Source of the DNA: Roseibacillus sp.
GTDB lineage: Bacteria; Verrucomicrobiota; Verrucomicrobiia; Verrucomicrobiales; Akkermansiaceae
Assembly (NCBI GenBank): GCA_051251855.1
Contig: JBPOGI010000007.1
Span: 224,001-288,000 of the forward strand
Length of the DNA: 64,000 nucleotides
Reading direction: 5' to 3'
Shown piece by piece: positions 1 to 64,000 of the stretch. Made by a program: the position numbers and the translations under genes. How positions within the stretch are numbered: position 1 is the stretch's first letter; the number at the start of each line of letters is the position of its first letter. The notes beneath the pieces were generated by a model. It was not told the DNA's origin, made no database searches, and was given only the letters and a program-made list of their open reading frames with translations.

Positions 1-417
1 CCCCTCGTCATAACTCAGATTGATCACCTCCCCCATTTCCTCGGGTAACTTCTCGCGGCACTCTGCCAATTCATCAAAGACCGCAGGTCGCTCCACCAAA
101 GCTTCCATCTTCGCTTCCAAGTATTCCAAATCCTCGTTCGCAAACTCCAGCTTCCGCCCCTGCTTGCGGCAAACGTCCTTCCACTTATTCCGAACAATCC
201 CCCGTAACCAAGAACCGACATCACGAGTAACATCGAACCTCTCCATCCCTTTCCAAGCCGCCACCAACGACTCCTGCACGACTTCCCGCGCCACTGACTC
301 GTCCCGCAAGAGCGTGCGGGCATACACCAGCATCATATCCTGGTGCTCACGTGCCACTTGCCCAAATACCGGGCGACTCAATGCTACCTCTTCTTTCATT
401 ACTACTACGCCACTCAT
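1..417 (-). CDS. ECF-type RNA polymerase sigma factor (3'-truncated by window edge)
   Basis: Manual minus-strand translation from ATG 417 (or 399): ...MKEEVALSRPVFGQVAREHQDMMLVYARTLLRDESVAREVVQESLVAAWKGMERFDVTRDVGSWLRGIVRNKWKD...CREKLPEEMGEVINLSYDEG. This shows the sigma2 region and the start of sigma4. Absent from the ORF track because it runs off the edge. Confidence 0.85.
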   Translation of the reverse strand, partial: MSGVVVMKEEVALSRPVFGQVAREHQDMMLVYARTLLRDESVAREVVQESLVAAWKGMERFDVTRDVGSWLRGIVRNKWKDVCRKQGRKLEFANEDLEYLEAKMEALVERPAVFDELAECREKLPEEMGEVINLSYDEG

Positions 418-636
418 AACGTCACCCCCTATTCGCCGCAGCCTCACAAACTGTGACAAAAGAATGAGAAAAATCTCCGAAAACGACAAACCAAGGCCCA
501 CCAATGAAAAAAAACTTAAGAAATCATGACTTCTTAAAAACTCGAACGATGTCAAAAAGAAGACAAGACTACCCTTGTTCCTTTGTTAATCCCAGTTGTA
601 ACGCCTATCGACTAACTAACGACTTCTATACCCACC

Positions 637-1656
637 GTGCCCCTCGAGAACACTCTCCCGGCCCTATCAGCGCTCGACAACCCCTCGAGCGACTCCTTTG
701 CGTCCCCCAGCAACAGCCCACTCGAGCCTCAAGCTCCCGAGAATTGGGATGGTAATATTCTATCTGCAATTTCAGAAGTCACCACTCGATACCGCCCTCT
801 CAACAAAATTGGCACTGGAGCTTCCGCCGAAGTCTTCCGGGCCCTCGACAGCCGCTTCGATCGCCACGTCGCCCTCAAGCGCTTCAATCAAGCCACCCTC
901 GACAGCTCTCCAGCCGAGTCTGACTACCTCTCAGAAGTCGCTGCTGTATCTAAAATCTGTCATCCCAATGTCGTCCGTGCCTATGACCTCGACGACGATG
1001 AAGACGGTACCTTTATCATCTTCGAACTCATTGAGGGCATTGACCTTGAGGAAAAACTCAAAGAGCGCCCGCTCAACGCAGACGAAGTACGCCACTTCCT
1101 CGTCCAAGCCCTCGAAGCTCTCGTCGCGGTTCACCAGCAAGGCATCGCTCACCTCGATCTGAAGCCAGCTAACTTCATGGAGACCTCCTCTGCCAACGGT
1201 ATTCCTCACTTCACCCTCATCGACTTTGGCCGCGCCTGCGATGCGGCCCGCGAAAAAGAACGCCGTGAGAATAAGGACAAAAAGAGTTTACGTGGCTCCA
1301 TTCACTACATGGCCCCCGAGCAGTTCACCAATGGCGTCCTCGATGCACGCACGGACCTCTACGCCCTCGGTGCCATGGCTTACGAATTTCTCACCGGAGA
1401 AAAGCCTTTCGACGGCGACAACACCATTCAGGTCATGTCCGCCCACCTCACCAGCCGCGTCAAGCCCATTGGAGAAATTCTGCCCGACCTCCCGGCCGGC
1501 ATGGCCCCTTGGATCATGGCTCTCATCGCGAACACTCCCGAGGCCCGCCCCCAGACCGCCAAAGAAGCCCTCCGCAGCTTCCTCAGCCTTTCCACCCTTC
1601 AGTTCAGCTCCCTCGAAGTCACCGAGCCCTTCCCCGTTTTAGACAAGACCGCGTAA
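637..1656 (+). CDS. Hanks-type Ser/Thr protein kinase (catalytic domain only)
   Basis: IGTGASAEV glycine loop, VALK, HLDLKPAN, DFG, YMAPE, DLYALG motifs. Confidence 0.93.
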   Translation: MPLENTLPALSALDNPSSDSFASPSNSPLEPQAPENWDGNILSAISEVTTRYRPLNKIGTGASAEVFRALDSRFDRHVALKRFNQATLDSSPAESDYLSEVAAVSKICHPNVVRAYDLDDDEDGTFIIFELIEGIDLEEKLKERPLNADEVRHFLVQALEALVAVHQQGIAHLDLKPANFMETSSANGIPHFTLIDFGRACDAAREKERRENKDKKSLRGSIHYMAPEQFTNGVLDARTDLYALGAMAYEFLTGEKPFDGDNTIQVMSAHLTSRVKPIGEILPDLPAGMAPWIMALIANTPEARPQTAKEALRSFLSLSTLQFSSLEVTEPFPVLDKTA

Positions 1657-1712
1657 CGAACGCAGACAAATCTCCTTTCCCGACTCAAGGAAAGCGACTA
1701 ACACTCGGGGCT

Positions 1713-2903
1713 GTGAAAACGGCCTATTTCGACCTCGTCTCCGGAGCCTCGGGAGACATGATTCTTGGCGCTCTTGTTGATGCGGGACTCCCTGCCGAAA
1801 CACTCTCCTCCGAACTCGCCAAACTCCATCTCGACGACTTTCAACTCGCAACTAAGAAGGTCCTCAAGAACTGCTTCTCCGCCACCAAGGTCGACGTCAA
1901 TGTTTCCGATCACGCGCCAGAGCGACACCTCGCCGACTTACAGAAAGTAGTCAATGACTCTCATCTCTCCAACGCCGTCAAAGAAAAAGCCAATCGCATC
2001 TTCTATCGTATCTGTGAAGCCGAAGCCGCCATCCACAACTCCGAAGTTGATAAGGTGCACCTCCACGAAGTCGGCGGCGTCGATGCCATCGTCGACGTCT
2101 GCGGAGCCCTCGCAGGCATGGAAGCCCTCGGCATCGAGCGCGTTATCGTCTCGCCCTTCCCTCTCGGGCGCGGATTTGTCTTTGGTGCTCATGGCCAAAT
2201 CCCCCTCCCTGCTCCCGCCGCACTCTCACTCCTCAAAGGCTGTCCTGTTACGGGAAGCCCCATTGAAAAAGAATTAGTCACCCCCACCGGCGCCGCCATC
2301 CTCTCCGAAGTCGCCGATGGCTACGGCCCCATCCCTCCCATGACCCTCGACTCCATTGGCTACGGGGCCGGCACTGCTGACTTCAAATACCCTAACGTAA
2401 TGCGCCTTATCCTTGGCGACTCCGAACAAACCGGAGGACTCATCACCGAAACCCTTGTCCAACTCGAAAGTAATCTCGACGATGAATCCCCCGAAGTGAT
2501 GGGCCACGTCTCTCGCCTCCTCATGGACCAAGGCGCCCTCGACGTCGCTCTCATACCCGCTCAAATGAAAAAGGACCGGCCCGGCGTCCTCATTCAAGTT
2601 CTCGCCAAACCTTCTCACGCCGACAGCCTTCAAAACACCCTGCTCGCTCAAACGTCTACCTTAGGCGTCCGACGCAGCGAAGTTCGGCGCGACTCCCTCC
2701 CCCGCCGTATTGAAACCATCGAGACTGAAAACGGTCCCATCCGCGTGAAAATCGCCGAAGTCCCAGGGTTCGCCGCCAAAGTCATCCCCGAATACGAAGA
2801 CTGTCGCCTCGCCGCCGAAGAATCAGGGCTCCCGCTCAGCGAAATCTTCCAAACCGTCAGGCACGACGCCGCCCACAAGCTCAATCTGCCTCACGACCAC
2901 TAG
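1713..2903 (+). CDS. larC: Nickel pincer cofactor biosynthesis protein LarC
   Basis: From GTG 1713: AYFDLVSGASGDMILGALVDAG, VHLHEVGGVDAIVDV, ELVTPTGAAI, GYGAG, ESNLDD, MKKDRPG, STLGVR, PEYEDC. Confidence 0.93.
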   Translation: MKTAYFDLVSGASGDMILGALVDAGLPAETLSSELAKLHLDDFQLATKKVLKNCFSATKVDVNVSDHAPERHLADLQKVVNDSHLSNAVKEKANRIFYRICEAEAAIHNSEVDKVHLHEVGGVDAIVDVCGALAGMEALGIERVIVSPFPLGRGFVFGAHGQIPLPAPAALSLLKGCPVTGSPIEKELVTPTGAAILSEVADGYGPIPPMTLDSIGYGAGTADFKYPNVMRLILGDSEQTGGLITETLVQLESNLDDESPEVMGHVSRLLMDQGALDVALIPAQMKKDRPGVLIQVLAKPSHADSLQNTLLAQTSTLGVRRSEVRRDSLPRRIETIETENGPIRVKIAEVPGFAAKVIPEYEDCRLAAEESGLPLSEIFQTVRHDAAHKLNLPHDH

Positions 2904-2927
2904 AGGGAGCAAGAGCCACTCGGACGT

Positions 2928-3007
2928 GATGTTGGATATTGGATGTTGGATGTTAGGGATAACTTTCGAACACACGACCCAACACCCAAAATCCAAAACC
3001 TAACACC
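2928..3007. repeat. Inverted arrays of 7-bp tandem repeats between convergent genes
   Basis: GATGTTG GATATTG GATGTTG GATGTTA ... CAACACC CAAAATC CAAAACC TAACACC; the arms are imperfect reverse complements. Confidence 0.7.
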
Positions 3008-3021
3008 GCCTTCCCCAAACC

Positions 3022-3900
3022 CTACTGCCGCCCTTTGAAGGTCAACTCCGCGATTCCACTCTTATCAAGGTCACCCAGCCCTTTCGCCACCATGGCATCA
3101 TACTGAGCGCGTGTCGCCTCGTTCACCGGCAAAGACAACCCAGCCGCCGCCGCTAGATCAGCCGCAATGCCCGAATCCTTTGCTGCGTGTTCCGAGGAAA
3201 ACCAACAATCATGATCCCGATCCACCATATCTTCGGCATCGGTCTCTAGAACCCTCGAGTTCGCCCCCGTCTGCGAGAACACCTCCCGCACCATTCCGAG
3301 GTCGAGTCCCAACGCATCAGCCAAGCCCAGCCCCTCAGCGAGGGCAGCGGTGTTAATATTCATCACCATGTTCACGAGAGCTTTCACCTCGGCCGCCTTT
3401 CCGATCTCGCCGCAGTAGCGAAGGTTCACCGAAAGGTCCTCCAGCAGCTTCTTGTGAGTCTCAAAAACGGACTCCTCTCCCCCAATCATCAAGTAGAGAC
3501 TTCCCTCCCGCGCCTGACTGATACTCGAAGCCATCGCTGCCTCCAGCACCTCAGCGCCAGCCGCTTTCCCGGCCTCAGAAACCTCCCGATGAATTCCAGG
3601 CGAAAGGGTGGCACAGTTCACGAAAGCCTTCCCCCTTGCTCCTTCTAACAACCCTTCCGCTCCCAAAAAGATGCCTCGCATCGCTTCGTCATTAGTGACC
3701 ACCGTAAAGATCACATCGGCCAATGCGGTCACCTCACTAAGTCTCTCCACGACCTTGGCTCCCAACTCCTCCGCCAATTCTGAGGCAGCATCTCGGTTCA
3801 AATCGAAAACTGCAGTCACCTCGTAACCGCAATCCAACTTCAAATGCCGCGCCATATTCGCGCCCATTCGACCCACTCCTACAAATCCTACTTTCTTCAT
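3022..3900 (-). CDS. NAD(P)-dependent oxidoreductase, 3-hydroxyisobutyrate dehydrogenase / 6-PGDH-like family
   Basis: N-terminal VGFVGVGRMGANMA Rossmann motif; VKALVN catalytic Lys region. Confidence 0.9.
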   Translation of the reverse strand: MKKVGFVGVGRMGANMARHLKLDCGYEVTAVFDLNRDAASELAEELGAKVVERLSEVTALADVIFTVVTNDEAMRGIFLGAEGLLEGARGKAFVNCATLSPGIHREVSEAGKAAGAEVLEAAMASSISQAREGSLYLMIGGEESVFETHKKLLEDLSVNLRYCGEIGKAAEVKALVNMVMNINTAALAEGLGLADALGLDLGMVREVFSQTGANSRVLETDAEDMVDRDHDCWFSSEHAAKDSGIAADLAAAAGLSLPVNEATRAQYDAMVAKGLGDLDKSGIAELTFKGRQ

Positions 3901-3912
3901 CTTATTCTAACT

Positions 3913-4734
3913 CTACTTGAACTCTGGGAAAAAAGGATTGTGCTTCTTCTCCTCGATCACCGACGTCATCGGTCCATGTCCCGGGCAGAGAATTGTCTCA
4001 TCCGCGAGGGTGAAAATCTCCTTCCGATTCGTTTCGAGAGCGGCCTGATAGGAGATCACTCCTCCGCCCATCGACTGCGCAAAGACCGCATCACCCACAA
4101 TAGCTACAGGGCGATCCAGCCCCTCAATCGCATAAGTGACCCCACCGGGCGAATGCCCCCAGGTCAGGCGAGTCGAAACCTTCAAACGACCAATGCGAAA
4201 TTCTTGCCCTTCAGGAAACTGCTCCGCTTTCGGAGCCGGCTCTTTGTCTAAGGTGTGTGCGGTCACTCCACCCCACCGCCTGACCTTTGACATCGCAGCG
4301 ATATGATCAGGATGAGTATGAGTTAAAAACAGCTGAGTCACATTGAGCCCGAGAGCCTGCACCAGCGAATAGGCATCATCAACATTGGTGCCGGTGTCGA
4401 ACATCGCCGCTTCCATCGAGTCTGGGTCCCAGACCAAAAAGGAATTCACCGTGTAATCCTCAAAGGGAGTCACGAACTGGCGCAAGCCCTCCATCTCGAT
4501 CGACTCAGGCTGCCAACTCCCATTCGCCTGCTCCACGAGACTATTGCCATCGAGTCCCAACGGAACCGCCACTCGACGCAAGGGAGCTTCCAAAAACTCG
4601 CCTCCTGCTAACTTCGAAATCTCTTCAACGGCCACTTCAGATTGCGCAGAAAGAGCCTCCCGAGACATTCCCGTGCCTCTCATTGCCTTACCAAGCACAT
4701 CCTCAAAATTATCTTCCAATGGTATTGTTGCCAT
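3913..4734 (-). CDS. Metallo-beta-lactamase-fold hydrolase with N-terminal HTH-like segment
   Basis: THTHPDH, GHSPGG, VGDAVF, CPGHGP motifs; the N-terminal ~70 aa are helix-turn-helix-like. Confidence 0.88.
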   Translation of the reverse strand: MATIPLEDNFEDVLGKAMRGTGMSREALSAQSEVAVEEISKLAGGEFLEAPLRRVAVPLGLDGNSLVEQANGSWQPESIEMEGLRQFVTPFEDYTVNSFLVWDPDSMEAAMFDTGTNVDDAYSLVQALGLNVTQLFLTHTHPDHIAAMSKVRRWGGVTAHTLDKEPAPKAEQFPEGQEFRIGRLKVSTRLTWGHSPGGVTYAIEGLDRPVAIVGDAVFAQSMGGGVISYQAALETNRKEIFTLADETILCPGHGPMTSVIEEKKHNPFFPEFK

Positions 4735-4862
4735 AAGCAGGGAAAGGCTAGCGCGCAGGTGACATTTGTCTAGAAGGAGCTTATTTTGCGACCCTCTCGG
4801 TTAGATTCCTTTCATAAGCTTGGCGGGGCAATACCGACGCCAGCTCCACTCTTGCAAGGATA

Positions 4863-5234
4863 TCATTCCTGCGATGGTAAGGGAGTTCTTGGAGCGCGAG
4901 GCGCTTGAACCATCTTCTTAAAGAAGAAAGCATTGTTCTGCATAAACATGAGCTCCCAGCCTTCTTTGTGCTTACGATTAATAAAGTATTCGATCGCCAG
5001 CACTTCGAATTGGCCACTTTTCTCCAACCCATCTTTTCCACCGATTTGAGCCCACCTCTCAGGATCCACTTTCTGAAACCAAGCCAGCACTTTGCCTTTT
5101 GCCTCCTCTTCACCTAGTCTCTCCATCACATCCGGACCGGAGTATACCTGATAAGCCCTCTCATCCTCAGCAGCGGAAGGCGTTATCATCGTGAGGAAAG
5201 GAAGAACGGCAGCTAGAAATGTCGGTATTCTCAT
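4863..5234 (-). CDS. Hypothetical secreted protein
   Basis: MRIPTFLAAVLPFLTMITPSAA signal-peptide-like N-terminus; fills the gap between genes. Confidence 0.6.
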   Translation of the reverse strand: MRIPTFLAAVLPFLTMITPSAAEDERAYQVYSGPDVMERLGEEEAKGKVLAWFQKVDPERWAQIGGKDGLEKSGQFEVLAIEYFINRKHKEGWELMFMQNNAFFFKKMVQAPRAPRTPLPSQE

Positions 5235-5515
5235 ATCAGAATTCGTTAGCAAACAAGACATCCACTGAGAAGAAAAATGGGGCTATCTGTGATTCAGATA
5301 GCAAAAACGGAATCAGGTGCGTTCTGGTTTATCCTTGCAAATCTCCTCATCCCCCCTATCAGCCCCATGCGCCTCGTGCGCATTTTGACTCGTTTTGTTG
5401 AGTCAACCGCAGCCCTTCGTCTTCGATGATAGTTGGTTTTCGGATTTCACCCAACCCATCATCGAACCTCGCCCACCTCTGCCATGCAGAGAGAAGACCG
5501 GGCCAAATCGATACT

Positions 5516-6826
5516 ATGTCTACCTTTAAAGAGCTGCCCTTGGCCGCGCCTATTCAACAAGCCCTCACCGAACGCGAGTACACCGTCCCCTCGCCCATTC
5601 AAGCCCAGTCCATCCCCATCCTTTTGGAAGGCCGCGACCTCTTGGGTTGCGCGCAAACAGGCACTGGCAAAACTGCTGCATTCTCCCTACCCATCCTTCA
5701 CTTGCTCCATAGCAAACCCAAGCCCCTTCGTCGTAAGGCGCCACGCGTATTAGTTCTCACCCCCACCCGCGAGTTGGCTACCCAAGTCGGCAAAAGCATG
5801 GAGACCTATGGTCAGCACCTCAACTTTAAGCACACCCTCATCTACGGCGGAGTGGGCCAAAATCCGCAGGTCCGCGCCATGCGCGACGGCGTCGATATTC
5901 TCGTCGCTTGTCCAGGACGCCTGTTAGACCTCATCAACCAGAACTATATTGACCTTTCCCACGTGGAATTTTTCGTCCTGGATGAAGTCGACCGCATGCT
6001 CGATATGGGCTTCCTACGCGATGTCCAAAAGATTATCGATGAACTCCCCCGCAAGCGACAGTCCCTCTTTTTCTCCGCGACCTTGGCACCGAACATCGTC
6101 AAACTCGCTCACAAGATTCTACACAATCCCGCCACCGTCAGCATTGAGGCCAAGACCGCTACTGCCGAGACCGTAGACCATTCCGTCTGCTTCCTCTCCA
6201 GCGAAAACAAGCGCAAGCTGTTGCTCTCTCTCCTTGAGGAGCAGGGCGAAGGAGACCTCACCATTGTTTTCTCCAAAACCAAGCATGGTGCCAACAAACT
6301 CGCCAAGATGATCGCCCAAACAGGTATCGATGCCGAAGCCATTCACGGTAACCGCTCCCAAGCACAACGGGATCGAACTTTGGACAAATTTCGTGCTGGC
6401 AAACTTCCCGTGCTCGTGGCGACCGACGTGGCCGCCCGAGGGGTCGACGTCAAGGCCGTCACCCTCGTCATCAACTTCGACATCCCTCAGGAACCCGAAG
6501 CTTATGTCCATCGTATTGGAAGAACAGGACGTGCGGAAGCCACCGGGCGCGCCGTCACATTTTGCGCCGAGGACGACTGCGCTCTCCTCACCGACGTCGA
6601 GAAACTCATCAAACAACGCATCCCCGTCGACAAGGACCATGAGTGGCACTGGGATAGCCTCGCTGGCAAGCATGCCATCGGCAAAGGCGGCGGCACCCGC
6701 GCCAATGGAGGAGGCGGCGGCGGTGGAGGTGGTCGCGGCCGTGGTCGCCAAGGTGGTGGTGGTGGTGGTGGCGGCGGACGGCGTAACACCCGATCGACCT
6801 CTTCGAGCAACCGTCGTCGACGGTAG
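5516..6826 (+). CDS. DEAD-box RNA helicase (RhlE-like) with Gly/Arg-rich tail
   Basis: AQTGTGKT, PTRELA, DEVD, SAT, ARGVD, HRIGRTGRA; C-terminal poly-Gly/RG tract; start at ATG 5516 (MSTFKEL). Confidence 0.95.
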   Translation: MSTFKELPLAAPIQQALTEREYTVPSPIQAQSIPILLEGRDLLGCAQTGTGKTAAFSLPILHLLHSKPKPLRRKAPRVLVLTPTRELATQVGKSMETYGQHLNFKHTLIYGGVGQNPQVRAMRDGVDILVACPGRLLDLINQNYIDLSHVEFFVLDEVDRMLDMGFLRDVQKIIDELPRKRQSLFFSATLAPNIVKLAHKILHNPATVSIEAKTATAETVDHSVCFLSSENKRKLLLSLLEEQGEGDLTIVFSKTKHGANKLAKMIAQTGIDAEAIHGNRSQAQRDRTLDKFRAGKLPVLVATDVAARGVDVKAVTLVINFDIPQEPEAYVHRIGRTGRAEATGRAVTFCAEDDCALLTDVEKLIKQRIPVDKDHEWHWDSLAGKHAIGKGGGTRANGGGGGGGGGRGRGRQGGGGGGGGGRRNTRSTSSSNRRRR

Positions 6827-6878
6827 AATACTCGGAAACGAGACACAAACCACCGAACGTCCCGCTACCTGAGTTCAA

Positions 6879-7817
6879 TCACTCAACCGTGGGCTCCTCT
6901 TCGGCATCAGCTTCTATAGTAGCTTCGGGGTCGAGCACCTCCAAGAAATCCTTGGTCCACTTTACCTCACTTTGGTGACCTGCAAACTGCTCCAAATGCT
7001 TGAGCATGGAAAGAGCCGCACCCTTCTGGTCTCCCATCTCGAAGATCTTTTTCTCCAGGTCCCAGAGCATTTGAGGCCGCTTTTCCACGAGGAATCGCTC
7101 GAAGGCTGCCGAGCGCTCTCCTTTGTCGGGAGCCTTTGATTTGGCCTCTTGCAAATTCGCCTCTTGCAGGATCCACTTGCCCCAAGCGGTGCGGAAGGAA
7201 GCGACATCCTTCTTTTTTGCGAGTGGTGGTAAAATATGCTTCTTGTAGACATCATCCAGCTTCACCGGAGAAACAGGCCACTTTTCGTCCGAGCTGATTC
7301 CGTAGGCCAGCGCAAAGACGGTCTTGGTGACATCTTCCTCCAAGGCCTTGAACTGTTTGGCCTCCAGAGCCTCATCACCAATAATGGCATCTAAGCACGA
7401 AATCGCTCGCGCAGAAAGCTCACCCTCACTGCCTGCTCCCATCGCATTGGCTTCAACAGTCAAAAGAAGCCAATTAAGCTGATGCCGGAGAACCCGCCGA
7501 AACCCCTCACCGTCCTCCTTCTCCTTGTGACGACGTTTCCATTCCCGAAAGTCCTGAGCACTCTTCTTCTCATCTTCGAAGCGCACTTTCTCGACGCATT
7601 TAAGATAGAGCTCATGAGCACGGTCATCACTGCCGATGGCAGCACGGAAGGCTGACAAAGCACTCCCCGCCCTTTTTTCGGCGCGCCCCCCTGCTCCTTC
7701 TTGCACTTCCTTCAACTTCTCTAGCAGAGCCTGTCGATCCGCTTCCGATAAGAAATCGTCCTGCCCCAAAACACCACTCATCATTGCTGCAGATAAAAGA
7801 AGAACTCGTAATCTCAT
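6879..7817 (-). CDS. Hypothetical secreted helical protein
   Basis: MRLRVLLLSAAMMSGVLG signal-like N-terminus, long ORF, no recognised motif. Confidence 0.75.
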   Translation of the reverse strand: MRLRVLLLSAAMMSGVLGQDDFLSEADRQALLEKLKEVQEGAGGRAEKRAGSALSAFRAAIGSDDRAHELYLKCVEKVRFEDEKKSAQDFREWKRRHKEKEDGEGFRRVLRHQLNWLLLTVEANAMGAGSEGELSARAISCLDAIIGDEALEAKQFKALEEDVTKTVFALAYGISSDEKWPVSPVKLDDVYKKHILPPLAKKKDVASFRTAWGKWILQEANLQEAKSKAPDKGERSAAFERFLVEKRPQMLWDLEKKIFEMGDQKGAALSMLKHLEQFAGHQSEVKWTKDFLEVLDPEATIEADAEEEPTVE

Positions 7818-7946
7818 AAGAGAGAGAACGTGCCAGCTCTTTGCTTTCTTTGCCAGAAAGGAAAAAATATCCGCTGCTCGAAAAATCAACGTCTACCACC
7901 ACTCTTGAGGCTTGGCTCGAACCCGACATGTGGCAAAGCTGGCCCC

Positions 7947-8984
7947 ATGCCTCGCCTATCTATTACCGAACTCAGCCAACAAGCTTCGGAAACACCCTTG
8001 AGCGCAACCTTTCACGCCCAATTAGCCAACCTTAGTGAAAAGGAGACCAAATCTGGCAAACCGTATTTGGAAGCAGGGATGGCGGATTCCACCGGGGCCT
8101 TCACCCTGAAGGCTTGGGCAGACCATCCTCTTTTTAAAGAACTTCAGACCCTCCCAATCGGCACTGGTCTTGAAATCAGCGGTAAATTCACCCGCAACCA
8201 GTGGGGCATGGACGGATCCCCTTGGAAATTCAGTCTCTTGGACGAGTCCGCCAACCAAGAACTCCTCGCCGGAGATCCCGCAACCTTGGAGCGACAGAAC
8301 AAGGACTATGCAGATATCGACTCATTCGTGTCTTCCCTCAAAGACCCCCGTCTCGCCGCCCTCTCTCGCCGCTTTCTCAACGTCTTTGGAGAACGATTTC
8401 GCCGCACCGCAGCCGCTCGCCGCAACCACCATGCGCGTCGAGGTGGTCTAGTCGAACACGTGGCACAGATGATGCGGTCAGCCAATGCTATTGTGGGAGT
8501 TTACCCAGCACTCAATCGAGACCTCATACTCACAGGCGTTCTTTTCCACGATTGCGGAAAGCTCTGGGAAAACTCATACCCCGAAAGCGGCTTTACTCAA
8601 CTTCACCAACTTTCCGGCGAGATGATGGGCCACATTCCTCTCGGGATTGAGCTCGCTAACAAGCTCTGGCGCGACCTGCTGCTCTCTCCTGAGGCCGAAG
8701 CTTGGACCGATCTTTCTCCCAGTTCCGAAACCGTGCGCATTCACCTCCTTCATCTCATCGCCTCCCACCACGGCACTCACGAATTCGGCTCCCCCACGCT
8801 GCCACGCACACCCGAGGCCTTCGCGTTGCACTATATCGACAACCTTGATGCAAAATACGAAATGCTCAAAGACGCCTACGCGGAAGCCAATGAAGTAGTC
8901 CCAGGAATCCTCGAACGCCGCTTTCCCCTTCCCTCGAATCTGGTCGTTCCTCTGCCTTCTTTTAAAGGCCAAGACTCGACCTAA
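7947..8984 (+). CDS. OB-fold/HD-domain protein, YhaM/Cbf1-like 3'-5' exoribonuclease
   Basis: N-terminal KETKSGKPYL..ADSTG OB fold; AARRNHHA..GGLVEH, LFHDCGK, GHI, IASHHG..EFGSP, LHYIDNLDAK. Confidence 0.9.
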   Translation: MPRLSITELSQQASETPLSATFHAQLANLSEKETKSGKPYLEAGMADSTGAFTLKAWADHPLFKELQTLPIGTGLEISGKFTRNQWGMDGSPWKFSLLDESANQELLAGDPATLERQNKDYADIDSFVSSLKDPRLAALSRRFLNVFGERFRRTAAARRNHHARRGGLVEHVAQMMRSANAIVGVYPALNRDLILTGVLFHDCGKLWENSYPESGFTQLHQLSGEMMGHIPLGIELANKLWRDLLLSPEAEAWTDLSPSSETVRIHLLHLIASHHGTHEFGSPTLPRTPEAFALHYIDNLDAKYEMLKDAYAEANEVVPGILERRFPLPSNLVVPLPSFKGQDST

Positions 8985-9158
8985 TACGGAAACCTCAGAA
9001 TTTGAACTGCAATTTCTGCTCCTTTTTATAATGGAGCCACCCCAAAATTCGACACATTGTAAATACAAAGGATATTTAATCAAGGTCTTGCAAACGGCTC
9101 GTAGATAGTTATAAGCTCCCGCAAATTCCTTTCTCTCACTCAAAAAGCCCCCTCTGAC

Positions 9159-9800
9159 GTGGTAAAACTCAAAATAGCTCCAGAATTCGCACCAGAAACT
9201 TCAGATTTATCTGAGCTTGATGACGCGACCCTCGTAGCTCAGTGCCAAGCTGAACTGCCCGATAACCTTACCGCTTATCGGGAGCTCGTAAAACGGTATG
9301 AGGGACTGATATTCAATACGTGCCGACGAGTGATCGGCTCTCAGGAAGACGCCGAAGAAGTTACTCAGGACACCCTTCTTCAGATCTTTCACAAGATACA
9401 TCAGTTCCAAGGACGCTCATCTTTTAAGACATGGCTGTATAAAATTGTGCACAATTACTGCCGTAACCGCATCTCTAAACTTGCAAGGAAACGTGAGGGC
9501 CAAAATTCTTACGAAGAACATGCCGCAAATGATGAGGACGATCGCGAGGCTAACAACCGACGCGCTGCGCTCTCTCAAGCCGTCGAGGAAGCCCTCGGCA
9601 AACTAAAAAAATCAGAGCGTGAGGTCATTGTGCTGAAGTTTATGTCCGGACTCACTCTGCAGGAAACTGCAGATGTTTTAGGCGTGAAGCTCAGTGCGGC
9701 CAAAATGCGACTTTATCGGTCTCTCGAGTCCTTTAAAGAAGCCTACTCACGAATTGATAACGCCCCCCCCGTCCCCAACTTCCATACCACAGATGACTGA
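9159..9800 (+). CDS. ECF sigma factor, SigX-like
   Basis: ELDDATLVA..AYRELVKRY..DAEEVTQD..FQGRSSFKTWLY and EREVIVLKF..LQETAD..LSAAKMR; resembles Pseudomonas SigX as recalled, and the neighbourhood fits. Confidence 0.9.
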   Translation: MVKLKIAPEFAPETSDLSELDDATLVAQCQAELPDNLTAYRELVKRYEGLIFNTCRRVIGSQEDAEEVTQDTLLQIFHKIHQFQGRSSFKTWLYKIVHNYCRNRISKLARKREGQNSYEEHAANDEDDREANNRRAALSQAVEEALGKLKKSEREVIVLKFMSGLTLQETADVLGVKLSAAKMRLYRSLESFKEAYSRIDNAPPVPNFHTTDD

Positions 9801-10044
9801 AGAAACATTCAACCCCGACGACTCCGTCTTCAACGACCTCTTTGCTGAGGCCGGCTGGAATGACGTTGCTAAGGCTCCCCCCAATGAGCGCAGAGTCGAA
9901 GAGATCACTCAACGTGCCATCTCCGAGACAATCGTCAAAGAGTCGAGCTCTTTCCTATTCCTAGGCTTCAGTTCTGCCCTTTCAGGGATTTTTGCAGCCT
10001 TCTTTGGCTGTATCAGCGACAACGACGAAGACTACAAACCTTGA
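9793..10044 (+). CDS. Small protein with hydrophobic C-terminal segment, CrfX-like (possible anti-sigma / membrane partner)
   Basis: ATG 9793 overlaps the end of the sigma gene; 83 aa with FLFLGFSSALSGIFAAFFG segment; lies between the SigX-like and CmpX-like genes. Confidence 0.7.
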   Translation: MTEETFNPDDSVFNDLFAEAGWNDVAKAPPNERRVEEITQRAISETIVKESSSFLFLGFSSALSGIFAAFFGCISDNDEDYKP

Positions 10045-10083
10045 TTTTCGCTGGCGACTCTCTCATTGTCGCCACGGAATATC

Positions 10084-11031
10084 ATGATCTTCGCGCAAAC
10101 TCCTCCGCCAACGAACCCTGCTGCCACTGAGTTGGTAGCGAAAACTGCCCAGACAATCCAAGGATCGGGTGAGCAAATCACCGACCCCCCCCCTGGATTT
10201 TCACTGAACTACATCTTTGAAAAACTCCGAGAAGCCTTTATTGAAATGGCTGACGGAGCGATCAGCGCCCTGCCCAATCTTGTCATTGCAGGCGTTCTCT
10301 TATTCGTCGGTCTCATTGCCGCCAAGGTCATCCGCGCCGTCCTCACCAGCACCTTCAAGAAAATCAATCTAGATAGTGCATTCGATAAGATGGGGCTCAC
10401 CGAGATTTTCTCCAAAATCGGTCTCAAGGCCGGCCCCAGCTCAGCAATCCCCAAGCTTCTCTACTGGCTCATCCTCCTCGCTTTCATTAAGGTAGCCGCC
10501 GACAAGGCCGGAATCGAAGACATCTCCACTCTCCTTGATCAAATCATGGCCTTCTTGCCCAAGGTGCTGACCGCCTCGATCATTCTTTTGGTAGGCTTCA
10601 TTGTTGCCGACTTGATTCAGAATGCAGCCTTCCGCTCGCTCGATAATATTGGGCTCGAATACGCAGGCAGCCTCTCTCGCATCCTTTTTGGCTTCATCTT
10701 CATTCTCGTTCTCACCGTTGCCTTTGCCCAATTAGGCATTGAGACCGAACTTCTCAACTCCTCTGTAAAGATCGTTCTAGCAGGTTTGGCCCTCGCACTT
10801 GCGATTGCGCTCGGCTTGGGATTGAAGACCCTTGCCGGTCACATCGTCGCAGGGGTCTATGCACGCGACCTCTACAAAATTGGAACCGAGATTCACTACG
10901 ACGACCTTCCGGCCAAGGTCTCTGGGGTAGGCCCCCTCACAACCAAGCTGACTCGGGACGATGGCACATTCGTGATTATTCCTAACACCATTATGGTCAA
11001 CGAAGTCATCCGCGGTCGCACCGAAAACTAA
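10084..11031 (+). CDS. MscS-related membrane protein, CmpX-like
   Basis: Two LP(N/K)..A..L..G TM-helix repeats, GLEYAGSLSRI, ALALAIALGLG..LAGHIVAGVYARDLYKIG, and a C-terminal MscS beta segment (GPLTTKL..IIPN). Confidence 0.88.
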   Translation: MIFAQTPPPTNPAATELVAKTAQTIQGSGEQITDPPPGFSLNYIFEKLREAFIEMADGAISALPNLVIAGVLLFVGLIAAKVIRAVLTSTFKKINLDSAFDKMGLTEIFSKIGLKAGPSSAIPKLLYWLILLAFIKVAADKAGIEDISTLLDQIMAFLPKVLTASIILLVGFIVADLIQNAAFRSLDNIGLEYAGSLSRILFGFIFILVLTVAFAQLGIETELLNSSVKIVLAGLALALAIALGLGLKTLAGHIVAGVYARDLYKIGTEIHYDDLPAKVSGVGPLTTKLTRDDGTFVIIPNTIMVNEVIRGRTEN

Positions 11032-11056
11032 CGTTTTCAGACAAAGAAAAAAACCG

Positions 11057-11084
11057 TGTGACTTATTCGCAGATCTGCGCGTCT
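11057..11084 (+). promoter_or_regulatory. ECF-type promoter, copy 1 (TGTGAC-N18-GTCT)
   Basis: AAACCG TGTGACTT ... GCGTCT; identical geometry in three copies; GTCT starts 12 nt before the repeat RNA unit. Confidence 0.7.
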
Positions 11085-11092
11085 GTATGAGT

Positions 11093-11166
11093 GTCCCAGC
11101 AATGGGACGTGCGTTGTTGTTCCCACGAGCGGGGGTTGGTTTCGACCAGCCCTCGCTCACTTTTTT
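11093..11166 (+). ncRNA. Candidate small RNA, copy 1 (74 nt)
   Basis: GTCCCA-GCAA-TGGGAC hairpin, linker GTGCGTTGTTGTTCCCAC, 14-bp stem with TTCG loop, then AC-T6. Confidence 0.72.
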
Positions 11167-11203
11167 AAGACACGTGCTCTAGACGAAAGTTTCTTAGAAA
11201 CGC

Positions 11204-11231
11204 TGTGACTTTTTACCAGGGCCGTGTGTCT
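11204..11231 (+). promoter_or_regulatory. ECF-type promoter, copy 2
   Basis: AAACGC TGTGACTT ... GTGTCT, 18-nt spacer. Confidence 0.7.
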
Positions 11232-11239
11232 ACATTCAC

Positions 11240-11336
11240 GTCCCAGAGATGGGGCATGTTATATCCCAGCAATGGGATGTGCGTTGTTGTTCCCACGAGC
11301 GGGGGTTGGTTTCGACCAGCCCTCGCTCACTTTTTT
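11240..11336 (+). ncRNA. Candidate small RNA, copy 2 (97 nt; duplicated 5' hairpin)
   Basis: GTCCCA-GAGA-TGGGGC followed by ATCCCA-GCAA-TGGGAT, then the same linker and terminator as copy 1. Confidence 0.72.
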
Positions 11337-11374
11337 CAAGATGCTTCCTTTTTACGCCGGCTGTCTAAAAACGG

Positions 11375-11402
11375 TGTGACTTATCCCAAGGTCTTCGTGT
11401 CT
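11375..11402 (+). promoter_or_regulatory. ECF-type promoter, copy 3
   Basis: AAACGG TGTGACTT ... GTGTCT, 18-nt spacer. Confidence 0.7.
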
Positions 11403-11410
11403 CTAGTTAT

Positions 11411-11484
11411 GTCCCAGCAATGGGATGTGCGTTGTTGTTCCCACGAGCGGGAGTTGGTTTCGACCAGCTCTCGCTCATTTTTTT
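11411..11484 (+). ncRNA. Candidate small RNA, copy 3 (74 nt)
   Basis: GTCCCA-GCAA-TGGGAT, same linker, terminator with compensatory A11452:T11469 replacing G:C, T7 tail. Confidence 0.72.
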
Positions 11485-11783
11485 CAAGGGAGAGAGATAA
11501 ATTGAAGGACTTCCAGTGGACGGATGCTCCTGCTTCTTATCCTTACTAAAGCAATCAGAACGAGGCATGACGAGGTCAATGCCCTCCGCCCCTCGCTATT
11601 AGACCTTTGACGACTAGACCTTTAAGGACTGGAACTGGTCGGTGCATTCCTGAGGCTCACCCCTTGCTTCGTCACTCGGATTTACCGTTCTTCTCCACTC
11701 TTGCTGGACGGCTAGAATGGAGAAGATGGAACGAGTTTATCGATTGAAAAGAGGCCGGCTTTGAACGCACTTCTTTTCCCCCA

Positions 11784-14700
11784 CTAGAATTGCGGCAAGG
11801 GATAGATGTGAGACCTCTTGTCATCTCCCGGCAAGACTTTCACCATCACTGCTCGATGTGATTCAATCAAGAGGTCCGCGTCACGGTTCAAGAGTTGCGA
11901 GTCGTTCAAATCCAACCAGTAGTTGTAGGGTCCAGCGTCGGCCAACATGTATCCTAAATACCCCGTCTTATATTCGGTGACACCCACCTCATCAACAACA
12001 CGGTCGCCTTTCCAGAACAGAAGCTCGGAACTCTTCGTTGGAGAAGCTCCGCCATCAAAACCAGCAGCCAAGGTAAGATCCCGGCCATTAGCTCCCGCCG
12101 GCGATTGGTCCAAAGGCCACATCGCCCCTGTGAGGTTGAAGCCTTCGTTCATGGGAGCCGCTTGGTCATAATCAGCAACCATTCCGAAAGTGAACTGCTC
12201 CACTGGAGGAATCGTCGCGGGAGCAAGCGCATCCCCAGAGCTCTTGGGATGAATCCAATTTCCCATCGAAGGATCCAGACGGAGGCCTCCCTGGTCAACT
12301 TGAGCGAAAGGATCAGTCACCCGAATCCATTTTGTATCGGGAGCCGTGCCAACCAACATCAAGGTTTCGAATCCAGGATCACTCTTTCGAACATCATAGA
12401 AGAGCAGTCGGGTCGCATCCGCTGGATTTGAGTCCTCTTCGCCGGCAAATGTCGTCGTCTTATCGAACACTTCATCGATGGTGCGATAGCGAATCACTTC
12501 GTAGCTTGCTCCATTAAGTCCACTATCGGTGGGCAAACCATCGAGAGTATTCAGGGAGGCCACTGCGGTGTCAAAAATATCACTATCGTTGAGAAGAGAG
12601 ATCGTTCCAATACCACCGCCCAGAATATCGAAGCGGTGTCCTTCAAAAAGACCGCTCGTAATCTGGAGATACTTTTCACCATTGCTTCCGACAACGGATG
12701 ACAAGTCCACGTTCCCTACTGAGTCGCTAACATCTAAGATGATGTCTCCGGTTTCAGAGTCTGTCGCAAGGGTGAGAACCCCACTACCGAAGGTACCACT
12801 CAACTCAGGCTTCTCTTTAAAGGGAGAACTAAAGCTGAGGCACTGATAGTCGCCAAACAGATTGCACTGCCAACCAAAGGTCCTACTGTAGAAGACTTCA
12901 TCTGGAGTAATGGTCTCACTGCCGTCGACATCGATCTCCACCTTCATTCGAACAACTCCATTCTGAGGAGTCACCGGTCCGGTGGAATTTTGAATATCGC
13001 TATAGATAACTTTCTCGGCCTCCACTGGAACATCAGCGTCCGTGATGTTCACAGTAGGCGTGATGTCAGACAAGTCACTCCACACAGTCGGGGTATCCAA
13101 GGTCGCAGCCCCTTGCAGGGTGTAAGTCACATCATTGAGACCACCACGACGACGCATGAACTGGGCAGTGACGCTTCCATCAGGAGCCTTGGTGAGACAG
13201 AACTCGCCGTGTCCGGGAAGTCCATCACCAGGGTTTAGGCAGAAGGCATACTCCAGAGCATTCGGATAGATATCTCCATCAGGATTGTCAGCCAAGCCAT
13301 CGTTGGTTCCGGGGTTTGAGGTGTGGTCCAGCGCACTATCGTTCGTGTCTTGGAACTCGGTATAAGTGCCGGACTTTGGAGAAGTGAAGCCAAAGTCATA
13401 ACTCGCGTTGGCTCCTTCTCCTGATGGATCGGCCTGCTGGTCGGTGGCGGTTTGACCCTGGATGGCAATAGCCGGCGCTCCCGCAGGGTCGTTGCTATCG
13501 GTCAAACTGGTGGCCGTTCCACTTTCGATCACAGTAGGCTCGGTTCCTGTCGGAGTTTGCACGGAGAGAACATAAGTCGGCTCTGCGCCTGCCCCGTCTC
13601 CATTGTAGTCCTCGTCCATGAGCAGATTGCCAAAGTCATAGTGACCTGTTGTGTCTGTTACATCAGTGAGAGAGACAACCGTTCCGTCCGGATAAGTGAT
13701 GGTCAAGGTGACCACCGCACCTTCGATGGCAGGTTCGCCACTCTCTTGCACACCATCATTGTTGCTGTCGAACCAGACGTAGTTTCCAATCGCAGCAGGA
13801 TCCTTGTAGTAGCCAAAGTCGGCGGTGTCATCGTCGGGATTTCCTGAGTCGATGGTCACAGGATAGCCGCCGTCCTCCTGACTGTTGCCATCGGTGCCAG
13901 GATTCGGTCCCACGCTATGCCAGTAACCGTCGAGTTCATTGCCGTCGTCCGTCACCACCACGATGTAGTCATCGAATGGAAGGCCATCGAAGAGATACTC
14001 CCCATTCGCGTCCGTAGTGGTTGTTCCAACCGCCGGATCACCTGAGTCCACAATCCCGTCGCCATCGATATCGCGATAGAGCACCACGGTGACGCCTTCG
14101 ATTCCAGCTTCGCCACCGTCGAGAACTCCGTCACCATCGACATCATTCCAAATGGTCGTTCCAATGCTTCCTCCGTCAGTCGAAACATAACCGAAGTCTT
14201 GGTCCACATTATCCGGTGCTCCACTGGTCAAAGTGACCTCGCTCTCTGAATCAAGTCCCCCATCGTTGTCGAAGGTATTATCAAGGGCTTCCAAGACGCC
14301 ACCCGGGTCAAAGTTGCTGTCAGCAATCTTCACCGTGTAGTCGGCGCCGGCAGCACCGCTGCCATCATCAAGAGGTAAACCTCCGAAGTAGTAGCTACCG
14401 TCAGGACCGGTCTCGGTCACTGCGATGAGCTCACCTTGTTCATCGTAGAGTTCGACCAACACCCCGGGGAGACCCGTATCGGACTCGTTCTGGTCAGCGC
14501 CCCCATCGGCATCCAGCCAGACGTAGTTGCCAATCGAACCGGTCTCGGCCGCAGGCTGGAATCCGAAGTCTTGAGCATCGTCATTCCGCGTCGTGGCATC
14601 GGTGGTGTCTAAGCTCAAGGTTGAGGAGTCATCCGTTCCACCATCGCTTCCGCTCTCAGTTGGAACCGGACTAAACTCTGGAGGCAAGGTCGAGGTATCG

Positions 14701-17700
14701 ACCTGCACCGTGTAGGAGATGCCCGAGTCAGGATCGAGGTTCGGGAAATTGTAGTTTCCATTCTCGTCCGTAACGGTGGTCCAAGTCTCGGTTCCATCGG
14801 TCAAAGTAACCGTCACTCCAGCCAAGCCAGGCTCATTCGCATCTTGGGTGCCGTCACCATCAAGATCAGCATAGATGGTGTCGCCAATGCTACCGACAGG
14901 TTCACCAACAGTCGCGGGAGGATAGCCGAAGTCTTGGTCGAGGTCGACCGGTGTTCCGCTGCTCACAGTCACCGAGCTGCTACTGTCTCCATCATTCTCT
15001 GGGTCTCCAGTTGGAGCCGCATCATAGCCATCTGGCAAGGTCGTGGTATCGACTTCTACGGTGTAATCTCCTAGAGGTAACTCTGGGAAGAGGTAGTTTC
15101 CGTTCGAATCCGTAACCGTGGTCGCAATCAGAATCGTGCCAGTCACATCGTAGAGATTGACCGTGATACCGGGAAGCCCCTGCTCGCCGGCGTTCTGGCT
15201 ACCATTGGAATCGTCGTCCGCCCAAATGGTATCGCCAATCGCGCCCAAGGTTCCATCAGCTGGGTAGCTAAAGTCTTGCGCTCGGTTATCCGGAGCGACA
15301 TCCGTGAGAAGCACCGGACTCGAGGAGTCGTTATTGCCATCACTATCGTGTGTCGCAGCGGTCTGATAACCAGCGGGAAGAGTCGCGGTATCGACTTCGA
15401 CTACGTAACCACCGAGTGGCAGCCCGTCAAAGAGGTAGTTCCCGTTCGAGTCGGTCACTGTAGTTGCGATGATGTCGTTAGCATCGACAGAACCGTCGCC
15501 ATTCACATCATCCGCGAGGCCATCACCATCGTCATCGGCATAAAGATTGACCACCACATCGGCGAGCCCAGGCTCGTTCCCTTGAGTGGACTGGTCGCCT
15601 CCGCTGCTATCGAGGTCTCCCCAAACGGTATCGCCAATGGAACCGAGGGCTTCACCTGAAGTGTAGCCAAAGTCCTGATCGTCTACGTCGGGAGTTCCCG
15701 CATCAATCGTAGTCGCGCTCAAGTTCGGAGTGCCTGCGACGCCATCGGCATCATAGGTTTGCTCAAGGCCACTTAAGACTCCATCAGTATCGTTCACCCA
15801 GACGATGTAGTCATCATAAGGCAAGTTATCGAAGATGTAGCTTCCATCGCTGGCAGTAGTGGTCGTGTTGATGATGGGCTCTCCCACATCCCAAACTCCG
15901 TCTCCATCGAGGTCATCGATCAAGCTCACCGTCACTCCGCCGATCCCTGGCTCACCCGCATCTTCTACCCCGTCTCCATTGAGGTCATTCCAAACGGTGT
16001 CGCCAATGCTTCCGAGAGGAGCAGTCACTTCCGGCTGATAGCCAAAGTCCCCATTGAGGAAGACATCTCCTGGAGCCAGCACGATAGGCTCGCTCTTACC
16101 ATCATTGGCAGAGAAAGCGGTATCCGTTTCTGCAAAGTGATCCGGATCTCCCGTCTGAAGGTAGTCGCTTCCCAGAATATCATGACTCGCAGTCGCGCTA
16201 TCGGTCACCTCAACGACATAGGCATCAGGAACCAAACCATCGAAGTAGTAGCGACCATTGCTATCGGTCGTCGTCGTGCCAACAAGGTTATCATAGACGC
16301 CATCACCATCATGATCATTGTAGAGGCTCACCTCAACACCCGCGACGGGCGCTTCGCCATCATCTTGAATGCCATCACCATCGGCATCGATCCAGATGAA
16401 GTCTCCCAGAGCCGCGACCTCCGCACCGGCAGTCGCCGTCGGGTCATTCACCTCACCCGCAGGATTGATGTTGTAACCAAAGTCCGCCGTAGAGTTGTCC
16501 ATCGGCTCAGTTCCACCCAGAAGCACTGGGTAGCCATAATCACCTGCACCGGGGTCATCGGAATCATCCTGATTGCCAAAGTCGCCACCCGAATTGGTGA
16601 AAGGGCTTTGGGTAAAGCCAGTGGGTAAGGTCGTCTCATCGACGTTCACATAATACTCCCCCGCAGGAAGGTCAGTGAAGAGGTATCCCCCATCGGCATC
16701 CGTGTAGGTAGTAGCCACCACGTTGCCGTCGCCGTCATAGAGGTCGACTTTCACATTCGCGAGACCCGGCTCACCATCATCCTGATAGCCGTTGCTGTCC
16801 TCATCATGCCAAATGTAGTTACCAATCGTTCCAACCGGAGGACCAATGAGTCCAAGGTCAAGGTCGGTATCGCTATCACCCGCTGCCAAAGTGACCGTCT
16901 GGGTACGACCCGTCATCACATCCGCATCACTGTCGGTGTTGGTATCGGCAACCGTATCATCGCCATCGGCGTTCTGCTCGGTAGGCCCGTATCCGTAAGG
17001 CAAGGTGCTGTAGTCAAATTCCACATAGTAGTCACCGGCCAAGAGGTCATCGAAGAGGTAGTTTCCTTGGGCATCGGTCGAAGTCACGCCAACCACCGTG
17101 TCGGTGGCCGCATCATAGACCCGCACAGTGACACCCGGAACTCCGGACTCGCCGGGATCCTGAAGGCCATTGCCGTTGCCATCAATCCAGACAAAGTCAC
17201 CTAGGGAGGCCAAGTCTTCACCAAAGTTGAAGTCCACTCCGCGCTCACCACCCGCAAGGGTGATTCCGGTAATGGTATCCGAACCTGCCGTCCCTTGGTC
17301 AGCAGTAGTGCTGCTGGGAGAAGCAGTGGTATCAACAAGGTCCCCTGCGTCCGTCGTGGTCGAGAACCATCCTTCAGGTTGCGTCTCGGTGACATCGTAA
17401 GTTCCAGGATTGATTCCCGCGAAGCTGTAGTTGCCATCGTCATCGGTGACGGTGGTCAGCTCAACAGCGTTCCCGAAGATATCGGTTCCAGTCAAAGTGA
17501 TGGTCACGCCAGGAATACCCGCCTCGGTGAGGTCGAGGTTTCCAAGATTGTCCGCACCGGCGTCGCCATCGGCACGGTCGTCATCGTGATAGACCGTTCC
17601 GCTCAAGCTCGCGAGTTGCTCTAGAATCACATCAACCTCTGCTGGGTCGCTGTTGTCGCCTAAGTCGGTCTCCGCACTAGTCGTTGCAATGTTCGCAATA

Positions 17701-20700
17701 TTGACCTGAGTCTTCTGCCAATTGGAAGTCATGTAGGCCTGGTCAACCGTGAAGGTCACGGTGACGGAACCAGTAGCTCCCGGCGTTAAGATTCCTGCGT
17801 TGTAACTAAAGTCATTGGCTGAGCCAAGTGTGCCCGGCGTTGCCGACTGAATCACCAGACCATCGGGCAAGGTATCCGAGATGACCACGTCCGCGGCATC
17901 GCCGTTACCATTGTTGCCATAAGTGATGGTGAAGGACCCACCTCCGTATAAGTCGACCACGGCGGTATCAGCCACCTTCTCAATCCAGACGTTAGCCAAG
18001 CCATTGGCATCGGTAATAACGGTCAGCGCGCTGTCATCGTTATTATCGTAATCGCTCTCCTGTCGATCGTTCGCAATCGTAACCACGTTGTTGAGGCTGT
18101 CGCCGGCCACGCCACCAGTTTCGGTGACCTGCACAGTAAAGCTTCCACTCGCTCCGGTCGCTTGGTCGCCGAGATTCCAAATCAAGGCCGTCAAACCACT
18201 GCCCTCGTAATCCGCATCTACAGTTGGTGAGCCACTCGAGCTCACGTAAGTCGTATTAGCGGGTAGAATATCGGTCACCACTGCGTTTAGCGCTCCCTGT
18301 GGTCCGAGGACCTCCCAAGCAATATCATAGTTGATGGTCTCGCTTGCTCCCTCTTTAACCGCTCCGGTGTCTACCAGCTTGCTCACAGCCAAGTCTGTTA
18401 GGCGCAGGTTGATGGAATCTTCCGCCGTATTATTGGCGGTGTTGTCATCGATCTCTGGGGTGCTCGTCGCAATTGAAATGGTGTTATCAATAGTGCTCTG
18501 ACCAACGGGCGCAGGATCGTCCACCATCACCTGGAAGGTGAAGCTAGGCACTTCTTCCACCACATAAGTCGCACGCCAAGAATTGAAGCAAGCCATCGCT
18601 GACTCATCGGTGCTGGTCATGGTCACCCGCAAAATCATTTCCGAATTTGCAATATCGATAGATGAGATATCAGCAAAACCGTCTTCGAGTTCGGCCGGAC
18701 CAAAGAGAGTCGTGGTGTCGGCTGCGTTTCTCAACTCAAACGTCGTCGTTACCGCATCGTCTGCTTCGACGCTGACAAGAAGTCGGTCCCATTTCGTCAA
18801 CGTTCCTGCGGCAACGACCGGATAGTCTTCAGTGACAATCGTCTCGTATGCTTCGAAACCTGAACGCAATTTCGCAACAATGACTCCTGGGCGAGTGGCA
18901 TCACTTCCTTGGCTCACTATTCCGAAAGTGGCAGTCGCGCCCCCCATACCATCGTAGACATAAGTTGGATTTGTGATTCCAGGTGAATAGTTCACCCCTG
19001 CGTTGAGCTGACTTCCGTAGAAGAGCTCCAGAATGCCGTCTCCATCGATGTCGTAGCTATTCATTCGCTGCCCACCATTTTGACCTTGGCGGAAGATGTA
19101 TCCATTTCCTTCGATGGGACTCAGCTTACAATACTCCCTCAGAGTGCCATCGGCATTGGGGTAGAAAATGTAGGTGGCTCCACGGTTGCTGGCATTTCCT
19201 GATGTGTTGACTGAAGAGGTAATATCATCATCGTTCGCCGCCGAGACCGCAAACTCACTCAGTCCATCGCCATCCAAATCGCCGACAGCCGCAACTCCGT
19301 ATCCGAAGTTATCATTGGCATCCAAAGCCAGAGCGGGAGTGGTTAGATTCGAAATCTTACTCACCTTTTTAAGTTCACCCGTAGTCTCGAGAAGAACGAT
19401 ATATGCCGCCCCTGTCGCAGTATATCCATCATCGTCACTCGAAGCTCCAACCACCAGGTCCTCCGCTCCGTTGCCATCCAAATCTCCAACAAAACTCAAA
19501 TCGAATCCGAACAAGTCGCCGGAATCCAAATAACCACTCAGTTCCGCACTACGAGCCGTCTGCATCTTGATAAAACTCGTAACATCTCCTGTCATGTGGC
19601 CATTGATGTCTCTTTCCAGCCAGAAGAAGTAGTATCCTCCCCGCGAAGAATCCAGGCTCACATCTCCTGCAACCAAGACGGAATCACCGCTACCGGCAAA
19701 GTCCTCAATGTAAGTGAGTCCTCGTCCAATTCCCACGGAACCCTGATCGTCAGCTCCGGTCACACCACTGGCGGTAACGAAGCCACCAGTTCCAGAAACT
19801 ATCTTCTTCAAGTCCTTCAACGATCCATCCGTATCTAGGAACAAGAGATAGACCGCGCCACGGCCCACGTTTCCAACATTCGTTCCATAGGCTCCAACCG
19901 CGAGATCAGGGATTCCATCGCCGTTCACATCGCCGATTGGCTCCAAGGAATATCCAAAATAGTCAAAGGCTGAGAGACCGGCCAAAAGACCACTCGCGGC
20001 AGCCGTTCCCTCCGCAATTTCAACGCTAGATTTCACGGAGCCATCAGCATTCATGAAGTTGATCAGAACGGCTCCTTGATTCACATTGACCAAGTCCATC
20101 TCATTGGATTCATCCAAATCACGGAACGGAGAACCGACTGCGTAATCAATCACGCCATCATTGTCGATATCACCCACGGCATGATAGGTGACTTGATGGG
20201 AGCGTGTGTGCGCTCGATCATCGGTAACATTGGGGATATCATTATCAACGTTTGTGTCAAAGGCGACGTGTTGATCGTAACCAGCATCGAGTGCGCTCAC
20301 TTCAGACAAAAATGACTCAACCTCCACTTTAGGCAGTGGTTCGAGACAAAGAACAGCGCCAGGGCTTCCTGCCGGCTCTTTTCTAACAAAGACCCGATGG
20401 ATGGTGTCCGCAGAATCATCACCCAATACATTGTCCAGTTCCCAGTCATCACCATTGGCACGAATGGCCCAGTTGGCTACACCATCCTGATAGAAAGGAA
20501 GTTCGGTGAGCGCATAGTCCCCCTCATCATCATTCTCCTCTGTCGCAAGGGCCGGAATATTCGCGGTATGGCCAGGCACACCAACCCAGTTTCCATCGTA
20601 ATGAAAGTGATTGAAGTCGCCTGTGCCAGTCTTCACATAATCATTGCCCCTCATGAAGTCATCGGTCGTCCGAATGTTTACCACTCGCTCATGATCGGAA

Positions 20701-23700
20701 GTCCGTCCTTGGAACAGCATCGTGTCAAAACCAAGGGCGGCAGCCAACCCATTGCCAGCATGACCCCAGTTCTCTGACGCGCTCTCGTCATCACCCAAGG
20801 CGTTGGAAGCAAAGAGCGGCAAGTCGTTCGTGCGCACTGCGAGTTCGGGATTGGTTCCTCCCGCATGCACGTAGTTGAGAATCATCAACCATCCACCACC
20901 ATCGGTATCACCATCGACGTATCCCTGGAAGGACTTACCATCAATATTGAACCAATAGACTCCGGTAGCCACCCCTCCGAGACCAGCAATGTCAGTGAAG
21001 GGATCATACTCAGTGCCCGTGCCAAATCCATTGCTACCAGCAAAGGTCGCGGGAGCGGGAAGATTGTCGAAGAGGATTTCGAACCCAGTGGGGTCAGAAG
21101 GATTGGGGCTCCAAATAGCAGTAGCACCATCAGGAACCATAAGAGAACCCGGAACGTAGCTGGTGCCCGCTGGAATGACTTCTGAAATCACCACATCGTC
21201 AGCGGCCGCTTTACCGGTGTTATTATACTCAATGGAGTAAGTGAGAACTTCTCCCGCTTCGGTCCAAGTCTCGTCTTGATCGGACTCATTGACCACGCTC
21301 TTGCCAATACTGATCTCAGGGCGATAGATGCGGGTGGAGACTTCGTCGGCATTGTTCGCAAGGAAATCTTCGGCGGGGTCGGCATCGGTTTGGTTATCGA
21401 CAACCAATGTCGTATTGTTCGTCACGGTATCACCATCAGCAGCAGCGTCAGAGACATAGCCCTGGAGGGTGAAGGTGACAATCGCTCCTACCGGCACTCC
21501 GATATTGCGATAGTAATCAGTATCAACGGCGTTAGCAGTGGTGCCGAGATACCAGGTCACGGTATCTCCTCCAGCGGGAGAGAGATTGTCCAAGGTCGCA
21601 CTAATCGGGAAAGTCACGGGAGATCCGGTTCCATCTTCCAGAGTCACACTCGCGCCATCATCATCGGTCGCCTCAACTGTTGCGAAACCATTGAAGGCAG
21701 TCGGATGCGGAACAAAATTGGCCGGCAGAACATCTTCCACCTTCACCCCGTAGGCAGTCTGAGTTCCAGTATTGGTCAGCTCAATGGTGTAGGTAATCGG
21801 GTCGCCAGGACGCAAACCGGGAACACTCCCCTCGGCACTAGCTGACTTCGCAATCGCCATATCCACTCCGGGAATTTGGGTCATCGCGGTGGCTGCATTG
21901 TTGTTTGGTCCATCGGTTGGATCCTCAGGGTCGTCACTCTCTTGAGCACTGGTGGAAATCGTAGCGGTATTGGTGTAAGCCGTTCCAGGAGCGGTGCCCC
22001 CCGGAATCGAAGTGCTCACCAGAATATCAGAATCACCGGCATTGGCAGGAACAGTTCCCACCTCAAAGGCAATGAAAGTGACAGTCGCTGTCGGGGTAGA
22101 ACTCCAACCGAGGCCAGAAGTCCCGGGCGTGAAGACCGGCGCGGCGGGGGCATCGGAATAGTAGGCTACCACTCCAGAAGGAAGAAGCACGCTATTGAAA
22201 GTCAGACCCGACGGAATGGCATCAATGATGTAAACATCAGGAGCTTCGTTATTCGTTCCATTGCTGTAAGAGATCGTCCAAACGACAGTCTCTCCAGCTT
22301 GGGCAACGCTCACTGCAGACTTGGTGATTTTAGGATCGGGGAATGGAAGCACCACTTCTTGCTCATCGGTGTTTCCATACTCGTTATCCTCCACATCAGA
22401 GGTTGTCACCTCTGCCACGTTCGTCAGAGTATCGCCTGCGGCACCTGAGACATCGACCTGATAACTGATGAAAACATCGGCAGACTGCCCAGGGAGAACT
22501 CCCATGGCACCGCCATCTTGGGTCAAAGAGGTCCAATTGAGAACACTATCACCCCCAGTAGGGTCATCTAAAATAGCATAGCCCGGTGTGAGCATCTGGG
22601 TGCTCCCTTCCACGAAGGTCATTCCCGCAGGCAAAGTGTCGGTGATGACCACGTCGTTGGCCTCATTCAGACCACGGTTAGCCACCAACAGAGTAAAGGT
22701 GATGCGATCTCCATTCTTGGGCTCGGTCGTGCTGGCAATTTTACTGAGGGTCAGGTCCGGGTTGGCCACGGTAACCGGATCACTATCGCTCACAACGACA
22801 GCAGAGCGTGCGTTCGAAGCAAATCCCTGCACGGTATTGAGAACCTCAGTGCCTGAAGCGGTGGTGGAAAGCGGAACCACAACGAAGCTAACACGCCCTC
22901 CCTCACCGGTGAGCAAATCGCTCTTCAGCCCAGGAGAACCAGCAATAAGAACTTCAACGATCGATGAGCCATCTGCGTTCGTAGTGATGGTAACATTAGG
23001 ATCAGCCTTGATATCAAGCTCACCGGCGGTCTGACCATTCGCAATCGCAACGTCATTCCACTCATGCCGAACTCGGCGAAGAGTAACATCCTTAGGAAGA
23101 TAGTCGGTAATGGTGACAATATCATCGGTGAAGCCCGAGTTGTTAATATAGTCCACATTCCAAATGAAGCGCTCACCCGCAGTAACGAGTTCCTTGTTGC
23201 TAGACTTGGAAATTTGAAGACCAGGGAAAGATTCAACCGTGGTGCGCACCTCATTGCCGACAGCCTGCAAGTTGGTGTCGGAGAAGATGACGAGCTCGTT
23301 GAAAATCACGGTGCCCTCAGGAGAGCCATCGGTTCCCACCGTTGTGCCGTTGTCATCATTGACCACGGTGAAAGTCACGGTCTTGTAGGCAGCCGAGACA
23401 TCAAGCTGAGGAGGCGAAAGAGTCGGGTCGTCTACCTTATAGGCAATCCAAGTTGTTTGGTCGCCGAAGGGACTTGTCCAAGTATCGTCAGATGGATCAC
23501 TTGGCGTGCCATTGTCATCCTGAACACCAGGAGTGAAGTTTGCACTAATCACGCTGAAATCGACCGGATTGAGAACACTGATTTGGTTAGCCGGCATCGA
23601 AGGTGGCAACTTATCAGTGAACCAGATTTCCTCGCCATTAGGCGCAGTCGCTTCTGAGAAAGTCGTGCGGAAGGGAATGCGATCCACCACCCAAGAATTG

Positions 23701-26474
23701 ACAGAAGTCGCGGTGCCAACGTTGCGGTAGTTGACCTCGTAGGTCACTTCGTCACCAGTGCCAATGACGTTCAGGACATCGTCCTTGTTCGCTTGGAGGA
23801 GTGGAGTTCCCGAAACAATACCACTGGTCTGAATACTTGCTTCAAAGGGAGAACAAAGGTCATCGAAGCCAGTCAGGTTCGCAGCCACAGAGTAAACCGA
23901 AAGGTTTTCAGTTCCGTTCGGGAAACCAAGCTCCATCGTAATGGTCGCTTCCTCACCCGGTGACAACTGACGACCCAACTGAAGAGTCACGTTTCCGTTG
24001 ATGGGATTGAAGTTCGTAATCGTTCCCCCGTCCACCCCTTGAATAGAGGGATATGTGGCAACTCCATTCACGCTCACAGTCGTGAGCTGGAGGTCGACGT
24101 TCACATCACTGAACGCCTCCAAACCAACCAATCCCGAATCCACTGACTCGTTTCTAACAGTCAAAGAATACTCCGCGACCCCTGGAATCACAGTGACTGG
24201 AGTCACGCTCGCCGCTTCAGAGTCGATGTAGAATTCACCCTGAGGAGGCTTCACCCGGGTAAGGTCATCATTCTTGTAAGTAAAAGGATTAGTGAGAACC
24301 TGCAGGGTTCCGTCCGTCTTCCGGTAGACGTCAACCAAGCCCCAGTTCTCGATCCAATACTCCGAACAAGGATCGGTCGGAGCGGTCACGATGGTGTTGA
24401 AAGCTGCGTAAACACGCGAACCCGGGTCGCTTGCAAAATCAATAAAGGAAGGCATCGAAGGATGATGCACTGCCACCCAAGTTACTGTTGCGGGCTGAGT
24501 TTGGCTCCAATCGGCAGGTGTGCCGCTTGGCAGAGCCGAATAATCGAAGACAGGGTGAATCTCAGGGTCGTCATAGGTCGGATCAGTGCCCACATAGAAC
24601 CAAACCGTCGCCCCTTCCGCAGCTGTAATGTCTTCCTTACTACGGCGATTATGAAGAGAGGCCGAGACGAACTCGACTTCAGCGGGAATGCGGTCGAAAT
24701 AGACGACATCATTGAGCTCAATGACTCCGCAGTTCGTATTATAAAGACGATACTCAACCGGGTCCCCTGCGACAACGGGAACCACACCATCAATGTCCAA
24801 ACCACAGGGAACGTCCTGCTCCTTGGGCAAATAGTGTGGGAAATAACCAAACTTACAAAAACAACCACCGATAGGCACATCGACAATCATGGGGAGTTCG
24901 TCGGTCAGCAGCTCAGTCTGATCGGAATCAAGTCCCGCGGTATTGGTGAACTCAGTGAGCTGGGGAATATCAGAAGCCAGGTCGACCTTGAATTCAATTT
25001 GGTAACCATCCCCCACTTCCAAGGTCCCAAAGTCCCAGTAAACACTCTGCGCCGGAACTTCTGTGGTATGAACCGTCGTGGCTGTCGAGGTGAAGACCGC
25101 AGGGATGACCGTTGTGGTGCCATCAGCATTGAACTTAGTCGCGGAGAACGTGTGACCAGGGTTGGTTGGATTGAGCAAATACGAATCGCTCGTGTCGCCA
25201 TCTCCATTAGGATCGATGAGACCGGAGAGGTCATCGTAAATGACGGTGTTATACATGCGGGAGCGGTTTTGCTCATCGTAGTCGTTGCCATCAACAGGGC
25301 CAAAGGGATCGCGGATGCGGAAGGTCAAAGTGTCACTCACACCCGGGCTATCCCGAGCAATCACGTAGTTTTCACCATTGAGTCCAAAGACGCGGGTAAC
25401 CCCGGGAGCCGCAAGCGTCGCGCCTGCCTTGGTCATGTTCGGAGCAGGCTCAGAAGTAATGATCGTCTCGACGGGAGCCGCCACTTTATCATCACCATTG
25501 TCCACATGGACGTTGGCATTGTTCTCATAAACGGTGCCATTCAAGGTTCCGTTAGGAGCCTCGACAAACAACTGAAGAACGAGAGAATTTCCAGCCTCAA
25601 CCTCATCAAAATACCAAACCACCGAATTGTCCGGGAACTCGGTCATTCCATCTGGGTAAGAAGGAAGCGGATCACCCGTGGCGGCATCAGTTGTTCCATC
25701 CGCGGTAAAGATTCCCCCATCTGAAATCTGGCCAATGATGGGCTCGTCCGCTTGACCGTAGTCGGTGGGATAATCAATCCCCCGTCCATTCATAGGCAGC
25801 GTGTCCCAAACGATCACATTCTGTGCATCGACAAAGTTAGCCGAAAGGCGAACCTGATAAGGAAACTGAACCCCAGCCGGAATGGTCTCCACCGTCTTCT
25901 TATCGAAGAGAAGCACCGTCTGAGGGTTCCAAGTCACCATCATCTCACGCACCACTGGCGCCGTCGCCCCCCGCGTGTGGTCTACTCGCACCTGAATCTC
26001 TGGATAAGCCACTGCATCCAAACCACTGATATCCAAACACCCCTCGGAGTCAAAGTTAGACATATCAAGGTCAATGAACCCCGTGATGGGAGAACCCGTG
26101 CTCACGTCCAGGAGAGTGACGTCCAAGGCATCATTTGTGCCATAGCTCGCATCCAGACAAAGCTTGTCCCAAGCATCGAAACTCGGCGGCGTGATAATTA
26201 CCGAAGTCTGCGAACCTGCCGCCTGACCGGAAACCAAACTCGCGGTGCCCGCAAAGACATCCACGGCCACATTACTCAGCACATTCGTGCCGAGCTCATC
26301 ATTAAAGGTATTCGTCCAAGTTCCTTCGTTGTTGTCAACGGTTGGAGCAGCCTGCAACTGTAATGCGGAGGTCCCCAAGCACATCACCAGCGAAAGGGCA
26401 CTGAGAAACTTTTTTTTGAAGGGGGCTATTGGGGACAGATTGGGTGAGCTCAAGATCGGTTTCGTAAAGGGCAT
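11784..26474 (-). CDS. Giant secreted adhesin-like protein (4896 aa): DUF11-type repeats, fibrinogen-related domain, FG-GAP repeats, SdrD B-like repeats, conserved C-terminal region
   Basis: Signal peptide ending ..ALQLQA; repeated K....GD..TYT....N.G...A..V.I.D.LP; GVYWF..DGDTDGGGW; GDVNGDGIPDLAVGA and GDLDGDGLSEFAVSA; repeated IG(D/N).(V/I)W.D.(D/N).(D/N)G.Q..GEPG...TD..G.Y.F...DFGY. Confidence 0.92.
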   Translation of the reverse strand: MPFTKPILSSPNLSPIAPFKKKFLSALSLVMCLGTSALQLQAAPTVDNNEGTWTNTFNDELGTNVLSNVAVDVFAGTASLVSGQAAGSQTSVIITPPSFDAWDKLCLDASYGTNDALDVTLLDVSTGSPITGFIDLDMSNFDSEGCLDISGLDAVAYPEIQVRVDHTRGATAPVVREMMVTWNPQTVLLFDKKTVETIPAGVQFPYQVRLSANFVDAQNVIVWDTLPMNGRGIDYPTDYGQADEPIIGQISDGGIFTADGTTDAATGDPLPSYPDGMTEFPDNSVVWYFDEVEAGNSLVLQLFVEAPNGTLNGTVYENNANVHVDNGDDKVAAPVETIITSEPAPNMTKAGATLAAPGVTRVFGLNGENYVIARDSPGVSDTLTFRIRDPFGPVDGNDYDEQNRSRMYNTVIYDDLSGLIDPNGDGDTSDSYLLNPTNPGHTFSATKFNADGTTTVIPAVFTSTATTVHTTEVPAQSVYWDFGTLEVGDGYQIEFKVDLASDIPQLTEFTNTAGLDSDQTELLTDELPMIVDVPIGGCFCKFGYFPHYLPKEQDVPCGLDIDGVVPVVAGDPVEYRLYNTNCGVIELNDVVYFDRIPAEVEFVSASLHNRRSKEDITAAEGATVWFYVGTDPTYDDPEIHPVFDYSALPSGTPADWSQTQPATVTWVAVHHPSMPSFIDFASDPGSRVYAAFNTIVTAPTDPCSEYWIENWGLVDVYRKTDGTLQVLTNPFTYKNDDLTRVKPPQGEFYIDSEAASVTPVTVIPGVAEYSLTVRNESVDSGLVGLEAFSDVNVDLQLTTVSVNGVATYPSIQGVDGGTITNFNPINGNVTLQLGRQLSPGEEATITMELGFPNGTENLSVYSVAANLTGFDDLCSPFEASIQTSGIVSGTPLLQANKDDVLNVIGTGDEVTYEVNYRNVGTATSVNSWVVDRIPFRTTFSEATAPNGEEIWFTDKLPPSMPANQISVLNPVDFSVISANFTPGVQDDNGTPSDPSDDTWTSPFGDQTTWIAYKVDDPTLSPPQLDVSAAYKTVTFTVVNDDNGTTVGTDGSPEGTVIFNELVIFSDTNLQAVGNEVRTTVESFPGLQISKSSNKELVTAGERFIWNVDYINNSGFTDDIVTITDYLPKDVTLRRVRHEWNDVAIANGQTAGELDIKADPNVTITTNADGSSIVEVLIAGSPGLKSDLLTGEGGRVSFVVVPLSTTASGTEVLNTVQGFASNARSAVVVSDSDPVTVANPDLTLSKIASTTEPKNGDRITFTLLVANRGLNEANDVVITDTLPAGMTFVEGSTQMLTPGYAILDDPTGGDSVLNWTSLTQDGGAMGVLPGQSADVFISYQVDVSGAAGDTLTNVAEVTTSDVEDNEYGNTDEQEVVLPFPDPKITKSAVSVAQAGETVVWTISYSNGTNNEAPDVYIIDAIPSGLTFNSVLLPSGVVAYYSDAPAAPVFTPGTSGLGWSSTPTATVTFIAFEVGTVPANAGDSDILVSTSIPGGTAPGTAYTNTATISTSAQESDDPEDPTDGPNNNAATAMTQIPGVDMAIAKSASAEGSVPGLRPGDPITYTIELTNTGTQTAYGVKVEDVLPANFVPHPTAFNGFATVEATDDDGASVTLEDGTGSPVTFPISATLDNLSPAGGDTVTWYLGTTANAVDTDYYRNIGVPVGAIVTFTLQGYVSDAAADGDTVTNNTTLVVDNQTDADPAEDFLANNADEVSTRIYRPEISIGKSVVNESDQDETWTEAGEVLTYSIEYNNTGKAAADDVVISEVIPAGTSYVPGSLMVPDGATAIWSPNPSDPTGFEILFDNLPAPATFAGSNGFGTGTEYDPFTDIAGLGGVATGVYWFNIDGKSFQGYVDGDTDGGGWLMILNYVHAGGTNPELAVRTNDLPLFASNALGDDESASENWGHAGNGLAAALGFDTMLFQGRTSDHERVVNIRTTDDFMRGNDYVKTGTGDFNHFHYDGNWVGVPGHTANIPALATEENDDEGDYALTELPFYQDGVANWAIRANGDDWELDNVLGDDSADTIHRVFVRKEPAGSPGAVLCLEPLPKVEVESFLSEVSALDAGYDQHVAFDTNVDNDIPNVTDDRAHTRSHQVTYHAVGDIDNDGVIDYAVGSPFRDLDESNEMDLVNVNQGAVLINFMNADGSVKSSVEIAEGTAAASGLLAGLSAFDYFGYSLEPIGDVNGDGIPDLAVGAYGTNVGNVGRGAVYLLFLDTDGSLKDLKKIVSGTGGFVTASGVTGADDQGSVGIGRGLTYIEDFAGSGDSVLVAGDVSLDSSRGGYYFFWLERDINGHMTGDVTSFIKMQTARSAELSGYLDSGDLFGFDLSFVGDLDGNGAEDLVVGASSDDDGYTATGAAYIVLLETTGELKKVSKISNLTTPALALDANDNFGYGVAAVGDLDGDGLSEFAVSAANDDDITSSVNTSGNASNRGATYIFYPNADGTLREYCKLSPIEGNGYIFRQGQNGGQRMNSYDIDGDGILELFYGSQLNAGVNYSPGITNPTYVYDGMGGATATFGIVSQGSDATRPGVIVAKLRSGFEAYETIVTEDYPVVAAGTLTKWDRLLVSVEADDAVTTTFELRNAADTTTLFGPAELEDGFADISSIDIANSEMILRVTMTSTDESAMACFNSWRATYVVEEVPSFTFQVMVDDPAPVGQSTIDNTISIATSTPEIDDNTANNTAEDSINLRLTDLAVSKLVDTGAVKEGASETINYDIAWEVLGPQGALNAVVTDILPANTTYVSSSGSPTVDADYEGSGLTALIWNLGDQATGASGSFTVQVTETGGVAGDSLNNVVTIANDRQESDYDNNDDSALTVITDANGLANVWIEKVADTAVVDLYGGGSFTITYGNNGNGDAADVVISDTLPDGLVIQSATPGTLGSANDFSYNAGILTPGATGSVTVTFTVDQAYMTSNWQKTQVNIANIATTSAETDLGDNSDPAEVDVILEQLASLSGTVYHDDDRADGDAGADNLGNLDLTEAGIPGVTITLTGTDIFGNAVELTTVTDDDGNYSFAGINPGTYDVTETQPEGWFSTTTDAGDLVDTTASPSSTTADQGTAGSDTITGITLAGGERGVDFNFGEDLASLGDFVWIDGNGNGLQDPGESGVPGVTVRVYDAATDTVVGVTSTDAQGNYLFDDLLAGDYYVEFDYSTLPYGYGPTEQNADGDDTVADTNTDSDADVMTGRTQTVTLAAGDSDTDLDLGLIGPPVGTIGNYIWHDEDSNGYQDDGEPGLANVKVDLYDGDGNVVATTYTDADGGYLFTDLPAGEYYVNVDETTLPTGFTQSPFTNSGGDFGNQDDSDDPGAGDYGYPVLLGGTEPMDNSTADFGYNINPAGEVNDPTATAGAEVAALGDFIWIDADGDGIQDDGEAPVAGVEVSLYNDHDGDGVYDNLVGTTTTDSNGRYYFDGLVPDAYVVEVTDSATASHDILGSDYLQTGDPDHFAETDTAFSANDGKSEPIVLAPGDVFLNGDFGYQPEVTAPLGSIGDTVWNDLNGDGVEDAGEPGIGGVTVSLIDDLDGDGVWDVGEPIINTTTTASDGSYIFDNLPYDDYIVWVNDTDGVLSGLEQTYDADGVAGTPNLSATTIDAGTPDVDDQDFGYTSGEALGSIGDTVWGDLDSSGGDQSTQGNEPGLADVVVNLYADDDGDGLADDVNGDGSVDANDIIATTVTDSNGNYLFDGLPLGGYVVEVDTATLPAGYQTAATHDSDGNNDSSSPVLLTDVAPDNRAQDFSYPADGTLGAIGDTIWADDDSNGSQNAGEQGLPGITVNLYDVTGTILIATTVTDSNGNYLFPELPLGDYTVEVDTTTLPDGYDAAPTGDPENDGDSSSSVTVSSGTPVDLDQDFGYPPATVGEPVGSIGDTIYADLDGDGTQDANEPGLAGVTVTLTDGTETWTTVTDENGNYNFPNLDPDSGISYTVQVDTSTLPPEFSPVPTESGSDGGTDDSSTLSLDTTDATTRNDDAQDFGFQPAAETGSIGNYVWLDADGGADQNESDTGLPGVLVELYDEQGELIAVTETGPDGSYYFGGLPLDDGSGAAGADYTVKIADSNFDPGGVLEALDNTFDNDGGLDSESEVTLTSGAPDNVDQDFGYVSTDGGSIGTTIWNDVDGDGVLDGGEAGIEGVTVVLYRDIDGDGIVDSGDPAVGTTTTDANGEYLFDGLPFDDYIVVVTDDGNELDGYWHSVGPNPGTDGNSQEDGGYPVTIDSGNPDDDTADFGYYKDPAAIGNYVWFDSNNDGVQESGEPAIEGAVVTLTITYPDGTVVSLTDVTDTTGHYDFGNLLMDEDYNGDGAGAEPTYVLSVQTPTGTEPTVIESGTATSLTDSNDPAGAPAIAIQGQTATDQQADPSGEGANASYDFGFTSPKSGTYTEFQDTNDSALDHTSNPGTNDGLADNPDGDIYPNALEYAFCLNPGDGLPGHGEFCLTKAPDGSVTAQFMRRRGGLNDVTYTLQGAATLDTPTVWSDLSDITPTVNITDADVPVEAEKVIYSDIQNSTGPVTPQNGVVRMKVEIDVDGSETITPDEVFYSRTFGWQCNLFGDYQCLSFSSPFKEKPELSGTFGSGVLTLATDSETGDIILDVSDSVGNVDLSSVVGSNGEKYLQITSGLFEGHRFDILGGGIGTISLLNDSDIFDTAVASLNTLDGLPTDSGLNGASYEVIRYRTIDEVFDKTTTFAGEEDSNPADATRLLFYDVRKSDPGFETLMLVGTAPDTKWIRVTDPFAQVDQGGLRLDPSMGNWIHPKSSGDALAPATIPPVEQFTFGMVADYDQAAPMNEGFNLTGAMWPLDQSPAGANGRDLTLAAGFDGGASPTKSSELLFWKGDRVVDEVGVTEYKTGYLGYMLADAGPYNYWLDLNDSQLLNRDADLLIESHRAVMVKVLPGDDKRSHIYPLPQF

Positions 26475-26916
26475 ACTAAATCTTATATGATTACTTATTT
26501 ATCTTAACTAAAAGGAACCCCGCAATGAAGCCCAATCACCTCTCGAGCAACCCGATGACACAACTAACTCCAAACTGACGTAAAGTCTTAGCGACCAAGC
26601 CTTCCAGAAAAGGCAGCCCACATCCCTGTAAGGGCCTAGAAAACTCGTGCCTTGTTAGAGCAGAATGGCGAGGATTTGGTCACCCCCAGTATACCTACAC
26701 CTTTAAGTTAACTTTCAATCCTCTCTACTGAAGCGAGAGAAGGTTGAGCTCATCTTGAATGCCGGTTGAAGTCATCACTTTAAAGTGAGCGATCATCTCA
26801 CAACCAGCTCAAGCCAAACTCACAGGCCTCGTTAGAACCTGTTAGTCTTCTTTTGACTCCATAAGCAAAGACGGCCTAAACCACGCCTTCTGAAATGCAA
26901 CTGGGAACTCAAGGCC

Positions 26917-27654
26917 TCAGTAGCTACAACGCGAGAAACTTTTTCTCTTACGCCGAATGATGAGGAGGCTACCCACGGATACGAAGTATAGAACTGAACT
27001 GGGTTCAGGGACACTCTCAAAACTGTGAGTTTGAAGGTAAAACTCTTCTGCGCCACCGGTGGAGTTACCTCCACCAATCATATTGTTATTGATAGCTCCC
27101 CAAACAACCGTTTCCGCGTCTGGTAAATACCATTGTAACTCTTCCGCAAAACTCCCAGGGAATCCCCAATCAGGCACACTCTCGCTCGTGTAAAGTAGCC
27201 ACTCAGCATCACCTTCTGGTAAATCACCACTCCTCACGAAGACGTAGGCCTGCTCCCCAGCGGAAAAGGTATCGGTTGGGTCGGCATCTTCCGAATTGCT
27301 GGTTCGAGCACTAGATAAATCGGCCCGACCTCCAAAGATGGCCGTGCTCCCTTCCCCCGCGATAAAGGCATCATTGTCGGGAGTGTCGTCAACGGTGATT
27401 GCATCGAAAATTTTCCAGTGCATCAACCAATCATCAGTATTATCAGTCGTAGGGACAAAACCTCCGAAACTACCAAGTTCGAACTTGTATTCATCAAGCG
27501 TAATTGCCCCTCCATCACTCGTCAGAACATTTCCAAACTTCAATTCACTCCCCCAGACAATCACCTGAGTCGATTGACCTAAAACGGTAGGATGCACGAA
27601 TAGCGCCCAACAGACAGCCACTTTGAGTGAAGATAAACAAGTCTTAGGAACCAT
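26917..27654 (-). CDS. PEP-CTERM sorting domain protein
   Basis: Signal-like N-terminus; C-terminal VPEPSS + hydrophobic helix + RRKRK. Confidence 0.88.
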   Translation of the reverse strand: MVPKTCLSSLKVAVCWALFVHPTVLGQSTQVIVWGSELKFGNVLTSDGGAITLDEYKFELGSFGGFVPTTDNTDDWLMHWKIFDAITVDDTPDNDAFIAGEGSTAIFGGRADLSSARTSNSEDADPTDTFSAGEQAYVFVRSGDLPEGDAEWLLYTSESVPDWGFPGSFAEELQWYLPDAETVVWGAINNNMIGGGNSTGGAEEFYLQTHSFESVPEPSSVLYFVSVGSLLIIRRKRKSFSRCSY

Positions 27655-27734
27655 CTGAGAATCGTCACATAAGTTGACAATCAAAGCAAGTTTATCAATC
27701 GGGTGGCAGCTACCATTTTTGGCCTAAGCCAAGT

Positions 27735-28625
27735 CTATGGCATCAGTTCCACCCTGACTCGCCCAAAGCGGGTTGACCCTGCAGAAGACACCGAAGTGAG
27801 GTCCCGGTAGATGAGCTCCTCAGGATTGGAGCTCTGCAAAAAAACGAAAGCGTCCCCTTCATCCCAATCCAAGACATTCGAGCTGACCTGACCAAAGTAA
27901 AGGGCCTGAACTGCACGAGCCCTTTGGCAGCTAAACTGAAAGAATCCCGCAACTACCTTCCCTTCTAAACAGACTAGATTGGGTTGAGAAGGATTCCCTC
28001 CAAACGCAAATTCCTCAAGATTGGTCGAACCATCAGCATCCGGATCCGCATCCCATCCCGCAATCAGAGGATCCGATAGATCAGCATCGTCAAAGTTGAG
28101 TTGTAACCAGTGTTCACCAGTCAAAAGCGGTGGCTCACCGACAACAGCGGCCGTCTGTAACTCTGCCTCTTCGATGGCACCGACCACGATCAAATCAGCG
28201 TCGGAGGTGAACCAATTGACGTCAGGATTCAAGGGATTGTTGAACGGCACTACCCAGCTGTTAGCAGAAAAAAGAACCCACTCATTAGAAGGTAAGCTTC
28301 GGTTGAGTCCCCAGACGTAACCTTGCCGCCCCGTCGAAAGACCATCGTTGTCCCAGACCTTCCCAAAAAGTTGGGAGGAAGGTGAGTAGCCACTCACATC
28401 CAAAGTCGTCCATCGTCCTGACCACTCACTGCTATTGGAAGAGGTCGGAGTAAACCCATTATCGAAATATCCCAAGAAGAATGTCCATGACGAGTCCAAA
28501 CTCCCCCCCTGGCTATCAATTGCCGACGAGCCCAATTCGTTGCCCCATCGAACACCTCCAGCAAACAAAGGATTGACAAGAAGACAAACGACCAGAACGA
28601 GGATACGATGACTCCCTTGATTCAT
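27735..28625 (-). CDS. Secreted protein paralogous to the flanking PEP-CTERM proteins but with a different C-terminal domain
   Basis: Shared WG..DS.G..LG.F..F.PT..N...W...W and G.Q.YV..EW.L motifs; ends in DADPDADGSTNLEEFAFGGNP...RFGRVRVELMP. Confidence 0.85.
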   Translation of the reverse strand: MNQGSHRILVLVVCLLVNPLFAGGVRWGNELGSSAIDSQGGSLDSSWTFFLGYFDNGFTPTSSNSSEWSGRWTTLDVSGYSPSSQLFGKVWDNDGLSTGRQGYVWGLNRSLPSNEWVLFSANSWVVPFNNPLNPDVNWFTSDADLIVVGAIEEAELQTAAVVGEPPLLTGEHWLQLNFDDADLSDPLIAGWDADPDADGSTNLEEFAFGGNPSQPNLVCLEGKVVAGFFQFSCQRARAVQALYFGQVSSNVLDWDEGDAFVFLQSSNPEELIYRDLTSVSSAGSTRFGRVRVELMP

Positions 28626-28667
28626 ACTGGGTTGTTAGCGAGAAGAACTCGTTAGCTTTACGGTTTA

Positions 28668-29411
28668 CTACTGCCCACGTTGACGGCGCAAGAGCATGAG
28701 AGAACTCAGGCTTACCAACAACGCGGTGGTAGGCTCGGGAACAAAAGTAAAAGTCTGCACCAGATAATCTTTCCCTGTGAAACTATGAACGCCGCCACCT
28801 TCGGTCGCACCTTGGTTAATCCCACCCCACACCACATTCTCGGCGTCTTGCACCCGCCAATCCAAGTCATCGGCTGGGTTATGGCTCTCTGGAGAGACGA
28901 AGGGAAATTGCCAACTGTCTCCGCCACCCGAACTGCGCGTGTATAGCAACCATTCTGATCCTGGAGCAGTAGCGTTACTATTTCGAATAAAGACGTAGGC
29001 TTGCTTCCCTTGCGCAAACTCATAGGACGAATTGACCATGGAGTCTCCTGAAAGAGAGTTGTTATCAGAAGTCAGAATATCACGTCCTCCAAATCGAGTA
29101 GGATCGCCAGGATTCAAAAAGTCAGCGCTATCTTCGTCGCTATCAACGATGGCATCAAAGACCCGCCATTCTCCAACCCAACTGGAAGTATTCGAGCTCG
29201 TTGGAGAGAAAGAGCCGTCGAAAGTACCCAACTCGATCGAGTATCCCCCATCGGTGAAGCTACCGTCACCCAAGGTTATGGGAGTACCATTGCTATCAAT
29301 GACCGAGCCCGGAGGAAAAATGTTAGAGCCCCAATCGATGGTCAACTCTTGACCAAGAGCAGAACCAGCTGAAAGCGCACTAATGAGACAAAAAATCTGA
29401 GGGAGTCGCAT
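28668..29411 (-). CDS. PEP-CTERM sorting domain protein
   Basis: Signal peptide ..SALG; C-terminal VPEPTTALLVSLSSLMLLRRQR. Confidence 0.9.
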   Translation of the reverse strand: MRLPQIFCLISALSAGSALGQELTIDWGSNIFPPGSVIDSNGTPITLGDGSFTDGGYSIELGTFDGSFSPTSSNTSSWVGEWRVFDAIVDSDEDSADFLNPGDPTRFGGRDILTSDNNSLSGDSMVNSSYEFAQGKQAYVFIRNSNATAPGSEWLLYTRSSGGGDSWQFPFVSPESHNPADDLDWRVQDAENVVWGGINQGATEGGGVHSFTGKDYLVQTFTFVPEPTTALLVSLSSLMLLRRQRGQ

Positions 29412-29525
29412 AATCTCCCCAAAGAATAGACAAGACTGATATTATGGGAAGGTTAATCTTTGTCCGTATTTCGCTCATTCTAACTCCCTGCAGGAGGAGG
29501 TCTTGAGCCCCTCCCCCCTTCCTAG

Positions 29526-32500
29526 TTAGAATTGGGGCAGTGGATAGATGTGAGACCTCTTTTCATCACCTTCCAAGACTTTGACCATCACTGCTCGATG
29601 AGACTCGATAGTCAAATCGGCATTGCGGTTCAACAGCTGCGAGTCATTCAAGTCCAACCAATAATCGAAGGGACCTGCATCCGCTAGCATGTAGCCAACA
29701 TATCCTGTTTTGTATTCAGTAACAGTAGCGTCATCAACAACGAGGTCCCCTTTCCAAAAGAGGAGTTCCGTGCTCTTGCTTGGGGAAGTGCCCCCATCGA
29801 AACCCGCTACCAGTGTCAAATCGCGCCCATTAGGTCCGGCAGGTGACTGGTCAATCGGCCACATCGCACCTGTAAAGTTGAACCCTTCATTCATCGGTGC
29901 CGCCTGAGCGTAATCAACAACCATTCCGAAGGTGAACTGCTCCACTGGAGGAGTCGTCGCAGGAGCGAGGGCATTGCCAGAGCTCTTAGGATGAATCCAA
30001 TTTCCCATCGAAGGATCAAGACGGCGGCCACCTTGGTCGACCTGGGCAAAGGGATCCGTGACGCGAATCCACTTTGTGTCAGGAGCGGTGCCAACCAACA
30101 TCAGGGTATCAAATCCAGGGGAACTCTTACGGGTATCATAGAAGAGCAAACGCGTCGCATCGGCAGGATTGGAGTCCTCTTCACCCAAAAAGGTGGTCGT
30201 CTTATCAAAGGCTTCATCCACCGTGCGATAGCGAATCACTTCGAAACTCGCTCCATTGAGCCCGCTATCTGTGGGCAATCCATCGAGCGTATTGAGAGAG
30301 GCTACCGCTTCGTCAAAGATGTCATCATCATTGAGCAAGGTGATAGACCCCATCCCACCGGCAAGAATATCGAAACGATGTCCTTCGAAAAGACCACTCG
30401 TCACTTGCAGGTAATATTCTCCATCAACGCCAACGAATGAGGACAAGTCGAGGTTACCCACTGAATCGCTGACATCCAAAGTGATATCTCCAGTCCCAGC
30501 GTCTTCAGCCAGAGTCAAAACTCCACTTCCAAAGGTTCCGCTCAAACTTGGCTTCTCCTTGAAGGGCGAACTAAAGCTCGCACACTCGTAGTCGTTATAG
30601 GCGTTGCACTGCCAACCAAAGATGCGGGTGTAGAAAACCTCACTGGCTTCGTAAGTGCCACTCGCATCCGCATCAACCTCAACTTTGACTCGCACCACAC
30701 CACTCACAGGAGAGGTCGGAGCTGCGCTCTGGATATTGAAGTAAGTCACCTTCTCTGCTTCGAGGGGCACATCGGCATCCGTGGTATTAACGGTCGGAGT
30801 CACGTTAAGAGTGCTCCAAGTGGTCGGAGTGCCAAGAGTCGACGCCCCTTCGAGGGTGTATCTCACATCACCAAGTCCTCCACGACGGCGCATGAATTGC
30901 GCGGCAACCGTGCCATCTGCCGCTTTTTCAAGACAGAATTCACCGTGCCCGGGAACTCCGTTGGCGGCATTCAGACAGAAGGCATACTCGAGGGCATTCG
31001 GATAGATGTCTCCGTCAGGGTTGTCCCCGAGTGCGGTCTCTCCATTGAGGGTCGAACCGTAACTTGCAAGATAGGCCCCATAAGTATCACTCTTTCGAAT
31101 CTCGACAAAGTCGTTACCGCTGTCGGTTTCACCCGCATCCAATGTAACGGGAATGAGGTCGTCAGTCGTCGAAGCATTCGACTGGTCTGCCGTGGTTCCA
31201 GTATCAGTTGTGCTGTCGAGGTCGGTGACCGTAACGAAGTTGTTTGGCTGAGTCTCTTTCACCGTATAGCTGCCAGGAGCGAGGCCTGTGAACGCATAAC
31301 TTCCATCAGTCGTGGTCACGACGTAATCCTGAGTGCCTGCAAGATTTGGATTATCCGCAGGACCTTCTCCGGCATCATCGCTGTCTCCGTCACCATTGAG
31401 GTCGGTGCAAAGGGTGAGGGTGACCACGTTAATCACAACATCGCCGCCACCATCTCCATCGGTGTCTTCGTAGATCGTTCCCGCAATCGCAGCGGCCTGA
31501 ACGAAGCCAAAGTCCACCGTGAGATTGGTGTTGTTATCATCAGCAGTGTTGACCGCATTGGCTGCGTCTTTTCCTGCTTCGCCCGTAGGCTCCGCATTGT
31601 TCGCAAGGTCAATCACGGTCGAAGTGACACCATCACTGGTGACGTCATCCCCGTTCTCATCGACGTTGTCATCACTTCCAATGTCGCCACCTTGACCAAT
31701 CACGGGAAGATAGCCCACGAGGTCTCCCCCAGTGGTGAATTCGCTCGCTGGAATCACGATGTAATATTTTCCGGAAGGTAAGTTACTAAAGAGGTAGCAA
31801 CCGCCGCTTGCGGTAACCATCCCTCCTGCCGCATCATCAGCACTGCCAAGAATTCCGTCGGGGCCAACGTTGATTTCGACATCATCGCCACCGCCAATTT
31901 GGTCGTCTCCTCCAGCGCTGAAAATCTGAACGCTGATGCCATCAAACCCTTCCCCAGCATCGTAGACACCGTTGTTGTTGAGGTCAGTAAAGACGAGGTT
32001 ACCCACCGCCACAGGAACTTCTTCAACGAAGTCGTTGCCGCCATCGGTTTCACCTGCATCCACAGAAACAGGGATGAGGTTGTCGCTCGTCGAAGCATTC
32101 GATTGGTCCACGGTCGCGCCCGTGTCAGTCGCGCTATCAAAGTCGGTGACGGTCACATAGCCATTTGGCTGAGTCTCTTTTACCACGTAGCTCCCTGGAG
32201 TGAGTCCAGTGAAGGCATAAGTGCCGTCGGTGGTGGTAAGGATGTAATCCTGAGTGCCCGCAAGATTTGGATTATCCGCAGGACCTTCTCCCGCATCATC
32301 ACTGTCTCCGTCGCCATTGAGATCGGTGCAGAGTGTGAGGGTGACCACGTTAATCACAACATCGCCGTTTCCATCTCCATCGGCGTCCTCGTAAATCGTT
32401 CCCGCAATCACTGCAGGTGCGACGAAGCCAAAGTCGACGGTCAGGTCGGTGTTATTATCGTCGGCAGCATTGACCGCATTGGCTGCGTCTTTTCCTGCCT

Positions 32501-35500
32501 CCTTGGTTACCTCCGCATTGTTGGCAAGGTCAATGACGGTTGAAGTGACGCCATCACTAGTAATGTCATCCCCGTTCTCATCGACGTTGTCATCACTCGC
32601 AATGTCTCCACCTTGACCAATCACGGGAAGATAGCCCACGAGGTCTCCCCCAGTAGTGAATTCGCTCGCAGGAATCAGGATATAGTATTTGCCTGAAGGT
32701 AGATTGCTAAAGAGGTAGCAACCGCCACTTGCGGTCACCATGCCGCCTGCAGCGTCATCAGCAGTGCCTAGGATTCCGTCAGGACCCACGTTGATTTCGA
32801 CATCATCACCACCGCCAATCTGGTCGTCTCCTCCAGCGCTGAAAATCTGAACGCTGACGCCATCAACCCCTTCGCCAGCATCGTAAGCACCGTTATTATT
32901 GAGGTCGCTAAAGACGAGGTTACCGACGGCAACAGGAACTTCTTCAACAAAATCGTTACCGCTATCGGTCTCTCCTGCATCCACAGTCGCCGAGATGAGA
33001 TTGTCGCTCGACGAGACATTCGATTGGTCTGCCGTCGCACCCGTATCAACCACACTATCGAGGTCTGTGACTGTCAGAAAGCCGTTTGGCTGAGTCTCTT
33101 TCACGACATAGCTCCCTGGAGTGAGACCAGTGAAGGAATAAGTGCCGTCAGTGGTGGTAACGATGTAATCCTGAGTGCCCGCAAGATTTGGATTATCCGC
33201 AGGACCTTCTCCAGCATCATCACTATCTCCGTCGCCATTGAGGTCGGTGCAGAGTGTAAGAGTAACCACGCTGATGACCACATCGCCGTTTTCATCTCCA
33301 TCGGTGTCCTCGAAGACAGTTCCTGCAATCGCAGCTGGCAGTTCTTCAACGAAGTCGTTGCCGCCATCGGTTTCACCCGCATCAACCGTCACTGGGATGA
33401 GGTTATCACTCGTCGAAGCATTCGATTGGTCCACAGTCGTGCCTGTGTCTGAAGAACTGTCGAGGTCGGTGACCGTCAAATAGTCGTTTGGTTGAGTCTC
33501 TTTCACGACATAGCTTCCGGGAGTCAATCCGGTGAAAGCATAAGTACCGTTGGTCGTTGTGATGGTGTAATCCTGAGTGCCCGCAAGGTTCGGATTATCG
33601 GCAGGGCCTTCACCAGCATCATCGCTATCTCCGTCTCCATTGAGATCGGTGCAGAGTGTAAGAGTAACCACGCTGATGACAACATCGCCGTTTTCATCTC
33701 CATCGGTGTCCTCGAAGATCGTTCCTGCAATCGCAGCTGGCAGTTCTTCAACGAAGTCGTTGCCACTATCAGTCTCCCCCGCATCAACGGTAACAGGAAT
33801 GAGGTTGTCGCTGTTCGAGGTATTGGTTTGATCCACGGTAGCACCCGTGTCCGCTGAGCTATCGAGGTCAGTGACCGTCAGGAAGCCGTTTGGCTGAGTC
33901 TCTTTCACGACATAGCTTCCCGGAGTGAGTCCGGTAAAGGCGTAAGTTCCATCGGTCGTGGTAATGGTATAATCCTGAGTGCTCGCGAGGTTCGGATTAT
34001 CCGCAGGACCTTCTCCAGCATCATCACTATCTCCGTCGCCATTGAGGTCGGTGCAGAGCGTAAGAGTAACCACGCTGATGACAACATCGCCGTTTTCATC
34101 TCCATCGGTGTCCTCGAAGACAGTTCCCGCAATCGCCGCCGGCTCCACGAAGCCGAAGTCGACGGTGAGGTCTGTATTATCATCGTCGGCAGCGTTGACT
34201 GCATTCGCCGCATCTTTTCCATTCTCTTTGGTGGGCTCTGCATTGTTCGCAAGGTCAATCACAGTGGAAGTAACGCCATCACTGGTAGTATCGTCTCCAT
34301 TTTCATCAACGCTATCATCGTTGCCGAGGTCTCCACCTTGCCCAATCACGGGAAGATAGCCCACGAGGTCTCCGCCAGCAGTGAATTCGCTCGACGGAAT
34401 AAGAATATAGTATTTACCGGAAGGTAGATTGCTAAAGAGGTAGCAACCACCACTTGCGGTCACCATGCCGCCAACAGCATCATCTGCAGTGCCAAGGATT
34501 CCGTCGGGACCCACGTTGATCTCCACGTCGTCACCACCGCCAATCTGGTCGTCTCCGCCAGCACTATAAATCTGAACACTGACGCCATCAACTCCTTCAC
34601 CAGCGTCGTAGACACCGTTGTTGTTAAGGTCGCTGAAGACGAGGTTACCCACCGCGACAGGAACTTCTTCAACGAAGTCGTTGCCGCCATCAGTTTCACC
34701 CGCATCAACTGTCACTGGGATGAGGTTATCACCGGTCGAAGCATTCGATTGGTCCGCGGTCGTGCCTGTGTCAGTAGAGCTATCGAGGTCGGTGACCGTC
34801 AGATAGTCGTTTGGCTGAGTTTCCTTCACGACATAGCTCCCCGGAGTCAGTCCGGTGAACGCGTAGGTGCCGTTGGTAGTAGTAACAGTGTAATCCTGCG
34901 AGCCAACGAGATTCGGATTATCAGCAGGACCTTCTCCGGCGTCATCGCTGTCTCCGTCACCATTGAGGTCGGTGCAGAGCGTAAGAGTGACCACATTGAT
35001 AGCGACATCGCCGTTTCCATCTCCATCGGTGTCTTCGTAGATCGTTCCTGCAATCGCTGCTGGCAACTCTTCAACAAAGTCATTGCCGCTATCGGTCTCC
35101 CCCGCATCCACAGTAGCAGGAATAAGATTGTCGCTCGTCGAGGCGTTAGATTGGTCCACGGTAGTTCCAGTATCAGCCGCACTGTCGAAATCGGTGACCG
35201 TGAGATAGCCGTTTGGCTGGGTCTCCTTCACGACATAACTTCCAGGAGCCAGTCCCGTGAACGCATACGTGCCATTGGTAGTGGTGATTGTGTAATCCTG
35301 AGCGCCTGCGAGGTTAGGATTATCAGCAGGACCTTCTCCGGCATCGTCACTATCTCCATCACCATTGAGGTCGGTGCAGAGGGTAAGAGTGACCACGTTA
35401 ATCACAACATCGCCTCCCCCATCTCCATCGGTGTCTTGGTAGATTGCTCCCGCAATCGCAGCAGGTCGCTCCTCAACAAAATCGTTGCCGCTATCCGTCT

Positions 35501-38390
35501 CATCCGCAACGACGCTTACAGGAATACTATTATCCGTTGTGCTCGTGTTCGTGCCATCGTCTCCGGGAATGGTGGTGTCACCATCAGTCACGGTGAGAAA
35601 ACCACTCGGCTGGTCTTGCACAACCACGTAATCCTCGGGGGCAAGATTGGTGAAGGCATAAGTCCCGTCGGTGGTGGTGACGACATAGTCCTGTGTTCCG
35701 GCAATATTGGGATTATCGATTGCAGTGGTACCGTCGCTCGCGAACAAACGAATGGTCGTCACATTAATGACAACATCGCCATCATCGTCATTGTCTGTGT
35801 CCTCAAAGGTCGTTCCGGTGATACTTGCAATCGGAATCTCCAGCGAAAGGTTCACGCTACCCACACAACCAGCGGTGTCAGAAGCGGTCACCGCAAAATT
35901 GAAAGAGTTCCCCTCTGTCGGAGTTCCAGAGAGCACGCCAACATTGCCACTATCGACAAAGGACATTCCCGCCGGTAAAGAACCAGACGAAAGAGTCCAC
36001 GTCACCGCGCCGTTGGCTCCAGGTGCGGTGAAATTAACCGGTCCATAACTCTGACCGAACTGTCCGTCAGCAAGCGTGGAAGGAGTGATTACGAGAGCAT
36101 CGCAACTCACAGAAATCGTAAAGGTTGCCGTTCCAACACACCCCTCATCATCGGTCGAAGTGATCGTGAAAGTTTGTGATTCAACAGTTGTAGGAGTTCC
36201 TTGAATCTTGTCGCCAACAATCGACAACCCATCTGGCAGAACCCCAGAGGTAACCACATAACTATAGGGTGCAACTCCACCGAAAGTGGCGAGAGTTTCA
36301 CTATAAGGCACTCCCACCTCTCCAGCGCTCAAACTCGGAGGCCCCACGGTGAGAACCGGACAGGTAAACCCGAAGTCGTAACTGTAATTTTCATCACTCG
36401 CAGGACTTGTGACAAAAATTAGAGCTTCGCCACCAACGGGAGAGGCATCAGAATCCAAGTCATCCCCCGTTGGGCTGTTGTTTGTCACTCCCCCAGCATT
36501 GGTGGGGCTCAAAACAAGACCATTTAGAGGAGCTTGACTGACATCGATACAGACGCGGTAAGACGTCGAAGCTTCAAGTCCATCCGCATTCCCAAAGTAG
36601 TAAAATCCAGATGAATCCGTTGTCGTTGTAAGAGGAACAGGTGGACTGCAATCGATGTTAAAGTTATTCAATCTCACTCGCTTCGTTGCCAAGTCAGCAT
36701 CACTCCTGACCCGGATTCGATTGGCGGTGTTCGGAAGAGGAAGAGCACCGCTTGATTGAACGGCACCATCCAAGCCAGCACCATCGATAATCGCCAAGGC
36801 AGTCCAATCAACCCCACCATTTTCAGAATACTCGAAAAAGAGTTGGTCCGTCGACTCCCATGCTAAATTGTAGCGCTCATAGTCAAAGCTCAAGAAAGCA
36901 GAACGACAACCACTCAAGTCGAGCGCACGAGAAACGTCTGCCGTAGACCGTATCGTAATCATCTGGTCGCCACCAAAGTCCTCAATCTGCACGAGACCTT
37001 CATTCGTGCCATCACTCGCAGCCGCTGTCTCACTATCGAGCCAAGGTCCTTCAGAAGGCCACCCCCCCAAGCCACCCCCACTCCAAGAACCTAAATTGCC
37101 ATCGAGAGAATAGCCTGAAATCGCATCGGCATGGCTCGAGGCTGGAACGCCATCCACCATCACCGGATCACCATTGCTGTCTTGAAGACAAACGACCACC
37201 CCCTCAATTCCTGGCTCACCAGCATCCCGGTCGCCATCTCCATTGAGGTCTTCCCAAACAAGGTTCCCGATCGCTACAGTATCAATATCAGCAGTCACCT
37301 TGAGGACAGGAGCCAAAGCGTCACCATCATTGCGACAACCTTCCACCCAGCGCAGACCAATCAAATCACCGGACGATGGGTTGCTCGCACCAAAGAGTGC
37401 CCGCGGAATCACAGCTTCGATAATATAGGTCGGAGCATCGTTTTCCTCGTTCCCACTCGGAAACTCATAACGATAATAGTCCACATAAGTCGCATTACCC
37501 AGCAACGTCGCGGTCGCTTGAGGGTGACTTGGGTCAAAGTTCGTGTGCTCATAATCTGCCTGAACGTGACCCACTCGTGAACCAGTATACCAGTCGCCCA
37601 CGGTAGGATAAACGATATCACTCGCTGTCGCCGGCAAATCTGAAGTGGTCTCATAGAACCCGCTTCCCAAGTTAAAAGAGTTCATGAACGAAGTGGAGAA
37701 CGTTCCCGTACCCACCGTCACAACATCCTCGTTGGTATTATCGTTATTCGGGCGGACATCGTCGGTGATGTCTAATCCATAGTTGTAGCTCCAAGTGGTG
37801 GCATTATTCTCATTCCGCTCAGTGCCAGCCTTGAACAAGCTAATGGAGACGTCTCCCGGACGAATAAATGCTCGGGTTGCATCGATGCGAGGATCCACGA
37901 TACCAATATCATCCACATCTTCGTCTCCATCCAAGTCGATGTTCGCGAATGGAACCGAAGTCACAATCGCCAGGTAGATATAATCCTCATCGTTGTCGAG
38001 ATAGAGGGCCTCAACATCATACCACTCACCGCCCGATGGATAGTTGTCAGCGTCCGGCGTCCCTGGGGCCGGGGTGTGATCAATCGAGGTTTGTCCAAAG
38101 GCATTGTCCCATGTTCCGAACCAATCCCCTTCCGTCCAATCTACCGTGCCTACATTTTTTGTAGGAACAAAGCTGGTGTGATCAAACATATAACCCCCAT
38201 TAGGGCCCGTACCATCGTTATAACCCGCTGCCGCATTTAATGTCGCCTCCAACTCGAGCGTCACACCAAATCTGGATTGTAAAAGCTTCTCACCCGCGGG
38301 AGGCGCTGGTGCGGCGTACAAATTGAAAGTTTGCGCGCACAATAGGGTGGCCAAGGGCAATTGTAATAATTTCGGCAATGTCGAATTCAT
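29526..38390 (-). CDS. Giant secreted repeat protein (~2950 aa): putative Ig (He_PIG-like) domains, SdrD B-like tandem repeats, conserved C-terminal region
   Basis: Start at MNSTLPKLL with a signal peptide; GGVAPYSY..SGVLPDGL..GTPT Ig-like units; near-identical internal repeats; C-terminus shared with 11784-26474. Confidence 0.92.
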   Translation of the reverse strand: MNSTLPKLLQLPLATLLCAQTFNLYAAPAPPAGEKLLQSRFGVTLELEATLNAAAGYNDGTGPNGGYMFDHTSFVPTKNVGTVDWTEGDWFGTWDNAFGQTSIDHTPAPGTPDADNYPSGGEWYDVEALYLDNDEDYIYLAIVTSVPFANIDLDGDEDVDDIGIVDPRIDATRAFIRPGDVSISLFKAGTERNENNATTWSYNYGLDITDDVRPNNDNTNEDVVTVGTGTFSTSFMNSFNLGSGFYETTSDLPATASDIVYPTVGDWYTGSRVGHVQADYEHTNFDPSHPQATATLLGNATYVDYYRYEFPSGNEENDAPTYIIEAVIPRALFGASNPSSGDLIGLRWVEGCRNDGDALAPVLKVTADIDTVAIGNLVWEDLNGDGDRDAGEPGIEGVVVCLQDSNGDPVMVDGVPASSHADAISGYSLDGNLGSWSGGGLGGWPSEGPWLDSETAAASDGTNEGLVQIEDFGGDQMITIRSTADVSRALDLSGCRSAFLSFDYERYNLAWESTDQLFFEYSENGGVDWTALAIIDGAGLDGAVQSSGALPLPNTANRIRVRSDADLATKRVRLNNFNIDCSPPVPLTTTTDSSGFYYFGNADGLEASTSYRVCIDVSQAPLNGLVLSPTNAGGVTNNSPTGDDLDSDASPVGGEALIFVTSPASDENYSYDFGFTCPVLTVGPPSLSAGEVGVPYSETLATFGGVAPYSYVVTSGVLPDGLSIVGDKIQGTPTTVESQTFTITSTDDEGCVGTATFTISVSCDALVITPSTLADGQFGQSYGPVNFTAPGANGAVTWTLSSGSLPAGMSFVDSGNVGVLSGTPTEGNSFNFAVTASDTAGCVGSVNLSLEIPIASITGTTFEDTDNDDDGDVVINVTTIRLFASDGTTAIDNPNIAGTQDYVVTTTDGTYAFTNLAPEDYVVVQDQPSGFLTVTDGDTTIPGDDGTNTSTTDNSIPVSVVADETDSGNDFVEERPAAIAGAIYQDTDGDGGGDVVINVVTLTLCTDLNGDGDSDDAGEGPADNPNLAGAQDYTITTTNGTYAFTGLAPGSYVVKETQPNGYLTVTDFDSAADTGTTVDQSNASTSDNLIPATVDAGETDSGNDFVEELPAAIAGTIYEDTDGDGNGDVAINVVTLTLCTDLNGDGDSDDAGEGPADNPNLVGSQDYTVTTTNGTYAFTGLTPGSYVVKETQPNDYLTVTDLDSSTDTGTTADQSNASTGDNLIPVTVDAGETDGGNDFVEEVPVAVGNLVFSDLNNNGVYDAGEGVDGVSVQIYSAGGDDQIGGGDDVEINVGPDGILGTADDAVGGMVTASGGCYLFSNLPSGKYYILIPSSEFTAGGDLVGYLPVIGQGGDLGNDDSVDENGDDTTSDGVTSTVIDLANNAEPTKENGKDAANAVNAADDDNTDLTVDFGFVEPAAIAGTVFEDTDGDENGDVVISVVTLTLCTDLNGDGDSDDAGEGPADNPNLASTQDYTITTTDGTYAFTGLTPGSYVVKETQPNGFLTVTDLDSSADTGATVDQTNTSNSDNLIPVTVDAGETDSGNDFVEELPAAIAGTIFEDTDGDENGDVVISVVTLTLCTDLNGDGDSDDAGEGPADNPNLAGTQDYTITTTNGTYAFTGLTPGSYVVKETQPNDYLTVTDLDSSSDTGTTVDQSNASTSDNLIPVTVDAGETDGGNDFVEELPAAIAGTVFEDTDGDENGDVVISVVTLTLCTDLNGDGDSDDAGEGPADNPNLAGTQDYIVTTTDGTYSFTGLTPGSYVVKETQPNGFLTVTDLDSVVDTGATADQSNVSSSDNLISATVDAGETDSGNDFVEEVPVAVGNLVFSDLNNNGAYDAGEGVDGVSVQIFSAGGDDQIGGGDDVEINVGPDGILGTADDAAGGMVTASGGCYLFSNLPSGKYYILIPASEFTTGGDLVGYLPVIGQGGDIASDDNVDENGDDITSDGVTSTVIDLANNAEVTKEAGKDAANAVNAADDNNTDLTVDFGFVAPAVIAGTIYEDADGDGNGDVVINVVTLTLCTDLNGDGDSDDAGEGPADNPNLAGTQDYILTTTDGTYAFTGLTPGSYVVKETQPNGYVTVTDFDSATDTGATVDQSNASTSDNLIPVSVDAGETDGGNDFVEEVPVAVGNLVFTDLNNNGVYDAGEGFDGISVQIFSAGGDDQIGGGDDVEINVGPDGILGSADDAAGGMVTASGGCYLFSNLPSGKYYIVIPASEFTTGGDLVGYLPVIGQGGDIGSDDNVDENGDDVTSDGVTSTVIDLANNAEPTGEAGKDAANAVNTADDNNTNLTVDFGFVQAAAIAGTIYEDTDGDGGGDVVINVVTLTLCTDLNGDGDSDDAGEGPADNPNLAGTQDYVVTTTDGSYAFTGLAPGSYTVKETQPNNFVTVTDLDSTTDTGTTADQSNASTTDDLIPVTLDAGETDSGNDFVEIRKSDTYGAYLASYGSTLNGETALGDNPDGDIYPNALEYAFCLNAANGVPGHGEFCLEKAADGTVAAQFMRRRGGLGDVRYTLEGASTLGTPTTWSTLNVTPTVNTTDADVPLEAEKVTYFNIQSAAPTSPVSGVVRVKVEVDADASGTYEASEVFYTRIFGWQCNAYNDYECASFSSPFKEKPSLSGTFGSGVLTLAEDAGTGDITLDVSDSVGNLDLSSFVGVDGEYYLQVTSGLFEGHRFDILAGGMGSITLLNDDDIFDEAVASLNTLDGLPTDSGLNGASFEVIRYRTVDEAFDKTTTFLGEEDSNPADATRLLFYDTRKSSPGFDTLMLVGTAPDTKWIRVTDPFAQVDQGGRRLDPSMGNWIHPKSSGNALAPATTPPVEQFTFGMVVDYAQAAPMNEGFNFTGAMWPIDQSPAGPNGRDLTLVAGFDGGTSPSKSTELLFWKGDLVVDDATVTEYKTGYVGYMLADAGPFDYWLDLNDSQLLNRNADLTIESHRAVMVKVLEGDEKRSHIYPLPQF
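31095..35835 (-). repeat. Intragenic tandem repeats: ~402-nt A units and ~525-nt B units
   Basis: A = PAAIAGT..EDTDGD..TLTLCTDLNGDGDSDDAGEGPADNPNL..GNDFVEE; B = VPVAVGNLVF.DLNNNG..TVDFGFV. N-to-C order: A*(divergent),A,A,B,A,A,A,B,A,B,A. Confidence 0.9.
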
Positions 38391-38487
38391 AAGGAAGGGG
38401 GGACTTGGGGGATTTGAATGAAACACCTCGACATCACATCAGCTTCCCGAAGGCGGGAATTTGCTGCGCAGCTCGAAGCATGACACT

Positions 38488-38515
38488 ATTTTATTTAATT
38501 TTAAAAAATAGTCAA
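38488..38515 (-). promoter_or_regulatory. Putative sigma70-type promoter for the giant-protein cluster
   Basis: Minus-strand TTGACT-N16-TAAAAT in an AT-rich intergenic region ~100 nt upstream of the start at 38390. Confidence 0.5.
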
Positions 38516-38931
38516 CGTTGATGTATTTTTTTAAACTCCGAACTTTTCTCACAAGAGAACAGGATTTAACGTAACCAGCTAAAAAAGAGTGCTTTACCTG
38601 GAAAACCAAAAGAAAGAAAAAAAGAGCGGAAACAAAGAACGCGTCAACCCTAAGTATTTTTATATAGAAAAAAAGGATCGCTCCGACAAAACATCCGAAT
38701 TTAAAATGAATTTACATATAAAATATAATATCTAATTCAGCCGGAATGAAGAAACGGCAGGGAGAAAGCCGCATACCAACAGCCCCCATCAACCCTTGTG
38801 TCCAACATCAAAGCAGATAGCCCTGCGAGAAATATCAGCTCAGCAGGCCCTAGTTCAATCCTCCAACGAAAACTCTCAATTATGCGCTCATACTTTGAGA
38901 CTTTTTCAAAAGTCCGGAGTTTAACTTCACC

Positions 38932-39510
38932 ATGAAGCTACTTCTCTTATTTCTCGCTCTTACGCTCCCCATCTCAGCACAGAGAGGAAAGCCCGACAAC
39001 GCTCCTCAGGTGGGCGATCCCATCCCCAAGACCATAGCTTCGAAACTTTCCGACCAAAAGAAAGTCGACCTTTCAAATCCAAAACGCACTACTGTGCTCA
39101 TCTTCGGTTCACACACATGAGGACCTTTCATGAGGCTGGCCGGGCGCCTGCAATCACTTTACGAAACGCACAAAGATAACGCTGACTTCTACTGGGTCTA
39201 TATCCAAGAAGCACACGCAACAGACGGACGCCGACCGAGCCGAACGGTCGAAATCGCTCTGCACAAGACCATCGAGGATCGTCAAGTGGCCGCAAAGGGA
39301 TGTTCGGCAGAATCCCCACTTAAAGTTCCCGTTCTCATTGATGATATCGAAGATACCGTCTCAAAAGCCTATTCAGCTCTCCCCGAGCGATTCTTTATCC
39401 TTGGGACTGACGGTAAAGTCGCCTACTCGGGAAAACGTGGACCTCACGGCGTCGATATTGACGCTCTGGAAAAACGATTGGTTGAGCTGATTGCGGCCGA
39501 AACAAAGTAA
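38932..39510 (+). CDS. Iodothyronine deiodinase-like thioredoxin-fold selenoprotein (in-frame UGA at 39118-39120 read as Sec)
   Basis: ORFs 38932-39120 and 39130-39510 are in one frame. Read-through gives VLIFGSHT-U-GPF..VYIQEAHATDG..DDIED..AYSALPERFFI..GKVAYSG..GP, matching the deiodinase FGSCTUPPF and YIxEAHxxDG motifs. N-terminal signal peptide present. Confidence 0.85.
39131..39156 (+). promoter_or_regulatory. Candidate bacterial SECIS hairpin
   Basis: AGGC (39133-36) / GCCT (39146-49) stem starting 12 nt after the UGA, with a bulged U39137, a G:C pair and a G-rich loop. Confidence 0.55.
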
Positions 39511-39588
39511 CCCCCCAGTCGTCACTCCCTATCTGACAGGAATCACGCTGGCTGAGAGACAACAGTAAGCCACCCTCTCTTGACCCCT

Positions 39589-40101
39589 ATGCCAGATTCC
39601 TACTTAAAGCCCCTCTTCATCTTCAGCCTCCTCTTCCTATTTTCGGTTCAGAGTCAAAGCCAAGAAGCTGAATCCCCCTCCCCTGCGCGAAATACCACGA
39701 CCGGAAAAGATTTCGAAAGACTTGTCAAAGTAAGCCTTGAGAAGAAAGGCTACCAAGTTTCCGAACAAGTCCAAGTGGGCACTCGACCTAACGGGAGCAA
39801 GCACATGATCGACATCGTGGCAAAGAAGGACGATAGCTCCTATCTCATTTCCTTGAAGTGGCAGCAAACTTCGGGCACTGCCGAACAGAAAGTCCCCTAT
39901 GAGCTCATTTGCCTTTCCGAGGCTCTCAAACAGTCGCGGGGAGCACACAAAGCAGCTTACCTAGTTCTCGGAGGCGAAGGCTGGACTCTCAAAAAGTTCT
40001 ACCTTTCCGGGGGCCTCGAGAGACACCTCAGCCTCGACCAACCTGTAAAACTACTCGGCTTAGAAGACTTTCTTCTACTCGCTACAGAGAATAAGCTTTG
40101 A
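39589..40101 (+). CDS. PD-(D/E)XK restriction-endonuclease-like protein with N-terminal signal-peptide-like segment
   Basis: TGKDFERLV..HMIDIVA..LISLKWQQTSGTAEQKVPYE..AYLVLGGEGW; N-terminus LKPLFIFSLLFLFSVQSQS. Confidence 0.7.
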   Translation: MPDSYLKPLFIFSLLFLFSVQSQSQEAESPSPARNTTTGKDFERLVKVSLEKKGYQVSEQVQVGTRPNGSKHMIDIVAKKDDSSYLISLKWQQTSGTAEQKVPYELICLSEALKQSRGAHKAAYLVLGGEGWTLKKFYLSGGLERHLSLDQPVKLLGLEDFLLLATENKL

Positions 40102-40127
40102 GAAAACCGCCCAAATACTCGATCTCC

Positions 40128-41270
40128 TCAACTTCTCTCAAAATCCAGCTCCGAACTCTCCAAAAGAGAAACCCGCTTCTTCATCTTCTTTTGAATAACA
40201 CGAAAGTGATGCTCCTCCTCGGGACTAATGAGCGATATCGCCTCGCCCGCCGCATCCGCGCGCCCCGTTCTTCCGATGCGATGAATGTAGTCTTTGGGCG
40301 AACGAGGTAACTCGTAGTTGATCACATAAGGCAGCCCCTCGATATCCACTCCTCTCGCCAATAGGTCTGTCGCCACCAGAACTCGCAACTGGCCCTCTTT
40401 AAACTGTCGCAGGGTGATCTCGCGCGTCTGTTGACCCATCTTGGAATGAATCGCGCCCGCCCGAATCTTGTTCTTACAAAGCTTCAAGACCACTCCATCA
40501 ACTCGGCGCACCGACGAGGCAAAGACGAGAACTTGCTCCATCTTCCTTTCCCGAATGAGATAGCGCAAGAGAGGCCCCTTCCCTTCCTCTGGCACCGCAT
40601 AAGCACTTTCCTTGATGAGAACCGGTTCGCTTTCGTCAGCATCAATTTTCACCGTGGTTGGTTCGTTGAGAAGAACCTGCTGCACAGCGCCCAAATCCTC
40701 GCTCAGTGTTGCCGAGAACAGAAGGTTCTGCCGCTTAAGAGGCAACAAAGCCAAAACCCGATTCATCTCTTCCCGAAAGCCCAAGTTGAGCATCTTGTCG
40801 GCCTCATCCAGCACAAGGGTCGAGACCGAAGAAAGCTGCACCGCATTCTTGCTCACCAAGTCGAGAAGACGCCCTGGTGTCGCCACCAGAATATCCACCT
40901 TCGCCAACGTCTTCATTTGGGTATTGATGGACACCCCACCGTAGACCGCCAAACACCGCACCCGCTCAGGCAGCGCAGGCAGGAAGGTCTCAAACACTTC
41001 ATGAACTTGATTCGCCAACTCCCTTGTCGGTACTAAAACGAGAATACTGGGCTCCCGGTGACTCGACAGTGGAAGTGACGACAGCTTCTGCAAAATCGGC
41101 AAAACATAACTCGCCGTCTTCCCTGACCCTGTCTTCGCTATTCCTAGCACATCCTTCCCCTCCAACATGGCCGGAATCGCCCCCGCCTGAATCGGCGTCG
41201 GTTCAAGCAATCCAGCCTTCTCCACAAGTTCGAGAAGAGGAGTCGCCAAACCGAAGGAAGAGAAAGACAT
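40128..41270 (-). CDS. DEAD-box RNA helicase
   Basis: AKTGSGKT, PTRELA, TPGRLLD, DEAD, SAT, ARGVD, HRIGRTGRA; start at MSFSSFGL. Confidence 0.95.
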   Translation of the reverse strand: MSFSSFGLATPLLELVEKAGLLEPTPIQAGAIPAMLEGKDVLGIAKTGSGKTASYVLPILQKLSSLPLSSHREPSILVLVPTRELANQVHEVFETFLPALPERVRCLAVYGGVSINTQMKTLAKVDILVATPGRLLDLVSKNAVQLSSVSTLVLDEADKMLNLGFREEMNRVLALLPLKRQNLLFSATLSEDLGAVQQVLLNEPTTVKIDADESEPVLIKESAYAVPEEGKGPLLRYLIRERKMEQVLVFASSVRRVDGVVLKLCKNKIRAGAIHSKMGQQTREITLRQFKEGQLRVLVATDLLARGVDIEGLPYVINYELPRSPKDYIHRIGRTGRADAAGEAISLISPEEEHHFRVIQKKMKKRVSLLESSELDFERS

Positions 41271-41329
41271 CAAAACAGCTTTGCGGGAGAAACCTTCAAA
41301 AAGCAAGGCAAGCACTTCAATCATCCCAA

Positions 41330-41399
41330 AAAATGGAGCAGGGACATTCCTGTCCCTGATTTTTCCTATTCAAGGACAGGAATGTCCTTGCTCCATTTT
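41330..41399. repeat. REP/REPIN-like inverted pair of palindromes
   Basis: AAAATGGAGCAGGGACATTCCTGTCCCTGA ... TCAAGGACAGGAATGTCCTTGCTCCATTTT; each arm is itself a hairpin (CAGGGACA-TTCC-TGTCCCTG; CAAGGACA-GGAA-TGTCCTTG). Confidence 0.75.
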
Positions 41400-41441
41400 C
41401 TATCGTGCAGCCTCAAACCAATGCCGCTATAACCCCAAGAA

Positions 41442-42956
41442 GTGATTCGACGTTTTTTCAACAAAGCCATCTGGCTCTTCGTTCACAAGATCCCTTGGAA
41501 GCCCATTCTCATCTGGGGGCCCTGGATTGTTCTTTTGGTTATAGTTTTCTTCTACAGCTTCGAGAACTGGAGGGGAAATAGAGCGGTTGGGACCGCTCGT
41601 CTCAAGGCTGCAGATGCGGGTCTCTCCCTTGAAATTAAAGACCACCTTCCCCTTAGAGATCCGAAAATACCGAACCCATCGGATCTGCCTGGTTTTGATG
41701 GCAGAAAAACGCCCTCCATCAAGCGGATGATCTACGACAAGAGGCTTGGTTTTGATACGACCCCAAAGGGCAAGGAAGCCACCCGATCTACTGGTCGTTG
41801 GAAGGCCGAACGGAGAGATATTCGTAAATGGCTCGATCCATCTTTGGCTGTCGCTACTTTTGAAGAAGCAGCAATCGAGTTGGACCGTCTTGCTCCGGAA
41901 TTTGATATTCTTCGTGAACTCGTTGCTCAAAAAGGCGCCCACCCACTTATCTTTAATCCAAAAAGCTCTAATCCCACTTTTCAAGACATCTCAGCAGTCT
42001 CCTATATGCCGGCTTTGACCCTGACTGAAGCGCTACGTGACGACACCACGATTGCCCTCTCCGTCGGTGATCAGCAACGGGCATTCGAAAACCTTTCTCT
42101 GATGTTGGATATCTTAAATTTCGAGAGTTACCCCAATCTCGTGTCCTTTTTAATTAGGTGCACCATTGCGATATCCTGCGAAGAGGCGATTTGGGAAGCC
42201 GCAGCCTCCAGTCCATTGTTGTCTGATGAACAACTTACTTTACTTGCAATGAAGCTGGATAAGCTTGCATGGGAAGATGAATTACAAGCTGCCCTCGACG
42301 GCGAACTCTCTTATATCCTAGCCTATTGCGAGGAATCTAAAATGGACAAGGAGTTCCTTATTGAAGCTCTTTCATGGTCAAATCTGCGCCTCTTTTCCCA
42401 TCTTGAGACCGGCTGGTATCCTTTCGACGATGCCATGCTAGTCATCGACGAAACCCTATTCAGGATGATGCCTAGCGGCTGGATTGACCAAGCAGAAGCA
42501 AACTTTATTTTACGATCGCTCTCTCTCCGCAACGAAAGTGCTAAGAGTCCGAAAGTAAATCTTCACTTTCCTGCTAGGCTCTACACTGATGAGGCCATGT
42601 CACTCTTCCGCGAAGTGAGAGAGAAAAGTAAAACTGCGGTCGCACGAACTAGACTGGCTAGAATTGGAGTCGAACTGGAACGGGTAAAACAAAAGGAGGG
42701 CCAGTATCCGGATAGTTTGGACCAATTCTCTCACATCAACACCAAGGACCCTTTCAGCAACAAGCCCGTTCACTACCGGTTAAAGCACGATAGAACTCCA
42801 CTCCTCTGGTCTGTCGGATTGAACAAAATCGACGAGGACGGTCTCCCTGGAAGGAAAAGAAACGAGGGAGATATTGTGTGGATGCTCTCTCCCACCCCAG
42901 ATCTCACCAAAGCTGACTTACGAAAGAAACTACACAAACATCGTCTCTCCCCCTAA
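41442..42956 (+). CDS. Hypothetical membrane-anchored protein with GspG-like C-terminal motif
   Basis: N-terminal TM (ILIWGPWIVLLVIVFFYSF); C-terminal GQYPDSL..KDPFSNKP..Y..LWSVG.N..DEDG. Confidence 0.75.
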   Translation: MIRRFFNKAIWLFVHKIPWKPILIWGPWIVLLVIVFFYSFENWRGNRAVGTARLKAADAGLSLEIKDHLPLRDPKIPNPSDLPGFDGRKTPSIKRMIYDKRLGFDTTPKGKEATRSTGRWKAERRDIRKWLDPSLAVATFEEAAIELDRLAPEFDILRELVAQKGAHPLIFNPKSSNPTFQDISAVSYMPALTLTEALRDDTTIALSVGDQQRAFENLSLMLDILNFESYPNLVSFLIRCTIAISCEEAIWEAAASSPLLSDEQLTLLAMKLDKLAWEDELQAALDGELSYILAYCEESKMDKEFLIEALSWSNLRLFSHLETGWYPFDDAMLVIDETLFRMMPSGWIDQAEANFILRSLSLRNESAKSPKVNLHFPARLYTDEAMSLFREVREKSKTAVARTRLARIGVELERVKQKEGQYPDSLDQFSHINTKDPFSNKPVHYRLKHDRTPLLWSVGLNKIDEDGLPGRKRNEGDIVWMLSPTPDLTKADLRKKLHKHRLSP

Positions 42957-43027
42957 GTGGCTATGAGTCTTCAGCGACCTCGAACGACTTCAGTGTAGTG
43001 AGCTCAAAGTTCTTAGCCCTTCCCCAC

Positions 43028-43062
43028 AAAAAAGCCCCAGCCGTTTTCACGACTGGGGCTTT
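43028..43062 (-). terminator. Intrinsic terminator downstream of ppdK (possibly bidirectional)
   Basis: AAAGCCCCAG...CTGGGGCTTT stem; the A-run on + gives a U-tail on the minus strand. Confidence 0.8.
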
Positions 43063-43083
43063 GAAATTATTAGAAGTCAGCCT

Positions 43084-45909
43084 TTAGCTCACTTCACCAC
43101 GGGCCATTCCTTTTTCCTCGAGAGCAGCCTGCGCAGCAGCGAGGCGGGCAACGGGGATACGGAACGGTGAGCAAGACACGTAGTTGAGTCCGGTGCGGTG
43201 GAAGAATTTCACCGAATCAGGATCACCGCCGTGCTCGCCGCAGATACCAATCTTCAGCTTAGGCTTGGCAGCTCGGCCGCCTTCAACGCCCATTTCAACC
43301 AGCTTGCCAACACCCTCTTGGTCGAGACCAGCGAAGGGGTTGTTGCTGAGAACTTCGGCGTCCTGGTAAGCAGGAAGGAAGCTCGAGGAGTCATCACGGG
43401 AAAGACCGAGGCCAGTCTGGGTGAGGTCGTTGGTTCCGAAGGAGAAGAACTCAGCGTGCTCAGCCACTTTTTCAGCGGTGAGACATGCGCGAGGAATTTC
43501 CATCATGGTTCCCACAGTATACTTCAATTGGCTCTTCTTGAGACCGAGGCTCTTGCGAACGCTGTCGGCTGTCTCGTCGATGACCTGCTTCTGAATCTCA
43601 AGCTCGCGAGCATAGGAGACGAGAGGGACCATAATCTCAGGGAGAACCTTGGTGCCTTTCTTCTGCACTTCCGCAGCAGCCTCGAGGATAGCCTCAACCT
43701 GCATTGCTGTAATCGCTGGGTAGCTGATTCCGAGACGACAACCACGGTGCCCAAGCATGGGGTTCTCTTCGTGAAGAGCGTGGATACGCTTGGTGATGTC
43801 CGGAGCGCTCATGCCAATCTTCTTGGAAAGGTCCTTCTTCTGAGCAGCATCCATGGTGCCGATGAACTCGTGAAGAGGTGGATCCAGCAGACGGATGGTC
43901 GCAGGGCGACCGTCCAGTGCCTTGAAAATTCCAATGAAGTCTTTCTTCATGAAGACCTTGATTTTCTTAAGCGCTTTCGCGCGGCCTGCGTCGTCGTCAG
44001 CAAGAATCATCTCACGGACAGAATCGATACGATTGCCTTCAAAGAACATGTGCTCAGCACGAGTCAATCCGATGCCTTCCGCACCGAACTTGATGGCCTG
44101 CTCCACCTGCTCGGGAGTATCCGAGTTGGTGCGCACTCCGAGTTTACGGTGCTTGTCTGTCCAAGTCATCAATTCCATGAACTTGGTGTAAGTGGCAGAC
44201 TTCTTCGCGGCCGCCTTGTTCTCGATGAGACCTTGGATGACCTGAGAAGGAGAAGACTTAATGCCGCCTTTGTAGACGTTACCAACGAAGCCATTGAGAG
44301 AAAGCTCGTCGCCTTCCTTCAAAGTGACGCCAGCACCAGTGAGAGTCTTCTTCTTGTAATCGATCGTCATGCTGTGTGCACCGCAGACGCAAACCTTACC
44401 CATCTGACGGGCAACGAGAGCAGCGTGTGAGGAAGCACCACCTTCGGTAGTGAGAATTCCCTCAGCGGCAATCATTCCGCGAAGATCCTCGGGAGAGGTC
44501 GCTTGGCGAACGAGGATGACGGACTCACCGCGAGCAGCCGCTTCCACGGACTCTTCAGCAGTGAAGTAGATCTTACCTGCAGCGGCACCAGGACCAGCAG
44601 GAAGACCGGAGCCCACCTTTTTGGCAGCCTTCTCAGCTGCGGAGTCGAAGATAGGAGCGAGAAGATGGCTCAAGTCGTCAGCAGGAATACGAAGAATCGC
44701 CTCTTCTTTGCTGATGAGCTTTTCCTTCACCATATCAAGAGCGATATTCACCGCTGCGAAACCAGTGCGCTTTCCGTTACGAGTCTGAAGCATCCATAGT
44801 TTGCCTTGCTCGACGGTGAACTCAACATCCTGAACATCGCGGAAATGCTTCTCAAGCTTTGTGCGAATCGCAAGAAGCTCTTTAGCAGGCTTGGGCAGGT
44901 CCTTAGACATCTTGGCGATAGGCTTAGGGGTACGAACACCAGCGACGACGTCCTCACCCTGAGCATCGATGAGATACTCACCGTAGAAAACGTTTTCGCC
45001 GGTTGCGGGGTCACGTGTGAATGCAACACCGGTTCCAGAAGTCTTACCGGTGTTACCGAAGACCATGGCCTGAACGTTCACAGCAGTTCCCCACGCAGCA
45101 GGAATACCATACTTCTGACGGTAAACGATCGCGCGGTCGTTGTTCCAGGAGTTGAAGACCGCGTTCACAGCACCCTTGAGTTGGGCGCGAGGGTCTTCAG
45201 GGAAATCCTTACCTGAGCGCTTCTTGATGAGCTTCTTGAATTCAGCCACCACCCAACGGAGATCTTTTTCGGAGAGACCCGAGTCGTCCTTCACCTTGGC
45301 CTTGGCCTTGGCTTTATCGAGAATGACTTCGTAGGGGTCGTGGTGCTCGCCGGCTTCGGCTTCCACTTCCATGACAACAGAACCATACATCTGGAGGAAA
45401 CGACGGTAAGAGTCCCAAGCGAACTTAGGGTTACCGGTCTTCGCAGAAAGAGCTTCGACGACTTCGTCGTTGATGCCGAGGTTAAGGATGGTGTCCATCA
45501 TTCCGGGCATCGACTCGCGAGCACCAGAGCGGACAGAGAGAAGAAGAGGATTGTCGAGGTCACCGAACTTTTTGCCCATGACCTTTTCGACCTTGGCGAT
45601 GTTCTCTTCGATTTGTCCGTCGAGAGTCTTGGGATACTTCTTACCATTATCGTAGTAGTAAGTGCAGACCTCAGTTGAGATCGTAAAGCCCGCAGGAACA
45701 GGAACTCCGATATTGCTCATCTCAGCAAGGTTCGCACCTTTTCCGCCGAGGAGAGCTTTCATGGTTCCGTCTCCGTCGGCTTGGCCGTCACCCCAGACGT
45801 AAACGTATTTTCCTTTTTGAGCTTTGGCCGCAGAAGTCTTCTTTGCTGCGGATTTTCTGACTGACTTTTTAGCGGCCTTTTTGGCTGCTTTCTTTTTTAC
45901 GGTTGCCAT
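43084..45909 (-). CDS. ppdK: Pyruvate, phosphate dikinase
   Basis: [43 protein letters not shown] phospho-His, [19 protein letters not shown]. Confidence 0.98.
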
Positions 45910-46124
45910 CTGGTTCGTAAGTGGTTTTCACATGTTGGGTTCGGTAGAAGGATTCTTCCGAGCCGCAAGGGCGCGCAGCTTACCAGCGAACCTTGCGCTG
46001 TCAATGCGCCAATCCCCCATGCTACGGGGATTTCGCGGCATCAGAATGGAGCCAACTTTCCATGTCGTAGATGCGCCCCTCCCCTCTTGTCGGGTGAGGC
46101 TGCAAGCTGCTATCAATCTTGCAG

Positions 46125-47213
46125 ATGAACAACTGGTTTTACGCGCACAACGGCGAGCAAAGGGGACCCGTCTCCCAAGAGGAGCTTACAAGCCTCGCCG
46201 CGAGCGGTCAATTCACTCCTGCCAAGGACCTCGTGTGGCGCGAAGGAATGAGCGATTGGAAGAAAGTCTCGGAGGTTCCCGAGCTGAACTTAAGCCCGCC
46301 TTCAACCTCTACCAAACCAGCAGAATCGGCCCTTGCCCACAGCGAAGCCTCCACAAATGACCCTTACAAATCGCCTGCAGCGAGTTCTTATATTTCCGAA
46401 ACCACCGGAGACGATGACCTACCAGAAATCGAACCTGGCAGCACCTCCCTTGGAATCACGGAATGTATCGCAAGAGCCTTCGAGCTCACCAAACGCTACT
46501 TCGGAATCGTGCTCGCAGTGTGGGCAATCTACCTCGGGATCGCTTTTGGAATTAGCGTCATTTTTAGTGTGATTAACACCGCGATCATGGCTGTCGCAAG
46601 CACTACCCAAGGACCCAGTGATTCACCTCCCATTGCCTACTATGTCGTCCAAGTGATTTCTCAGGTGATTTCCCAATTACTGTCAGTATTCTTCACTCTC
46701 GGCCTCGCCCGCTTCGGTCTCAACCTCATCTCAGGAAAGCCCGCGGGAGTGGGTCTCATCTTCAGTCAAACCTCCAAGTTATTGGCAGGATTTCTCGGGT
46801 CGCTTCTCATTGCGATCATTGTCTACTTCGTCCCCGCTCTCCTTGCCCTCGCCGCCTACCTGATTGCAGATGATATCCCTATAACGATTCTGGCAGGGGT
46901 CGTTGGACTGATTCCTGCAAGCTACTTTGGGATGAAATACAGCCAGTTTTTCAACGTCATGGTCGATCGTGATTCAGGAATTTTTGAGTCCCTTCGTCAC
47001 AGCGCAGCCCTCACCCAGAATAATAAATGGGCTCTCCTTGGACTTTATATTCTCATTATCCTCATCTCGATCGCAGGCGTTCTCGCCTTCTGTGTCGGCA
47101 TCATTTTCACCGTCCCTATGACTTGGCTCGCTAGCCTTTTGGTCTATCGGTGGCTCAAGCATGGCCCTGCTGGGATGCAAGACCGTGGCCTACTCCGAGT
47201 ATATGGAGCGTGA
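46125..47213 (+). CDS. GYF_2 (DUF4339) domain multi-pass membrane protein
   Basis: WFYAHNGEQRGPV..LVWREGMSDW N-terminus followed by several TM helices. Confidence 0.85.
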   Translation: MNNWFYAHNGEQRGPVSQEELTSLAASGQFTPAKDLVWREGMSDWKKVSEVPELNLSPPSTSTKPAESALAHSEASTNDPYKSPAASSYISETTGDDDLPEIEPGSTSLGITECIARAFELTKRYFGIVLAVWAIYLGIAFGISVIFSVINTAIMAVASTTQGPSDSPPIAYYVVQVISQVISQLLSVFFTLGLARFGLNLISGKPAGVGLIFSQTSKLLAGFLGSLLIAIIVYFVPALLALAAYLIADDIPITILAGVVGLIPASYFGMKYSQFFNVMVDRDSGIFESLRHSAALTQNNKWALLGLYILIILISIAGVLAFCVGIIFTVPMTWLASLLVYRWLKHGPAGMQDRGLLRVYGA

Positions 47214-48775
47214 AGTTTCTCCTCGTCCTCCTGTCAACCATCACTCTTCGAGCTGAATCTCAGCCCAACATCCTCTTCCTCTTCGCGGACGATCTAGGGC
47301 GCTATGCTTCCGCCTACTCAGACCCGAAGAGCCCTTCGCCCAACGACATCGTCTCCACCCCCATTTTTGATCAAGTGGCCAAGGAAGGAATGCTCGCGAC
47401 AAATATGTTCGTCTCAGCTCCTTCCTGCACGCCCTGCAGAGCTTCCCTAGTTTCGGGCCGACACTTTTTCCGCAACGGTTCCTGCGCACAACTTCACCAC
47501 AAGTGGCATGGTCCCGACGAGAAGGACCCTTGGATGCAAGAAGTCACTGGCTATGCAAAAACTCTTCAGGCAGCTGGCTACCACATCGGCTTCAGTCAGA
47601 AAGAACACCTCAAAAACTCTCCTCTCGGCCCTCAATTTCGGAGCGCGGGTAGCAAACAGAATCAATATTCTCAGTTCGTATCTGCAGCTGAAGATCCCAA
47701 GAAAGCCCATCAACAACTTCTCGCTGAGGTTCGTTCTAATTTCCAAGAATTCCTCGCAGCAAGGGATGAAAAGGAGCCATTCCTTTATCACTTTCACCCC
47801 ACAAATCCTCATCGCAAGTGGGTCGCTGGCTCGGGAAAAAAACTCTGGGATCTGGACCCCGATTCTCTCGCTGGAATCATGCCTCCTTTTTTACCTGACG
47901 TTCCTGTGGTGCGTGAAGACCTTGCCGACTACTTAGGAGAAGGCATGGCCTTCGATGCCTATTGCGAAGTCATTTTGGAAGAACTGGAAAAAACAGGAGA
48001 ATCGAAAAACACCATCGTCATCATATCTGGCGACCACGGAGCCCCCGGATTTCCACGAGGCAAAACAAACGTCTACGACTTCGGCGCCCGTGTCCTCTTC
48101 GCCATCCGCTGGCCCGAGAAAATCAAAGCCGCCCAAATTATCGAGACACCCCTTTCCCTCCTCGACATTGCCCCCACCCTTCTCGCTGCGGCGAGGGTCG
48201 AGCCCAAGGATGAACTCGATGGCCAGAATTTACTCCCAGCTCTCGTCGATGGAAAGACAGCAGCGCTCCGAGGCTGGGCCCTCATTGGACGAGAAGCCCA
48301 TGTCGCAGAAGCCCGCATCGGCAACTTCCCCTATCCGACCCGCGCACTACGAACCTCGGACCATCTCTACATCCTCAATCTCAAACCTGAGCGGCATCCC
48401 GGCGGCGACATCTACAGCCTCCTTCATGACAAACCCGCCAAATTCGAAAATCTTGAGAGTAACACCCGTTACACTTATCCCGACATAGACGCCGGACCAA
48501 CCAAAGCTTGGATGGTCGTGAATCGTCACAACCCCGAGTTCACTCGTCATTGGGAGCTTGGCTTCGGAACCCGCCCCGCAGTCGAGCTCTACGACCTCAA
48601 AAGCGATCCACATCAAATCAATAACTTGGCCGGCGAGCCAGCGATGAAGATAATCCTCGAGAAGCTTCACAAAAAGCTCATGGCAGAACTTGAAGCGAAA
48701 GGCGACCCTCGCCTGAATGGAGACCAATTTGACCGCCCTCCCTACAAGAAGGAACTTTCCAACTTTTCCTTGTAA
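47210..48775 (+). CDS. Sulfatase (formylglycine-dependent)
   Basis: GTG start overlapping the upstream TGA; PNILFLFADD, CTPCR, GDHG, ELYDLKSDP. Confidence 0.93.
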   Translation: MKFLLVLLSTITLRAESQPNILFLFADDLGRYASAYSDPKSPSPNDIVSTPIFDQVAKEGMLATNMFVSAPSCTPCRASLVSGRHFFRNGSCAQLHHKWHGPDEKDPWMQEVTGYAKTLQAAGYHIGFSQKEHLKNSPLGPQFRSAGSKQNQYSQFVSAAEDPKKAHQQLLAEVRSNFQEFLAARDEKEPFLYHFHPTNPHRKWVAGSGKKLWDLDPDSLAGIMPPFLPDVPVVREDLADYLGEGMAFDAYCEVILEELEKTGESKNTIVIISGDHGAPGFPRGKTNVYDFGARVLFAIRWPEKIKAAQIIETPLSLLDIAPTLLAAARVEPKDELDGQNLLPALVDGKTAALRGWALIGREAHVAEARIGNFPYPTRALRTSDHLYILNLKPERHPGGDIYSLLHDKPAKFENLESNTRYTYPDIDAGPTKAWMVVNRHNPEFTRHWELGFGTRPAVELYDLKSDPHQINNLAGEPAMKIILEKLHKKLMAELEAKGDPRLNGDQFDRPPYKKELSNFSL

Positions 48776-48854
48776 GCTCCTGCCCGCGAAAAGTAGGAGC
48801 TAGTGAACGAAAAAACTTCGTGCCCTTTCTCCTCCTCCCCCTAAGTCTACTTAC

Positions 48855-49637
48855 GTGAACGCCCTCGAAAAAGCCGCCGCCCTCAAAGCTCGCGTCAATC
48901 AACCCGAGACTCCCATCTCGGCGCTGACTGCCTACGACTACCCCACCGCCCGACTGCTCGACGAGGCTGGTATCGACCTCCTGCTTGTCGGCGACTCTCT
49001 CGGGATGGTGGTGCTGGGATTCCCGGATACCACCCACGTCACAATGGATCACATGCTCCATCACACGGCGGCAGCAGCCCGAGGATGCCAAAACGCCCTT
49101 CTTCTCGGCGACCTTCCTATCCACTCTTACTCCACTCCCAAGGAAGCGGTCATGAATGCGCGCAAACTTGTTCAGGCTGGGGCCGAAGCAGTCAAACTCG
49201 AGGGAGGAATCCGCCAGGCCGAAAAAGTAAAAGCCATTGTCGACTCAGGCATTCCCGTCATTGGGCATCTTGGAATGCTTCCCCAACGAGTGAAAGAAGA
49301 AGGAGGTTACAAAAAGAAGGGTAAGACAGACGAACAAGTCTCTGAACTTTTGAAAGGTGCCCTCGCTCTCCAAGAGGCTGGAATCTGCGCCTTGGTTCTC
49401 GAGTCAGTCATCCCCTCTGCTGCTAGAAAATTATCGGAACAGCTCCAAATTCCTACTATCGGAATCGGTTGCGGAAAAGGGAACACCCACGGCGAAATCG
49501 CAGTCGTGACAGATTTACTCGGCAGCTACCCGTGGTTCGTTCCTCCCTTTGCAACCCCGAGAGCGAGTCATGGAGTTTCGACAACAGAGGCAGCAAAAAG
49601 CTACCGTGATGCGATTGTGCCGCTGACTTTCGAATAG
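48855..49637 (+). CDS. panB: 3-methyl-2-oxobutanoate hydroxymethyltransferase
   Basis: LTAYDYPTA, LLVGDSLGM, AVKLEGG, GHLGMLPQ, PTIGIG. Confidence 0.96.
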   Translation: MNALEKAAALKARVNQPETPISALTAYDYPTARLLDEAGIDLLLVGDSLGMVVLGFPDTTHVTMDHMLHHTAAAARGCQNALLLGDLPIHSYSTPKEAVMNARKLVQAGAEAVKLEGGIRQAEKVKAIVDSGIPVIGHLGMLPQRVKEEGGYKKKGKTDEQVSELLKGALALQEAGICALVLESVIPSAARKLSEQLQIPTIGIGCGKGNTHGEIAVVTDLLGSYPWFVPPFATPRASHGVSTTEAAKSYRDAIVPLTFE

Positions 49638-49650
49638 GTCACCGCAAGGC

Positions 49651-50487
49651 CTACCGCATCCGATCTTTCGCAATGATTTCTTGAATCGCAGCAGCCTCGA
49701 GCATCGAGAACGCGGTGGTGGGAGGACTCAAGAAACCTGAGTTAATATAAGTCAGAACCCCGACCAAGAGGCCGTCGCCATTCACAACGGCTCCACCGCT
49801 CATCCCTCCCCGAGCGACCAAACTGGAGCGATAGACAGAGGCTGGCCGTGAGCCTCGAGCAGCCTTCACTGCAAAAATTGTTCCTGCGGTCTGATAAGGT
49901 CCATTCCCGACCCCATCACTCACGCCCGCCTCACCCGAAACGACCAAGCTCCCGCTGTTGGTTCCCAAGGCGGCGCTGAAAACCTGGCTACCAATCGCAC
50001 TCTGTCCTCCCGCGAGCCGAAAAACCTGACGAGGACTGTAGTCGAACTTGACGATAGCGAGGTCGTTCTTCTCATCCTTCCAAACCGCTCTCCCAAGGTG
50101 CTTATCAACGCGATAGTACTCCTTAGATTCGAAAGCCACCCCTTCTTTCGGAAAAGGTTTCAACTGGACAAAATCAGACAAATGAAACTCACCTTCATCG
50201 ACAACATGCCAAGCAGTTAGAAAGTAGCCATCAGAGGAAATCGGAACAGCTCGCCCCGAAGGCAGCCCCCCCTTTGCCGAAGCAATCAATCCCACCTTAT
50301 CCAAAAAGAACTCCTCGATACTCTGCCCCGCTATCGGTCGCGCTGCTACCCCCTCCATGCTCTGTTTCTGCAAATCACGAATGTGAGGCGCATCGTGATT
50401 CCATTCTTCGAAATTCGTGCAAGCACCCAACATCAATGCACTGCAAAAACAGAGAGTGGGGTTCTTAAAAATGAACGAACGAAGCAT
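49651..50487 (-). CDS. Trypsin-like serine protease, probable lipoprotein
   Basis: LGAC lipobox; catalytic triad motifs LTAWHVV, DLAIVK, GMSGGAVVN. Confidence 0.85.
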   Translation of the reverse strand: MLRSFIFKNPTLCFCSALMLGACTNFEEWNHDAPHIRDLQKQSMEGVAARPIAGQSIEEFFLDKVGLIASAKGGLPSGRAVPISSDGYFLTAWHVVDEGEFHLSDFVQLKPFPKEGVAFESKEYYRVDKHLGRAVWKDEKNDLAIVKFDYSPRQVFRLAGGQSAIGSQVFSAALGTNSGSLVVSGEAGVSDGVGNGPYQTAGTIFAVKAARGSRPASVYRSSLVARGGMSGGAVVNGDGLLVGVLTYINSGFLSPPTTAFSMLEAAAIQEIIAKDRMR

Positions 50488-50929
50488 CCCCCACAAACTA
50501 CCTCGCAATCGAGCACTCACAAGCCTTCCCTTAGAAGAAGCTTCTTTAGCTAAGCCGCTCGTCCCTGGTGCATTTCTACCGAAGAAGAGCGCTCGGAGCC
50601 ACTTCGGTCTCCCAGTGGATTAGGAAAAATCATACGCCTAATCATCCTAGCTCGCGGTTCACTCACCGCGATCTCACTCCAGCCGAAAAGACAAGGCCAA
50701 CCACCAAAACACACTAGGTTCTATTCGAGTAGGAATCGAAGAGGCCGCTGAGCAAAGTTATATGTCTAGCGAGGCACGATGAGAGAACGCATGCACCTGC
50801 GTGACCGAAGAAGAATGTTCCTCAAAGATTCAAATTTTCATAGGCCTCCTCTTATCTCGCTCGATGAAGTCACGTTTTTCTCAATCTCATGAAGAGCAAA
50901 CAGGTCATCGAGTTCTTTTGATTGAGGCG

Positions 50930-51292
50930 CTAGCTCGACGTATTGGAAGAGCCTCTCATTTCCTCTTCAAGACCTGAAATTGATTCAAGAATTTCAACCC
51001 GAGATTCAACATCGCCCTGACTCTCTGCGAGCTGAAGCGCCTTCCGATAAAGTCGCATTCTCTCATTGGGATCATCTAGAAAATCTGCGCGTGTATCGTA
51101 GAATTCGGGATGTTCACCGAACTTCGCCTGAAGCTCATCCAGAACAACCATTAGCTTATCTGTATGCACCCTAACGAGAAAATCGTCACCAGCCTCCGAC
51201 GCATTTATGATATCACAAGCAACCTCCGTTACCCGAGACCACGCTTCCTGAGTAATCGATTTCACTTTTAGTCGGACGACGACTCCCCCCAA
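50930..51292 (-). CDS. Hypothetical helical protein immediately downstream of lexA
   Basis: 120-aa ORF starting just after the lexA stop; helical, TPR-like C-terminus. Confidence 0.6.
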   Translation of the reverse strand: MGGVVVRLKVKSITQEAWSRVTEVACDIINASEAGDDFLVRVHTDKLMVVLDELQAKFGEHPEFYDTRADFLDDPNERMRLYRKALQLAESQGDVESRVEILESISGLEEEMRGSSNTSS

Positions 51293-51293
51293 A

Positions 51294-51905
51294 TCAAGAG
51301 TTCCGTAGCAACGCTACCATCACTCCTTGAATGATCAGCTCTCGCGCGGGAATCAGATCGGGATAAAGCTCGTTCTCCGCTTGGAGATAAGGCTTCCCCT
51401 TAGTCACGACATAGCGCTTGAGAGTGGTCTCCCCATCAATGAGAGCCGCTACGACATCCCCGTTGCGAGGCTCACGAAATTCAAGAACGACGGTATCACC
51501 GTCACAAATGTGGGCATCGATCATCGACTCGCCACGGACCTTCAAAGCGAAAGTCTTCGAATTCCCTCTCAGACCAAGGGACGAAATATCGATCGAGAGA
51601 CAACTCTCTTGGTCCTGCACTTGATCCTCCGCCATACCTGCGGCGATGGAACCATAAACAGGGATATCAATAATTTCTTCGCGATCCATCTCGTCCGGAA
51701 ACATCACTGCACGCGCCTTGCCGGGCAAACGAACCACCGCCTCTTTCCGCTCAAGCGCACGCAGGTGACTCATCGCGGCTGTTTGACTAGCAAAGCCAAA
51801 ATGAGCCTGAATCTCGCGAGTGGACGGGATCAAACCCGACCGGCGATGCTCAGCTTTGAGAAAATCGAGAACAGCTTGTTGTTTGTCTGTGAGTGCTAAG
51901 GCCAT
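51294..51905 (-). CDS. lexA: SOS repressor LexA
   Basis: LTDKQQAVLDFL..PSTREI..HL.ALE wHTH; IAAG cleavage site; GESM (Ser) and TLKR (Lys); start at MALAL 51905. Confidence 0.96.
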   Translation of the reverse strand: MALALTDKQQAVLDFLKAEHRRSGLIPSTREIQAHFGFASQTAAMSHLRALERKEAVVRLPGKARAVMFPDEMDREEIIDIPVYGSIAAGMAEDQVQDQESCLSIDISSLGLRGNSKTFALKVRGESMIDAHICDGDTVVLEFREPRNGDVVAALIDGETTLKRYVVTKGKPYLQAENELYPDLIPARELIIQGVMVALLRNS

Positions 51906-51917
51906 AATTTGAACATC

Positions 51918-51949
51918 GGTTCGGAAGAACAATAGCGTTTTTATGAACA
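51918..51949. promoter_or_regulatory. Two tandem LexA boxes (Verrucomicrobia TGTTC-N4-GAACA type)
   Basis: GGTTC-GGAA-GAACA (51918-31) and CGTTT-TTAT-GAACA (51936-49) just upstream of the lexA ATG; extra GAACA half-site at 51911. Confidence 0.75.
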
Positions 51950-51995
51950 GTCGCAAGAATTTTGTTTGTTCGTCTTCTTTTGACACCTAACTCAC

Positions 51996-52925
51996 CTACT
52001 CGATCACATAGAATCGCGAATCAGTAGCAGCCTTCTTCAGCTCACCACGACGAAATTTAGAACCGCGTATGAAGGCCGGAACCTCTCCCGTTGTTCGAAA
52101 GCAGAACTTCTTCGGCAGCGAGGTGTAGAGCGACCGAGGCGGAAAGCTCTCGGTGATTCCCTTGAGACGACAGCCGAGCTCGAAGGTGTGATAGAACACA
52201 CGGCGTATCCCAATCTCTTCGAAAAGAAATTCTAACGCCGCCATCATCATCGCCTCTTCCCACATCGCTTCATGGTGCCTCATTTCTTCTTCCCAAAAGC
52301 GCTTCACTTCTCGGGGATCAAGCCGATAACCATACCAATGGATTTGGCCACAGCCCTTGCAAACATTTTCCCTCATCAGCGACCTCACATCACGTAACCG
52401 ATCTGTTTGAATCTCCTCAATGAGCGCTTCTCGGCTTTCCAAATCAAAGTCCAATCGCGCCCAAGCCAAGGTAGCATTACGGCCCTCTCGAGCGGGGTGA
52501 CAACCGAAGTGAAACGGGTCGTAACCCTTGTCGCCTAGCATGCGCACCATCATTTCATGGTGACGCCCAGTGAGATTCAACTGGAGCACCAGACTCTTTC
52601 CCGGGCGGGTTGTTTGCCGCCAATCCCAGTCATCATCATCGTCCCCCCACTCATCGAGAGAAAGGCGGTAGGTCTGTTGCCCCTCGCGACAGGCCCCGAA
52701 CTGAGGCCCGAACCATTGCGCGGAACTTCCCTTTGCCATTGCCTCTCTGACCACTGGCTTCTGAAGAAGATTTCCGAAGGAGCTCTTCCGCAGTTCCTCC
52801 AAAGTGGCATGGCTCTGCGCCGCCCGACTCAGAAGCCGGAAGGCATAATCATCTTTCGTATACCGGAAGAGGGTACGCCCCTTCGGTAAGCACGCGATCA
52901 CCTCGCGTAATTCACTTGTTTTCAT
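51996..52925 (-). CDS. Hypothetical protein
   Basis: ~310 aa from MKTSELREVIACL; distinctive QTTRPG..LVLQLN and TLAWARLD..ALIEEIQTD segments; function not recognised. Confidence 0.8.
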   Translation of the reverse strand: MKTSELREVIACLPKGRTLFRYTKDDYAFRLLSRAAQSHATLEELRKSSFGNLLQKPVVREAMAKGSSAQWFGPQFGACREGQQTYRLSLDEWGDDDDDWDWRQTTRPGKSLVLQLNLTGRHHEMMVRMLGDKGYDPFHFGCHPAREGRNATLAWARLDFDLESREALIEEIQTDRLRDVRSLMRENVCKGCGQIHWYGYRLDPREVKRFWEEEMRHHEAMWEEAMMMAALEFLFEEIGIRRVFYHTFELGCRLKGITESFPPRSLYTSLPKKFCFRTTGEVPAFIRGSKFRRGELKKAATDSRFYVIE

Positions 52926-52932
52926 TCCTGAA

Positions 52933-53128
52933 GAGAGAGTTCTCAAGGCGACTCTCCGATAGCCCTTATTTCAAAGCAGAAGACGACACCTCTCAGGTGG
53001 TCGAGCTTCCCTCCAGTCACCCAGAATTCGGGGCTGGCATCATGGGGTTGTTCGGCAGCGGGATAAACACCCGAAGCCGAATCCAATCAGGAATGATGAT
53101 TGCTGCGCATAACGGAGGGGACTCTCTC
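52933..53128. ncRNA. Candidate ~200-nt multibranched structured RNA or leader
   Basis: Closing helix GAGAGAGTTC/GGACTCTCTC, nested CTCTCCG/CGGAGGG and GCAG/CTGC helices, and three internal stem-loops. Confidence 0.5.
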
Positions 53129-53156
53129 CAAAATTACTTTCTCCACAAGAAAAAAA

Positions 53157-53909
53157 TCACCGCCGCAAGATCCAATCTCCGAAGCGACGAATACCATCGC
53201 CCGCTCCCTCGACCCAGCGCGAGCCCGTTTCTCCTCCTCGTCCTGTGCCTCGCATCACGCTCCCAGTCCGTCCCACTGTTCGCTCCCCTCCTTTGGTCAA
53301 AAGACCGAATCCTTTCCCAAGGACCCACCCCGTTCCCTGAACCACATAGCCAGAGCCCTTCACCAGATATCCTGAACCCGTTCGCAGCGCCCCTCCTACC
53401 CGACGAAGGTTTGAGACCTCTTGCTGCTGTTGAGCAGTCAATGGTTGCCCCGACCACTCGGCTGAGCGTTCGGTATGATACGCCATCGCCTCCATCGAGG
53501 CTCCAGCCGCTTGTTCGTCCTTTTGAGTCAAATACTGGTCCGCCTGACTTCGACGAACGTTCGCCATCGCACTGTGACTCCCGGCAAAAGTCTTCTCGAA
53601 CTCTTTTTCACTCACCGAGCTGCCAGACTTTACCCGACTGGCCAAACCTTGAATGCCCGACGGGTTCCCTCCCTGCTTTCGAAGAGTCGTAGCTGCCTTG
53701 TCGAGATAGCGCCCTGCTCCTGACTTATCCCCCCGCTGATAGCGCGACCAAGCCGCCACAAAGTCGACATCAACCTTCTGAGCCGCGAATGCTACATTGG
53801 CTCCTCCGCCACCTCCCACTGGAGAGCCTGCTGTGCTCCCAACTCCACCACAACTGGTCAAGCAACACAGCCCAATCGTCGCAGTCAAAAGAATGTAGAG
53901 TAGTTTCAC
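53157..53909 (-). CDS. Hypothetical lipoprotein
   Basis: Lipobox LTSC after a hydrophobic stretch; Gly-rich linker and Gly-rich amphipathic C-terminus. Confidence 0.75.
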   Translation of the reverse strand: MKLLYILLTATIGLCCLTSCGGVGSTAGSPVGGGGGANVAFAAQKVDVDFVAAWSRYQRGDKSGAGRYLDKAATTLRKQGGNPSGIQGLASRVKSGSSVSEKEFEKTFAGSHSAMANVRRSQADQYLTQKDEQAAGASMEAMAYHTERSAEWSGQPLTAQQQQEVSNLRRVGGALRTGSGYLVKGSGYVVQGTGWVLGKGFGLLTKGGERTVGRTGSVMRGTGRGGETGSRWVEGAGDGIRRFGDWILRR

Positions 53910-54049
53910 TTCTCTAATTAACTCCCCTAAGCCCCGAAAAATTCAATCCCTGAGCGAATCATCGGTTAATTTATCACGTTCGCATCAAACAGGCCCCTTC
54001 TTGCCAAACGAATGAGAAGCCCTTAAAGAAGGACCTTTCCTCAACTGCC

Positions 54050-54760
54050 GTGAAACCACAAATCATCCTAGCTGAAACGACGACCCCCGAGGGCGAACCT
54101 CTCACCCTCGTAAGTCACGACGGCCATTACCACCTGCAATCGCATGGCGAAAAGCTGATGACCACCTTCTCTCATGGCTCCGAAGAAGAGCTCGCACATC
54201 TCGGCTGCGCGCCCTCACGCCCCGCCCGCCAGCCGGTCATTCTCATTGGCGGACTCGGCTTCGGCTACACCTTGGCAGCGGCTACCCAGGCCCTTCCTCA
54301 AAAAGGAGCCAAATTCGTGGTCGCCGAGCAGACCTCGGCCATCGTGGAGTGGAATCAAACCCACCTTCGCGAGCTTCATCCTCAACTTTGGGACGACGAC
54401 CGCATTCTCGTCGAACGCCTCCCTGTACAAAACCTCATTCGAGAAAACGAAGAAACCTTCTCCGCCATCTTGCTCGACGTTGATAACGGTCCTTGGGCCT
54501 TTCAAGACGAAGCCAACAAGGCCCTCTACTCCCTGGACGGCCTTCATGCCGCCAAACAAGCGCTCAAGAACGGTGGAATCCTCGCCATCTGGTCCGTTCG
54601 CCACGACAAATCCTTCGAAAAGACCCTCCTCAAGGCAGGCTTCGAAGTCACCTGCGAGAAAGTCCCCGCCACAAAAAAAGGAAAACAGAATCGCTTCCAC
54701 ACCATCTGGCTCGCCAAAAAAGGAGACTACCAGTCGCAGAATCGCTCTCGCCCTCGCTAA
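54050..54760 (+). CDS. Spermidine synthase-like SAM-binding protein
   Basis: ILIGGLGFGYTL, AILLDVDNGP, GGILAIWS. Confidence 0.88.
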   Translation: MKPQIILAETTTPEGEPLTLVSHDGHYHLQSHGEKLMTTFSHGSEEELAHLGCAPSRPARQPVILIGGLGFGYTLAAATQALPQKGAKFVVAEQTSAIVEWNQTHLRELHPQLWDDDRILVERLPVQNLIRENEETFSAILLDVDNGPWAFQDEANKALYSLDGLHAAKQALKNGGILAIWSVRHDKSFEKTLLKAGFEVTCEKVPATKKGKQNRFHTIWLAKKGDYQSQNRSRPR

Positions 54761-54817
54761 CAATCCTTCGCGACGGCTTACTTCACATTCCTTTCTTTCC
54801 AGACATCTCCCTTTCAC

Positions 54818-56440
54818 ATGAGACTTCTTTTCCTTGGCCTCTTCTTCCTGCCGATCTCCCTCGGTGCCGCCGAGCCACCAAACATCATTTTCCTTCTCAC
54901 CGACGATCACCGTCAAGAAGACCTCGGCTGCTACGGAAACAAAATCGTCCAGACTCCGCACATCGACGAGATGGCCAGCGAAGGCGTCCTCTTTGAAAAC
55001 GCCAGCATCACCTCCGCGATTTGCACCCCTTCCCGCATCACCTACTTCCTCGGCCAATACGAACGCCGCCACGGAGTGAACTTCAACTCAGGAACCGCCG
55101 TCTCTCAGTCTGCCTGGGCACACAGCTACCCCGTCATTCTTCGCGAGAACGGCTACTTCACCGGCTACGTCGGCAAAAATCACGCTCCTATTGGCGCAAA
55201 GGGCTACGAGACCGGCATCATGGAAGCCTCATTCGATTACTGGTACGCCGGTCACGGACACATCCGCTTCTACCCCAAGCAGCACCACGAAATTTTCAAG
55301 CACGCCAAAAACAACACTCAGGTCGAAGTCGTCCAAGAGAGCATCTCGGAGTTCCTCGGTGCCGAAGAACCCTCCTACCTCGGCGGAGCGCAACAATTCC
55401 TCGCCACTCGTCCCGACGACCAACCCTTCTGCCTCTCGATCTGCCTCAACGTACCCCATGGCGCGGGAACGAGTACCATGAAGATGCTCCCCGAGGACGA
55501 CGAACTCTACCGCAGCACCTACCGCGACCAAATCGAAACCCTCCCTCTCCCCACAAACTATCTCGAGCGCTCTCAAATCGAAGCCCCCAAGCTTCCCGCC
55601 GAAGTCTTGCACACCGACTACCGCCAGACCGGTTATGACTGGGTCGATACCCCCGCAACTGTTCGTGAGCGCCGCATCCGCCACTACCAAACCATCACCG
55701 GCATCGACCGCATGGTGGGCAAGATTCGCACCCAACTGAAAGAACAGGGCCTCGCAGACAACACCGTCTTCATCTTCACATCCGATCACGGCCTCTTTTC
55801 AGGTGAGCACGGACTGGGTGGAAAAGCGCTCAACTACGAAACCTGCCTCGCCGTCCCCCACATCATCTTCGACCCTCGACTGCCAGTCGAAAAACGCGGA
55901 CAACGCCGCAAAGAACTGGTGCAGTCCATCGACCTCGGTCCCACCGTTCTCGACCTCGCCGAACTTCCCGCCTCACCTCACATGCAAGGCCAGTCCTACC
56001 TCCCCCTCCTCAGCGAAGAGACGCCGAAATGGCGCACCCACGCCTTCGCCGAAAACCTCTGGTCCACCTACTTTGGCAACCCCCGCGTCGAGTCCGTCCG
56101 TACCGAGCGCTGGAAGTACATCCGCTACTTCAAAAACGATCGCGAACAATGGAAGCACCTCGAGGACGCCAAAGGGGTGCGCCTCTATCAGATCACGAAA
56201 GCACAAAGAAAACTCTACTCCCACTGGCGCACCGCCTCCATCAAAGGCGAAGAACCGGTCTACGAAGAACTCTACGATCTCCAAACCGATCCCCACGAAA
56301 CCACCAACCTCGCCTCCTCGCCCGAACACCAAGAACGTCTCACCACATTGAGCAAACAATGCCAACGGCTGGTCACACAAGCCTACGGCAAAGACCCCAT
56401 CCCCGCCGTCCCACTTCCCTCAGACGCCAAAGCTCGCTAA
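54818..56440 (+). CDS. Sulfatase (formylglycine-dependent)
   Basis: Signal peptide, PNIIFLLTDD, CTPSR, GKNH, SDHG, ELYDLQTDP. Confidence 0.94.
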   Translation: MRLLFLGLFFLPISLGAAEPPNIIFLLTDDHRQEDLGCYGNKIVQTPHIDEMASEGVLFENASITSAICTPSRITYFLGQYERRHGVNFNSGTAVSQSAWAHSYPVILRENGYFTGYVGKNHAPIGAKGYETGIMEASFDYWYAGHGHIRFYPKQHHEIFKHAKNNTQVEVVQESISEFLGAEEPSYLGGAQQFLATRPDDQPFCLSICLNVPHGAGTSTMKMLPEDDELYRSTYRDQIETLPLPTNYLERSQIEAPKLPAEVLHTDYRQTGYDWVDTPATVRERRIRHYQTITGIDRMVGKIRTQLKEQGLADNTVFIFTSDHGLFSGEHGLGGKALNYETCLAVPHIIFDPRLPVEKRGQRRKELVQSIDLGPTVLDLAELPASPHMQGQSYLPLLSEETPKWRTHAFAENLWSTYFGNPRVESVRTERWKYIRYFKNDREQWKHLEDAKGVRLYQITKAQRKLYSHWRTASIKGEEPVYEELYDLQTDPHETTNLASSPEHQERLTTLSKQCQRLVTQAYGKDPIPAVPLPSDAKAR

Positions 56441-56658
56441 GAAAATTCGTCTTAAGGGAATTATCGCCCTTTCAAACCGAAAAAAGCTCTCCTTGAGCTC
56501 ACTTTTTCTGCATAAAGCCCTAAGCGAGGAACATTACCTGCCTGAGCCTCTCCTATAGTCTACATTTTCCAATGATGGACTACCTAGACGGGAATTAGAG
56601 CTCTCCATAGCAAACTCAACCTCAAATGCCATCGGGCGTTCCAAAACCAAATCCACTC

Positions 56659-57504
56659 ATGAAATCATTAAAAATCCAGTTGGCTCTCGCCGGCCTCGCT
56701 GCTGTCGCCGCTTCAGCAGCCACTTATACGACAAGCTTCGACACCCCGACTTTCTCCAGCGGAGGCCTTGATGGTCAAGATGGATGGGTCACTCAAGCCC
56801 AATGGGAAGCTGACGGCGCTGGCAATGCCACCAATACCAACAACACTCACGCTACTTCTACCAATGTAGGCGCCTTTATTCGTGCTCACAACACTGGCGT
56901 CCTTGGAACTACCGACATTGGCGAAGAAATGAGTATCACCTCGAGCATCATCCTCGGCGCATTCTCAAGTCCTTCGACCGATATTGCCTCATTCGAAGAA
57001 GGCATTTTCCAACAAGGAATGTCCCATCAGCAAGGCAATGCTGGATTCTCCTATGGCATCGCAACAGGACTCTTCTACCAAGTGAGCTCCGGCAATCTTC
57101 TTCTTCGTCAAAACCAGGGCCTCAACGAAGTAGGCGTTTCGTCTTTGAGCTTGGGAGCAGCATCCGGCTTTGGAGGTTCCAGCTTAACCCTCACTACCGT
57201 TTACACCAAGACTGCTGCTGACACCTGGTCCGTAGTAGCATCGGTCTCCGGCGCAGCTACTGGCTCCATCAGTTACACCGCCAATGGGCAAGACGCTAAT
57301 TTGGATGCTGATACCGGAGGAGGAGGCATCATCGGAGGGGTTCAAGCACTTCCCTCTGGCGGAGGCTCTCCAGGCGTGGCAACCCCACCATTTGGAACGA
57401 CGACTTTGACCGACTACACCATCACCGTCACCCCCGTTCCTGAGCCCTCCTCGCTCTTTCTTTTGGGCTTAAGCGGATTCGCTCTTCTGCTTCGCCGACG
57501 CTAG
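56659..57504 (+). CDS. PEP-CTERM sorting domain protein
   Basis: MKSLKIQLALAGLAAVAASA signal; C-terminal VPEPSSLFLLGLSGFALLLRRR. Confidence 0.92.
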   Translation: MKSLKIQLALAGLAAVAASAATYTTSFDTPTFSSGGLDGQDGWVTQAQWEADGAGNATNTNNTHATSTNVGAFIRAHNTGVLGTTDIGEEMSITSSIILGAFSSPSTDIASFEEGIFQQGMSHQQGNAGFSYGIATGLFYQVSSGNLLLRQNQGLNEVGVSSLSLGAASGFGGSSLTLTTVYTKTAADTWSVVASVSGAATGSISYTANGQDANLDADTGGGGIIGGVQALPSGGGSPGVATPPFGTTTLTDYTITVTPVPEPSSLFLLGLSGFALLLRRR

Positions 57505-57530
57505 ACCGTAGAACACTCTCATAGAATTTT

Positions 57531-57562
57531 AGGGCCGATCTGAAGAAGATCGGCCTTTTTTT
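57531..57562 (+). terminator. Intrinsic terminator
   Basis: GGCCGATCT-GAAGA-AGATCGGCC followed by T7. Confidence 0.85.
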
Positions 57563-57585
57563 GTTCGCGAACACGGCTGCGACCA

Positions 57586-57990
57586 AAATGGCGCACCCAC
57601 GCCTTTGCCGAAAATCTGTGGTCGACGTTCATTGGCAATCCTCGAATCGAATCCGTCCGCTCCCAGCGATGAAAATACATCCGGTATTTCGAAAACGACC
57701 GCCAGAACTGGTCACACCTCGAAGATGCCAAAGGAGAATCCGCCCCGATCAGGTCACCGACGAGCAACGGAAACTCTCCACCCACTGGCTCACCGCATCC
57801 ATCGCAGGAGAGTCACCGGTCTAGGAAGAACTCTTTGACCTTGAAAACGATCCCCGTGAAACCACCAATCTCATTGCAAATTCCAAACATCAGAAACTCC
57901 TGTCTGAGCTGCGCCAACACTGCCAGTAACTGGTCACCGAAGCCCGCGGCCCGCTCGACGCACCCCAATCAGTCCCCCTCCCAATCTCAG
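57586..57990 (+). pseudogene. Decayed 3' fragment of a sulfatase gene paralogous to 54818-56440
   Basis: KWRTHAFAENLWSTFIGNPRIESVRSQR*KYIRYFEND..(frameshift)..HWLTASIAGESPV*EELFDLENDPRETTNL..CQ*LVT aligns to 56027-56430; stops at 57670, 57822, 57927. Confidence 0.9.
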
Positions 57991-58129
57991 CGAAGCCGAG
58001 ATAGTTTGAAGTCATTGATTTTCTAATTGTTAAAACCATTGAAATTTTGTGCGATTTTTTTTCACATTTTCTTTCACGACGACATTATCCCATTAGAACT
58101 CGGTAGACGTCGAGTTATACACTAAACAA

Positions 58130-58855
58130 ATGAAAACTCTAAAACTACCCATACTTTTTGCTGTTGGGATGGCTTCTAGCCTCTCAGTGAATGCAGCTGT
58201 CGTTACCATTGAAAACATAGAGTCTCGAGCTGCTGGTCCTGGCGCTGCAGATGTTGCTATCACGACTACCGGTGGCACGTTTGGAACCAGTCACGCGAAT
58301 GCTCCATGGACGGTGAACCTCACCGTTTCCAATCAGAATCTCGATGGAGACGGAAACTTTGATGATTCTTTCACTTTCAATCTCATAGCATCGACTACTA
58401 ACGCCAATGGAGTTTCAGTCTGGGGTCAAGGAATCAACAATTCCAATGCGACTGGCACCGACACTTCATTTGGTAATATTGATGGGCTCTCTTTCACGGT
58501 CGGCAACGTCGTCGGAACAACTACGCTTGGCGAGACCGTTGTGTTTGATGGTTTCACGGGCGCTACTTTTGCGTCTGGTGGAGGTGCAGCTATTGACCGC
58601 TCCATAGATGCTGGCGGTGTTACTTTCTCTAATGTGGCAGCTGATATGGGTGGATTCCAATTCGTCCAAGATAATCAGGACTTCGCTTCGGCGTTTCCCA
58701 CACTGACCTTCTCTAATCCGGGTGGTGCTGGTCCGGGTACTGCGATAGCCCGTCAACTCGACCTACAGTTCAGCACGGTTCCTGTTCCTGAGCCGAGCTC
58801 TGCAGTCCTAGGTCTCCTTGGACTGCTTGGTTTTGTCTCACGACGTCGCCGATAG
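58130..58855 (+). CDS. PEP-CTERM sorting domain protein
   Basis: Signal peptide ..SVNA; C-terminal VPEPSSAVLGLLGLLGFVSRRRR. Confidence 0.92.
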   Translation: MKTLKLPILFAVGMASSLSVNAAVVTIENIESRAAGPGAADVAITTTGGTFGTSHANAPWTVNLTVSNQNLDGDGNFDDSFTFNLIASTTNANGVSVWGQGINNSNATGTDTSFGNIDGLSFTVGNVVGTTTLGETVVFDGFTGATFASGGGAAIDRSIDAGGVTFSNVAADMGGFQFVQDNQDFASAFPTLTFSNPGGAGPGTAIARQLDLQFSTVPVPEPSSAVLGLLGLLGFVSRRRR

Positions 58856-58883
58856 AGTTTTACCTTTCCTCAAATTTTCTTTG

Positions 58884-58913
58884 AAAAAGCGGTTCGGACG
58901 AACCGCTTTTTTT
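58884..58913 (+). terminator. Intrinsic terminator (bidirectional-looking)
   Basis: AAAAAGCGGTTCG-GA-CGAACCGCTTTTTTT. Confidence 0.85.
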
Positions 58914-59000
58914 GTCGGTTATTTGAGAGTTTGAAATTTTATCTTGTCCTTCACCAGCCTTTCACAATGAGCTAAAAAAGGAAGTCTATCAGCACTTGAA

Positions 59001-59325
59001 GGAGCCTTTGAGGAGAAGAGTTTCATCGCTCTCCCGGGTGCCATTGCAAACGAGGTCGCCGACATCAATGGTGATGAAAAACCAGACCTCGCTGCCATTG
59101 CCAACTTCGTGGAAGTGGACCATTTCAATTCACTCCCGAGCGGCTTCCACTCGATGTCCAAGCTCCCTACATCTCCCTTCTCGCTGCCGATCTCGATCGG
59201 GACGGCGATCAAGATTTGATTCTCGGATGCTCTCTCAAGTCGTTCCCTTCGATGAAGAAAAATGCGCGACTCGGGCCATCAATCCACAATTCTCGATCAC
59301 TCTGCTCAAAAATCGCACCCAATAA
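59001..59325 (+). pseudogene. Frameshifted 3' remnant of an FG-GAP/VCBS-repeat protein gene
   Basis: Three successive frames give ..VADINGDEKPDLAAIA.. / ..AADLDRDGDQDLILG.. / ..ITLLKNRTQ*; no 5' part present. Confidence 0.7.
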
Positions 59326-59529
59326 CCTCAGTTTTCCTGCTCATCCCAGTCTTACCTCAATCTCAACATTCTACAGACACAGTCCCTTCATTTTTATTGC
59401 AAACACTCTTATTGTAAATACATTGCCATGTTTGGGAATGATTGTGACAACTCCAAAAGAGCTGACTTCCAAAGGATGTCAGCACTTCCCCGACCAGCAC
59501 TCATCCTCTCAACCACCGCGAACCTAAGA

Positions 59530-62500
59530 ATGAAGCTCCCTACCCAAGGCACCCGTCCCCTTTTATTTCTGGCGGCTTCCATGTGCAGTCACGCAATCGT
59601 CATCATTGAAGACGACTTTGATTCAGAGACCTTGGGTAATACTACAGGAACGAACCAAACCATCGGCTCCACCCCGTTTCGAACGCGAAACAGCCTCAAT
59701 ACCGAAGTAGTATCGCCCCATGCGGCGTTCACCTCTGCTTCCGGCAATGCTCTCCAGCTCAAGACCAGCTCAAGCACGGGGGGAGGGTATGGAGCCATCT
59801 CCCCTGCAGGAGGAGAAGTCACCCTTCCCGTCGCGCTGAGCAACGGAGACCTCCTCCGCGTTTCCTTTGACATGTATGTCCAAAACGTTCCGGCAAGCTC
59901 TTCCAATGTGGAGTTCCAGCTTCGTCCCAACGGAAACAACGATGGCGTGACCGAATACGATTTCGTCGACCTCCATGGAGCGACTCCCGGCGACGTCATG
60001 ACCGTCGTTGCCGATTTTGTGGTCGGTTCCTCCGGCAACCTCAGCACAAGCACCACCACCCTCAATACCTTTATTCACTTTGACGGGGTCAACAACAACT
60101 TCGGCGAGGACGTGAACATCGCCCAGATCGACAACCTCAAGTTTGAAGTCTTTGATCCGACTTCCATCCCCACCGTTCTCACAAGCGATGATTTCAACTT
60201 TCGCAGCAACGGAAATATCTACCCCAACAATGGCAGCGCTAACCAAGGCGGAACAAACCAAGGGGACATCATTGTCAGACCCGGATTCAATCTCTCCACG
60301 GTCAGCTTATCTCCAGCGACAGACTTTCTTTTTCGTTGGACCGATCTCGATCTCGACGGGCTCGGTGGAAATAACGATTTTGTCGACTTCACGGTTCGCG
60401 CCACCTCTGGAACCAGCGATGATATTACTTTCGGTGGGGAAGGAATCGCCATTGATAACAATGGCTCAGGCGCTCTCGATCCTGGCGAAACCCTGACTTT
60501 CGAAATTGTCGACGTTCAACTCAGCGCGAATACCGCTGGCAGCGTGAACTTCGACGGCTTCATCGGAGCGGGCTTCTTTGCCAGCGGCAACAATGGCGGA
60601 GGAACCACCACCGGTGAAATCAGTTGTAGCCTGAACGGCAATCCCGCCACTGTGAATCTCAACGGAACCGGCTACACCAATGCAACAACCCACCTCACCT
60701 TCGGCTCCCCCGCCCTTTCTGCAGTGTTCAGCAACATCGTTCACACTCCCGGAACAATCAGCCCAAATGGCCGAGCGCGCGACTTTGACCTGAAATTTAC
60801 CTACACTCCGTCCGGCGGGGCTTTTACCGGGCTTCCTCCCCACGGCATCACGATGAGCCCCGATAACCAAGACCTCGATGCCAATGGCTTACCCGATGTT
60901 TGGGAAGCACTTTACAGCGCCCAAGGGGTCGACCCCACTGGTGACTCCGATGGTGACGGCCTCACCAATGCTCAAGAATCCCTCGTCGGCACCGACCCCT
61001 TCGATCCCTACAGCACCTTTGCCTTCGAAATCGCCCCCATGGATGCCAACAACGTCACCCTCGCTTGGACCTACCTTCCCTCGCGCACAGGCAACCTGCA
61101 AAGCTCGACCGACCTGGGAGTTTCCGCTGCCTGGACCCCTCACTCGGGCTCCGCCACTCTTTCTAACGGAATGTGGCAGCTCGACACTCCCACCAATTTA
61201 GACGCCAATTTCTTCCGCGTCGAAAGCTCAGCCGACGACGTCGATGGCGACGGCGTCCCCGACTGGCTGGAGCCACTCCTCGGATTCTCCAATGCAGCCG
61301 GCGCTTCCCAGTCCGCCTACCAAGACCAATCCTACGACACCACTGGGGACGGCAATGCAGACACCTTTGTCTCCGGTGACCTCGCGGCCTTCAATGAAAT
61401 CTATCGCACCCCCGAGACAGGCAAGAGCATGACCCGTGCTCAAGCTGCTCGCCTTCTCATCCAAACCACCTTCGGCCCCGCTTCGATGTCTCAAGTCGAC
61501 TACGTCGCTTCCATCGGAGTGGAAGCTTGGCTTGATGAGCAAATTGCCCGAACAAGCACGCTCACTCAACCTTACATCAACGCTATCAAGGATGACCTCC
61601 AGGCAGCGCCCCAGTACGACTGGACCAGCAGCACCCTCTCCGGTTACCAAATTAATGGTGGCGGTGGCGGCAATCCCTACGTAGGCGGACCCAACTACCA
61701 AACCGCTTGGATGCGTTCCTCTTTGCAAGGAGAAGACCAACTTCGCCAACGGGTTGCCTTTGCTCTTTCCCAAATTCTCGTTGCCTCCAAGTTCGGAGCC
61801 AACCTGGGCAACCAGCCTCGCTCCATCGCCAACTACTACGACATGATGATTGAGGGCGCCTTCGGAAACTTCGAAGACCTTCTTCTCGATGTTTCCCTCC
61901 ACCCCCTCATGGGCAACTACCTCAGCCACCTCGAGAACCAAGTGGCTGACCCCAGTATTGGCCGCTATCCCGATGAAAACTACGCGCGCGAAATCATGCA
62001 GCTTTTCTCCATCGGCCTCTGGGAACTCAACCCCGATGGCACTCAAAAGCTCGATAGCAACGACGAGCCCATCCCGACCTACAACAACACCGACATCACC
62101 AACCTCGCGGAAGTCTTCACCGGTGTCGGCTACGCCGCGAACAACTTCGGCGGAGGTTGGAGAGAGGACGGCGACAGTGCGAATCAGTATATGACCACTC
62201 CCATGAAACTCTTTGCCTCTCATCACGACTGGACTGCAAAGAATATTCCTATCGGGGTCGATTCCAATGGCAACCGCCTCTACCACACCATTCCCGCAAA
62301 CCCTACCGGAGATGATGTCGACGCCCTTGCCGAAGTCGCCACCGTAGTGAACCAGCTCGTCAACCACCCGAACTGCGCCCCTTTCATCTGCCGCCAGCTC
62401 ATCCAGTTCCTTGTCACCTCCAATCCCTCTCCCGATTACGTGCAGCGTGTCGCAAGCGTCTTCTCCAACAATGGCTCAGGCGTCACCGGAGACATGGAAG

Positions 62501-63108
62501 CAGTCATCAAAGCCCTCTACCTCGATGTCGAAGCTCGCAACCCGCTGAACCATCTCAAAACCGCCTACTTTGGCCACTTCCGCGAGCCCACGATTCGCAC
62601 CGTCCATCTCGCGCGCATGCTGAAGCTGGACCAATACAACGAACTCCTTTGGTGGGACTGGGGTTACTACAATGACCAATCACTCCAAGAGCCCATGGCT
62701 TCTCCCTCAGTCTTCAACTACTACCGCCCAGACTTCAGTCTCTTCGGCACCCTCGCTGAAAACGAACTCGATTCCCCTGCACTCGGCATCGTGAACTCCT
62801 ACTCTTCCATTTCGTTTACCAACTACCTTTGGAAGATTTGCGACGAAGGCTTCGAGCAACACGGCAACGCCCACCAATTCTGGGACGACAAAAAGTTCCC
62901 CCCTGACTTCACCGAGTTAGAGACCCTCGCCAGCAACGTGCCCAACATTCTCGATCACCTGTCCATTCTCTTCTGCGGCGGCACCCTCAGCGCCGAATCT
63001 CGCGCTATTATCACTCCCATTTTACAGTCGGAACCTGACCTCACAGACCGAGCCCGCCTCGCCGTCTTCCTTGTTTTGATCGCACCCGAAGGATCCTGCC
63101 TCAAGTAA
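59530..63108 (+). CDS. DUF1800 family protein with long N-terminal extracellular domains
   Basis: AARLLIQTTFG, DQLRQRVAFALSQILV, PDENYAREIMQLFSIGL, LVTSNPSPDYV.RVA..F, SPSVFNYYRP; start at MKLPTQG. Confidence 0.92.
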   Translation: MKLPTQGTRPLLFLAASMCSHAIVIIEDDFDSETLGNTTGTNQTIGSTPFRTRNSLNTEVVSPHAAFTSASGNALQLKTSSSTGGGYGAISPAGGEVTLPVALSNGDLLRVSFDMYVQNVPASSSNVEFQLRPNGNNDGVTEYDFVDLHGATPGDVMTVVADFVVGSSGNLSTSTTTLNTFIHFDGVNNNFGEDVNIAQIDNLKFEVFDPTSIPTVLTSDDFNFRSNGNIYPNNGSANQGGTNQGDIIVRPGFNLSTVSLSPATDFLFRWTDLDLDGLGGNNDFVDFTVRATSGTSDDITFGGEGIAIDNNGSGALDPGETLTFEIVDVQLSANTAGSVNFDGFIGAGFFASGNNGGGTTTGEISCSLNGNPATVNLNGTGYTNATTHLTFGSPALSAVFSNIVHTPGTISPNGRARDFDLKFTYTPSGGAFTGLPPHGITMSPDNQDLDANGLPDVWEALYSAQGVDPTGDSDGDGLTNAQESLVGTDPFDPYSTFAFEIAPMDANNVTLAWTYLPSRTGNLQSSTDLGVSAAWTPHSGSATLSNGMWQLDTPTNLDANFFRVESSADDVDGDGVPDWLEPLLGFSNAAGASQSAYQDQSYDTTGDGNADTFVSGDLAAFNEIYRTPETGKSMTRAQAARLLIQTTFGPASMSQVDYVASIGVEAWLDEQIARTSTLTQPYINAIKDDLQAAPQYDWTSSTLSGYQINGGGGGNPYVGGPNYQTAWMRSSLQGEDQLRQRVAFALSQILVASKFGANLGNQPRSIANYYDMMIEGAFGNFEDLLLDVSLHPLMGNYLSHLENQVADPSIGRYPDENYAREIMQLFSIGLWELNPDGTQKLDSNDEPIPTYNNTDITNLAEVFTGVGYAANNFGGGWREDGDSANQYMTTPMKLFASHHDWTAKNIPIGVDSNGNRLYHTIPANPTGDDVDALAEVATVVNQLVNHPNCAPFICRQLIQFLVTSNPSPDYVQRVASVFSNNGSGVTGDMEAVIKALYLDVEARNPLNHLKTAYFGHFREPTIRTVHLARMLKLDQYNELLWWDWGYYNDQSLQEPMASPSVFNYYRPDFSLFGTLAENELDSPALGIVNSYSSISFTNYLWKICDEGFEQHGNAHQFWDDKKFPPDFTELETLASNVPNILDHLSILFCGGTLSAESRAIITPILQSEPDLTDRARLAVFLVLIAPEGSCLK

Positions 63109-63130
63109 CCACTTTTCCCATCCAAATTCC

Positions 63131-64000
63131 ATGAGCTCAAATAAAAGCCGCCGCCAATTTCTGGGAGAAGCCTCTTGTGCCTCCATCGGCTGCATCTCAA
63201 CCCTTTCCACCCTCCTCAATCTCAAGCTCGCCAATCAGGCAGCCGCCTCTGGCCTGACGCCTGGCGACGATTGTAAAACCCTCGTCTGCATCCTCATGGC
63301 TGGTGGCTGCGACACCTTCAATCTCCTCGTCCGCCGTGATTCTGGATACGCAGACTATGCCGCTTCCCGCACCGACATGGCACTCGGCCACAACTCCGGA
63401 GGCGCGAGTGCCCTCGAAAACCTCAACCAAGCTGCCGGCAATGACGGCAATCAATACGGCATTCACCCCTCTTGTCCCGAACTCGCCGAGATGTTCAACG
63501 GCACCGGAGCCTTCTCAGGATACGGTCCCCGCCTCTCCTTTGTCGCGAATGTCGGAACCCTCATCCAGCCCCTGACCGTTTCGGAGTATAACAACCCCGC
63601 CAACAGCACCCCTGTTCCCAAGTCCCTCTTCTCTCACATTGACCAAATCAATCAGTGGCAAACCTCCCTCCCCCAAGGAGCCGCCGAACTCACTGGCTGG
63701 GCCGGAAGGATGGCCGACCTCATTCACTCCGATTACAATACCGAGGCCACTTCAATGTCGATCTCGCTGGCAGGAAACAACATTTTCCAAATCGGAAAAC
63801 AAACCCTCCAACTGGCCATTACCAGCAGCGGAGCCCTTCTTCCCACTGGAAATTCAGCCAGCCTCAACTCCACCACCGGCCGCAAAAATCTCGGCATCGA
63901 TAGCCTCATCAGCTCGACCTACAACAACATGGTTCAGGACGCCTTCGCCGGCCACATGAAGTCCTCTTTCGACGCCCAAGAAGCCTTCAAGATCGTCTTC
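63131..64000 (+). CDS. DUF1501 family Tat-exported protein (3'-truncated by window edge)
   Basis: Manual translation MSSNKSRRQFLG..KTLVCILMAGGCDTFNLLV..YGIHP..ANVGTL..P..LFSH.DQ..QWQT..GWAGRMAD; the usual partner of DUF1800. Confidence 0.9.
   Translation, partial: MSSNKSRRQFLGEASCASIGCISTLSTLLNLKLANQAAASGLTPGDDCKTLVCILMAGGCDTFNLLVRRDSGYADYAASRTDMALGHNSGGASALENLNQAAGNDGNQYGIHPSCPELAEMFNGTGAFSGYGPRLSFVANVGTLIQPLTVSEYNNPANSTPVPKSLFSHIDQINQWQTSLPQGAAELTGWAGRMADLIHSDYNTEATSMSISLAGNNIFQIGKQTLQLAITSSGALLPTGNSASLNSTTGRKNLGIDSLISSTYNNMVQDAFAGHMKSSFDAQEAFKIVF

What the first reader, a model, noticed from the sequence alone, without database searches (positions are those of the whole stretch)
11051..11484. 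Tandem triplet of candidate sibling small RNAs, each with its own ECF-type promoter, directly behind an ECF sigma-MscS operon
Seen in sequence: three units with unrelated spacers but identical architecture. Each has AAAC-NN-TGTGACTT, exactly 18 nt from TGTGAC to GTCT (GYGTCT), and exactly 12 nt from the start of GTCT to a GTCCCA start. Then come a 6-bp hairpin with a GNRA loop, an invariant linker GTGCGTTGTTGTTCCCAC, a 14-bp UUCG-capped stem and a U-tail. Variation preserves pairing: terminator G11134:C11151 becomes A11452:T11469; the outer pair of the 5' hairpin is G:C, A:T or G:T; the loop changes GCAA to GAGA and stays GNRA. Established: ECF promoters typically have a -35 ending in AAC/GAC and a -10 with GTC, and ECF regulons often have an sRNA arm. 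Inference: these are separately transcribed 74/97/74-nt sRNAs forming the non-coding arm of the adjacent SigX-like envelope/osmotic stress module. I do not recognise the RNA family.
Basis: partly seen in the sequence, partly recalled or inferred. Interest (0 to 1): 0.92.

Follow-up and report, generated by a model that had tools for sequence, protein, structure and literature searches.

The report
New SigX-controlled small RNA family
Three copies of a previously uncatalogued small RNA gene sit behind a membrane-stress sigma factor operon in a Verrucomicrobia bacterium; the RNA and its promoter are conserved across related genera and probably form that sigma factor's gene-silencing arm.

Summary
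Observation confirmed. The triplet is a local amplification of a small-RNA cassette (promoter, 5' hairpin, single-stranded GUGCGUUGUUGUUC, terminator) found in 29 of 150 Akkermansiaceae genomes. Both stems covary and Rfam has no match. 26 of the 29 carry a SigX-like sigma, and 12 of 17 pattern-scan loci lie directly behind sigX-cfrX-cmpX. The promoter GTGAC-N18/19-NTCY tracks SigX independently of the RNA. It precedes two protein genes mainly in SigX-positive genomes. In a sister family it lies upstream of sigX (12 of 20 loci) and behind the operon (10 of 20), where it drives a different RNA. One genus without SigX keeps the RNA with a more sigma70-like -10. Base-pairing to A/C-rich translation starts is the likeliest action, but support is modest and no conserved target was found. 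Transcription is not shown. The scan had noted only this same stretch before.

The parts
7830..8984 (+). yhaM-like OB/HD 3'-5' exoribonuclease gene (true start probably near 7947); conserved upstream neighbour
   Evidence: PF01966; NF010007 129.6 bits, below cut-off 460; synteny
9159..9800 (+). SigX-like ECF sigma factor (ECF102-like), inferred cognate sigma
   Evidence: best NCBIfam model SigX PRK09640, 146 bits, cut-off 194
9793..10044 (+). 83-aa protein overlapping the sigX stop; CfrX-like putative anti-sigma by position only
   Evidence: no Pfam/NCBIfam hit; Atlas neighbours unnamed
10066..11031 (+). CmpX/MscS-like mechanosensitive-channel membrane protein
   Evidence: PF05552
11057..11084 (+). 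promoter 1: -35 TGTGAC, -10 GTCT
11093..11166 (+). sRNA copy 1, 74 nt: hairpin 11093-11108, conserved single-stranded core 11109-11122, terminator 11127-11166
11204..11231 (+). promoter 2
11240..11336 (+). sRNA copy 2, 97 nt, with duplicated 5' hairpin; core 11279-11292
11375..11402 (+). promoter 3
11411..11484 (+). sRNA copy 3, 74 nt; core 11427-11440; compensatory A:U pair in terminator

Best explanation
Three sibling copies of a trans-acting small RNA transcribed from SigX-type ECF promoters. SHOWN by sequence comparison: a self-contained cassette of promoter, +1 purine 35 nt after the -35 G, capped 5' hairpin, near-invariant unpaired G/U-rich core and intrinsic terminator, which moves and duplicates as a unit. 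STRONGLY INFERRED: the SigX-like sigma reads GTGAC-N18/19-NTCY, so membrane or osmotic stress sensed through the CfrX/CmpX-like proteins switches the RNA on. INFERRED, weaker: the core pairs with AACAACAACGC-like A/C-rich stretches just before start codons, in a bacterium that mostly lacks Shine-Dalgarno sites and has no Hfq, ProQ or CsrA. It would thereby repress translation of several, largely exported, proteins, giving the sigma a repressor arm. Extra copies raise dosage.
For: Cassette in 29 of 150 family genomes, 26 with SigX-like sigma, 112 with neither. 12 of 17 true pattern-scan loci lie behind the operon. Covariation: hairpin 99% paired, 3 of 6 pairs with two-sided change; terminator 93%, 13 of 14. 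Core mostly unpaired in predicted ensembles. Tandem arrays also in L068 (x4), L077 (x2), L112 (x2). Same promoter before a glsB-like gene in 5 of 10 SigX+ vs 1 of 19 SigX- loci, and before a lipoprotein gene in 5 of 8 vs 0 of 13. In sister family f3 it lies upstream of sigX in 12 of 20 and behind the operon in 10 of 20 loci; background 0.014 per 300 nt. SD-like words at 6% of 3239 called starts. 10-mer core complements at 11 start regions, 7 signal-peptide-like, against a mean of 6.0 for repeat-preserving controls (1% reach 11). Core complement at likely true starts in 15 of 47 vs 4 of 40 sites for RNA+ vs RNA- genomes. No Hfq, ProQ or CsrA found in the 95%-complete genome.
Against: No transcript data. 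Genus g11 has the RNA in 9 of 42 genomes and none of the 8 tested has SigX; 5 of those 9 copies keep GTGAC. 9 SigX+ genomes gave no RNA hit. No such promoter upstream of sigX in 22 family loci. No target family recurs between genomes. RNAduplex at start regions is no better than shuffled seeds: 67 vs 53-142. Raw counts of core complement + ATG do not differ: 56 non-self in 27 RNA+ genomes vs 68 in 27 RNA- genomes. The 9-mer signal is explained by the AAC repeat, with 29% of controls as high. Start codons and signal peptides were called by my own heuristics, and kin are not independent.
Confidence: 0.6

Rival explanations
1. SigX-dependent small RNA that works by binding a protein (decoy or sponge for an unknown RNA-binding protein, or partner of the neighbouring YhaM nuclease); copy number sets titration capacity.
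For: Core is near-invariant across genera, yet no conserved mRNA target was found; repeated tandem amplification; yhaM is a conserved neighbour, and in L075 the cassette follows yhaM directly.
Against: CsrA not found; modest excess of core complements at starts; the RNA leaves the yhaM locus in several lineages.
Confidence: 0.2
2. Real sRNA, but transcribed by another sigma (a different ECF or sigma70); the linkage to sigX is historical.
For: RNA in g11 without SigX; L075's genome has only a 42% paralogue; no motif before sigX in this family; the motif also lies 342 nt before another ECF gene in the own genome.
Against: Motif sits before sigX itself in 12 of 20 sister-family loci; tracks SigX before two protein genes; g11 -10 boxes shift to YAnnnT, 7 of 9 vs 7 of 37; the paralogue keeps the region 2 and 4 motifs; the other ECF's orthologues show the motif in only 1 of 5 genomes.
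Confidence: 0.12
3. Short leader or mini-peptide (GTG CGT TGT TGT TCC, 'MRCCS') or an attenuator / 3' element of the operon rather than a trans RNA.
For: GTG/ATG at the first codon in 43 of 47 units; three loci lie before leuC.
Against: No synonymous change in the CGT and TGT codons; 3 of 47 units stop at codon 4; the alternative frame has an ATG in only 10 of 47 (130); downstream genes vary and are often on the other strand; each copy has its own promoter.
Confidence: 0.04
4. REP/MITE-like repeat, CRISPR-like array or chance duplication of a terminator.
For: Three direct repeats.
Against: Only these 3 copies in 4.96 Mb (6, 91); single copy in most genomes; fixed promoter geometry; covarying stems.
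Confidence: 0.02

Closest known systems
sigmaE-dependent sRNAs (MicA, RybB, MicL; VrrA/MicV; Fusobacterium FoxI/FoxJ)
   Same: Small RNA as non-coding arm of an envelope ECF sigma; FoxI/FoxJ work in a host without Hfq or ProQ (PMC11005410, passages seen).
   Different: No sequence family match; sigma is SigX/ECF102-like rather than RpoE; gene sits in the sigma locus and is tandemly amplified; core is G/U-rich rather than a C-stretch; targets unproven.
P. aeruginosa SigX-CfrX-CmpX module (ECF102)
   Same: SigX best model; small putative anti-sigma and mechanosensitive-channel gene adjacent (PMC7826278 passages and supplement part 15).
   Different: Gene order sigX-cfrX-cmpX, no oprF beside it; ECF102 is listed only in Bacteroidetes and Gammaproteobacteria; its motif is described as not conserved or not precisely defined; I saw no SigX-transcribed sRNA in the passages read.
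GcvB (enterobacteria)
   Same: G/U-rich seed (recalled) silencing ACA translation enhancers (PMC3879156, listing and abstract start only).
   Different: No Rfam match; GcvB is longer, Hfq-dependent and GcvA-controlled (recalled).
Bacteroides GibS
   Same: Conserved single-stranded seed pairing around start codons in a phylum without SD sequences (PMC7366714 passages).
   Different: Different sequence; extended 30-50 nt seed; not in an ECF locus.
Tandem sibling sRNAs (PrrF1/PrrF2 and similar)
   Same: Near-identical copies in tandem (listing only).
   Different: Different regulator and sequence; copy number here varies from 1 to 4 between species.

Membership tests
Any Rfam 15 family | Covariance-model score at or above gathering threshold | tested here: not met
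   Best hit ctRNA_pGA1 24.5 bits vs 45, terminator only; 0 hits in 14 loci, 13 of them homologue loci
ECF-dependent trans sRNA (works-like class) | Own ECF-type promoter at fixed distance from the 5' end | tested here: met
   GTGAC at -35 in 34 of 37 and TCy at -12..-8 in 36 of 37 SigX+ units (partly circular because pattern and model required the motif); independent support
ECF-dependent trans sRNA (works-like class) | Conserved structure with intrinsic terminator and exposed conserved seed | tested here: met
   U-tails are weak in some homologues
ECF-dependent trans sRNA (works-like class) | Discrete transcript that depends on the sigma factor | not testable with these tools
   no RNA run available for this stretch
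ECF-dependent trans sRNA (works-like class) | Base-pairs with and represses envelope-protein mRNAs | tested here: inconclusive
   for; against:
SigX / ECF102 | Sigma scores over the SigX equivalog cut-off | tested here: not met
   146 bits vs 194, though the best of 97 models
SigX / ECF102 | Adjacent mechanosensitive-channel gene and small putative anti-sigma | tested here: met
   PF05552 gene and 83-aa ORF, conserved synteny; homology to CfrX itself not shown
SigX / ECF102 | Placement in the ECF102 clade on a tree | not tested
   no tree built
Hfq/ProQ-dependent sRNA | Host encodes Hfq or ProQ | tested here: not met
   not found in the own genome, 95% complete; controls rang
CsrA/RsmA-titrating RNA | Host CsrA and GGA motifs in loops | tested here: not met
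   CsrA not found; GGGA lies in the stem
REP/MITE | Many dispersed copies | tested here: not met
   3 copies, one locus

The most novel reading that the evidence does not exclude
SigX-CfrX-CmpX mechanosensing modules of Verrucomicrobiales carry a fixed slot behind the channel gene where a SigX promoter drives a small RNA. Different lineages have filled this slot with unrelated RNAs: a G/U-core RNA in Akkermansiaceae and C-rich-loop RNAs in a sister family. The G/U RNA silences non-Shine-Dalgarno translation starts of exported proteins without any known chaperone, and the conserved motif supplies the poorly defined recognition sequence of SigX-type sigmas.
Probability: 0.4. Interest if true: 0.8.

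Novelty: new variant of a known kind. Interest (0 to 1): 0.64.

Why it matters
It gives a well-bounded, testable regulatory sRNA family in Verrucomicrobiota, for which my searches listed no paper on such an RNA. It extends the 'ECF sigma plus repressor sRNA' design to SigX-type, mechanosensitive-channel-linked sigmas. It yields a concrete promoter consensus and mini-regulon for a sigma group whose motif is described as undefined. It also offers a model for sRNA action in bacteria without SD sequences, Hfq, ProQ or CsrA.

Tried and rejected
Expression: no RNA holder listed; the one run's contig ended at 11003 and did not cover the RNAs; neither is evidence. Rfam: no family. Viral contigs: 0 matches. 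Plasmids: no SigX relative at 1e-25. Phylum sample: 0 of 149 other genomes with model R1; the model includes the promoter and could miss diverged relatives. 18 of 35 pattern-scan loci were from unrelated taxa, lacked the hairpin/terminator layout and were dropped as chance; my notebook's '18 true loci' is a miscount for 17. From 31 model hits I dropped G079 (promoter only, before a protein gene) and G164 (E 0.099, not inspected). An apparent autoregulatory motif before the orphan paralogue lies in the coding end of the upstream gene and was rejected. The first automated +1 caller mis-set starts and was replaced. Target searches with no conserved target. Homology between this RNA and the sister-family RNA was considered and rejected: model R1 gives only 14 bits on the promoter part and the invariant parts differ. 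Blanka 2014 and Brinkman 1999 were not held, and two large supplements of PMC7776599 could not be read; these may already contain a SigX motif.

Full report
Observation. The three units are exactly as described: TGTGAC, 18 nt, GTCT, 8 nt, then a G-starting 6-bp GNRA hairpin, an 18-nt linker identical in all three, a 14-bp stem and a U-tail. The RNAs would be 74, 97 and 74 nt; unit 2 carries a duplicated 5' hairpin. The RNA bodies are 70-72 of 74 identical while the 44-nt promoter regions are only 27-32 identical, with the two boxes kept, so selection acts on the boxes and the RNA. Folding z-scores are -5.6 to -5.9. BLASTN and motif scans of the 4.96-Mb genome find no further copy, and the model finds only these three in the window. 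Rfam gives nothing near a gathering score here or in 14 further loci.

Context. Upstream lie a yhaM-like nuclease gene, an ECF sigma whose best model is SigX (146 bits, under the 194 cut-off), an 83-aa ORF and a PF05552 CmpX/MscS-like gene. This matches the ECF102 neighbourhood described for P. aeruginosa SigX (PMC7826278, passages and supplement part 15 of 36). The closest titled relative is Roseibacillus persicicus (locus L073, 87% sigma identity), so the host is probably a Roseibacillus (GTDB Akkermansiaceae).

Family. BLASTN found matches in 10 of 61 genomes; two of them (G003, G021) are weak 25-28-nt hits that I do not count. A pattern scan of all species genomes gave 35 loci; 17 are verrucomicrobial with hairpin, core and terminator, and 18 are chance matches in unrelated taxa. 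12 of the 17 lie directly behind cmpX, 3 before leuC, 1 near a contig start and 1 directly after yhaM. A covariance model of promoter, hairpin and core hit 31 of 150 family genomes; I kept 29. 26 also have a SigX-like sigma (including one with only a 42% paralogue), 3 have the RNA only, 9 the sigma only and 112 neither. None of 149 other genomes of a phylum sample matched. The 5' hairpin is 99% paired with two-sided changes at 3 of 6 pairs; the terminator is 93% paired with such changes at 13 of 14 pairs, against about 50% or less when slid. Loops vary freely and some genera insert a further hairpin, but the core GUGCGUUGUUGUUC stays nearly fixed (its centre was required by the search). Arrays of whole cassettes recur: four in L068, two in L077, two in L112. 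The triplet is therefore a local amplification of a usually single gene.

Promoter and sigma. In 37 units from SigX-positive genomes, GTGAC lies 35-36 nt before the hairpin G in 34 and TCy at -12 to -8 in 36. This is partly circular, so I sought independent tests. The geometry resembles the AlgU consensus GAACTT-N16/17-TCTNN (PMC7641640 passages) and differs from the TTG...TAnnnT type I read by eye before tRNA genes of this genome. The same motif precedes a glsB-like gene in 5 of 10 SigX+ vs 1 of 19 SigX- loci, and a lipoprotein gene in 5 of 8 vs 0 of 13; in paralogue-only genomes it was found in 0 of 1 and 1 of 2 (Fisher 0.011 and 0.003, overstated because kin are not independent). A sister family has the SigX clade in 39 of 118 genomes. 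In the 20 of those 39 that I fetched, the motif lies within 300 nt before sigX in 12 and just behind the operon in 10, against 0.014 expected per 300 nt. There it drives different hairpin RNAs with C-rich loops. Against: no motif before sigX in 22 Akkermansiaceae loci, and genus g11 has the RNA behind argB in 9 of 42 genomes with no SigX in the 8 tested. In g11 the -10 shifts towards sigma70 form (YAnnnT in 7 of 9 vs 7 of 37), two copies have a TTGGCA -35 and several cores are degenerate. That fits rewiring after loss of SigX but is a single lineage. I put SigX dependence at about 0.8.

Mechanism. The layout is that of a base-pairing sRNA, and most of the core is predicted unpaired. SD-like words occur at 6% of 3239 heuristically called starts, and leaders are G-poor. 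Hfq, ProQ and CsrA were not found. Perfect 10-mer complements of the core occur in 11 start regions (3 in gene-body controls), 7 of them signal-peptide-like; shuffled cores give 1.4, and controls that keep the AAC repeat give 6.0 with 1% reaching 11. At 9-mer level the repeat explains the signal. Across genomes, raw counts of core complement plus ATG were 61 (56 without self-matches) in 27 RNA+ genomes and 68 in 27 genomes without a hit, no difference. Of the sites inspected, 15 of 47 vs 4 of 40 were likely true starts and 6 vs 0 signal-peptide-like (I fetched 50 of the 61 and 40 of the 68 and left out 3 self-matches); leader composition may confound this. RNAduplex showed no excess, and no target family recurred. 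A multi-target repressor of fast-evolving exported proteins would give this pattern, but so could a protein-binding RNA. A peptide reading is unlikely: no synonymous change and early stops in 3 of 47 units.

Comparison and novelty. It works like the sigmaE non-coding arm (FoxI/FoxJ, MicA/RybB; PMC11005410 passages), with a seed logic like GcvB (abstract start) or GibS (passages), but belongs to no catalogued family. Searches for Verrucomicrobia/Akkermansiaceae sRNAs and SigX-linked sRNAs listed no paper on this RNA (listings only, plus passages of PMC4477172, which concern rsmY/rsmZ). The SigX consensus is called not precisely defined and ECF102 motifs not conserved. Passages of PMC4362757 mention a SigX motif without giving it in text. 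Blanka 2014 and two supplements of PMC7776599 could not be read and may hold a SigX motif. The scan's earlier notes held only this same stretch and nothing for a homologue or keywords.

Verdict. A real, new, lineage-restricted small-RNA family (about 0.9), very probably SigX-driven (about 0.8), probably a base-pairing repressor (about 0.6 overall). New variant of a known kind; interest 0.64.

Noticed in passing
L393:3010-3159(-), L397:2060-2207(-), L398:3467-3630, L406:4336-4490, L410:3790-3900: Second, unrelated small-RNA candidate behind sigX/cmpX in sister family f3, from the same promoter; invariant C-rich loop in a covarying stem; tandem repeat in L397; no Rfam hit.
   Followed up: partly
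L407, L408, L392, L404, L284:5203-5340: Further promoter-plus-hairpin units with C-rich loops in the same slot behind the operon, apparently other RNA types.
   Followed up: partly
L186:880-1150 (own genome C10 178680-178950): Another unit of about 230 nt from the same promoter motif, ending in a terminator; its last ~70 nt are identical in G004; lies before an ECF sigma and a vWA protein gene; candidate second SigX sRNA.
   Followed up: partly
L190:424-745 and L230:828-1338: glsB/transglycosylase-associated gene (nearly leaderless) and a 154-aa lipoprotein gene carry the same promoter: candidate coding arm of the regulon.
   Followed up: yes
L028, L029, L030, L031: Orphan SigX paralogue (42-48% identity) without cfrX/cmpX in four genus genomes; it keeps the region 2 and 4 motifs and is the only SigX-like sigma found in two of them.
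   Followed up: partly
L085 and L058/L071, around the sigX start: Stretches partly complementary to the RNA core lie at or just before the sigX start in a few genomes, hinting at feedback; not conserved in the window's genome.
   Followed up: no
window 11784-26474 (-): 4896-aa exported repeat-rich surface protein gene converging on the RNA array; a weak promoter-motif match (score 13.1) lies about 170 nt before its called start.
   Followed up: no
own genome C10 114076-115600: Dense cluster of about ten tRNA calls, possibly an integrated tRNA array; a tRNA-Sec is also called on C1.
   Followed up: no
L032 (G019): Second, more distant sigX-like operon (34% identity) with a small ORF and channel-like gene in one genome; no RNA hit.
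   Followed up: partly
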